Shown piece by piece: positions 1 to 35,577 of a DNA stretch of 35,577 nt. Each line of letters opens with the position of its first letter. The first letter of the stretch is position 1. Source of the DNA: a virus. The translations under genes were made by a program, and so were the position numbers. The notes beneath the pieces are model-generated. The model had not been told where the DNA came from, searched no databases, and saw only the letters and a list, made by a program, of their open reading frames with translations. The stretch spans positions 1 to 35,577 of the IMG/VR virus record IMGVR_UViG_3300002134_000021; one strand, given 5' to 3'.

Positions 1-198
1 CCAAAAGTATTCTAAGGGGTGTTCTTTGCTTATGTATAATTCATACCCCAAACTATCAGCCCAATCTTGATACGCACCCCACATAAACGATTCTGGTAGG
101 TCTTTGAACCATTCGTATTGTCGAAATGTGCCTTCTTGGTATTGGTCAACGTAATACGCTCTAAAAGCTTCCTTTGCTTTACCTGTTAGTGGTGTCAT
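1..198 (-). CDS. 5' 66 codons of a hypothetical gene; duplicate of 35213..35410, truncated by the window start
   Basis: Lies inside the terminal redundancy. The ATG at 196-198 overlaps the stop of the 195..470 ORF (ATGA). Confidence 0.6.
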   Translation of the reverse strand, partial: MTPLTGKAKEAFRAYYVDQYQEGTFRQYEWFKDLPESFMWGAYQDWADSLGYELYISKEHPLEYFW

Positions 199-365
199 TT
201 CTCGTTGTTTTTAATCGTTTCGTACAGCCACTCAATCCCCTTTTGCAGCCGTGGTTTAGCCGTTGACGTTGCGTAACTATTCGCATTAACATACCCGAAA
301 GCCTTAGCGATGTCAGCATTCTTTATCCTTAGTTCCTTTTTGATTTGCTTGATTGTCATTTGGTT
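1..365. repeat. Terminal redundancy copy A, identical to 35213..35577
   Basis: The window starts ccaaaagtattctaaggggtgttc. The same string restarts at 35213 and runs to the last base (gattgtcatttggtt ends both copies). Both repeat edges fall inside minus-strand ORFs. Confidence 0.9.
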
Positions 366-470
366 GGTTGGTTTAGTTGTTAAAGAATCCATACTCTGTT
401 TGCTTGTTTTCCAATTGTCAGGTAGTTCAACACCTGACAAATCAAGTATATCAATTAGTAGGTTGCTCAT
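195..470 (-). CDS. Hypothetical protein, possible helix-turn-helix DNA binder
   Basis: 91-aa ORF. The C-terminal half (TIKQIKKELRIKNADIAKAFGY) looks HTH-like. Stop is ATGA-coupled to the next gene. No family recognised. Confidence 0.55.
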   Translation of the reverse strand: MSNLLIDILDLSGVELPDNWKTSKQSMDSLTTKPTNQMTIKQIKKELRIKNADIAKAFGYVNANSYATSTAKPRLQKGIEWLYETIKNNEK

Positions 471-479
471 TCTTCATTT

Positions 480-776
480 TTAGTTTGATTTGCCGAAGTA
501 CGGGCACGTTTCTGAGTAGATTCCTTTTTCCTTAGCCAATCGTATGAACTCTGCTTTAACGGTCTCTTCTAGGTAGTTGAAATCATCATCCCCCACTCTA
601 TAGCTAGCCCAGTCCTCGAAGGTCATACCATTACGATAGTTATTTGTCAATTCAGCGCTAAAGTTAGGGTCAATAGTTGACCTGAAAATCTTAGCAAATG
701 TTTTGAACTTATTCAGAGTTTGTGCTTGGCTAAAGGTGTTGCATATTATCCTGTTGATATTAGTCTCGTTGCTCAT
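480..776 (-). CDS. Hypothetical protein (98 aa from the ATG at 776)
   Basis: The track ORF extends to 815, but that start is a TTG inside the -7 promoter box. The first ATG (774-776) lies 36 nt downstream of TATATTTG. Confidence 0.6.
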   Translation of the reverse strand: MSNETNINRIICNTFSQAQTLNKFKTFAKIFRSTIDPNFSAELTNNYRNGMTFEDWASYRVGDDDFNYLEETVKAEFIRLAKEKGIYSETCPYFGKSN

Positions 777-812
777 TGTGTTTCGTTTAGTGGTTATTGC
801 CTTATTGCCTGA

Positions 813-845
813 CAAATATATGCAATTACTTACATACCATGCAAA
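813..845 (-). promoter_or_regulatory. Bacteroidota-type promoter: TTTG-N21-TATATTTG
   Basis: The minus strand reads AAATTTGCATGGTATGTAAGTAATTGCATATATTTGTCAGG. The -7 box TAnnTTTG is at 820..813 and the -33 TTTG at 845..842. Confidence 0.5.
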
Positions 846-929
846 TTTATTTATGCGTTTGCCTACTTTATTTAGCTAAGTGACTGATTATCAAATCAAT
901 TATTTTCAATGCACTCAAATACTACAATC

Positions 930-982
930 AAAACAATGATGAGTAATGCGGAAATGATTATCGCTGATAGTATCATTGTTTT
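930..982 (-). terminator. Hairpin at the end of the replication module (possible terminator)
   Basis: 11-nt inverted arms aaaacaatgat (930-940) and atcattgtttt (972-982) start at the stop codon of ORF 973..1173. The second arm is followed by more U on the minus strand. The 31-nt loop weakens the call. Confidence 0.35.
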
Positions 983-1173
983 TTGATGAAGTATTTGATT
1001 CGTGTATTACACCTTCGTTCCAGTTCTAAACGATTCTCAACATACCTCCATCCGTTTTCGGGTGTTGGGTTATCAAGAAACGCTATTGCGGTTTCATCGC
1101 CTTCGCGTAATAGTTTGAATAGGCTTTTAGAACGGCTCATCTTCGATGTCGTCAATGTCATAGAATGCTTCAT
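973..1173 (-). CDS. Hypothetical small protein; start uncertain (ATGs at 1173, 1161, 1140)
   Basis: 66-aa ORF overlapping the primase-helicase 3' end. The ATG at 1140 would reduce the overlap to 14 nt. Confidence 0.45.
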   Translation of the reverse strand: MKHSMTLTTSKMSRSKSLFKLLREGDETAIAFLDNPTPENGWRYVENRLELERRCNTRIKYFIKKQ

Positions 1174-2926
1174 TTGGTTTCATTGCTGATTTGTGAATAA
1201 TTGGATTGTCTTCTAGTATTCGCTCACGTGTAAAGTCGAAGGGTTGATAGCCCGTGTCTTTAGCGTAGTAACGTCCTGACGGTATGTGATAGCTGTAATC
1301 TACTTGCTTACCTATTTCGCCTTGAAAGCTAAACTTTGTCTTTAGGTTAAAGAATGAAGTGTAACCATCTACGCCAGTTTCTGGGTTATCAAAATGGCGG
1401 TATATTCCAAAACCGTTATGAGTTTGGTTTCTAAAGTCGGCACTACCTGACACATCATAAAGGCTTGGAATCTCGACCTCGCCATTTTCTGTGCGTTTCA
1501 TCTTTGTAGGGTGCGCGATTAAGAACACCAACACATCGTTCATCTGACAGAACATCGTTAGCTTAGTCAGTACTTCGCCAATGGCATCAATCTTGTTTCC
1601 TTTCGGTAGTTCAACTTTGTTAAAAGCATCAATTACAAAGATGTCTATTCCGTATGTGAATAGCTGTTCTTTGAACCGTTCAAGCAACCAATCCCAGTTA
1701 GGTACAACACCCTTTTCAGCAGTGGTTAGATAAACCTTTTCGTTCGCCCATTCTTTATAACGCGCAATGTCGTCTTTGTCAATCCGTGGCACTCCGTCCA
1801 TTTCCTTCCAAAAGTTCTTACCGATAACCTTTTGAATGAATGTAGTTTGGTGTAACTCCATTGGCGAATGTTCGGGGCTGAAGAAACTCGTTTTCATATT
1901 GTAGTCGTTGCAAAGATTCAGCACGTACCACTCTGTAAAATTACTTTTTCCATGCGAAGGAACACCCGTGCCTGTTGTAAGCTGACCACGCATAACACTG
2001 AAAATGTTTTTCATATTACCGAATGATTCGTGCTTTGGGTATATTGTCTTTGGTAGCCCGTTATCGTAAAGGTCAATTATACCATCCATCAAGTCTTCAA
2101 CTTTGAACGTTCCGCTAACTGGAAACGATTGTTGCGCCTTTATATCTTGCTCGAATGTTCCGTTCTGAAGTGAACCGTTCGCATCCTTATGCTGCCAATC
2201 AATGAAACTACAACGGTACTTACCTAATCTGTGTGCTATCTTGGCGCGTACATCTAAACCCTTCTCATCGTTGTCGGTTGCAATAATGAAACGCTCAATA
2301 TCAGCTATGTACTTTTCGCTGTTAATCCATTGTTCATCATGGTCGTTCGCCCCGTTGACAAGGCTTACAACGTTCTTGATTCCTTGTGAGTGCATTGCCA
2401 ACACATCAAATTCGCCCTCGACTATGTATAGCGTCTTTTGACCTATTGCCGCGTTGATATTGTAAAGCAATCGTTTACCGTCCTTTGATTGAGTAAAGTT
2501 CTTTTTTGAATCTCGGAACTTCTTGTTGACAACCTTAGACCCTTCAAAGTAGTTAAACACAATGCAGTTTGTTTCTTTGTTGGTTTGCGGTAACCATTGC
2601 TTCTCTTCAGTGATACCGAACTCAATCAACGTACGCTGTGGAATAGAACGACTAGCACACCACTTAACCATGCCTTCGCTTAGATTAGTATGGTTTTGCC
2701 AATCTTGTGGAGGCTCAACGTAAGTAGGTTTCTCAAACGTCTTTTCTTCTTTGAATGATACCGCTTCGCAGTGATGGCAATGTGCTAATCCTTTCTCGAA
2801 GTCAACGGACAAACATTTGTCTGTTTTGTTGTTGCGTGTTGGGCTACAAGCTGGACACGTGCTTTTCTTCGACCCCGTTCTATTGCCTTTTACTTCGATG
2901 TCTAACCAGTTGATTAGTGTTTTCAT
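1127..2926 (-). CDS. Bifunctional DNA primase-helicase (T7 gp4-like architecture)
   Basis: Zinc finger CPACSP...CLSV...HCHHCEA. TOPRIM motifs LYIVEGEFDVLAM and IIATDNDEKG. RecA/DnaB-type Walker A GTGVPSHGKSNF and Walker B IFVIDAFN. Acidic C-terminus DIDDIEDEPF. Confidence 0.85.
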   Translation of the reverse strand: MKTLINWLDIEVKGNRTGSKKSTCPACSPTRNNKTDKCLSVDFEKGLAHCHHCEAVSFKEEKTFEKPTYVEPPQDWQNHTNLSEGMVKWCASRSIPQRTLIEFGITEEKQWLPQTNKETNCIVFNYFEGSKVVNKKFRDSKKNFTQSKDGKRLLYNINAAIGQKTLYIVEGEFDVLAMHSQGIKNVVSLVNGANDHDEQWINSEKYIADIERFIIATDNDEKGLDVRAKIAHRLGKYRCSFIDWQHKDANGSLQNGTFEQDIKAQQSFPVSGTFKVEDLMDGIIDLYDNGLPKTIYPKHESFGNMKNIFSVMRGQLTTGTGVPSHGKSNFTEWYVLNLCNDYNMKTSFFSPEHSPMELHQTTFIQKVIGKNFWKEMDGVPRIDKDDIARYKEWANEKVYLTTAEKGVVPNWDWLLERFKEQLFTYGIDIFVIDAFNKVELPKGNKIDAIGEVLTKLTMFCQMNDVLVFLIAHPTKMKRTENGEVEIPSLYDVSGSADFRNQTHNGFGIYRHFDNPETGVDGYTSFFNLKTKFSFQGEIGKQVDYSYHIPSGRYYAKDTGYQPFDFTRERILEDNPIIHKSAMKPNEAFYDIDDIEDEPF

Positions 2927-3648
2927 AGTGCTGACCTTAAACGTGTGCTTCCATCCTTATCTATGATAAAAACAGAGTTGTTTGATTTTGGTTTTTCCGT
3001 TGTTTCCTTTTGCTTTGGTAATTCAGTGTCTAACCAAGTTCTATCCTTTAGGTAATTAACAGGTAACTTTCTAAATTTCTTATCGGGTGTTGCGGCTACG
3101 TACTTACCAACGTGTAAAAGTATCTTAGAGTATTCTCTTGAATCTATTTCAGACCATTCACGTTGAGCAGGTACACGCCCCTCTTGTTTATCGTATGCTT
3201 TAAAGAAAAGGTCGAACTCCGTTTCTAGTGTTATCTGTTCTTCTCTATTCTCTTCTATTCTAGTCTTATCTGCATTACCTTGCATTGCACTTGTATTATT
3301 TTGCATTGCATTTGCATTAACTTGCTTTGCTTTTGGTTTGTTCCATCGTGCTTTTGCAGCCTTAGAACGGCTATTACTTATGTCAGTACAATCTTCATAT
3401 TGTTCGTCTAAGAATTTAATCTGAATAGAACCATCATCATCGTGTTCTATTATTTTAAGGCGTATCAATTCTTTGAACTCATCAACTCCCATTTCTATTT
3501 CTGCATCCTCAACGTGCATGATGCACTCATTTGTCCAGTAAATGCAGCACAACCGCATAAACCTAGCTTGTGAAACTTCCGAACATCTTTGAATACGCCC
3601 CATAAACCAATGGGAAGGACTGAATTTAAACCACTTTAGGTTATCCAT
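2923..3648 (-). CDS. Replication-associated protein (DUF1376-like N-terminus, replisome-organizer-like C-terminus)
   Basis: The N-terminus WFKFSPSHWFMGRI...ARFMRLCCIYW resembles DUF1376. The C-terminus FDLFFKAYDKQEGRVPAQREW...YLKDRTWLD resembles phage replication organizer motifs. The two domains are joined by a repeat-rich linker. Confidence 0.45.
   Translation of the reverse strand: MDNLKWFKFSPSHWFMGRIQRCSEVSQARFMRLCCIYWTNECIMHVEDAEIEMGVDEFKELIRLKIIEHDDDGSIQIKFLDEQYEDCTDISNSRSKAAKARWNKPKAKQVNANAMQNNTSAMQGNADKTRIEENREEQITLETEFDLFFKAYDKQEGRVPAQREWSEIDSREYSKILLHVGKYVAATPDKKFRKLPVNYLKDRTWLDTELPKQKETTEKPKSNNSVFIIDKDGSTRLRSAL
3241..3318. repeat. Short-repeat cluster inside the linker of the replication-organizer gene
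   Basis: ttctctattc/tcttctattc at 3241-3260. tgcatt occurs at 3271, 3281, 3302, 3307 and 3313, with variants tgcact at 3286 and tgtatt at 3292. Confidence 0.7.
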
Positions 3649-3659
3649 TTTTTAGGCAT

Positions 3660-3678
3660 AAAAAAACCCAGTGGGTTT
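3660..3678 (-). terminator. Weak hairpin plus U7 run in the leader of ORF 2923..3648 (terminator or attenuator-like)
   Basis: The minus strand reads CTAAACCCACTGGGTTTTTTTATGCC. The stem AAACCC/GGGTTT is followed by a T-run and lies 12 nt upstream of the ATG. Confidence 0.3.
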
Positions 3679-3753
3679 AGTGATTGCAGCACCGCCCCCA
3701 ATGGGTTTAAAATTCTTCTTAAGTTTTCCAACCTGCAACATTGGATTAAGCCT

Positions 3754-3785
3754 CAAATATACGCTTATCAATTGACTTCAGCAAC
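3754..3785 (-). promoter_or_regulatory. Possible Bacteroidota-type promoter: GTTG-N20-TATATTTG
   Basis: The minus strand reads GTTGCTGAAGTCAATTGATAAGCGTATATTTGAGG. The -7 box matches TAnnTTTG and the -33 element is imperfect. Confidence 0.35.
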
Positions 3786-3787
3786 TA

Positions 3788-4237
3788 TTAAGCAGCCAAA
3801 GATTCAAATTGATGGTTGATTAGTTTACCGTAGTGAATAGCGAATAATCTATCGCCACTTTGAACCATCTGTTCAGCACGTTTAGCATGGTGTAACATTG
3901 ACGTTCTATCCTTTCCAAACTCGTTCGCCACTTGCGTAAATACTTGTGAATTGTATTCGTGCGACTGGTAGATAAAGTACAGAACCGCCCTTCGTTTCTC
4001 AACGTAAACTGGCAGCCTAGAAGCGTTGTTTGCTTCCGTTAGTTCGTAACCTACAATCTCGCAACACTTACGTACCAACTCTTTGATTGATAGTTTGGTT
4101 AGTTCGTCTAATGCACGTTCGCAGTTTAGCTTCTTCATTGCTTGAATGAGTTCTGTTAGTCTAGGTGCATCTTTAGAGAACTGAGAACGTTTGAAAACCA
4201 ACGCCTCAATTATCTCTTTTCGTTCTTGCTCTTTCAT
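3788..4237 (-). CDS. Stand-alone DnaA C-terminal (domain IV) HTH-like protein
   Basis: RRAVLYFIYQSHEYNSQVFTQVANEFGKDRTSMLHHAKRAEQMV aligns by eye with the DnaA domain IV pattern R.iAmyL...S...Ig..fg.rdHtTVlha.kkie. There is no AAA+ domain. Confidence 0.6.
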   Translation of the reverse strand: MKEQERKEIIEALVFKRSQFSKDAPRLTELIQAMKKLNCERALDELTKLSIKELVRKCCEIVGYELTEANNASRLPVYVEKRRAVLYFIYQSHEYNSQVFTQVANEFGKDRTSMLHHAKRAEQMVQSGDRLFAIHYGKLINHQFESLAA

Positions 4238-4239
4238 GG

Positions 4240-6411
4240 TTAGAATAGTGTTAATACAGAATTCATTTCTTCAACTGCTGCGCGATGGTTAGCCTCATTC
4301 AGTTTAAAGTAGCTTTCCTTTAACTCGATTGATATTGATTTGCGTTTCATTTTCAATGCTTGAAAGCCTTCAGAACCAATACCACCGAAAGGACTTAGAA
4401 CCGTTTCTCCTTCATTTGAATACAAGTGAATTACTCGTTCAATCGTATCAAGTTGTAATGGGCAAATATGCTTTTCATCGTTACCATCCCTACCTGAACG
4501 GTATTGAAGTGTTCTACCATAATCAACATCCATCCAAACAGGAGAAGCGTATTTCTGCCAAAGGTCAACTGGTAGAAAGTTTGGCTTATTATGGTCTTTA
4601 TCTTGATGCTGAATTGGCACTTCGTTATCTCCTTCGTTTCTAAAGAATAAAACGTAGTCAGGAATCCCAACTCTTGACATTACTGAATCCTTTTTTATTG
4701 TTTTATGAAGCAATCCTAATGCCTTAGTTCGCTGCATTTCAGTTACTGGGTTCTTCCATATAGTTGTCTTAGCATGATAGATGAATCCTTGTTCTGTGAA
4801 CCACTCAATCAGCATACCGCTAAAGTCACGCAATCCAATGTAACCTTCTTTGCCTTTCTGAATTGGTAAATCCATACAATGAACAGCGCAAATACGCCCA
4901 GACTTAAGAACTCGTTTCAATTCAGGAATCAAGTATTTAAAGTGCTTCTCAAACTCTTGATAATTCTTAACATTTCCCATGTCCTCTTCCTTGTCGGAAT
5001 ACACATATAACTCCGCGAAAGGTGGAGAAAATACAACCAAGTCAACTGAATCGGTGTCTAGTTTTGATGTTTCTTGCACGCAATCTCCATTGATAACGTG
5101 ATAGTCTTTTGTTTTCATTTCTTTGTTGTTTATGGTTACTCTTGATTTGTTTAGTTTGTAATCTGCATTAGCTGAATACTGGCTCATTTCGTGAATCATT
5201 TGCTTATGCTTCGCCTCTTTTTCAAGTATTGTTTTACGAACATTTACTTGGCTTTCAGGAACTAAGATATGAACCGTTACTTTATTCTTTTGTCCAAATC
5301 GGTAACACCTTCTAACGGCTTGGTAGAACGCCTCAAACTTGAAATCGTAAGACATGAATACCATATTACTACACTGCTGGTAGTTCATGCCGAATGAAGC
5401 GATTGAAGTCTTAGTAACAAGCACTCTGAAATCTTCATTAGCAAATCCGTTTAGATTAGTAGCCTTGTATTCAGGTGAATCAGAACCTTGAACATTTTTA
5501 GCGCCGTCAATCAACTTACCTAATGTGTCGGTTTCTAGATTCTTCAACCCCCAAACAATTACTTGTTCATTTGAGTTTACTAATTCTAAAGTCTTTTCAA
5601 CTCTCAAATCAAATGAACGATTAAGGTCTTTATGTAAGTCAGTAGCAGAAACAGCAACATCACCGAATAGCGTTTGAGTATTGTTCTCAACTGGAATAAT
5701 ATGCTCAACGTATTCTATTTCAGGTAACTCGTAACCATCCCCATTGAATCCCAATGTTTTAGGGTTATCAAGTGATATTGACCACGTACAAACATACTTC
5801 CAAAAGTCATCGGTAGCGTGTTTTCTAAGTCTCCATTTAGACGTTTCACCACCATCATGTACAAAGTACATTGCAAGCATTTCAAGATATGTCATTGCTC
5901 CTAAGAACTCCGAATGTTGACCTAGCTCCATATGGTCATTTGGAGATGGTGTTGCGGTACAAGCTAACTTGTAAGGTGTATTCTTGAATAGGTCGATTAT
6001 CATTGAAGATAGTTTACCGTCCTTGCCTTTCAGTATAGAACTTTCATCAAGTACAACACCTGAATAAATAGAAACGTCCGTATTCTTTAATTGGTCAAAG
6101 TTGGTAATGTCGAATGAATCGGGGTTAATGCCGAATCGAATAGCCTCTTTTTTAGTTTGAGCAACAACTGCCAATGGAGCAAGTATTAATACTTTTTCGC
6201 CAGTGTGTTTATTAACGGCATCAGCCCACGCAAGCTGCATCAAAGTCTTCCCTAATCCGCAATCAGCGAATATTGCAAACCGACCTTTTCTAAGTGCTAT
6301 TCTTACAATGTACTCTTGAAAGTCAAATAGATTACTATTCAATTCAGTTGGTTCAAATCCACTTGATATGAATCCCTTCTTCTTGGTCTTTAAAAACTCT
6401 TTGTATTCCAT
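4240..6411 (-). CDS. SNF2-family helicase fused to a beta-class N4/N6 DNA methyltransferase
   Basis: Helicase motifs: ADCGLGKT (I), VVLDESS (II), CTATPSPN (III), VLVTKTSIASFGMN (V), YQAVRRCYRFGQ (VI). From about aa 440 come methyltransferase motif IV VVFSPPF and then motif I LSPFGGIGSEG (beta order). Confidence 0.8.
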   Translation of the reverse strand: MEYKEFLKTKKKGFISSGFEPTELNSNLFDFQEYIVRIALRKGRFAIFADCGLGKTLMQLAWADAVNKHTGEKVLILAPLAVVAQTKKEAIRFGINPDSFDITNFDQLKNTDVSIYSGVVLDESSILKGKDGKLSSMIIDLFKNTPYKLACTATPSPNDHMELGQHSEFLGAMTYLEMLAMYFVHDGGETSKWRLRKHATDDFWKYVCTWSISLDNPKTLGFNGDGYELPEIEYVEHIIPVENNTQTLFGDVAVSATDLHKDLNRSFDLRVEKTLELVNSNEQVIVWGLKNLETDTLGKLIDGAKNVQGSDSPEYKATNLNGFANEDFRVLVTKTSIASFGMNYQQCSNMVFMSYDFKFEAFYQAVRRCYRFGQKNKVTVHILVPESQVNVRKTILEKEAKHKQMIHEMSQYSANADYKLNKSRVTINNKEMKTKDYHVINGDCVQETSKLDTDSVDLVVFSPPFAELYVYSDKEEDMGNVKNYQEFEKHFKYLIPELKRVLKSGRICAVHCMDLPIQKGKEGYIGLRDFSGMLIEWFTEQGFIYHAKTTIWKNPVTEMQRTKALGLLHKTIKKDSVMSRVGIPDYVLFFRNEGDNEVPIQHQDKDHNKPNFLPVDLWQKYASPVWMDVDYGRTLQYRSGRDGNDEKHICPLQLDTIERVIHLYSNEGETVLSPFGGIGSEGFQALKMKRKSISIELKESYFKLNEANHRAAVEEMNSVLTLF

Positions 6412-6416
6412 CTCGT

Positions 6417-6644
6417 TTATTTATTTCCTTGTCTAAACTCATACACCGCGTCCTCGTCAATCTCATTGCAAGCCTCCGCGAATAGGGTTTCAATTTGTCC
6501 TAATGCTGCATCGTTAGCCTCTAGGTACATATCAAGTAGTGTAATGCCTTCGATTGATTCTAGTTCGGTATCGCTGCCGTTTGAGTATCCTGTGACTTCT
6601 AGTTTATGACCGCGCCAAGTTATGCGTTTGAATGTTAGTTTCAT
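6417..6644 (-). CDS. Hypothetical acidic protein
   Basis: 75-aa ORF. It is the first gene after the conserved 22-nt promoter element. Confidence 0.6.
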   Translation of the reverse strand: MKLTFKRITWRGHKLEVTGYSNGSDTELESIEGITLLDMYLEANDAALGQIETLFAEACNEIDEDAVYEFRQGNK

Positions 6645-6658
6645 TTGTTGTTGTTTTC

Positions 6659-6702
6659 GTTTGTTATTACGACAAATCTACATACTAATTCGACACCGCA
6701 AA
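6659..6702 (-). promoter_or_regulatory. Bacteroidota-type promoter: TTTG-N18-TAGATTTG, inside a 22-nt element repeated at 10017..10038
   Basis: The minus strand reads CTTTGCGGTGTCGAATTAGTATGTAGATTTGTCGTAATAACAAAC. The ATG of ORF 6417..6644 is 28 nt downstream of the -7 box. Confidence 0.6.
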
Positions 6703-6730
6703 GAAAAAGTTAACCTAATGTGAAAATAAT

Positions 6731-7027
6731 TCACTTCGTGCTTGATTCTAGCATGGAAATAGCATCTTCAACCGATTCAATTACCCAATACTTGCATCCT
6801 ACTGATTCAATTTTAGCCTTGAACTCTTGCTCGCCTTCGGTTAACTTACGCGCTGAAATAGGCTTAGAACCATCTTTAATCTCCACCATGAACACTTCAC
6901 CGTTAAAACATACTAGGATGTCGAAACAGTTCTTTAGTTGGCTTACAATCAAGCAAACAGCCCCACGTTTCCGCAGGGCTGCAACTATTTCGGATTGATT
7001 AGAATCTACTTTCGCGGCTCGCCTCAA
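6731..7027 (-). CDS. VRR-NUC / PD-(D/E)xK nuclease
   Basis: CFDILVCFNGEVFMVEIKDG...LTEGEQEF gives the D...E.K...Q pattern. It sits next to the SNF2 helicase, a common phage pairing. Confidence 0.7.
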   Translation of the reverse strand: MRRAAKVDSNQSEIVAALRKRGAVCLIVSQLKNCFDILVCFNGEVFMVEIKDGSKPISARKLTEGEQEFKAKIESVGCKYWVIESVEDAISMLESSTK

Positions 7028-7392
7028 AACGGGTCGTCTGAATATTCGCCATTGTAGTTAGTTCCTGCTAATGGCGTTTGATGTGCTTGCTCAACACGTT
7101 CGCCCGATTCAACGCGATACGCTGACAACGATGTGTAGTATTTGCCTTGATATTCATTCGTGCGAATTTCAAACTTAACCAACACTTCGCTTCCTTCCTT
7201 GTTGAACTTGTTGAAGTTGTCCACTTTTTCAGCCCCAAATATCTCAAAGCAAAATAGTTGTTCGCGCCCTTCGTAGCCTCCCTGATTTGAGACAACGAAA
7301 GAAACTTTCTTCCAATCTTCACCACCTGCTTTTGGTGTTCCTGTTTGAACTGGCAACACCTTTTTCAATTTACCTTTTACTTCGTAACTCAT
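7024..7392 (-). CDS. Single-stranded DNA-binding protein, DUF3127-type OB fold
   Basis: MSYEVKGKLKKVLPVQTGTPKAGGEDWKKVSFVV...FEIFGAEKVDNF...YQGKYYTSL matches the remembered DUF3127 pattern. The acidic tail ends YSDDPF. Confidence 0.7.
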   Translation of the reverse strand: MSYEVKGKLKKVLPVQTGTPKAGGEDWKKVSFVVSNQGGYEGREQLFCFEIFGAEKVDNFNKFNKEGSEVLVKFEIRTNEYQGKYYTSLSAYRVESGERVEQAHQTPLAGTNYNGEYSDDPF

Positions 7393-7393
7393 A

Positions 7394-7417
7394 TTGATTG
7401 TTTAATTGATTGTTTAA
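7394..7417. repeat. Perfect tandem 12-mer x2 (ttgattgtttaa) immediately upstream of the SSB start codon
   Basis: Copies at 7394-7405 and 7406-7417. The minus strand reads TTAAACAATCAATTAAACAATCAATATG. Confidence 0.8.
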
Positions 7418-7477
7418 CTGTTTGTAATATAGCCTTAACCGCGCATAGTGCGAAGAACGAATAGACTTTTATTGTTG

Positions 7478-7678
7478 TCATGGCTTTGGTGGCTCAGGTA
7501 GTGGCATCCAGTGAGTTACCCGTTTACTAACATCTATACTAGACATCGTGTACCACTTAGAAGGTAGTGACATAAAATTCATAGTTGTACTTTTTACTTC
7601 AAGGAAATCTAGCGCAACAATATACTCGTTGTCTATTTCAGGCAGTCTATCTTTTACGCTTATCCATTCTTGTTTCAT
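7478..7678 (-). CDS. DUF551-like protein
   Basis: WISVKDRLPE at the N-terminus and THWMPLPEPPK at the C-terminus are the DUF551 hallmarks. Confidence 0.7.
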   Translation of the reverse strand: MKQEWISVKDRLPEIDNEYIVALDFLEVKSTTMNFMSLPSKWYTMSSIDVSKRVTHWMPLPEPPKP

Positions 7679-8037
7679 GGTTCTAGTTTGTTTCTGTAAA
7701 ACTCTATAATCTGTTCCATCTTACGCTGATAGAACGCCTCTGAATCACTTTCTCCCAATTGTTGACCTAGTACATAGATTACGTCACGAAGTCGCTTAGA
7801 CTGGCTTTTCTTGTTCGGCAAATCTTCAACCCCGAATTTATTCGATGCAAGAAGTTCAATATCGGAATCGGAAATGTCAAGTACATTGATTGCTAAGTTA
7901 ACCATCTTATTCTGAAGCGCGAATAGTTCCGCGCCTTCCTTCAACTCCATCGTGCCAAAGGTTAGCTTGAGCGTATTATCTCGCCTACTTGAAACGCTTT
8001 CAACCTGCGCCTTTAGAATGATTGTTTTAGGTTTCAT
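7675..8037 (-). CDS. Hypothetical protein (start moved to the ATG at 8037)
   Basis: The track start is 8055. The ATG at 8035-8037 forms an ATGA overlap with the upstream stop at 8034-8036. Confidence 0.55.
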   Translation of the reverse strand: MKPKTIILKAQVESVSSRRDNTLKLTFGTMELKEGAELFALQNKMVNLAINVLDISDSDIELLASNKFGVEDLPNKKSQSKRLRDVIYVLGQQLGESDSEAFYQRKMEQIIEFYRNKLEP

Positions 8038-8564
8038 TTGATTTGCAATGACCAACGTTCTTCAATCTCAAACCCTTCAATCTCAATACCTTCTTTTATA
8101 GCCTTTTTGATGGCTGTTAAATTAGGCTTTGACAACTCTGGAACTGTTGTTACAAATTCTTCTCCTATTAATGATTTTTGAACATCCCACCAACTATCAA
8201 ACTTTTGAGGATTATCAAACGTACAAACAACCCCTTCCGACTTTCTAAAGTTGAGTTTCAGCGTTTCCGTTTTGATTTCTGTGATACCATACAGCTCCAT
8301 TGCGTTTTGGATTGTGTCCTTTAATCTTTTCACCTTGTTCTGCTCAGTCTTTTTAAGCCCTTGTAAACGCTTTATCTCTGCATCAATAGCAGTTACAGTA
8401 TCTTCGCTGTCTTTAATCACGTAGGCGTAAGCTATCGCCTTTCCTTGCAGTTCCTTTTTGTTTATCGCTAGAGCCGTTTCCAGTTCGGGTGATAGTTCCC
8501 CATCCTCCAATTGGTTCGCAATCTCTAAGTATTCGGCTTCGATGTTGTAAAGTGATTTCTTCAT
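8034..8564 (-). CDS. Siphovirus Gp157-like protein
   Basis: The N-terminus SLYNIEAEYLEIANQLEDGELSPELETALAINKKELQGKAIAYAYVIK...IDAEIKRLQ fits the Gp157 family pattern. It is adjacent to the annealase. Confidence 0.6.
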   Translation of the reverse strand: MKKSLYNIEAEYLEIANQLEDGELSPELETALAINKKELQGKAIAYAYVIKDSEDTVTAIDAEIKRLQGLKKTEQNKVKRLKDTIQNAMELYGITEIKTETLKLNFRKSEGVVCTFDNPQKFDSWWDVQKSLIGEEFVTTVPELSKPNLTAIKKAIKEGIEIEGFEIEERWSLQIK

Positions 8565-8603
8565 TTTCTTCTTCTCTTAATTGGTTAAATAGTTCTTTGC
8601 TCA

Positions 8604-9365
8604 TCACGCCTTTTCAAATGATTCCTTTGCTAAGATTACCTCGGCTTTAATCCACTTTTGAACGTCCTGTGAAACGTTGTATTTATCAACCGCCTGTTCA
8701 AGTGTTCCTTTGTCGTTTGAAAGTGCTTTCACAATCGCGTTGTAAATGTCATCACCTGTTGAAACGATTACCCTTTCACCTTTCGGAACTGGTGCAGATT
8801 TTGCAACGGTTGCTTTAGGTGGTGCAGTTTGCTTTTGAGGTGGTGCAGTTTGAACCCCTCTACCAAATTTAGCAAACACCCTTTGCCCCGTTGAGTCACT
8901 TGCTTTAACGTGTTGGTCTGTGATTTCCCAGCTCCACTCATTAGGCTTAAACTTGGATGTTTGTCTAACCTTGCCATCCTTTTCAAAGAACTCATCCTTA
9001 GTTAGGTTAACAAACAATGTAGGCACATCGTAAAGTTCTCGACCAACCCCAACAACAAAGCCAGCACGTTTCAAAGCATCCGAGTATTCGCCCTTTTCCT
9101 TTTCAGTATTGCTTTCAGTACCGTTTGACCACTTCCAAATCCATTGGTTAATATCTTTGTTGTAGATACCTATGCCACATTGAAGCACTCCTTTAGAATC
9201 TCTCTTGTATTCATTTTGCCAAAGGTCACGCCCGAATACTTCGTCAAGCATTGACATATCAACCCTTGCATCTTTGTAAGCTAGTAACGTGCAATACGCG
9301 CCATTAGCAGACTTACCGATTGTACCAACTCGAAAGTCAATTTCATCTACTCTTAATTTTCTCAT
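8604..9365 (-). CDS. Rad52/Sak-like single-strand annealing protein
   Basis: IDFRVGTIGKSANGAYCTLLAYKDARVDMSMLDEVFGRDLWQNEY and SDALKRAGFVVGVGRELY match phage Rad52-family motifs. Confidence 0.75.
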   Translation of the reverse strand: MRKLRVDEIDFRVGTIGKSANGAYCTLLAYKDARVDMSMLDEVFGRDLWQNEYKRDSKGVLQCGIGIYNKDINQWIWKWSNGTESNTEKEKGEYSDALKRAGFVVGVGRELYDVPTLFVNLTKDEFFEKDGKVRQTSKFKPNEWSWEITDQHVKASDSTGQRVFAKFGRGVQTAPPQKQTAPPKATVAKSAPVPKGERVIVSTGDDIYNAIVKALSNDKGTLEQAVDKYNVSQDVQKWIKAEVILAKESFEKA

Positions 9366-9372
9366 AGTTGTT

Positions 9373-9621
9373 TTATTTAGCTGTTTGAATATCTACTGAA
9401 TTGTTGCCTAAGTCTTGAATCCGAATGAACTTGTAAACGCTTCCGATTGTTGGCGTTATTCCAGTTGCTTCGATAATGTCGCTGAATATCTCGTTAGACA
9501 CTAACACCTCATCAATTCCGCAGTTGGTGCTAATCATTGATTTGACCTTTTGCGCTGCCTGTCTTGTGAAATGCGACTTAGCGTTGCGTTGAATCTTCTC
9601 TGTGAAGTCTGTGATTTCCAT
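9373..9621 (-). CDS. Hypothetical protein
   Basis: 82-aa ORF overlapping the upstream ORF by 44 nt. The start is uncertain. Confidence 0.5.
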   Translation of the reverse strand: MEITDFTEKIQRNAKSHFTRQAAQKVKSMISTNCGIDEVLVSNEIFSDIIEATGITPTIGSVYKFIRIQDLGNNSVDIQTAK

Positions 9622-9763
9622 TGTCGTTTAGTTGTTTAGTGATTGATTCTTGAAACTCTTTATTCCTTTCAATTTGCCTTTGGATTGATTCAACATAAAC
9701 CTCCGTGATTGAGTTGCGTAGGTTAGCCGCTGATTCAATGATTGAATTGATTTCATGTTTCAT
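9578..9763 (-). CDS. Hypothetical protein
   Basis: 61-aa ORF. Its start overlaps the stop of ORF 9760..10005 by 4 nt. Confidence 0.5.
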   Translation of the reverse strand: MKHEINSIIESAANLRNSITEVYVESIQRQIERNKEFQESITKQLNDNGNHRLHREDSTQR

Positions 9764-10005
9764 TTGGTCATTGATTTCTTTAGCGCAATTGCCTTCTCAA
9801 TAATCACATCTTTATTGATGTAACTATCTTTGCCGTTTGATTTCGCCTTACCTAATCGCTCAACCTTACAAGCATCCTTGATGGTTGATAGTGGTATTCG
9901 GCTGTCAATCTTGCGGTACTTGTTAACCTCGATTTCTAGTTTCTTCCAAAAGAGATAAGGAAGGTTGGTTGATAGTTCGTTAAGGAACTCTTGATTGTAT
10001 TTCAT
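9760..10005 (-). CDS. Hypothetical protein; first gene of the recombination/replication module
   Basis: 81-aa ORF whose ATG is 25 nt downstream of the conserved TAGATTTG box. Confidence 0.6.
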   Translation of the reverse strand: MKYNQEFLNELSTNLPYLFWKKLEIEVNKYRKIDSRIPLSTIKDACKVERLGKAKSNGKDSYINKDVIIEKAIALKKSMTK

Positions 10006-10016
10006 TTGGTTAATTA

Positions 10017-10063
10017 GTTTGTTATTACGACAAATCTAAGTCTTTATTTGTTACGAAATACAA
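10017..10063 (-). promoter_or_regulatory. Bacteroidota-type promoter containing the second copy of the 22-nt element
   Basis: 10017..10038 (gtttgttattacgacaaatcta) is identical to 6659..6680. The minus strand reads TTGT-N21-TAGATTTGTCGTAATAACAAAC. Confidence 0.55.
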
Positions 10064-10087
10064 TTGATGAAAAATTATTTTTAGGGG

Positions 10088-10142
10088 CGTTCACAAAATA
10101 GCCACGTTCACAAAACGTGAACACGGTTAAAATATGAACGTG
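10088..10142. promoter_or_regulatory. Array of four GTTCAC-core sites (two direct 11-mers, two inverted)
   Basis: cgttcacaaaa occurs at 10088-10098 and 10105-10115. gtgaac is at 10117-10122 and tgaacgtg at 10135-10142. gttcac-aaaac-gtgaac forms a palindrome. Confidence 0.6.
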
Positions 10143-10148
10143 TAAGGA

Positions 10149-10793
10149 TTACTTACGTAGTCGGATAACCTGACCTGCTCGGATGGTTGCGAAGTGTCCT
10201 GTTCCTGCCATGTAACCAACGGAGAAGTATGTGCCGGACTTGAATTTCAACCCCAAATCAACACCTGCCGCTAAAGCATTTGGAACATTGGCGTAACTCA
10301 TACCGCCCCCACCTTGAAACGAAGCAATCAACTGGAACTTGTCGCGGTTGTCAATGTTCTGAATTTCAAGTGGTCGAAGTATCTTGTATTCAAACTTTCG
10401 CCCTACAATCTTGTTTCTAAAGATGGTGTCTAAAATAACCGCTTGTAATGAACTATCTCTAATCGTGTCGATATACGTGACCGCTTGCGTTAAATAGTGG
10501 CTTAGAATCGCTGCCGTGTCTATTGGCGTATCATTGTAAACATAAACGGTTGAGCCTTCAACGTAGATGGTATCAACTACTTTTGCGCCTTTAATCCATT
10601 TAGTCACAACTTTTTCAACTTGAATAGTGTCAGGTGGTGGCAACTTAGATTTGATTACGCGCTCCAAAGAATCGTAGATGAATTTACGGTCTTGTTGAAT
10701 TGGTCGATTGCCGCAACCCCTATCTAGTAGAATAAGCACGACAACCACCGCGATTAATGCGACTATAATTATCGTTCTGTAATCTATTTTCAT
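10149..10793 (-). CDS. Membrane-anchored protein at the end of the lysis cassette (spanin-like role possible)
   Basis: N-terminal TM segment TIIIVALIAVVVVLILL. The Gly-rich C-terminus has an alternating beta-strand pattern (VDLGLKFKSGTYFSVGYMAGTGHF). The start overlaps the upstream stop. Confidence 0.5.
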   Translation of the reverse strand: MKIDYRTIIIVALIAVVVVLILLDRGCGNRPIQQDRKFIYDSLERVIKSKLPPPDTIQVEKVVTKWIKGAKVVDTIYVEGSTVYVYNDTPIDTAAILSHYLTQAVTYIDTIRDSSLQAVILDTIFRNKIVGRKFEYKILRPLEIQNIDNRDKFQLIASFQGGGGMSYANVPNALAAGVDLGLKFKSGTYFSVGYMAGTGHFATIRAGQVIRLRK

Positions 10794-11224
10794 TGTGTAA
10801 TCTCCAACACGAACCCATTAGGTGCAAGTTCTAATAGTTTCTTTAATGTGTTCTTTGAATCCAATAGTTCGGGTATTCCATCGCCAGTAATATCACCAAT
10901 CCGTGACCCAACCCCGATGCAGCCCAACAAATCAGCGTGACCAGTTTTCGGATTAGGTGAACCAACGTAATTAGCCGCGTGTATCAGAATTTCAGAACGG
11001 TTTAAAACATCTTTAACCCAAAAGCACTTACCGAACTTTGGCGACACGTGAAAGTCAACGTCATAATGCCCTTCGGGTATGCAGCTAATTCTACGTTGAT
11101 TGTTAAGGTCAGGTAGTTCAATTGTCCTACATTTAAAGACTTCAGCACCGCTATCTTCATCCGTTAGCGTTAACGTGCCTATCACTTGTTTCGGATAGTA
11201 TTGCCTACATAGTAACGCCATCAT
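10790..11224 (-). CDS. DUF5675-like protein; candidate non-canonical endolysin
   Basis: GTLTL...RTIELPDLNNQRRISCIPEGHY...ILIHAANYVGS...DLLGCIGVG fits the DUF5675 pattern. It has an H...GC arrangement reminiscent of YkuD-fold enzymes and sits just after the holin-like gene. Confidence 0.5.
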   Translation of the reverse strand: MMALLCRQYYPKQVIGTLTLTDEDSGAEVFKCRTIELPDLNNQRRISCIPEGHYDVDFHVSPKFGKCFWVKDVLNRSEILIHAANYVGSPNPKTGHADLLGCIGVGSRIGDITGDGIPELLDSKNTLKKLLELAPNGFVLEITQ

Positions 11225-11337
11225 CGCCCTTGTCCTTTATATCGTTTAACGCTTGCGTGTTTGTTTACGCTCTTTTTGTGTCGTCTTAACTTCTTGCGTG
11301 TTCGCGCTCTGAAAGTATTTACAGTTTGCTTTTTCAT
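11221..11337 (-). CDS. Unannotated 38-aa polycationic peptide ORF
   Basis: My translation is MKKQTVNTFRARTRKKLRRHKKSVNKHASVKRYKGQGR (9 K, 7 R, 2 H, no D/E). ATG is at 11335-11337. The TGA at 11221-11223 overlaps the ATG of the next gene (ATGA). Confidence 0.45.
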   Translation of the reverse strand: MKKQTVNTFRARTRKKLRRHKKSVNKHASVKRYKGQGR

Positions 11338-11372
11338 GACAGTCACATTCTATCGGTTTAACCTCGCAGTAT

Positions 11373-11606
11373 TTAATTCCCAATCTTACACTTGTTTTCG
11401 CGTATCTCTGAACGCATTTCAGTCAATGCCTTTGTGCTTTCAGAAATAACATCACTGAACTTCTCCACGTGCTTATCGTTGGCTGTTTGCCACTCCTTGC
11501 GTTCTTCACGGTGTATGTCAGTCAACTTGTTTAAATAGTAAAGCAGAATCATTAATATGATTCCAGCCATTCCATAATCTGCTAAAGATGTAAATACCTG
11601 TTCCAT
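11373..11606 (-). CDS. Holin-like small membrane protein
   Basis: 77 aa with one TM segment (YGMAGIILMILLYYL) followed by a charged C-terminal tail. It sits upstream of the lysin candidate. Confidence 0.45.
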   Translation of the reverse strand: MEQVFTSLADYGMAGIILMILLYYLNKLTDIHREERKEWQTANDKHVEKFSDVISESTKALTEMRSEIRENKCKIGN

Positions 11607-11644
11607 TACTCATTAATTATTGACGTTCATATTATGCTGTGCCA

Positions 11645-11851
11645 TTACTCATTGGTTTCATTTAAGTATTCAGCGCATTTCACATTGGCATCTTCTCCCG
11701 AAAATATTACCCAACCATCGCCTATTGGGTCGGGTTCGGTTGTATATTCAATTATAGCGTATGTTTCACGCTCATCAATGATGGAATAAACACCTGAAAT
11801 TTCTTCTTGGTTGAAGTGTTCAATTAGTATTACCGCGTATTTATTTCTCAT
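11645..11851 (-). CDS. Hypothetical acidic protein
   Basis: 68-aa ORF whose start overlaps the stop of the fibre gene. Confidence 0.55.
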   Translation of the reverse strand: MRNKYAVILIEHFNQEEISGVYSIIDERETYAIIEYTTEPDPIGDGWVIFSGEDANVKCAEYLNETNE

Positions 11852-13779
11852 GGTGCATCTGCTACTATTCCGTTGGGTGCAAGCATATTTCTAAGGTTCA
11901 TTTTTTGCCCTGCTACAATATCCGAAACTGCTCCGCTTGTAGTTCCAACTGCCTCGTTAAATATCCAACGTTGTACGGAGTTTGCGCTTGTAGCCCCAAC
12001 CGTTTGCAATGCTGCTATTTGTGGCGCAGTAAGAATTGAGTTATGTATATTGAAGTCAGCAATATTAACGTTGCCGTAATTATTTCCCCAACCATACCCA
12101 AGCATCAAATAGTCGAAATCAGCAGAAAGTGCATCATTGTTCGGAATACCAATTGAAACACCATCAATAAATACTTCTTTTGCTTTGGTTGAGTTGTTGT
12201 TTGTTACAATAAGATTATGCCAATTCGTGTCTCCAGTCCAAGCAACATTCCTGTTTAAGTTCCATCCATTTCCACTACTCAATACAGCTATTTTATTTAT
12301 GTTGTAAAAAACCGTAATGGCTAATCTACTTGAGTTGTATTTAATACCCATTGAAAATAGCGAATTGGTAATTGCCGCACTATTCATTTTAAACCAAAAC
12401 GAAACGCTGAAATCTTGATTGTAGGTTATTAATGGGGTTGCTAAAGTTGTATCGTTAACCCCATCGAACTTCATCGAGTTGGTAATTACAATGGTGGAAG
12501 TAAGCGTAAACGGTGTTGCATCTGCCGTGGCATCTGTTCCATCGGTTGCCGTTGCTGAAATAGTAATTGTACCAGTAAGTGTAATTACCCATGCAAGTGA
12601 GTCGCCTACTTGCGTAACCTGTGGCGCGTTCTTCGTTCCATTTCCGAAAAAGAAACTATAAGTAGTTGGAGTTATACCCGTTGGCGTTAGCTTAATATAA
12701 GCAGTTGCACCGTAGTTTAATGTTGTAACTGGAACGGTATATCCTGCATCTGAAAACACTTCAATTGATAACGAAGGCGCAATCGGAGCAGGCACAATCC
12801 ACGCGCTACCGTTCCAACTTCCAACGGGTGAACCGTCTTGAGTTACGTCAATGTCCAAAGAATCTTCAGCTTTAACATCTGCAACAGGTGAGCCGTTTAT
12901 GCTTATTGCGCTGTCGTCTATTCTCCAATGAGTTCCCTGTTTTGAACCTACCTCGGTCGCTCCTGAAGATTGGCGAATACTAATATTCTCCGTGTCTCCT
13001 GACGGTATCGTTGTCATTTCAACACCGTTCAATTCAACCGTTGCATCTGCGCAAGGTGGTATAGGTGTTGCTACTATATTTTGAACACTCGGAACACTTG
13101 TAGTTGTGCCGTCAGAATCAGTAAAGTCAATGTTTGGCAATACCAACGTTGCTCCACTTGCTACCGTTGTTGAATAGCTTGCATCGCTATTTTCTACGGT
13201 TGCGTCAGCGCAATTACCAAACTCTAAAAGTAAACAGGCGTTCTGCTCTGCTGTCAGCCTATCAAGTACAGACTGGTCGCAAAAATCGTAAAGGGTTAGC
13301 CCGTCAATCGTTGGAGGTATAACCGCACCTGATTGTGGAATATTGCACTTGTTCCAATCGTAGAATTGTTTAAGTTCAAGAACGCAAGAGTACCCTGCGG
13401 TTCTGTCGTTGGTTCGTTCCGTAAAGTGTTCAAGCGTTGCAGCCTTATCCGTTACATACTCTTGACCGTGTTGCTGATGAAAGTAGTTTAGAAAGTCTAG
13501 CAGAATCAACTGCATATCGCTTAAAACTTCAATCTCAGAAGCGTCATCATCTTGACCTTCTTCGCCAACAATAACGCGCCCGAACATGGTTAGACGAATG
13601 TTGTCAACCTTGTAGTTATCCTCTAAAGAACCGCCTTCGTTAGACAGCCATAGTAACGGGTAAAGCCTATCGGGTTTTCCTTGTAGTTCCGCTATTGTTC
13701 CCATCCCCACTTCCGCTATTTGGTAATGGGCGTTCGCGAGTGCTACTATTTGAGCGTGTATTTCGTTGAGAGTTAGCAA
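11848..13779 (-). CDS. Tail fibre / receptor-binding protein with a C-terminal LamG (concanavalin-like) domain
   Basis: C-terminus MKFDGVNDT...FSVSFWFKMN...NWHNLIVTNN...VFIDGV...LMLGYGW is LamG_3-like. The middle is Thr/Ser/Val-rich beta sequence. The annotated start is a TTG. Confidence 0.65.
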   Translation of the reverse strand: MLTLNEIHAQIVALANAHYQIAEVGMGTIAELQGKPDRLYPLLWLSNEGGSLEDNYKVDNIRLTMFGRVIVGEEGQDDDASEIEVLSDMQLILLDFLNYFHQQHGQEYVTDKAATLEHFTERTNDRTAGYSCVLELKQFYDWNKCNIPQSGAVIPPTIDGLTLYDFCDQSVLDRLTAEQNACLLLEFGNCADATVENSDASYSTTVASGATLVLPNIDFTDSDGTTTSVPSVQNIVATPIPPCADATVELNGVEMTTIPSGDTENISIRQSSGATEVGSKQGTHWRIDDSAISINGSPVADVKAEDSLDIDVTQDGSPVGSWNGSAWIVPAPIAPSLSIEVFSDAGYTVPVTTLNYGATAYIKLTPTGITPTTYSFFFGNGTKNAPQVTQVGDSLAWVITLTGTITISATATDGTDATADATPFTLTSTIVITNSMKFDGVNDTTLATPLITYNQDFSVSFWFKMNSAAITNSLFSMGIKYNSSRLAITVFYNINKIAVLSSGNGWNLNRNVAWTGDTNWHNLIVTNNNSTKAKEVFIDGVSIGIPNNDALSADFDYLMLGYGWGNNYGNVNIADFNIHNSILTAPQIAALQTVGATSANSVQRWIFNEAVGTTSGAVSDIVAGQKMNLRNMLAPNGIVADAP

Positions 13780-13808
13780 GGTATTGTCTTAATTTCTGTT
13801 CGTTCTTT

Positions 13809-14363
13809 TTAGACATCTCGGTATTTTTCGCGTAGCGTTTCAGGATATGACATTCCACCTAGATAGATGGTAGTGCTGAAGTTGTTTCTACTCGGTTGGA
13901 TGGTATCAACACCGCTATCGGGGTTCTCGTATTCAGGATAGCTTGATGTGTATTCACATAGGTAATCAATCAACCTTTGCTTATACCATTCTGCTTTGTT
14001 CTTTTCCTTCTCAACTAGGAAGTTAACGCCTGATGTGGATGCAGGTGCAGACTGTTCCGAATCTTGTATTTGTAGCCCCTTGTTCGTTACCTTGTAGTGA
14101 GCCATTGCCAAACATTCGGCAGTCACATAATGCTTTAAGCAAATTTGAATATAGTCTTCAAGCAAGGTTAAATAAACACCTGCTAAGTTAGACGCTGCAA
14201 TGTCTGTTTTGATTTTGTTGTAAAGCGTTGTTCCCAGTACCGTTTGAATCTCTGAATCTTGCGCCCATAGTATCGCCTCGCGTATGTATTTCACATCAAC
14301 GTTATCGCTAACCTGCGTGTTCTGCTTTAAAAATGTTTCTGATATAAATAGAACGTTTGCCAT
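13809..14363 (-). CDS. Virion protein, possible head-tail connector/adaptor
   Basis: 184 aa immediately after the portal gene. The assignment rests on position alone. Confidence 0.35.
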   Translation of the reverse strand: MANVLFISETFLKQNTQVSDNVDVKYIREAILWAQDSEIQTVLGTTLYNKIKTDIAASNLAGVYLTLLEDYIQICLKHYVTAECLAMAHYKVTNKGLQIQDSEQSAPASTSGVNFLVEKEKNKAEWYKQRLIDYLCEYTSSYPEYENPDSGVDTIQPSRNNFSTTIYLGGMSYPETLREKYRDV

Positions 14364-14364
14364 G

Positions 14365-16251
14365 TTAGCCTTTTTCTTTGATTACAACTTGCTCCCATAC
14401 GTGACGGCAGTAAGGCGTTGTGATGTTCGTTCCTTTGCGCGTCCAAAAGCCTCCACGTCTTAACCACACGTTGCGGTCTTCCGTCATTCCAACTTGTTGA
14501 ATCTGTGCGCTGTCCCAAACCCTTGACGCTGATTCGTTGACCATGCGTTTACAAAATTCGCGCGTAGTTGGCAGTACGTCTGCTCCGCTTGCTTCGCCTG
14601 ACTTAACGTAACGATAAGCCACCTTGAAAGTCACCTCCAAAGGGTCTGCATTTGATAGGGCGTTAGTGCCTTGCGGTGTAATTGTTGCCACGCGTTGCGC
14701 TGATTCGGATATAACGTCCTCGGCAATGGTCAGGAAGTTCGATGCTGTCAACGATTGGATAGCCGTTACAACCTCTTCCATTGTAGTTTCCAGTTGAGCC
14801 GCTATTGACGCCCATGTAGCCGTAGGGTTCTCTTTTAGAATTTCCAATACCGCAAAGTTGAAAGCGTCAGAAGCGAATCCGTATCGTTTTAATAGCTTTT
14901 CAGACCGTTGTAATTCACTTTCTGAATTGAATCTAACCTGTTTTCCTTTGCCAACAATCTCGTATTTATCTAACGAATAACCAAGAGTTGAGAAACTGTC
15001 GCAAATACGCATTTCAATTTCATGGTCTTCTTTTGCTAGTTGTAATTCAGTTGACATTTGAACGGGTGTAACTGGAGCAAGCCCCATATCTTCCCGAATC
15101 TCGTCAGTTGTCATTACGCTCGCGCGTGTTGCCTCTGAATACTCGCGCCCGATTGGTTCGGTATCTGCTATGTAAATACGTCCATCAAATCCTTGAACGC
15201 CCAACAGACCGTTAAAGATTTCTTCTAAGAACCTTTGCCGCCCGTTTACGTATGTGTTTTGGAATAGTTCGTAACTATCTCGAACCTGTGAACGGCTAGA
15301 GAATATACCGTCTTCCTTGATTCCGAATAGTTGAGGGTCAACGATTCTATGCCCTGCAAAGATTTCAGTTTGAACCGTTTTGTTTAATGTATCAAATCGC
15401 TTATCAAAGTCGTTGCCGTTTAACGCTATAATCTCCGCGCCTTGTTCCTTGCTATCGTTGAAATTTAACACCAACTTATTAGCGTTGTCCGAACCGCTAA
15501 ACTTGTCGTAAAGTTTACGCTCAATGACTGATTGTTCTTCCTCTGTTGGTTGCCCATTGAAGAAGTTTATCATTGTGCCACCCATAAACCCGTTCTTAAT
15601 TGAGTTCAAATGGAAGTTTGCGATTTCCTTATCCATTTCAATGTACGGAACACAACCCAAGTATTCAGGTAGGGGGTAGGCTTGCCCCATTGGATGGTAA
15701 GACTTCACATAAAGTAAAGACTTGCCGCCTACGTTAGCAGGGTTAAATGGTGCGATGTACTCAATTTCGGGTTGATTCTTTGACCAATCTTCCGAATAGT
15801 AATAGCCGTCTAAATCTTTTGCCTTTCGATACTTTGCGAAGTCACAATGATAAATCGCTGAAATTTTTTCAAGCGTCTTGTTGCTGATAATCTCAAAGCA
15901 GAAACCACCGTAAATTTCAAGATCTAATGTAGCTTTGAAAAGCAGCGTATTCAAGTCTTCAGAACTATTCGGACGCTTAACGAATTGGTTGATTTTAGCG
16001 ATTGATTCGGTGTTCAATCCTGATTCGTCAATCATCCAACCGTTGCCGACAATGTAATCGGTCTTACCTTGAACAATAGCGTGATGCTTTGCGCTTGAAT
16101 TGTAAAGGTCTAGCAGGTAGTCAGGATAGCGATTTTTCCACGGTCTTTCGACACCGTACATAATCCAGTCCTTTGACCTTTCTTCCTTGAATTGCGGCAC
16201 GTTATGCGCTGCTAAATCAATCACGAATGTTCTATCTCCTTTATTAGCCAT
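14365..16251 (-). CDS. Portal protein with a MuF/gp7-like C-terminal extension
   Basis: Size and N-terminal pattern (RYPDYLLDLYNSSAKHHAIVQGKTDYIVGNGW) are portal-like. The last ~90 aa carry TTREFCKRMV...TTPYCRHVWE, resembling the MuF T..C...CRC/CRH motif pair. Confidence 0.65.
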   Translation of the reverse strand: MANKGDRTFVIDLAAHNVPQFKEERSKDWIMYGVERPWKNRYPDYLLDLYNSSAKHHAIVQGKTDYIVGNGWMIDESGLNTESIAKINQFVKRPNSSEDLNTLLFKATLDLEIYGGFCFEIISNKTLEKISAIYHCDFAKYRKAKDLDGYYYSEDWSKNQPEIEYIAPFNPANVGGKSLLYVKSYHPMGQAYPLPEYLGCVPYIEMDKEIANFHLNSIKNGFMGGTMINFFNGQPTEEEQSVIERKLYDKFSGSDNANKLVLNFNDSKEQGAEIIALNGNDFDKRFDTLNKTVQTEIFAGHRIVDPQLFGIKEDGIFSSRSQVRDSYELFQNTYVNGRQRFLEEIFNGLLGVQGFDGRIYIADTEPIGREYSEATRASVMTTDEIREDMGLAPVTPVQMSTELQLAKEDHEIEMRICDSFSTLGYSLDKYEIVGKGKQVRFNSESELQRSEKLLKRYGFASDAFNFAVLEILKENPTATWASIAAQLETTMEEVVTAIQSLTASNFLTIAEDVISESAQRVATITPQGTNALSNADPLEVTFKVAYRYVKSGEASGADVLPTTREFCKRMVNESASRVWDSAQIQQVGMTEDRNVWLRRGGFWTRKGTNITTPYCRHVWEQVVIKEKG

Positions 16252-16624
16252 TGTAAACTACGTATGTTGCCGTGTTGTCGTAAGTTGTTGTTGTAGGAAC
16301 TACGCCACTAACTAAACACATTCCCGATTCTAATAGCGTCAAACCTGTCGGGTCTAAGTTAACCGCGCTTGAATTAGCGTAAATAAAATACTTGTATTCT
16401 CCAGTTGCTAAATCTACCTCCGCGTCCGTTGCTGTTGGGTTGACCATATCTGTAATAGTGAACGCATTGTAACGCGCAGGATATGGCGAAGTGTCATCAG
16501 CTACGCAGTACGCGCTGATGTTAGTAGCCAACGAAAAGAACTTAAACAAGTAGTGACTTGCGCTACCCTTTTCAGTTGTCGTTACCACTACTAGATTCGC
16601 GCTATCTTGCGTTAGTCTTATCAT
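16244..16624 (-). CDS. Hypothetical virion protein
   Basis: 126-aa beta-rich ORF in the structural module. Confidence 0.55.
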   Translation of the reverse strand: MIRLTQDSANLVVVTTTEKGSASHYLFKFFSLATNISAYCVADDTSPYPARYNAFTITDMVNPTATDAEVDLATGEYKYFIYANSSAVNLDPTGLTLLESGMCLVSGVVPTTTTYDNTATYVVYNG

Positions 16625-17058
16625 GTACTTGCAACGAAGTATTCAAGGTCAACCGCAGCCGTGTCAGCTATTGCACTGATTGAAGTAATATCAGCCCATG
16701 AACTAAACGATGAAGCCGTTTCAATCTTACCGTTGTGTAATTCAAAAGTCTTACCTGCTCCTAAGTATATCCAAGCATCATCCGTAGCCGATGTGATGTG
16801 TAGGCTCAAAAAGTTAGTATCATCTTTATTCGTGAACCTTCCGTAAACAATACCCGAACGGGTGAACGTTCCAGCAGCGTTAGCTGAACCATAATTAACA
16901 ATCGTAATTTCTGAAGTCGGAACGGTAACGATACGTTCATCAATCTCGTTAACGTTAGCAATGGTCAACGTATTAGTGTTGCCGTATGTCTTATTGTTTA
17001 ACGAAACGGATTCTGTGATTGATACCGTAAGCGTTGCAGGTGTAATTGTAGTTGCCAT
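16621..17058 (-). CDS. Hypothetical virion protein
   Basis: 145-aa Thr/Ser-rich ORF preceded by a GCTATTTA box. Confidence 0.55.
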   Translation of the reverse strand: MATTITPATLTVSITESVSLNNKTYGNTNTLTIANVNEIDERIVTVPTSEITIVNYGSANAAGTFTRSGIVYGRFTNKDDTNFLSLHITSATDDAWIYLGAGKTFELHNGKIETASSFSSWADITSISAIADTAAVDLEYFVAST

Positions 17059-17071
17059 TTAGATAGTCTTT

Positions 17072-17084
17072 GCTAGTAAATAGC
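17072..17084 (-). promoter_or_regulatory. GCTATTTA dyad box (GCTATTTACTAGC)
   Basis: Plus strand gctagtaaatagc, 14 nt upstream of the ATG at 17058. Confidence 0.5.
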
Positions 17085-17103
17085 GAATAGGTAAAATTGT
17101 TTG

Positions 17104-17132
17104 AAAACAAAAAACCCCATCCGAAGACAGGG
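17104..17132 (-). terminator. Rho-independent terminator after the 172-aa structural gene
   Basis: The minus-strand RNA reads CCCUGUC-UUCG-GAUGGGG, then UUUUUUGUUUU. Two G-U pairs exist only in the minus-strand transcript. Confidence 0.7.
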
Positions 17133-17157
17133 TTCAATGAAAAAGAGAAGAATGATA

Positions 17158-17676
17158 TTAGTGAGTGATGCTAGTCAAATCAGTAGATGAAACGTTCACC
17201 ATTGGGTTAGGCTCCATTCCTGTGAACGTCATAGTGTATCCGTTCAAGTCAGCAGCCGCAACTCCCGAACCTCCTGTTCCTGAAGTGAAATCTAATCCGT
17301 TCGTTTGACCAATAGCCCAATACTGTGGGGTTGCCTCACGTGTTTCAACGATTGCTACAACTCTATTTTTGCAAAGCAATTGTATCTCGTTGCGTTTAGT
17401 AACGTCTAACTTAGACAGAATGAAAGTCAAAGAAGGTACATAGTAGAAAGTGCCTTTGTTACTTCCTGCCGTTGGGTCATCATTGAAAGAACTTTCTTCC
17501 TTGTCTAATTCGTATTTGTAGAACACCGCAGATGGTGAACCAAATGTGACCGCTCCCGTTGCATAAGCAGGGTTCAGCGATTCAAAGTCTGACAAAGTGC
17601 AGAAACGCACACTTTTCAAACCCCCAATGCTGTCCTTGCAATCTAAAACGAAGCCCTGACTAAGTGCACATGACAT
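17158..17676 (-). CDS. Abundant virion structural protein (tail tube or capsid decoration candidate)
   Basis: 172 aa directly after the capsid gene. It shares the capsid gene's A-rich leader and is bracketed by two UUCG hairpins. Confidence 0.5.
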   Translation of the reverse strand: MSCALSQGFVLDCKDSIGGLKSVRFCTLSDFESLNPAYATGAVTFGSPSAVFYKYELDKEESSFNDDPTAGSNKGTFYYVPSLTFILSKLDVTKRNEIQLLCKNRVVAIVETREATPQYWAIGQTNGLDFTSGTGGSGVAAADLNGYTMTFTGMEPNPMVNVSSTDLTSITH

Positions 17677-17698
17677 ATTTTTTGTTTTTAAAGGTTAT
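17677..17698 (-). promoter_or_regulatory. A-rich translation leader shared with the capsid gene
   Basis: The minus strand reads ATAACCTTTAAAAACAAAAAAT-ATG, compared with GTAAAAAAACCTTAAAAACATAAAAA-ATG at 18691..18716. Confidence 0.5.
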
Positions 17699-17722
17699 GG
17701 GGTCGAACCGAAGCCCGACCCC
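17699..17722 (-). other. Strong 10-bp UUCG-tetraloop hairpin between the capsid gene and the next gene
   Basis: The minus-strand RNA reads GGGGUCGGGC-UUCG-GUUCGACCCC. No U-run follows it. Confidence 0.7.
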
Positions 17723-17733
17723 GTTAATTCAAT

Positions 17734-18690
17734 TTAAGGAAGGATGGTGATTACTTCCGCAGGGAACGCAACCTGTACACCTACCTTGAACTCCATTGCC
17801 AACTTTACAACTCGGTCATCTTGTGAGTACCAAGTTTCAAGGCTGTTGAAGTCACCTTCAGCATCTACTCCGATGAACATATTGCTCAACCTTGCAGCGT
17901 AAAGTTTGTTTGTTCCGTTCAATCCAACTACTGGAATAACTCGTAGACCTGTTCCCGGAAAGCTAAGTCCATCTGCTGAATTAGGGTCTACGTTTGCACC
18001 TCCCAAACCGTTAAGGTAAGTTCCGTATGTAAGACCTGCGTTCATCAATCCTGTTACCAAAGCAGCGTAGTCATCATATCCAACGAATACTCTGAAGTCA
18101 TCGAACTCGGTAAGACCTGCAACCGCAGCCGCTTGATAAACCAATTTTTGAGCCGATACAGCTTGTGTAGGGTCTCCCAAATCTGTGATAGTGTTACCGC
18201 TATCCGCATCAGTAGTACCTGAAGAAAGAAGCGTTACATAACCATCCCAATGACCGTTATTACCTGCTCCGATTCCGTCCTCACCTTTCCAAATTGCGAT
18301 GTCAATATCTCTTGCGATTTGCTTAGTGTATTGAGCCATGATTGCTTGCCATACGTAATCAGGTGTTACTGATTCGTGATGTGCGCCAGCCGCCATTTCA
18401 GCAGAAAGGTATTTCGGTTCAAGGTCTTTAGGACACCATGAATCGTTAATCTTTACTTTACCTGGTGTCAATGTTCTTTGTGTGAACACGGTTGAACCTG
18501 AAGCAGCAAAGCTACAAGCGTCATCTTGGAAGATAACCGTTTGTGATAGTTGAGGCAGCTTTGAAGGTGCTTTAATGTTTGGTACTACGGTTGCAAGACT
18601 CATCATCTTTGCACCTAGTACCGTTGCAGTCATCAATTCAAATTGATTCTCTGCCGTGTAGTCTACTAGACCTGCTACGTTGAAACTCAT
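17734..18690 (-). CDS. Major capsid protein (HK97-fold type)
   Basis: 318 aa following the protease and scaffold genes, with a typical capsid-family pattern (IDIAIWKGE...WDGY...; C-terminus FKVGVQVAFPAEV). It has a strong A-rich leader and a downstream hairpin. Confidence 0.8.
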   Translation of the reverse strand: MSFNVAGLVDYTAENQFELMTATVLGAKMMSLATVVPNIKAPSKLPQLSQTVIFQDDACSFAASGSTVFTQRTLTPGKVKINDSWCPKDLEPKYLSAEMAAGAHHESVTPDYVWQAIMAQYTKQIARDIDIAIWKGEDGIGAGNNGHWDGYVTLLSSGTTDADSGNTITDLGDPTQAVSAQKLVYQAAAVAGLTEFDDFRVFVGYDDYAALVTGLMNAGLTYGTYLNGLGGANVDPNSADGLSFPGTGLRVIPVVGLNGTNKLYAARLSNMFIGVDAEGDFNSLETWYSQDDRVVKLAMEFKVGVQVAFPAEVITILP

Positions 18691-18712
18691 TTTTTATGTT
18701 TTTAAGGTTTTT
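18691..18712 (-). promoter_or_regulatory. A-rich translation leader of the capsid gene
   Basis: See 17677..17698. The shared core is AACCTT(T)AAAAACA(T/A)AAAAA. Confidence 0.5.
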
Positions 18713-19342
18713 TTACTTGTTTAGTGATTGTCTAACCTTAGAGAAATCGAACTTGCTCGGCTCCTTATCAGCGAAAGGGTTGTAAGGTTTCTTCTTTGGT
18801 TCTTGTGTTGGTGTGCCTGCGAACTTTTGAACGATGTCAATTAGTTCGGTCATTGATTCTTTCAATACCTTGTTTTCAGCTTTAAGGCTTGCGACCTCTT
18901 TAACGCTTGCAAACTTTAGGTTGTTGATTTTGGCTACGATTGCCTCGTTCAATTTGTTCATTACGTTGTTGGTCAATTCCTCAACGTTAAGCCCTTTAGG
19001 AACTTCAGCGATAACTGGTGCTTCTTCGCTCATTTCTTCCTCAACCACATCTTCAACAGGTGCTTCGATTGGAATGATTTCGATGATTACACCACCTTCA
19101 GTTTTGATAACGTCACCTGATTCTAGTTCGTGCGAAGCGTCAGGTGCTTCGGCCATTGAACCATCTTCGCTGATTACTTGAACGGTTGCGCCTATTTCAA
19201 TCGCAGGTTCGATTCTTACAATCGTTCCGTCAATCAGTTTAGCGTCTTCAAGTGCTATGGCTTCGGGGGCTTGTTCCTCGGCTAATACTTTCTTAATTGC
19301 TGAAAGTTTAGCTGTTACTCGTTCTCTTAGTGTCTTTTCCAT
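18713..19342 (-). CDS. Scaffolding protein
   Basis: 209 aa, very acidic (EAPVEDVVEEEMSEEAP) with a coiled-coil C-terminus. It lies between the protease and capsid genes. Confidence 0.65.
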   Translation of the reverse strand: MEKTLRERVTAKLSAIKKVLAEEQAPEAIALEDAKLIDGTIVRIEPAIEIGATVQVISEDGSMAEAPDASHELESGDVIKTEGGVIIEIIPIEAPVEDVVEEEMSEEAPVIAEVPKGLNVEELTNNVMNKLNEAIVAKINNLKFASVKEVASLKAENKVLKESMTELIDIVQKFAGTPTQEPKKKPYNPFADKEPSKFDFSKVRQSLNK

Positions 19343-19392
19343 TTTTCACGTTTATACTATCTTAATAGCGTAAACATGGAAGGTGTTGCATT

Positions 19393-19968
19393 TTATGCTT
19401 CTGACAGTACTCTAATCACTTCGTCAATCAGCTTTTTGTCTAGTTCCTTTTCTGATTTGTCGGTAAAGATTCCTTCAATCGAAAAGCCTCGGAACGTGCC
19501 GTCTTTAACCTTCGCCCATACATCATCATTCTCAACCTTCATCGTTCCGAACCATGAACCATTCGGCAACTTAGCGAATCCTTCGGGAGTACGCTTTCGT
19601 TCGTCAATGATGAATGATTCAACCAAGTAAACACCCTCAGCTTTATCGGTATGGTCTAGGTTGACATTGGAGGTGTAACCGTTCTTGAAGTATCGGTGTA
19701 CAATCTTCTTAATTGTATCAGCATCGAAGCGCACGTAGTATTCTCCAATGTTCTCATCTCTTCGGTATATCGGCAAATCGGCTACCATTATCGCGCCCAT
19801 AATTAGCCGTTGTTCTTCGTTGTCAACCTTGAACTCTAGCTTCGGTGCTTGGGCGTTAAACGCCATCCATTCACGTTCGATTGCAGGTGTGTCAACTAAT
19901 GCAATAAAATCAACGCCCGTTTCTTCGTGGTCGTCAATTGTCATGTTAATCAAAGGGAACTTTTCCAT
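19393..19968 (-). CDS. XkdF-like prohead protease
   Basis: VDFIALVDTPAIEREW...GAIMVADLPIYRRD...VNLDHT...WAKVKDGTFRGFSIEG resembles the PBSX XkdF family. It sits upstream of the scaffold and capsid genes. Confidence 0.65.
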   Translation of the reverse strand: MEKFPLINMTIDDHEETGVDFIALVDTPAIEREWMAFNAQAPKLEFKVDNEEQRLIMGAIMVADLPIYRRDENIGEYYVRFDADTIKKIVHRYFKNGYTSNVNLDHTDKAEGVYLVESFIIDERKRTPEGFAKLPNGSWFGTMKVENDDVWAKVKDGTFRGFSIEGIFTDKSEKELDKKLIDEVIRVLSEA

Positions 19969-19981
19969 GCTGATAAATAGC
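19969..19981 (-). promoter_or_regulatory. GCTATTTA dyad box (GCTATTTATCAGC) abutting the ATG
   Basis: Plus strand ccatgctgataaatagc. The box ends at the base before the ATG at 19968. Confidence 0.5.
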
Positions 19982-20000
19982 TAGTTTGTAAAATTGTTGT

Positions 20001-21851
20001 TTAACCGCCTCCGAACTCCGCTTGTCCTTGTATTTGGTTTATGTTATTCTGTGAACCCGTTACTTGTGTTTCCACAACAAAGGCTTGAATAGGCATCAAT
20101 TCAGCTTGATTTGTATTCCCTAAATCAGTTGTGTTTGTTGTAACGGGGTTGAATGATGGGGGCGCGGCACTTGCAGACGATACGTTAACACTTGGTGTAA
20201 CAGCCGAACCGCCTGCTGGAACTTTATTTAGCATAGATGTAGCCGATGCTATTGCGCCAACAACAGTACCAACCATTGTAGAAATATATGACACTAACAA
20301 AAACGGTGCTGCTGGCCCCCCTGCGGATGCGGCTGATGTTGCCCCTGCTATCGCTTGACCTATTGATACAGCCGTACTGATTGCAAGTTCCGAAATGGCT
20401 AAAACCTTAGACGCTGCTAATCCTGCTTTTCCTTGATTTTCTACTGCCGAAGCTATCGAACCCAAAGCAGAACCAACGTCTAAAGCCGCTTGTATTTTAA
20501 TATTTTTTAGTTTTTCTTCTTCGTCTTTTATTTTCTTGTTATGCGCTTTCTCTTTGTCTAAGCCTTCCTTATTATACTTATCTATTATTGCTTGCCTCTC
20601 AATTAGTCCTATCGCCTCTAGTTGGTCGCGTAGTTGTCGCTCCATCTCGTTTGCGCCCATTATACCCTCCAATCTCCTTTCAAGAATAAGGTCGGCAAGT
20701 GCTAATTCCTTTGCCTCGCCATCTTCCATCAATGCAAGTTTAGCGTCTTGGAGTTGTTGGTATATTTCAACCTCCCTAGCCGCCACCTTGTCTTCAAGTG
20801 AAAACTTTATCTCCGCTTGCTTTTCAAGTTCTTCTGTTTCCTTCTTTAGCCTTTCAAGTTCAGCGATAGCGGCTGCCGCTTTCTTTTCGTTTAGGTCTTT
20901 TATTCTAGCTTGTTCAGCCGTTGCCCTTGCTGTCCTTTCCGCTTCTATTTGTTGCTCAAGCGTATTGAGTTTGTTTTGGAGTGTCGTTTGAAGTTCAAGG
21001 CTTTCCGCTTTCAGATTAGCCCGCTTAATTTCAGCGTCTGCCAACTTCTGCATAGCCTCCTCATTGGTTTCGTTGAGTGCGTTCTGTGTCTTGATTATCC
21101 GAACTTCTTCTTCAGCGTTGGCAAGTCTTCGCGCTAATAACTCCTCTTCAATCTTGCCCGCATCACGCGCGGCCTTCGACCTCTTTTCAAATGATAGCCC
21201 GATGTCCTCCGCGTCCTTGTTCAACCGCTTTATTTCCGCGCGAAGGTTAGCCGTATCAACTTCAAGTTCTCTGTTGGATACCTTTAGATTGTTCAACGCC
21301 TTCTCAAGTGCAATAGCTGATTTTACGTCCTTCGCTATCTCGTCACCAAGACCAGTGAACGAATTTTTCAGCGTATTGATTGAACCCGAAAAGTCACCTT
21401 TAACGAACTTTATCATCGCCTCGGCAACTCCGATAATCACATCTTTAAGCGAACCCATGACAGCACCAAGACCAGCCATGATAACACGTAACTTCTGCGC
21501 CCCTCTTTCAGTTTCGCCAAAGAACGTCTTAAAGATTCCAATAATTGAGCCAACAACAACACCGATAGCCGCCAAAGCCATTCCCAACGGAGTAGCAAGG
21601 AACGCAAGAGCCGCCAATGTCATTGACTTAATGCCCGCAGCAAATCCCAAAGCCGCGCCTGTTGCACCGCCTAACTGACCACCTAATTGTTTAGCGTTAT
21701 CGGCTGCTGCGCTAAAGCCTCCGCCCATTTCTTTAGAGGTCTTCTTGGTAGCCTCACCAAGCTCTTCAACTCCTTTAGTGGTCTTCTTTACGCTTGCGCC
21801 TACCTCGGAAGTATCGACAACTATCTTAAATGCTACTTCTTTATTTGCCAT
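20001..21851 (-). CDS. Tape-measure-like or internal (ejection) virion protein
   Basis: 616 aa with a long central E/K/A coiled coil flanked by Gly/Ala-rich hydrophobic segments (GAALGFAAGIKSMTLAALAFLATPLGMALAAIGVVVG and AGGPAAPFLLVSYISTMVGTVVGAIA). Confidence 0.55.
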   Translation of the reverse strand: MANKEVAFKIVVDTSEVGASVKKTTKGVEELGEATKKTSKEMGGGFSAAADNAKQLGGQLGGATGAALGFAAGIKSMTLAALAFLATPLGMALAAIGVVVGSIIGIFKTFFGETERGAQKLRVIMAGLGAVMGSLKDVIIGVAEAMIKFVKGDFSGSINTLKNSFTGLGDEIAKDVKSAIALEKALNNLKVSNRELEVDTANLRAEIKRLNKDAEDIGLSFEKRSKAARDAGKIEEELLARRLANAEEEVRIIKTQNALNETNEEAMQKLADAEIKRANLKAESLELQTTLQNKLNTLEQQIEAERTARATAEQARIKDLNEKKAAAAIAELERLKKETEELEKQAEIKFSLEDKVAAREVEIYQQLQDAKLALMEDGEAKELALADLILERRLEGIMGANEMERQLRDQLEAIGLIERQAIIDKYNKEGLDKEKAHNKKIKDEEEKLKNIKIQAALDVGSALGSIASAVENQGKAGLAASKVLAISELAISTAVSIGQAIAGATSAASAGGPAAPFLLVSYISTMVGTVVGAIASATSMLNKVPAGGSAVTPSVNVSSASAAPPSFNPVTTNTTDLGNTNQAELMPIQAFVVETQVTGSQNNINQIQGQAEFGGG

Positions 21852-24814
21852 TATACACTTATTATTCTGTAAAGAACTGTAACGGTAATTTCGGAATCCC
21901 CTGCGGTCGGGTCGCCTGTTTCCACGAATACCTCTAAATCAGCCCCGTCAATCAATTGATTAGACGTTGCGCTTGTGCCTGATGTAAGTGTTGCTGTTGA
22001 TGTTCTCGATGTTGTTGCAAATAGAAATTGCGTTCCAGTCCATCCACCCTGCGGAGAAGAAGTTCCAACGCATCTTACAACTAAATTACCATTTGTTGCG
22101 TAAGTTGAAGAACCATACACTATTTTACCATCTAAAGAAATTATACGCGCTGCATATCCTGAAGGAACTGAAATACCAAATTGTTTAGGTGTTGAGTTCA
22201 ATTGCAGAACGTCAGCACTTGCAATTGTCAACGAAGCACATTGTATTCTGCAATTGACTTGCTTATAGTTGTTTAAATACACTACATCACTTTCGCCAAC
22301 TACAACATTATCCGAATTGATAAGTACCACATTTGAAGCACCGAACAATACTTGATTGTTGTTGCCTGTTATAGTAACATTCTTACTCGCAGAACCTATG
22401 TAGTTGTTATCTCCTACTATCTTAAACGCACTTGCTGAATCGTTTACCTTGTTTCCTGTTCCGTTGACCATTCCAGTAAACGGGTTGAATAGGTTTCTTC
22501 CTAGCCTCTCTTTGATATTGGTAACTGGTAGCTTTTCACCATACGAATCAGCACCTTTTTCACCTAGTCTAAACGTTTCAACGGGTGTTTGAATAACGTC
22601 TAACACCTTAATCAACTCGACCTTTGTCAAACTTTCTTTGAACGGGTTGTAGTCAGTTACCTTGTTCAATCTCCAGTAGCTATTATCTAGCAGTATTTGG
22701 TCACGGAAATCTAGTTTAGCAATATCCCACGCGTCAAGGTAGAACGATGCACTTAGCACCTTTGAATCTTTGTTAGTTATCTCGTTTAGATAGCCCCTGT
22801 GATAGACGTTTACTAGGTTAGCGTTAGTAACTTGTAGCGTTCCCGTGTAACCGTTCTCTGTGTAGAATAGTTGTGTTGGTATTCCAAAGTTCAAATCTAA
22901 TGAAGGCGTGATAGGGTTGTCCCAATGTCCTGCATACGGATAGGTTGACTTTGGCGCGGTGTTGTTTCCACCGTTGTATCTCAATATCCAAGATGGATTA
23001 GATACTAATGTGTTGTCAAAATATAGAACTCGCGTGTTCATATCAACAGGCTTTGCACCAGTTGAAATGTCTTCATCGTAAACCTTTGGAATGATTCGGC
23101 TCGTTACGCCATCGTTGACCAATGGAGTGGGGGAGAAGTCGATTTCAACCTTCGTTGTACTGTTGATAAAGTCGTTGTCTATTTCGGTACGTGAACGCCC
23201 GTAATTATAACCGCGCAAATCTTCAAAGCGTTTGTTATAGTAGTCACCGTCATCCGAGTACGTGTAGATGTACTCTTTAGCAGTAAGCAATCCTAAAGGC
23301 TTAACTATAACTGGTTGGTCTTTTGCTAACTTATGCGACCAATCTCGTATAGTTCCACCGTTGTAGTATGTATCTCGTGTTTCAATTATAAGGTTCGTTT
23401 CGTCTAACGGGTCAACCGTAACGTACAAATTGAACATCTTAAATACTGATAACAGTAAGTCAGACATTCCAATGTCAGGCACAAAGTTATTCATGTAAAC
23501 ATTTGAACCTTCAAATACTTGTTCTTCAGCTACCTGATTGAATAGGTTAGCCCCCGTGTCCATGTTGAATGAGAACTTGTTTGATGTGTTTAAGAAGTCT
23601 AACTGTTGTGTATTGAATACAATCTCAACCCATACCACATCACCAACGAAAAGCAAGTCTTGTATTGAAGACCATTGTATTGTCGTAGTTGATGTTGAGC
23701 CAATAGGTAGACCTGACGGAATGTTAATTGATGTCTGAAGTCCATCAACGATTGATTCAACTGAATTGGAAATCTTCTTAACTATCACGGTGCAGTCTAT
23801 CGCACCAACAAATGAACCACCTGTTGCAATTCTTGTAATGGTAAAGTCTAAGTCTACGAACATTTCAACGTAGCCAATAGTGGCAGGCGAATAGAGATAG
23901 GTCGTATCATCATAAAGGTTACTGGGGTCGTTCAAGTCATCAAACGCCAATTTGAACCTATCGTAAGAAGTGCCGCTAATCACTTCAACGGTTGGTGTTT
24001 CCGTGAATAGGTCGTAGTCACTTGTTGAACGCGCTGTAAATTGCCTAGCCGTTACTTGGTCTTCCGTTAGCGTGAACGATTCTTTATACCACGGAACAAT
24101 CAGCTTATTAAAAGGTGCTGAATCAAAAAACGTTGATGTGTACGTAAACCCTGCGAAGTCGAATATCTTATCAACTACCGTCTTTAGGAATACCGCAGGT
24201 CGGAAGTCTTCTACATCGTATATCCTTCTTCCTTGCGTGTCGTAGTTAAACGCTAACCCATAATCAATCATCGGATAGGTGTAGCCGCTTGTATTGTTCC
24301 AACTTGCGGTTAATACGGGTTCTGTTAGAAAGTGGTCTAGGTCGCTGAAGTCAATGTAAGGTACAAAGGTCTCAGCAAAGCCATCATTGTCGTTATCAAT
24401 AGCCTCAACATCGTTAAGCTGCTTATCACCTAACTCACTAAATATGTTCTTTAGCTTACCAATGAAAACAACCTCATATTCAAGTTTAGTGTTTTGAATA
24501 GTTACCTGACGAAGCTGAACCACGCCTACCATAACCTCAACGCCATCATGTACTACTCTTGCTTCCGCTTTCTTGTTTGGGTTGAAGTTTACATTGACAT
24601 TTGATAGAGTAGGGTCGTATGCGTTCGCTATGTTTATCTCCCAAATGTTGCCGAATAGAATGTCATTCGCCTTAGTAGACGGGCACTTGATAGTCTTTGA
24701 ATAGGACGTGCTTCTCTTATTCGGGTCGCGTACATCTGCAATCGAATAGTTGAATGAGAAATCAAGCCCATCTTTAACGTCTAACCTATAACCTTCTATT
24801 AATACCTCAGCCAC
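21851..24814 (-). CDS. Large tail / baseplate protein
   Basis: 987 aa, the largest ORF. GTG start overlaps the upstream gene by 8 nt. The stop overlaps the next ATG (TAATG). No catalytic motif recognised. Confidence 0.55.
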   Translation of the reverse strand: MAEVLIEGYRLDVKDGLDFSFNYSIADVRDPNKRSTSYSKTIKCPSTKANDILFGNIWEINIANAYDPTLSNVNVNFNPNKKAEARVVHDGVEVMVGVVQLRQVTIQNTKLEYEVVFIGKLKNIFSELGDKQLNDVEAIDNDNDGFAETFVPYIDFSDLDHFLTEPVLTASWNNTSGYTYPMIDYGLAFNYDTQGRRIYDVEDFRPAVFLKTVVDKIFDFAGFTYTSTFFDSAPFNKLIVPWYKESFTLTEDQVTARQFTARSTSDYDLFTETPTVEVISGTSYDRFKLAFDDLNDPSNLYDDTTYLYSPATIGYVEMFVDLDFTITRIATGGSFVGAIDCTVIVKKISNSVESIVDGLQTSINIPSGLPIGSTSTTTIQWSSIQDLLFVGDVVWVEIVFNTQQLDFLNTSNKFSFNMDTGANLFNQVAEEQVFEGSNVYMNNFVPDIGMSDLLLSVFKMFNLYVTVDPLDETNLIIETRDTYYNGGTIRDWSHKLAKDQPVIVKPLGLLTAKEYIYTYSDDGDYYNKRFEDLRGYNYGRSRTEIDNDFINSTTKVEIDFSPTPLVNDGVTSRIIPKVYDEDISTGAKPVDMNTRVLYFDNTLVSNPSWILRYNGGNNTAPKSTYPYAGHWDNPITPSLDLNFGIPTQLFYTENGYTGTLQVTNANLVNVYHRGYLNEITNKDSKVLSASFYLDAWDIAKLDFRDQILLDNSYWRLNKVTDYNPFKESLTKVELIKVLDVIQTPVETFRLGEKGADSYGEKLPVTNIKERLGRNLFNPFTGMVNGTGNKVNDSASAFKIVGDNNYIGSASKNVTITGNNNQVLFGASNVVLINSDNVVVGESDVVYLNNYKQVNCRIQCASLTIASADVLQLNSTPKQFGISVPSGYAARIISLDGKIVYGSSTYATNGNLVVRCVGTSSPQGGWTGTQFLFATTSRTSTATLTSGTSATSNQLIDGADLEVFVETGDPTAGDSEITVTVLYRIISV

Positions 24815-26048
24815 GTTGTCTAGTATTTACCAATGCTTCCGTGAAATCGAAAGTATACTGCGCTAATTTGTCGTTGAGTGATGTTTGACGCTTGATGTTC
24901 TTACCGTCAATGGTAACTGCAATCAGTTCGTTGTTTAGTTCCTGATAGACAACAGGAGAAGTAAACAAATCTTCCATCCATTCACTTTCGCTATCGGTTA
25001 GAAAGTCTGTGTTTACTCTTGTTGTGCTTGTCATCTCAACGTTGTAAACCGTATTGCCTCGGCTTGCCTTGTTGTACTCCCACGATGAACCCGTAAAGTT
25101 GTGATGTTCTTGCAGATAGCTTGACCTTTTCACATCTGTGTCAACCTCACTTTTGTAGATGAAGTTGAAGCTATCAAAGCCACCCAAACGATTAAGCCAA
25201 TGCAAACGAATAGGCGTGTACTTTGAACACTTTGAATCAATGTAGAATTTGAATATTTCGCTTTCAAATGTTAACCCCTTCAAATTAACCGTATAGTACA
25301 CCGCGTTATTTAGAATGGTTGCAGGGTTGCCACCAGTCCACGCTGAAGGGTCGGAGTTCTCTATGTCGTATGTTCCACACGCAACGTAACCGTAAGTACC
25401 TGATAACCCTGATATGTTAACCGATCCGTTAGTTATTGAACCATTAACGTCATAAGACTTAATTACTAACTGGACAATATCTGACTGAGTTGCCAAGAAA
25501 TAAAGGAACGCGCTTTGATTGCTATTGATATACTGAACGTTAGGAGCATCGGTCAAGAACTTCTTGCCAGTTCCTGCGCTCATATCGTAATCAGTATAAA
25601 CGAACGAAAGCCAATCAACCTTGTTTCTAACCCCGTTCCATACCGTCTTGACCTCTGTAATGATTGAGGCACCCGTTACATAAACGCCCCCTACCTTGTG
25701 TTCCTCTTGAATGAATAGCCCGTAACTTTGAGCCATGTTTGAATTGGAGAATATGGTAGGGTGGTTAGCACTTGGAATAGATACATTAGTTTCAAGCTGC
25801 GATTGTAGAATCCGTGAAGGGTCGTAATAAGCGCGATTCTGAAACACCGAACCAATTGATGAAACACCAACACGCGGAAACACGCGAACGGTTGCAAGTG
25901 GAGGCGTTACAGGCCATCCATCGGGAAGTATAATCACCTTGAACCGTTGGCTATCTTGTAGGTAGTATTCCGTTGAATAGAACACGAACGGGTTATCGTT
26001 GTAAGCTAATCCGTATTCCTGTGGTTGAGATGCAAGTATTACCGCCAT
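24807..26048 (-). CDS. Hypothetical virion (tail) protein
   Basis: 413 aa. The ATG is directly preceded by GCTATTTAATAGC. Confidence 0.55.
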   Translation of the reverse strand: MAVILASQPQEYGLAYNDNPFVFYSTEYYLQDSQRFKVIILPDGWPVTPPLATVRVFPRVGVSSIGSVFQNRAYYDPSRILQSQLETNVSIPSANHPTIFSNSNMAQSYGLFIQEEHKVGGVYVTGASIITEVKTVWNGVRNKVDWLSFVYTDYDMSAGTGKKFLTDAPNVQYINSNQSAFLYFLATQSDIVQLVIKSYDVNGSITNGSVNISGLSGTYGYVACGTYDIENSDPSAWTGGNPATILNNAVYYTVNLKGLTFESEIFKFYIDSKCSKYTPIRLHWLNRLGGFDSFNFIYKSEVDTDVKRSSYLQEHHNFTGSSWEYNKASRGNTVYNVEMTSTTRVNTDFLTDSESEWMEDLFTSPVVYQELNNELIAVTIDGKNIKRQTSLNDKLAQYTFDFTEALVNTRQRG

Positions 26049-26061
26049 GCTATTAAATAGC
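26049..26061 (-). promoter_or_regulatory. GCTATTTA dyad box (GCTATTTAATAGC) abutting the ATG
   Basis: Plus strand catgctattaaatagc. The 13-mer is identical to 26578..26590. Confidence 0.55.
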
Positions 26062-26079
26062 TTTAAGGTTCAAATGTTT

Positions 26080-26577
26080 TTAGCTGAATGAATCAAGCAA
26101 GTCGGCTAATATCAAATCAGCATCTTCAGCAACCGCGTTGAGTATTACTTCGGGTAGTTCCTTAGTTATCAGCGATGAGGTGAAAACGTTTGTAGCAAAG
26201 TTGTTGCCCTTCGTTCCTTGCCGCCCTATCTTACGCGCTATCAGAAACGCTAAAGACTTCTTTTCTGATTCACTAAACGCTGAATCATTCTGCCCGAATC
26301 TAATCTTATCACGCACGTTTGGATATGACAACCATTCAAGTATCTTATCAATCGGGGGTTGCTTCCCTGCCTTACGTCCTCCATCAACCGCGCCCCAATA
26401 GTCAAGCATTGTAATGTCAAGTACAATCTTCTTTTGAGTGCTTTTAATGTTGAAGTTGATTGACTTATCCAGTTCACCAGATGCAATTGAATTGTCTTGT
26501 TGCAGCCCTTGTGATAGACGCTGCACAATCAATCCTCCCGTTTGTCGTAATGCTGCCGATGTGTTGGTAAAAGCCAT
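26080..26577 (-). CDS. Hypothetical virion protein
   Basis: 165 aa. The ATG is directly preceded by GCTATTTAATAGC. Confidence 0.55.
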   Translation of the reverse strand: MAFTNTSAALRQTGGLIVQRLSQGLQQDNSIASGELDKSINFNIKSTQKKIVLDITMLDYWGAVDGGRKAGKQPPIDKILEWLSYPNVRDKIRFGQNDSAFSESEKKSLAFLIARKIGRQGTKGNNFATNVFTSSLITKELPEVILNAVAEDADLILADLLDSFS

Positions 26578-26590
26578 GCTATTAAATAGC
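26578..26590 (-). promoter_or_regulatory. GCTATTTA dyad box (GCTATTTAATAGC) abutting the ATG
   Basis: Plus strand catgctattaaatagc at 26575..26590. Confidence 0.55.
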
Positions 26591-26722
26591 GTTAAGCCTT
26601 TCTTTGTTGTTGACGTTCATACGCACCCTTTGCTTTCTGATACGCTAACCTATTCAAGAACTCAATGATGTTCATCTCAAAGTAGAACTCCCATAGTTCG
26701 GGTCTACCATTGGTCAAACTGT

Positions 26723-27376
26723 CTACGGTGTAGAGCCATCCGTATTTTGATTGGAACGTGCTAACATTCGCTCCGCCCTGCGTTTGATTACTCTCCCCAG
26801 TATCTCCGAAAAGCGTGCTATACGAAGCGCGTACTTTAGATAACTTGACAAAAAAAAATCGGTCAATGGTTTGACGAATGTGATAGGTAAACTCTGCATA
26901 TGAATAGCAACTGATTCGTGAATCTTACCGTTGTACTTTGGCTTGAGCCAATGGTACTCATAAGCGAAACACGCGATAAGGTTGTGGAGGTTCTCGTCTA
27001 TCTTGTTCTCATCTTGCAGGAAGTGCATGAGCGTAATCCATTGTCCTCCTGTTATCTTGCTTGCGTCCTTTTCAAAGTAGTACCGCGTACCATTGACACG
27101 CGCCTTAGTTTTAATCTTGCCGATAATCGGGTCTTTAAGAAATGCCAACACGTTCATTATCTGATTGTGAGCAGAACGGTTAAGTGCTAGAATCTCATCC
27201 ATGTCGGTATCAGTCATTAAGCTAATCAATGCACACTCCGTATTGTAGTCGTGCAGTTCCTTTGGCGTTCCTTCCAATGCTTCGCCTCGTTGCTTTGATT
27301 CCTTTAACAGGGCGTTAATGGCTTGATACTTCTTTAGGGTTACTGATTCCCAAGAAGACGGTACTTCAATTTTCAT
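26723..27376 (-). CDS. Hypothetical protein
   Basis: 217 aa with a basic C-terminus. No family recognised. Confidence 0.55.
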   Translation of the reverse strand: MKIEVPSSWESVTLKKYQAINALLKESKQRGEALEGTPKELHDYNTECALISLMTDTDMDEILALNRSAHNQIMNVLAFLKDPIIGKIKTKARVNGTRYYFEKDASKITGGQWITLMHFLQDENKIDENLHNLIACFAYEYHWLKPKYNGKIHESVAIHMQSLPITFVKPLTDFFLSSYLKYALRIARFSEILGRVIKRRAERMLARSNQNTDGSTP

Positions 27377-27554
27377 TTTCTTTCTTTAGCTTCTCAATAT
27401 ACAACGTAGCATCCATCAACTCCTCTTGTAGATGGTTAAGCCAATCCAACAAAGATAGGTCGTTACGTTCTAATGTAGTTCCGTACTTTTCAATACCTAC
27501 TCTTGAACGTTCAGCATACTTAGCAATAACAGATTCTACAAATGGGTCACTCAT
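27366..27554 (-). CDS. Small all-alpha MazG-like / dATP-dGTP diphosphohydrolase N-terminal-like protein
   Basis: RSRVGIEKYGTTLERNDLSLLDWLNHLQEELMDATLYIEKL matches the remembered KYG...W..H..EE..D...Y pattern. It is only 62 aa. ATGA-coupled to the upstream glycosyltransferase. Confidence 0.4.
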   Translation of the reverse strand: MSDPFVESVIAKYAERSRVGIEKYGTTLERNDLSLLDWLNHLQEELMDATLYIEKLKKENEN

Positions 27555-28483
27555 AGCCTTTCTTTTCTAAGTTCGTTGACCTTGTTGAGGTCGTAGTTTT
27601 CCAATACGTAGCCACGAAGCGCAATACCTGACTTTGTGATTTCCTCAACTCCCATGCTTTCTGCCTTTCTGATAGCTTCATTCCAGTTGTTAACTTTAAA
27701 AATACCTTCAGCGTCATCGGTGTAGGGGTGAATATCTTGTACAAATATAGGAAGCCCTTTCATACCTGCCTCAATTATCTTTAGGTTAGACTTGCATCTA
27801 TTGAACTTGTTATCTTCTAAAGGTGCAATAGCTATATCGAACTGGTCGTATAGCAGACCGTAACTGTTTACGTCCAATGCTTCAATGTAATCAGCTTTGA
27901 AGTTATCAGCTAACCGCTTCCATTCGGGTTGGTCGTTGAAGCCACACACAACAGGAACGGTATCAATCCAAGCGTCCTTAGTTAGCATAAGGTCGTGAAA
28001 GTGCGTAATACCTCCTGCCCATCCTATGCGATTGCCGTACTTGGTCTTTGGTTGCCATTGCGAATCATTCGGGTCTATCGCGTTCGGTATCACATACCAG
28101 TTACTATTCAGCTTATCAACGTGCGAACCCAGCAACTCATGTGTAGTCCACACCTCATCAGCATACATTAACGCCTCGATACTTTGCTTACGTAATGCGT
28201 CTGCCGTCTTCTTAACTACGTGATTCGATGATAGAATCCAATGGTCATCAATGTCGCATATAACGTACACGCCACGCTTGCGAAGTTGCAATATAAACTC
28301 TTTCTGTTTGAGTATTGGTAACATACGATTGAACACCACCACGTCAAAGCCGTAGTCGAACGCCTCGGAACTAATGCCCTCGCAGCGCGTTACATCGTGT
28401 TCGCCATTCAATAGGCTGAACGGTTTGAGTAGTCTATGGTATTCAACGCCTCCTGAGCCTTTAGATACTATACCTATTTTCAT
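27551..28483 (-). CDS. Glycosyltransferase, GT-B-like
   Basis: N-terminal MKIGIVS Rossmann-type start and C-terminal FNRCKSNLKIIEAGMKGLPIF, resembling the GT-B donor-binding helix. The ATG overlaps the TerL stop (ATGA). Confidence 0.45.
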   Translation of the reverse strand: MKIGIVSKGSGGVEYHRLLKPFSLLNGEHDVTRCEGISSEAFDYGFDVVVFNRMLPILKQKEFILQLRKRGVYVICDIDDHWILSSNHVVKKTADALRKQSIEALMYADEVWTTHELLGSHVDKLNSNWYVIPNAIDPNDSQWQPKTKYGNRIGWAGGITHFHDLMLTKDAWIDTVPVVCGFNDQPEWKRLADNFKADYIEALDVNSYGLLYDQFDIAIAPLEDNKFNRCKSNLKIIEAGMKGLPIFVQDIHPYTDDAEGIFKVNNWNEAIRKAESMGVEEITKSGIALRGYVLENYDLNKVNELRKERL

Positions 28484-29643
28484 CGTATCGCGTATTGTCC
28501 TGACCTTGTTCGTAGTTTTTCCATTATGATATAACGCGAAGCATCAATAGCATGGTTAAAATCATCAATAGGTTCTCCTGTTTGTTCGCCTGCTCTATCC
28601 GTTGCCCATACATAGCCGCGTAGTTCACGAATCAAATTAACGGAATTACTCGTTACCATCAAAGTGTATTGTTGCATTTTGTCAATACCTGCTCTAACGC
28701 TGTCCCGTCCTTTTTGACACGCTCTAATTCTGAAACCATGTCTGCGTAGGTCTTCGATGCTTTTAGGTTCTGCGCTATCAGCTATGAACTCCTGACCTTT
28801 AAACCCTTGTATCTTATCAGCTATATCTGAATTGGTTAGCCCTTTGTCGTATAGTATCTCGTTCAACCATAGCTTACCATCAAACTCACATACCTCAACT
28901 ACTGCGGTGGGGTCGTTAGTAAAGCCCCAATCTAAGCCGTATGCCTTCCATTTGTACGAATCAGGCATCTTCTCGCATTGTTCCCAGTTGTTAAACACTA
29001 CGCCTTGTAGGTTGCCTATTTCACCTAAGCCGTACACCTTCCACCAGTTAGCCCAATACGGTGAAGTCTTACCTCGTTCTCTTGCGTGTTCTATATCGTG
29101 GCGTATCGTTTGGGGTAGTGCCTCGTTATCAAGATAGTTCAATACAAGTAGTTCAGAATCGCTATCGGGTAGCACTTCGGTATGCGCCCAGAATTGGGAT
29201 GTCGGGTTGAAGTCTAGGTAGATGTCGCCACTTGTTCTAATAGCCAATTGATGGTACGCATCGAAAGGAATGTTGTTCGCCTCGTTGACGTATAGAACGT
29301 TGCGCCTTGCACCTCTTAGCCTACCCTCTTGGTCTGCGCTGAAGAACTCAATGTAAGAACCGTTGCCAAAGTTGTATGTGAGTAGTGACCTGTTCCAACG
29401 GCTGTCAAGGTAACGCCCTGTCTCCATCATTATCTTGATGAAGTCTTTCATTGCGCCCCTACGTAAGTGCGGTATGGATTCAGATACTACGCTAATCTCT
29501 AAACGGTCTATCTTGGTTGCAAGGTCTATAAGCACTGGAAGTATTCCGAACGTCTTACCTGCTGACGTACCGCCCTGAATTACTTTCTTACGCGCGGTTA
29601 GCTTGCGTATCTTGTTTATCGCTGTTGTTCGGATGAACGTCAT
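28480..29643 (-). CDS. terL: Terminase large subunit (PBSX / Terminase_3-like)
   Basis: Walker A GGTSAGKTFG. Nuclease motifs GLDWGFTNDPTAVV, IADSAEPKSIEDLRRHG and DDFNHAIDASRYI. Confidence 0.9.
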   Translation of the reverse strand: MTFIRTTAINKIRKLTARKKVIQGGTSAGKTFGILPVLIDLATKIDRLEISVVSESIPHLRRGAMKDFIKIMMETGRYLDSRWNRSLLTYNFGNGSYIEFFSADQEGRLRGARRNVLYVNEANNIPFDAYHQLAIRTSGDIYLDFNPTSQFWAHTEVLPDSDSELLVLNYLDNEALPQTIRHDIEHARERGKTSPYWANWWKVYGLGEIGNLQGVVFNNWEQCEKMPDSYKWKAYGLDWGFTNDPTAVVEVCEFDGKLWLNEILYDKGLTNSDIADKIQGFKGQEFIADSAEPKSIEDLRRHGFRIRACQKGRDSVRAGIDKMQQYTLMVTSNSVNLIRELRGYVWATDRAGEQTGEPIDDFNHAIDASRYIIMEKLRTRSGQYAIR

Positions 29644-30050
29644 ACATTAGGCTCGTCAGGAAATAGGGGCTGTTCCTTATGTACCACCTCGCTCTTATCG
29701 GTTAGCCCGTTCAATCGTTGCGTAATGCTTGCGTTGTACTGTCCTACCATGCCGCCTTCTATTTGGTCTTGCCTTACTTGTTGCCTAACGCGCGAACGGA
29801 CTGTCGAAAATGGGGCGTACCTCTCATCAGACGAATACATATAATCGTGAATACTAAACCCTCTTTTTTGGAAGACATAGTTCTCAAAGCCTTCAATGGT
29901 TAAAGGTCTTTCAAGAGGTGTAGATACTCGTTCACCATCCTTACCAACGTACTCAACTTTGATACGTGGATTCTGCTTTACTGATTCCGCGAACTCTTGG
30001 AAGTCGGTAAACATATCTTCTGTGTGTTCGTAGTTCATTGGTCTTGGCAT
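29640..30050 (-). CDS. terS: Terminase small subunit
   Basis: 136 aa, ATGA-coupled to TerL. The ERPLTIEGF motif is typical of small terminase families. Confidence 0.6.
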   Translation of the reverse strand: MPRPMNYEHTEDMFTDFQEFAESVKQNPRIKVEYVGKDGERVSTPLERPLTIEGFENYVFQKRGFSIHDYMYSSDERYAPFSTVRSRVRQQVRQDQIEGGMVGQYNASITQRLNGLTDKSEVVHKEQPLFPDEPNV

Positions 30051-30052
30051 TA

Positions 30053-30229
30053 CTACCTAATTTTGAACAAACTATCTTCTACACTATACCATATTTCAGT
30101 ACAGTCAGGATAGTATCTGTTCATAAAGTCATTCATTCTATTTTGGTTTATCTCTGTTGCGTATGGATTGTAAAAAAACGCCCTACAAAACAACACCATA
30201 ATACTAGAACTAATTATATGTGTCTTCAT
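30053..30229 (-). CDS. Unannotated 58-aa ORF with a signal-peptide-like N-terminus
   Basis: My translation is MKTHIISSSIMVLFCRAFFYNPYATEINQNRMNDFMNRYYPDCTEIWYSVEDSLFKIR. It fills the gap on the coding strand and its ATG is preceded by CGCTATTTA. Confidence 0.4.
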   Translation of the reverse strand: MKTHIISSSIMVLFCRAFFYNPYATEINQNRMNDFMNRYYPDCTEIWYSVEDSLFKIR

Positions 30230-30238
30230 TAAATAGCG
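30230..30238 (-). promoter_or_regulatory. GCTATTTA box abutting the ATG of the 58-aa ORF
   Basis: Plus strand cattaaatagcg. The minus strand reads CGCTATTTAATG. Confidence 0.45.
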
Positions 30239-30739
30239 TTACTTCGTTACTTGTTTTGCAGGTACACCAACATAGGTACCACCTTCAGTTATGTCAGTCA
30301 ATACAACCGCACCTGCTCCGATGGTTACACAATCGCATATTGATACGCCTTCCTTAATTACAGCATTGCTACCGATGTAGACTAGGTTTCCTATCTTACA
30401 GTTGCCCGATACCCTTGCGGATGGAGATAGCGTAACGTAGTCGCCAATAGTACAATCATGTCCTATGTCACTATGTAGATTCATTACAAGGTGTTTGCCT
30501 AGTTTGCAATTGGTTGTGATTACCGAGTATGGACACATAATAAGCCCTTCGGATATTGGCGTACTGCTTCCAATGATAGCCGTGTTATGAATTAAAAACC
30601 CATTGACTGGATTGATTTGCTTTAAGACAGCCGCCATTCTAATTCGTGGCGTACCTATTGGCATAACGTCACCGCTTGTATGTGCGTTGCGTTCCCACTC
30701 TTTAACCTCAACTGAAAAGTCTCCTGTGCTTAGTATCAT
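30239..30739 (-). CDS. Left-handed beta-helix (hexapeptide) acyltransferase, NeuD/PglD-like
   Basis: Hexapeptide repeats IGHDCTIGDYVTLSPSARVSGNCKIGNLVYIGSNAVIKEGVSICDCVTIGAGAVV, then GGTYVGVPAK. Confidence 0.75.
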   Translation of the reverse strand: MILSTGDFSVEVKEWERNAHTSGDVMPIGTPRIRMAAVLKQINPVNGFLIHNTAIIGSSTPISEGLIMCPYSVITTNCKLGKHLVMNLHSDIGHDCTIGDYVTLSPSARVSGNCKIGNLVYIGSNAVIKEGVSICDCVTIGAGAVVLTDITEGGTYVGVPAKQVTK

Positions 30740-30987
30740 TTGAGTAGTTTCAAAACCTCTTTAATGTTCATTGGTGAACGGAAGTCCTCAACACCTGAGC
30801 CTATCATCGTATCTTTACCGTTGGGGTGTTCAAAGGCATAAGCTATATCAAAGAAGTACACGTTCTTGATGTCGTACACCGTATCCATATCAGAACTAAG
30901 GTTTATTCCCAAAGAATCTTCCATGTCTAAAAGCCTGTGAGATTCCTCATTATGGAAAAAGCAAGGTACTATAATTGGTAAATCCAT
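30736..30987 (-). CDS. Hypothetical protein within the sugar cassette
   Basis: 83 aa, ATGA-coupled to the acyltransferase. Confidence 0.5.
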   Translation of the reverse strand: MDLPIIVPCFFHNEESHRLLDMEDSLGINLSSDMDTVYDIKNVYFFDIAYAFEHPNGKDTMIGSGVEDFRSPMNIKEVLKLLK

Positions 30988-31679
30988 TGCATAGGTGTTC
31001 TGCCGTTACCGTGTAAGATAGCAGGCGTTGTTTTGGTTAGTTTGTTTACAACCTTTCCTTTACGTATTAAGAAGTCAGTACCTCCGTATTTAGGGTTGCC
31101 GTTATCGTCTTGATGAATGGAGAATGAAGCTTTGTCTATTCGTTTGCCTTTAGATGGTTTAACGGGGTCGAAGGCTATGCTTTGGAATAGTTCGCAGCCG
31201 TAATCTAGTTCAATCGGAAACCCGTCTTTCTTAGCCTGAATGAAAGCTACCATAGTTTCAAGTTGACAGTTAGCTGTCATAGGTAGCTTACCAATGTACT
31301 TATCAACGAACTCAATCATTAAAGCAAGTGAACCGCCATATCCTCCGTTGTTCAAGTATCGCCACGGTGTTTCGACGGTTGGTTTAGGGTACTCGTTAGC
31401 CATGTGAGGATGCGGAAAACATTGCTTTTCCGTTGACCATATCAACCTGTCGTTAGGCACGGTAAAAGGACGTTGGCAGAATGTGTCACCACCATCCGAA
31501 TAGATGAATGTATCGTGACCTGTTGCCGCCCTTCGGTACAATTGGACTAGGTTATTGAACACGCGCCCGTATGGAAACTCTGCGTTTGTTATTGCCATCT
31601 CATAGCCGAACCTTTCAAATGATTTGACCATTTGATTAGTCTGTTCGTTAGGTGCGTAGATGTTAGTACATACTATCAT
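30969..31679 (-). CDS. Glycosyltransferase, lysyl-hydroxylase (LH3/PLOD) GT-domain-like
   Basis: IYSDGGDTF (DxD-like) and YLNNGGYGGSLALMIEF, recalled as similar to YLNSGGFIG of PLOD-type GT domains. TAATG-coupled to the GT2 gene. Confidence 0.45.
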   Translation of the reverse strand: MIVCTNIYAPNEQTNQMVKSFERFGYEMAITNAEFPYGRVFNNLVQLYRRAATGHDTFIYSDGGDTFCQRPFTVPNDRLIWSTEKQCFPHPHMANEYPKPTVETPWRYLNNGGYGGSLALMIEFVDKYIGKLPMTANCQLETMVAFIQAKKDGFPIELDYGCELFQSIAFDPVKPSKGKRIDKASFSIHQDDNGNPKYGGTDFLIRKGKVVNKLTKTTPAILHGNGRTPMQWIYQL

Positions 31680-32446
31680 TAGTAATTGGCTTCTGAATAG
31701 ATTGATTTTGAACCACTAAGGTAAGCATTCTTTAGTTCATTATACGCTTTCATGTCTTCGCCCGAATGTTTTTCCTTCCAAGTTTGGTAGGGTGTTTCGC
31801 CTGTATCAATGTGGTCTATCTCAATCGAAGGAATAAAGCAAGAGTAGAAACCTGCAACGTGACAACGAACCGCAGCTAACGCATCATCAAATCCGTAAAG
31901 TCTAGGTTGATAAAGGTAGCCTATCTTGTCAAGCAAGTCGCTGTTGAACATCTGACACGTACCCATAACATGGTTGACCTTCTCAATCGGTAGCCAACGG
32001 TTATTAACGCCTCCGAGTAAAGCAAGGGTCGAACGGTAATGTGGGTTCTCGTGGTTAGGATTCTCCCAACAGTCCTTACGTTTCAATCCAACGATTCCGA
32101 TAGACGGGTCTAACTGGACGGCTAGTTCTAAATCATCGCACCAATCCTTCTTATGTATCACTACATCGTTATCCATCTTAACGCAATGCTCACCCTCCTT
32201 ACGTTCTTGCCATGCTATATTGATAGCCTTTGCCGTTCCTAGATTCTGCCCGTTGGTATGTATGGTTATGTATGGTTCAAAGTCCTTCAACAGTTGCTTC
32301 GTTGCTTTGCAGCTTGCGTTGTCAATCACGTGTATTCTATGCTTCGCCATGTTAACCGTCTGCATCAACGATTTAATCGTTCGCTTGGTGTACTCGGTTC
32401 GATTGTTTTCTTCTGTATCGTAACAGCAAAGAGCAATTAAAGCCAT
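31679..32446 (-). CDS. Family 2 (GT-A) glycosyltransferase (start moved to the ATG at 32446)
   Basis: VIDNAS, NLGTAKAINIAW and the DxD motif KMDNDV. The track start at 32575 would overlap the upstream ORF by 139 nt. MALIALCCYD begins at 32444-32446. Confidence 0.75.
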   Translation of the reverse strand: MALIALCCYDTEENNRTEYTKRTIKSLMQTVNMAKHRIHVIDNASCKATKQLLKDFEPYITIHTNGQNLGTAKAINIAWQERKEGEHCVKMDNDVVIHKKDWCDDLELAVQLDPSIGIVGLKRKDCWENPNHENPHYRSTLALLGGVNNRWLPIEKVNHVMGTCQMFNSDLLDKIGYLYQPRLYGFDDALAAVRCHVAGFYSCFIPSIEIDHIDTGETPYQTWKEKHSGEDMKAYNELKNAYLSGSKSIYSEANY

Positions 32447-32667
32447 TGTTCTAATCGTTTGCCTAGTTGTTTGAGTGAACCTCCGCAAGTCCAACACACC
32501 TCCTGCCGACCACCTACCTTTAAAAAGATGGTTTGATAGATTGCACGTTTGTCCATTGGCATAGTTCCTGACCATTGCTCCGAAGCCATGCGTTTAATCT
32601 CATCAGCGTTGACCGCCATGAACTCCAGTTCTTCCGTGTTTAAAACATCGTTGCCCATAGCTTCCAT
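32437..32667 (-). CDS. Hypothetical protein
   Basis: 76 aa containing CWTCGG. No family recognised. Confidence 0.5.
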   Translation of the reverse strand: MEAMGNDVLNTEELEFMAVNADEIKRMASEQWSGTMPMDKRAIYQTIFLKVGGRQEVCWTCGGSLKQLGKRLEQWL

Positions 32668-32864
32668 TGTACTTGACGGGTGAATACTGCAATTCCTACA
32701 AATGTAACTACCTCAATCGGATATGAATACGTTAGCAAAGATACGATTAACGACATCCAAAACGTCATACACATCTCACAGTTAAAAGGCTTAATCTGTA
32801 TTCTCTTTGTGAATTGTGTTACAGCCATTGCGAACACAGCCGTTGCCATTGCTTCTAGTATCAT
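32640..32864 (-). CDS. Small membrane protein (DUF1360-like)
   Basis: 74 aa with 2-3 hydrophobic segments. FNCEMCMTFWMSLIV resembles the DUF1360 C..C..W motif. Confidence 0.5.
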   Translation of the reverse strand: MILEAMATAVFAMAVTQFTKRIQIKPFNCEMCMTFWMSLIVSLLTYSYPIEVVTFVGIAVFTRQVQWKLWATMF

Positions 32865-33334
32865 AGCTTGTCTTTAATAGTTTGCTTAACTTCTCGTACC
32901 GTATTGTACACGCTTGAATAGTTTATACCCACTTCACCTTCAACCTTGCGTAGTGAGCCACATTGAACGTATAACTTAAACAGGTCGCGTTTATACCAAT
33001 ACACGCCTTTCAGAATGTCTTCAACCTTGTCTAGTAGTTCGTCAATGCTTTCATCGTATTCTTGCTCACTATCAAAGTTCAAGTCCTCAACGTTGATATA
33101 CTTCTTACTGTAAAGTTTGGTGAAGTTGCCTCTTGCTCCTGTCATGTTTATCATTACACGAACGCACCAAAAGTTAAAATACTGCGATAGCTTTTCAAGT
33201 TCTGAATCATCCTTCTCACATATTATCAGCGCAAGTTCCTGAATCAAGTCGGCTCTATCTTCGCCTACTAAGCGATACGCTAAAGAGTTTAGCGAAGGGT
33301 CGTTTAATACTTGGTTGCATAGGCGTTCTTTCAC
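32861..33334 (-). CDS. ECF-like sigma-70 family factor
   Basis: Region 2-like RADLIQELALIICEK...YFNFWCVRVMINM. Region 4 HTH-like DLFKLYVQCGSLRKVEGEVGINYSSVYNTVREVKQTI. GTG start. Confidence 0.6.
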   Translation of the reverse strand: MKERLCNQVLNDPSLNSLAYRLVGEDRADLIQELALIICEKDDSELEKLSQYFNFWCVRVMINMTGARGNFTKLYSKKYINVEDLNFDSEQEYDESIDELLDKVEDILKGVYWYKRDLFKLYVQCGSLRKVEGEVGINYSSVYNTVREVKQTIKDKL

Positions 33335-33337
33335 GGT

Positions 33338-33348
33338 GCTAATATAGC
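33338..33348 (-). promoter_or_regulatory. Variant dyad box (GCTATATTAGC) upstream of the sigma factor gene
   Basis: The minus strand reads TTTAAGCTATATTAGCACCGTG. The arms GCTA/TAGC are inverted. Confidence 0.4.
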
Positions 33349-33399
33349 TTAAATTGTATCACAATAGAATCGTTAGATGCTTTTTCAATGGTTAGTGAA

Positions 33400-34491
33400 T
33401 CAAACGTGATGCGTTAACCTTGCAACCTGACCGTTCTCAAATGAATGTAGGAAGCCTTCAATCGCTTTCTTCGCTCCAACGTAGCCTTGACGGTCATGCC
33501 ATGAATCCGAAGGCGATGGAGTTCTAAGGTATTCAGCCGTTACACCTATAAAGTCTTTACCACTCATAAACTTATGCGTTTGCTTGTGGTGAATGTGGTG
33601 CAAGTAGATATACCTAAACGGACAATCAGCAAACATTTGCGGTTGCTCCATTGCCATCAACATTGGTGTTTGGTCTAACTTAGCCCCATCTCCGTGGCTT
33701 GTGGCAATCATATTAACCCCGTATTTCGTGTACTTGCGGTGTCTAATACTAACGTCAAACGTCACATTCTTTGACCATCTGAAATACGCTTCGATTGTTT
33801 GAGCAAGCATAAAGCCACTCATATAATCATGGTTGGATGGGTTAAAGATAATCTCAACATCTGAATAGGGTAGTATTCGCTCAATAGCCCTAACGTACAT
33901 TTCTTTTGCAGCTATAAATGCTTCGTGCCACATTCCGCTTGTATCTTGCGGTGTTCCGCTTGTGGTCGTTCGTCTTGGCGTGTCAATGTGCAAGCAATCA
34001 TTCCCGATAACAAATATCACTTTGTCAATGTTGAATCCGAACGCCTTAGATAGAATACCGTCAACGCCTTCGTCTACTTGCTTAACAGCTTTATCAATGT
34101 CGTAATGTGAACCAGTTTCAGATAGTGTCGCGTATTTGCCAACATGAACGTCAGCAGGGTCTATAATCAAGCAATGAGGGTCAGTTACCTTTGACCGTTT
34201 AATGGTGTCAAACTTTGGGCTGTAACTTTGAAGGTCTAATAGTATCGGCTCGAATAGTTCTTCTAACGTAACCCCTTCGTTCTTTGCGAAGATTGAGAAC
34301 TTCTCGGACTTGTGCCAGTAGTGCTTAACGTCCTTTAGTTGTATTCCTGCCGCTTTGCATTGCTCTAATAGTTCGGGCAAATGACCTTTCTCGCGCCATG
34401 CTTCGATTATCTCAAACTCTTCTTTGGTAATCCGTGGGCGAAAGTTGTTTACTGCCATTGTTTTGGGGTTTAGTCTATTCTTGTAACTCAA
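33400..34491 (-). CDS. Calcineurin-like metallophosphoesterase with a ~100-aa N-terminal extension
   Basis: Motif series DPADVHVG, IGNDCLH, NPSNHD, TSHGDG, LHHIHH. Confidence 0.65.
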   Translation of the reverse strand: MSYKNRLNPKTMAVNNFRPRITKEEFEIIEAWREKGHLPELLEQCKAAGIQLKDVKHYWHKSEKFSIFAKNEGVTLEELFEPILLDLQSYSPKFDTIKRSKVTDPHCLIIDPADVHVGKYATLSETGSHYDIDKAVKQVDEGVDGILSKAFGFNIDKVIFVIGNDCLHIDTPRRTTTSGTPQDTSGMWHEAFIAAKEMYVRAIERILPYSDVEIIFNPSNHDYMSGFMLAQTIEAYFRWSKNVTFDVSIRHRKYTKYGVNMIATSHGDGAKLDQTPMLMAMEQPQMFADCPFRYIYLHHIHHKQTHKFMSGKDFIGVTAEYLRTPSPSDSWHDRQGYVGAKKAIEGFLHSFENGQVARLTHHV

Positions 34492-34678
34492 CTACACGCG
34501 CAAATTCCGCGTCAAGTTTACGAATCTTTTTTAACAATTCACGCCATTGTGCTTTTGCTTGCTTCCGCTCATCACTATTCTTTGAATGTTCAATGCCTAA
34601 ATTAGCTTGTATGCTTGCGTTTTGACGCAGCAAATCGTCAATTTCTAAACGTATTTCAGGGTTGTCGTGGTACTTCAT
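34475..34678 (-). CDS. Hypothetical protein
   Basis: 67-aa charged helical ORF. Confidence 0.5.
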   Translation of the reverse strand: MKYHDNPEIRLEIDDLLRQNASIQANLGIEHSKNSDERKQAKAQWRELLKKIRKLDAEFARVVELQE

Positions 34679-34851
34679 TAGTTTAATTTAGTTAGTGGTT
34701 TAGTTCTCCAGTCGTATTTCGCTCCACAGTCACACCAGAACAGTATTTCGGGTTGTGATTCCGTTGGTGATTCCGTTCGTTCTTCGGGTTCATAATTAAC
34801 GATTAAAGGCAATACGCACATTGCAAGGTAGATGTATGCTAGTGTTTTCAT
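34678..34851 (-). CDS. Unannotated 57-aa ORF with a signal-peptide-like N-terminus
   Basis: My translation is MKTLAYIYLAMCVLPLIVNYEPEERTESPTESQPEILFWCDCGAKYDWRTKPLTKLN. The ATG overlaps the upstream stop (ATGA) and the stop overlaps the downstream ATG (TAATG). Confidence 0.5.
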   Translation of the reverse strand: MKTLAYIYLAMCVLPLIVNYEPEERTESPTESQPEILFWCDCGAKYDWRTKPLTKLN

Positions 34852-35108
34852 TCGATTACCTCCACCTCGTTAATAATAACCTCGTCAATAGCTTGCTGAC
34901 ATCGCTCAACCAAATTGATTAACGATGAGTCAGTTGAGCCATTCTCGTAGACCGTGTTGAGAAACTTGTCCATCTCCTTGCAGAACGACAACCCCTTTTG
35001 TTTTAGTTGGTGTTTGAATGCGGTTGACCCTCCGAAGTCGTCAAGAGCCTCAACGAATGACTGAGCGAATACCAACGTCTTCAATGCTTTTTTGTGTTCT
35101 TGTTTCAT
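34848..35108 (-). CDS. Hypothetical protein
   Basis: 86-aa ORF coupled to its neighbours. Confidence 0.55.
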   Translation of the reverse strand: MKQEHKKALKTLVFAQSFVEALDDFGGSTAFKHQLKQKGLSFCKEMDKFLNTVYENGSTDSSLINLVERCQQAIDEVIINEVEVIE

Positions 35109-35410
35109 CCTTCGTTAATTAATTGGTTCAACTTCTCAATCGATGCGTTACGGGCTTCTTGACGGGTTTTACATACGCCTTCATTAAAACTGCGCAGTAA
35201 ATCACATAACGCCCAAAAGTATTCTAAGGGGTGTTCTTTGCTTATGTATAATTCATACCCCAAACTATCAGCCCAATCTTGATACGCACCCCACATAAAC
35301 GATTCTGGTAGGTCTTTGAACCATTCGTATTGTCGAAATGTGCCTTCTTGGTATTGGTCAACGTAATACGCTCTAAAAGCTTCCTTTGCTTTACCTGTTA
35401 GTGGTGTCAT
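35105..35410 (-). CDS. Hypothetical protein
   Basis: 101-aa ORF. Its 5' 198 nt are duplicated at 1..198. Confidence 0.6.
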   Translation of the reverse strand: MTPLTGKAKEAFRAYYVDQYQEGTFRQYEWFKDLPESFMWGAYQDWADSLGYELYISKEHPLEYFWALCDLLRSFNEGVCKTRQEARNASIEKLNQLINEG

Positions 35411-35577
35411 TTCTCGTTGTTTTTAATCGTTTCGTACAGCCACTCAATCCCCTTTTGCAGCCGTGGTTTAGCCGTTGACGTTGCGTAACTATTCGCATTA
35501 ACATACCCGAAAGCCTTAGCGATGTCAGCATTCTTTATCCTTAGTTCCTTTTTGATTTGCTTGATTGTCATTTGGTT
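35213..35577. repeat. Terminal redundancy copy B, identical to 1..365
   Basis: Same by-eye alignment as copy A. 35577-35213+1 = 365. Confidence 0.9.
35407..35577 (-). CDS. 3' part of the 91-aa ORF (duplicate of 195..365), truncated by the window end
   Basis: Lies inside the terminal redundancy. Confidence 0.6.
   Translation of the reverse strand, partial: NQMTIKQIKKELRIKNADIAKAFGYVNANSYATSTAKPRLQKGIEWLYETIKNNEK

Follow-up and report, generated by a model that had tools for sequence, protein, structure and literature searches.

Predicted glycan-building genes on both sides of the terminase genes in the complete genome of an uncultured siphophage

Sugar enzymes (three glycosyltransferases and one sugar acetyltransferase) flank terS/terL on both sides in the uncultured virus IMGVR_UViG_3300002134_000021. 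The window, meaning the whole stretch of 35,577 nucleotides that was analysed, is the complete 35.2-kb phage genome, with a 365-bp overlap between its termini. This genome is that of a virulent siphophage, the host of which is probably a member of the Bacteroidota. All the cassette genes are found on the minus strand between positions 27551 and 32446, where GT2, an LH3/PLOD-type GT, an 83-aa ORF, a hexapeptide acetyltransferase, TerS, TerL and a GT-B enzyme are encoded. The locus is organized as follows:

32861..33334, minus strand: ECF-like sigma factor candidate, 157 aa; sub-threshold TIGR02937 match; first in a series of overlapping genes that leads into the cassette's upstream half
32640..32864, minus strand: hydrophobic small protein, 74 aa; marginal transmembrane signal
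32437..32667, minus strand: 76-aa ORF with a CxxC motif; 10-nt overlap with the GT2 start
31679..32446, minus strand: predicted GT2-family GT-A glycosyltransferase, 255 aa; PF00535, DxD = D92-N-D94, AF2 model
30969..31679, minus strand: predicted stand-alone LH3/PLOD-type GT-A glycosyltransferase, 236 aa; PF25342, DxxD...HGNG metal site intact
30736..30987, minus strand: acidic 83-aa ORF, no family match; restricted to closest relatives
30239..30739, minus strand: predicted NeuD/PglD/VioB-type left-handed beta-helix sugar N-acetyltransferase (LbH), 166 aa; VioB, PglD, TIGR03570, Hexapep
30053..30237, minus strand: LbH-terS spacer, 188 nt; motif GCTATTTA at 30230-30237 and a doubtful 58-aa ORF at 30053-30229
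29640..30050, minus strand: terminase small subunit (TerS); PF16677 3.5e-11, phrog_606
28480..29643, minus strand: terminase large subunit (TerL); PF17288 1.6e-16, several TerL PHROGs
27551..28483, minus strand: predicted compact GT4-like GT-B glycosyltransferase, 310 aa; phrog_7162 2e-56, AF2 model; start overlaps the TerL stop
27366..27554, minus strand: acidic 62-aa ORF; start overlaps the GT-B stop; PHROGs of unknown function as sole matches

The original prediction had called three glycosyltransferases and an LbH acyltransferase, and all four calls were correct: AF2 models compared with known structures by Foldseek gave a GT-A fold for GT2 and a GT4-like GT-B fold for the GT-B enzyme, and profile matches identified the LH3-type GT and LbH. 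GT2, the start of which was taken as the ATG at 32446 (an extension to 32575 is possible, but near-identical contigs have a gene call of 255 aa, in agreement with our choice), matched PF00535 at 2.5e-10 (41 bits vs a 23.3 Pfam cut-off). Its D92-N-D94 and FDD motifs were invariant in 30 homologues, and its model (pLDDT 90.5) matched GalNAc-T2, TarS and TarP at E about 1e-10, so that polypeptide GalNAc-transferases are included among its top structural matches. With 1,694 homologous clusters, it is also the most widely conserved gene of the cassette. The LH3/PLOD-type GT matched PF25342 at 1e-13 (51 bits vs a 27 Pfam cut-off); its family profile covers the whole LH3 GT domain (E=1e-23) and has mimivirus R699 as best PDB match (4e-24). 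Its invariant residues D62, D65, H223, N225 and G226 line up with the 'vDsyD' and 'HGNG' motifs of human LH3 and mimivirus R699. This enzyme is a predicted Mn-dependent GT-A glycosyltransferase.

LbH matched Hexapep in Pfam, VioB (7txp) at 2e-27, PglD at about 1e-20 and TIGR03570 at 1.8e-40 (138.7 bits, under the 160.8 cut-off). Its alignment to VioB is confined to VioB residues 63-204, and its N-terminal nucleotide-binding domain is shortened and degenerate, whereas relatives retain IIGxGGFGREV plus ~25 further residues, so that the N-acetylation step may be altered or inactive. A Pfam search with the GT-B enzyme gave no match, and some of its homologues carry PF13692 or PF00534. Its model (pLDDT 94.7) matched PglA, BshA, MshA, GlgM and Gtf3/GtfC with E values from 1e-12 to 1e-9, the size-matched structures including Gtf3/GtfC, which extend glycans of serine-rich adhesins. 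No transmembrane segment was found in any cassette enzyme, and the three predicted glycosyltransferases appear soluble and catalytically intact. The modelled GT-A and GT-B folds do not by themselves identify the acceptor.

A translationally coupled cassette with the terminase genes embedded in it had been proposed, and this was only partly right. The sigma-like gene stop overlaps the start of the next gene (ATGA), and the chain continues with 76-aa ORF to GT2 (-10 nt), GT2 to LH3-type GT (TAATG), LH3-type GT to 83-aa ORF (-19 nt) and 83-aa ORF to LbH (ATGA); TerS to TerL, TerL to GT-B and GT-B to 62-aa ORF are ATGA junctions, and the 62-aa ORF overlaps g217 by 11 nt. However, the 188-nt gap breaks this chain, and LbH is not coupled to TerS. 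This gap holds a promoter-like motif, seen again directly ahead of five late-gene starts, and the 58-aa ORF, for which tblastn gave no match in any related locus. The overlaps tie the GT-B gene to terL and to downstream virion genes, suggesting that at least this gene is translationally coupled to terL, while the upstream half (GT2 to LbH) is coupled to the sigma-like gene rather than to terS, and its expression may precede that of the virion genes. Genes overlap at many junctions in this genome, so that the cassette does not stand out in this respect.

A phage sigma factor had been placed upstream of the cassette: the gene does head the chain, but the call is weak (TIGR02937 E=3e-5, 23.6 bits vs a 42.9 cut-off), and sigma-like homologues were detected in 23 related loci, cassette-less ones included. 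The 74-aa hydrophobic protein (KD19 maximum 1.61) is not cassette-specific, since a 90-aa homologue is present in the cassette-less loci L014 and L016, and the 76-aa ORF lies outside the sugar pathway itself, since homologues with 26-30% identity occur in cassette-less relatives. The 83-aa ORF, for which Pfam, PHROGs and TIGRFAM-type profile searches gave no family match, was found in L031, L083, L086 and L100-L103 only. The 62-aa ORF after GT-B had been labelled MazG-like; the ATGA overlap with GT-B does exist, but no Pfam or PDB match, MazG-like or other, was obtained, and in relatives this ORF also turns up away from GT-B, as in L056, where terS and terL enclose it. TerL is 50% identical to that of Flavobacterium psychrophilum phage FpV9.

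Comparisons with related phages then showed that the slots flanking terS/terL are variable accessory slots. Every cassette gene was missing from 17 of the 33 TerL-relative loci with enough flank to be counted; a 117-aa ORF is inserted between terL and the GT-B gene in near-identical strains, the post-terL slot of one relative holds a DNA methylase, and the GT-B gene lies upstream of terS in other relatives. The original view that the sugar genes occupy no moron-type site is thus not supported. A GT2-GT_PLOD pair nevertheless recurs beside the terminase in distant relatives: it was found, with constant adjacency and order, in each of eight further relative contexts that were inspected one by one. 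The cassette occurs in three permutations (before terS, between terS and terL, after terL), and some relatives expand the pair with aminotransferase-like, WbqC, SDR epimerase, ATP-grasp, methyltransferase and PhyH-oxygenase genes; no base-hydroxylating neighbour was found in the eight contexts. GT-B and LbH genes accompany GT2/GT_PLOD far more often than chance cargo would. The GT2 and LH3-type genes of the window had no tblastn match in 50,697 cultured-phage records, and the GT_PLOD family is nearly absent from cellular genomes, with one locus, on a phage-like contig, in 185,579 species genomes. Altogether, sequence comparisons point to an accessory, essentially phage-specific glycan-building unit.

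Pfam scans of all the ORFs found no integrase, thymidylate-synthase homologue, TET/JBP, C5-methylase, GtrA/B/C, Oac-type acyltransferase or nucleotide-sugar synthesis gene; no flippase or polymerase is encoded in the genome, and aminotransferase and dehydratase genes are missing from the window. Because the window is a complete genome, the absences of ThyA-like, TET/JBP, C5-methylase, Gtr/Oac and integrase genes hold genome-wide, and two arguments of the original prediction stand and gain in strength: the one against O-antigen seroconversion, from the lack of Gtr or Oac proteins, and the one against T4-like DNA glucosylation, from the lack of a thymidylate-synthase-like enzyme. Without nucleotide-sugar synthesis genes, donor sugars must come from the host.

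We tentatively propose that the cassette encodes a cytoplasmic pathway, expressed late, which assembles a short glycan on an acceptor made by the phage itself. A virion protein would be the likeliest such acceptor, and we regard this reading as plausible although short of probable. In the middle-to-late period the enzymes would work one after another in the cytoplasm: GT2 would start the glycan, the LH3-type and GT-B enzymes would lengthen it, and LbH would transfer an acetyl group to the nitrogen of an amino sugar, either while this is still nucleotide-bound or once it is in the glycan, yielding a short oligosaccharide. The acceptor would be a phage-made macromolecule under assembly at that time, the likeliest being a virion protein with O-linked decoration, which could mask or stabilise particles or alter adsorption. 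A protein acceptor is favoured because the characterised LH3-type relatives, LH3 and mimivirus R699, glycosylate protein-linked glycans (PMC9546862, PMC12279948). A virion glycan is also favoured by the missing Gtr/Oac, integrase, ThyA-like, TET/JBP and C5-MTase genes, by the cassette staying next to terS/terL in three permutations with GT-B overlapping terL, by the resemblance of GT2 to polypeptide GalNAc-transferases and of GT-B to Gtf3/GtfC, by the lack of transmembrane segments, by the near-absence of GT_PLOD from cellular genomes and by the mycobacteriophage and Zuko precedents described below. It is weakened in turn by the failure to find collagen-like repeats or a lysyl hydroxylase in the genome, or Ser/Thr-rich C-terminal extensions of the mycobacteriophage kind on capsid or tail proteins, by the possibly earlier expression of the upstream half and by top folds shared with proven DNA glycosyltransferases. 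Since the slots are accessory hot spots, terminase adjacency may also reflect insertion tolerance instead of function.

O-antigen and Pgl-type systems are typically built from GT2, GT4 and NeuD/PglD/VioB enzymes, which use lipid-linked acceptors there and lack transmembrane segments. The three soluble glycosyltransferases of the phage and its acetyltransferase might edit host undecaprenyl-linked O-antigen, capsule or protein-glycan intermediates at the cytoplasmic membrane face, the host flippase and polymerase exporting the altered glycan; superinfection would be blocked, or progeny loss on infected cells and debris stopped. This is possible but rather doubtful. Besides the enzyme set itself, top structural matches including PglA, PimB', TarS/TarP and GumK, the O-antigen-type WbqC, DegT-like and SDR epimerase genes of expanded relatives, and a patchy distribution befitting an accessory fitness gene all agree with envelope editing, which the phi18:1 authors proposed for the GT in the structural module of that phage (PMC11946311). 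The small hydrophobic protein encoded upstream could be added, but it also exists in cassette-less relatives. The lack of an integrase speaks against lysogenic conversion, the genome has no flippase, polymerase, GtrA/B/C or Oac, coupling of at least GT-B to terL would be late for a surface change to act, and the rarity of GT_PLOD in cellular genomes argues against recent borrowing from host glycan loci.

It is unlikely that the slots merely tolerate insertions and that the enzymes target a soluble host metabolite or host protein, or form no single pathway. Slot contents do vary among close relatives (117-aa ORF, 140-aa ORF, DNA methylase, nothing), GT4-like matches include the small-molecule enzymes BshA, MshA, GlgM and tetrahydrobiopterin glucosyltransferase, and the PhyH oxygenase of L105 has its nearest matches among enzymes that act on small molecules or tailor sugars, SnoN being one of them. 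Nevertheless, such cargo would hardly explain the constant order of neighbouring GT2 and GT_PLOD in eight contexts or the co-occurrence of GT-B and LbH; the GC content of the cassette is not anomalous, so that it looks long resident, and its ~10% share of a 35-kb genome would be a large investment for a minor function.

That a short glycan is put on the phage DNA just ahead of packaging, to counter restriction, is very improbable, since all known pathways need a hydroxylated base, the source of which is either a thymidylate-synthase homologue or a C5-methylase acting together with 5mYOX/TET (bioRxiv 10.1101/2023.12.21.572611, PMC13326640), and neither route exists in the complete genome or in the eight related contexts. 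T4 alpha/beta-GT and JGT were outside the top 50 structural matches of the GT2 and GT-B models, both enzymes are acidic (pI 6.1 and 5.6), so that DNA binding is not suggested, and the phage already owns an N6/N4 DNA methylase. These points outweigh the facts that known sugar-hypermodification clusters with GT-A and GT-B enzymes can adjoin terminase or structural genes and that proven DNA glycosyltransferases have TarP, BshA, MshA and PglH-like folds as top matches (bioRxiv 10.1101/2023.12.21.572611), that hypermodification is finished late, ahead of packaging (PMC13326640), that a DNA methylase occupies the same post-terL slot in one relative, and that sugar-tailoring genes vary among relatives in a way resembling the glycan diversity of DNA modification.

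Returning to a glycan on a virion protein, virion glycosylation is established in actinophages, and in mycobacteriophages the phage GTs act on capsid and tail tube (Freeman et al. 2023, Cell Host Microbe, via PMC11600133, PMC12619734, PMC12582341). Mycobacteriophages also have tandem GTs, in some cases joined by an enzyme that tailors the sugar (cluster O has an O-methyltransferase), and lack DNA-modification or seroconversion machinery, the enzymes acting in the cytoplasm on virion subunits. In contrast, their hosts are Actinobacteria, their glycans, shown on virions and not predicted from genes alone as here, lie on C-terminal extensions of capsid and tail-tube subunits, none of which was seen here, and no LH3-type GT is reported from them. 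Giant viruses (mimivirus R699/L230 collagen GTs, chlorovirus PBCV-1 capsid GTs) likewise encode host-independent GT-A enzymes and sugar N-acetyltransferases, R699 being a collagen Gal-Hyl glucosyltransferase (PMC9546862, PMC12279948). However, they infect eukaryotes and use hydroxylysine on collagen-like proteins as acceptor, whereas our phage lacks collagen-like repeats and lysyl hydroxylase, and its LH3-type enzyme is stand-alone (~220-240 aa).

DNA hypermodification clusters (T4 alpha/beta-GT; MT+5mYOX+GT, bioRxiv 10.1101/2023.12.21.572611; 5hoC arabinosylation, PMC13326640) are similar in having several GTs of GT-A and GT-B type, using host nucleotide sugars, sometimes adjoining terminase or structural genes and making glycans that differ between phages, but they depend on either a ThyA-like enzyme or a C5-MTase with a TET-like dioxygenase, both missing here and in all the related contexts examined. 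Pgl, Vio and O-antigen amino-sugar pathways (PglA/PglD, VioA/VioB, WbqC loci) share an LbH closest to VioB and PglD, PglA as a top GT-B match, and the DegT-like, WbqC and epimerase genes of expanded relatives; they differ in that the window has no membrane components, aminotransferase or dehydratase, its LbH N-terminal domain is degenerate and the associated GT_PLOD family is essentially phage-only. Streptomyces phage Zuko encodes a nucleotide-sugar epimerase and a GT-B homologue (gp4-gp5; 28% identity over 55% of the query) directly upstream of its terminase, and the Flavobacteriia phage Cellulophaga phi18:1 carries a GT gene of unassigned role (gp41) within its structural module (PMC11946311), although in each of these phages a single GT stands without an LH3-type or GT2 companion. 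The novelty once attributed to multi-enzyme virion glycosylation in a Bacteroidota phage therefore needs tempering, given the actinophage and phi18:1 precedents.

Every gene of the window is carried on the minus strand, and the genes around the terminase genes form a chain that is interrupted only once. Junction spacings were taken straight from the window sequence.

Genes in and around the cassette, from 5' to 3' on the minus strand, with the junction to the following gene
33400-34491, minus strand: 363-aa protein; no family match
32861-33334, minus strand: ECF-like sigma candidate, 157 aa; TIGR02937 at E=3e-5, under the cut-off; junction ATGA
32640-32864, minus strand: 74-aa hydrophobic protein (g74); junction -28 nt
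32437-32667, minus strand: 76-aa ORF with CxxC (g76); junction -10 nt
31679-32446, minus strand: GT2 glycosyltransferase; PF00535; junction TAATG
30969-31679, minus strand: LH3/PLOD-type glycosyltransferase (LH3GT); PF25342; junction -19 nt
30736-30987, minus strand: 83-aa ORF (g83); no family match; junction ATGA
30239-30739, minus strand: LbH hexapeptide acetyltransferase; Hexapep, VioB/PglD, TIGR03570
30053-30237, minus strand: 188-nt spacer between the LbH gene and terS, including a doubtful 58-aa ORF
29640-30050, minus strand: TerS; PF16677; junction ATGA
28480-29643, minus strand: TerL; PF17288 and TerL PHROGs; junction ATGA
27551-28483, minus strand: GT-B enzyme, 310 aa; phrog_7162 at 2e-56; junction ATGA
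27366-27554, minus strand: 62-aa ORF; PHROGs of unknown function only; junction -11 nt
26723-27376, minus strand: g217, the first conserved downstream gene

The passage from the LbH gene to terS is the sole break in this chain, and it is not universal, since the LbH gene abuts terS directly in two related loci (L086 and L022). Because overlaps are also frequent elsewhere in the genome, for example between g413 and g987 and between g987 and the tape measure gene, coupling is a trait of the phage and not of the cassette. Judging from the sequence, the position and overlaps of the GT-B gene fit expression with the virion genes, and the upstream half of the cassette is coupled to the sigma-like gene. 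Among the small ORFs, the 62-aa one had been called MazG-like in the original prediction, a label that found no support in Pfam or the PDB. We rejected g76, with its CxxC, as a glycocin-like peptide substrate, since cassette-less relatives keep it, and we also rejected, by eye on an alignment, the idea that g83 encodes an N-terminal domain detached from the LbH enzyme: the intact N-terminal domains of the relatives align with the first 45 residues of the window LbH and not with g83. PADLOC gave no matches on the cassette proteins. The 363-aa gene adjoins the sigma-like gene, just upstream of it; its product displays calcineurin-like phosphoesterase motifs by eye (GNDCLH, SNHD, SHGDG, HHIHH), and close relatives keep a 352-aa version.

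A motif, GCTATTTA[ACT][TC]AGC, was found immediately 5' of the start codons at five late-gene sites of the minus strand (17077-17084, 19974-19981, 26054-26061, 26583-26590 and 30230-30237), each copy being preceded, at a distance of about 10 nt, by an AACAA(T)TTT box. The copy at 17077 is preceded by a clear terminator hairpin, GAACCCTGTCTTCGGATGGGGTTTTTTG, at about 17100-17135, and a variant of the motif lies near 33340, before the sigma-like gene. Equivalent sites in related loci carry the motif as well (g165 and g413 in L083, g413 in L086, terS in L018). Possible functions are those of a promoter recognized by the phage sigma factor or of a signal for leaderless starts. If it is indeed a late promoter or leaderless start, terS, terL and the GT-B gene would constitute one transcription unit, and the sigma-like gene, GT2, LH3GT, g83 and LbH an earlier one. 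The module order of the late region (11848-27376, minus strand) is unusual, the portal gene (14365-16251) lying about 12 kb downstream of terL: terL is followed by g217, g165, g413, g987, the tape measure, the S78 protease, a scaffold-like protein, a capsid candidate, small Ser/Thr-rich proteins, the portal and a 643-aa protein whose C-terminal part is LamG-like.

Bases 1-365 of the window are identical to bases 35213-35577. The window is therefore a complete genome, circularly closed or terminally redundant, with 35,212 bp of unique sequence, which is in line with the 34-37 kb contigs of its relatives. Pfam and PHROG scans, which covered every sizeable ORF (Pfam at E<=1e-3 to 1e-2 for base-hydroxylating enzymes), revealed replication and recombination genes (a primase-helicase, a SNF2 helicase-N6/N4 DNA methylase fusion, a Gp157-family protein and a Rad52-like protein), virion genes (portal, S78 protease and tape measure protein) and a LamG-like domain. 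Across the complete genome, these scans detected no thymidylate-synthase homologue, TET/JBP or C5-methylase, and no integrase, Gtr/Oac or nucleotide-sugar synthesis gene; the window also contains no tRNA gene. Thus, the arguments by which T4-like DNA glucosylation and O-antigen seroconversion had been set aside hold genome-wide, and, since the complete genome has no integrase gene, the phage is presumably virulent. Instead of the helicase-methylase fusion (4240-6411, minus strand; 723 aa, SNF2/DEAD-type helicase plus N6/N4 DNA methyltransferase), near-identical strains have two separate N6_N4 methylase genes or an extra C5-methylase-like gene. A Bacteroidota host is plausible, considering that the nearest cultured TerL proteins are those of Flavobacterium psychrophilum phages (50% identity), that a Pseudobacter (Bacteroidota) MAG includes one related contig and that Shine-Dalgarno-like sequences are absent from the upstream regions of the window genes.

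The four enzymes of the cassette, as called in the original prediction, were borne out by profiles, motifs and AF2/Foldseek comparisons, the latter giving a GT-A fold for GT2 and a GT-B fold for the enzyme at 27551-28483. GT2 matches PF00535, an inverting GT-A family, at 41 bits (cut-off 23.3), and its D92-N-D94 (DxD) and FDD motifs are invariant among 30 homologues. Its AF2 model (pLDDT 90.5) has a GT-A fold and retrieves GalNAc-T2, TarS and TarP at E about 1e-10, the best PDB neighbours being polypeptide GalNAc-transferases, S. aureus TarS/TarP and a Leptospira GT (TM-scores 0.55-0.64). The GT-B protein has no Pfam match of its own (neither Glycos_transf_1 nor Glyco_trans_1_4); PF13692 or PF00534 is present in homologues at 36-55% identity. 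Its AF2 model (pLDDT 94.7) is a compact GT4-like GT-B structure with two Rossmann domains, matched at Foldseek probability 1.0 by ManT, PglA, GlgM, BshA, MshA and Gtf3 (TM-scores up to 0.72), with PimB' and the size-matched Gtf3/GtfC as further structural neighbours. All four enzymes lack transmembrane segments.

The LH3-type enzyme matches PF25342 at 51.4 bits (threshold 27), and a profile of 28 family members aligns over positions 2-205 of 211 to the entire GT domain of human LH3 (E=1e-23) and also matches mimivirus R699 (4e-24). D62, D65, H223, N225 and G226 are invariant in the 28 sequences, and D62/D65 and H223-G-N-G align with the metal-binding 'vDsyD' and 'HGNG' of LH3/R699; in human LH3, the Mn2+-binding DxxD and the His of HGNG correspond to D112, D115 and H253. 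R699 was characterized by experiment as a collagen galactosylhydroxylysyl glucosyltransferase (PMC9546862, PMC12279948). Since no run of more than four collagen-like Gly-X-Y repeats occurs in any frame of the window and Pfam scans of the genome detected no 2OG oxygenase, the enzyme is predicted to use an LH3-like chemistry, yet not as part of a collagen glucosyltransferase system.

The LbH enzyme (Hexapep match, 6.8e-14) is closest to VioB (2e-27) and PglD, but it aligns only from VioB residue 63 onwards and covers only model positions 63-202 of TIGR03570 (NeuD/PglB/VioB; 138.7 bits, cut-off 160.8). Its beta-helix and conserved catalytic His turn are intact, 'DIGHDCTIG' aligning with the His-containing turn of VioB and being kept in all relatives examined. 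At its N-terminus, the window protein reads ILSTGDFSVEV where the relatives read IIGxGGFGREV, and it has lost the GxGGxG motif, along with about 25 N-terminal-domain residues, both of which are present in every relative examined. The enzyme may have a non-nucleotide acceptor or be impaired.

We then compared TerL relatives in IMG/VR. Some share the window arrangement (GT2-LH3GT-(g83)-LbH-TerS-TerL-GT-B), others place the GT-B gene, GT2 and, in some cases, LH3GT together on the upstream side of terS, and two further groups have the GT-B gene only or no cassette gene. Thirty-three loci extend at least 3.5 kb upstream and at least 1.3 kb downstream of terL; one or more cassette glycosyltransferases are encoded in 16 of them and none in the other 17. 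Cassette-less relatives still have the sigma-like gene, g76 and the hydrophobic g74. The capsid-centred loci collected for comparison with cassette status were mostly short contigs. In strains with a TerL about 99% identical (L100-L103), a 117-aa ORF separates terL from the GT-B gene; in one near-identical strain, g83 and the LbH gene are separated by a 140-aa ORF, and a cassette-less locus encodes a DPPY-type N6/N4 DNA methyltransferase (L014:4790-5530) in the post-terL slot, where the window has its GT-B gene. The 17 loci without a cassette glycosyltransferase, the small ORF insertions and this methylase all point to the slots flanking the terminase genes being variable accessory slots. The claim that the cassette does not occupy a moron position therefore had to be abandoned, whereas the exclusions within the same interpretation stood. 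L100-L103 come from aquatic samples (JGI 3300072488, 3300072551 and 3300075144), and the contigs of L101 and L103 contain duplicated segments resembling assembly concatemers.

Against this variability, the pairing of the two upstream transferases is very stable: in all eight additional contexts examined individually, GT2 and the LH3-type gene (GT_PLOD) occur as a pair in the same order, at identities down to 26%. In five of the eight, the pair immediately precedes the terminase genes or sits between them; in L136, some 3.3 kb holding tailoring genes separates it from terL downstream, and L137 and L138 are short contigs with no terminase gene called. In some relatives, the cassette is expanded to about 10 kb between terS and terL, adding a DegT-like protein (about 215 aa), WbqC, an SDR epimerase, an ATP-grasp protein, a methyltransferase, LbH and a PhyH-type oxygenase. 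Such expansions, found in distant relatives, lie between or before the terminase genes (L105:3469-14868, L136:3442-10610, L137:1688-5849); the half-length DegT-like protein measures 213-222 aa, its length being conserved across four loci, and the nearest matches of the PhyH-type 2OG oxygenase are PhyH and the sugar epimerase SnoN.

The stand-alone GT_PLOD family comprises 3,589 clusters (50% identity, E<=1e-3) among 1.84 billion representatives. A search of 185,579 species genomes, which was pattern-based, of limited sensitivity and narrow in alignment, gave one match, on a phage-like MAG contig. Neither the LH3-type enzyme nor GT2 had a tblastn match in 50,697 cultured-phage records, so that no isolated phage can serve as a functional proxy, and megablast of the cassette region against cultured phages also gave no match. 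GT-B paralogues do occur in phAPEC8-like Stephanstirmvirinae, beside two other glycosyltransferases and next to primase/helicase and DNA polymerase genes: Escherichia phage PaulScherrer (MZ501100.1 47580-50756) has two, at about 32% identity. A search for literature on the function of these homologues found nothing.

What is established is that the phage encodes four soluble enzymes with intact catalytic signatures and no donor-synthesis genes, that the GT-B gene is coupled to terL and that the linkage between cassette and terminase genes recurs. On this basis, a short glycan would be built in the cytoplasm by up to three transfers, with host nucleotide sugars as donors. One of its units would be an N-acetylated amino sugar made through the LbH enzyme, a role supported by the DegT-like genes of relatives; in the window phage, the amino sugar would be supplied by the host, and the N-acetylation step is uncertain because the N-terminal domain of LbH is degenerate. 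As for the acceptor, folds were rejected as a guide: the Foldseek hits of both confident AF2 models mix protein, teichoic-acid, lipid-linked and small-molecule acceptors, and proven DNA glycosyltransferases resemble the same structures (bioRxiv 10.1101/2023.12.21.572611).

We rank a virion protein first, tentatively and at somewhat less than an even chance, because none of the known DNA or seroconversion routes is compatible with the gene content, because the genome lacks an integrase and the phage is presumably virulent, because the GT_PLOD family is phage-specific and its characterized LH3-type relatives act on protein-linked glycans, and because of actinophage precedents, including Streptomyces phage Zuko, in which a sugar epimerase and a GT-B homologue are encoded just upstream of the terminase. 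The acidity of GT2 and GT-B, compared with a T4 beta-GT sequence, was also counted, as weak evidence against a DNA acceptor. A search of the virion proteins for acceptors detected neither collagen-like repeats nor tails rich in Ser/Thr at the termini: the capsid protein ends in ...VAFPAEVITILP, and Ser/Thr-rich stretches are internal. Virion glycosylation is a hypothesis.

Editing of host glycans by the cassette is a serious rival, if a rather unlikely one. GT2, GT4 and PglD-type enzymes, the types found in the cassette, normally act on lipid-linked intermediates without requiring membrane segments. Glycosylation of DNA would have to proceed by a chemistry not yet described and appears improbable: all known routes require a hydroxylated base as their starting point, produced by a ThyA-like enzyme or by the joint action of a methylase and a TET-like enzyme (bioRxiv 10.1101/2023.12.21.572611; PMC13326640), and no base-hydroxylating enzyme was detected in the complete genome or in the eight related contexts with the GT2 and GT_PLOD pair. 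T4 alpha/beta-GT and JGT are not in the top 50 PDB hits of the GT2 and GT-B models, the annotation 'DNA alpha-glucosyltransferase' appearing once, at rank 34, among BFVD structural matches. A cassette that adds sugars to the phage chromosome, or to some other substrate of packaging, without a pyrimidine hydroxylated by a ThyA-like or TET-like enzyme is more improbable still.

If the target is a virion protein, particle glycosylation would reach Gram-negative (Bacteroidota) aquatic phages, and the variable sugar-tailoring genes would point to selection on glycan structure; such a role would have consequences for phage-host recognition and environmental particle stability, and for the way phage glycosyltransferases are annotated as "auxiliary metabolic genes". 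A DNA target would imply a new modification chemistry; without a hydroxylated pyrimidine, the DNA sugar modification would belong to a new class, maintained beside the packaging motor by a large group of uncultured siphophages. Whichever the target, the recurring GT2 and GT_PLOD pair beside the terminase genes is a clear marker for choosing phages and genes.

The established uses of phage-encoded glycosylation are DNA protection, lysogenic seroconversion and, since 2023, virion shielding in actinophages; the gene content of this cassette fits neither of the first two. Phage DNA hypermodification needs a ThyA homologue or a C5-MTase plus 5mYOX/TET, whereas the window has neither, and seroconverting phages are temperate and encode membrane GtrA/GtrB/GtrC or an O-acetyltransferase, whereas the window has no integrase and no Gtr/Oac gene. 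In LH3/PLOD systems, the acceptor is galactosyl-hydroxylysine on Gly-X-Y and the partner a lysyl hydroxylase, unlike in the window, which has neither repeats nor a 2OG oxygenase. Mycobacteriophage virions are glycosylated on C-terminal acceptor extensions of capsid or tail tube proteins, and the window differs in having no Ser/Thr-rich tails. We consider it possible, if somewhat short of probable, that the cassette represents the first multi-enzyme virion O-glycosylation pathway outside actinophages, centred on the LH3-type transferase, a family with thousands of metagenome clusters against zero cultured-phage and almost zero cellular homologues. Phage-encoded glycosylation cassettes as such are already known; what distinguishes this one is its phage-specific LH3-type transferase, together with the stable GT2 and GT_PLOD core and its persistent linkage to the packaging genes.
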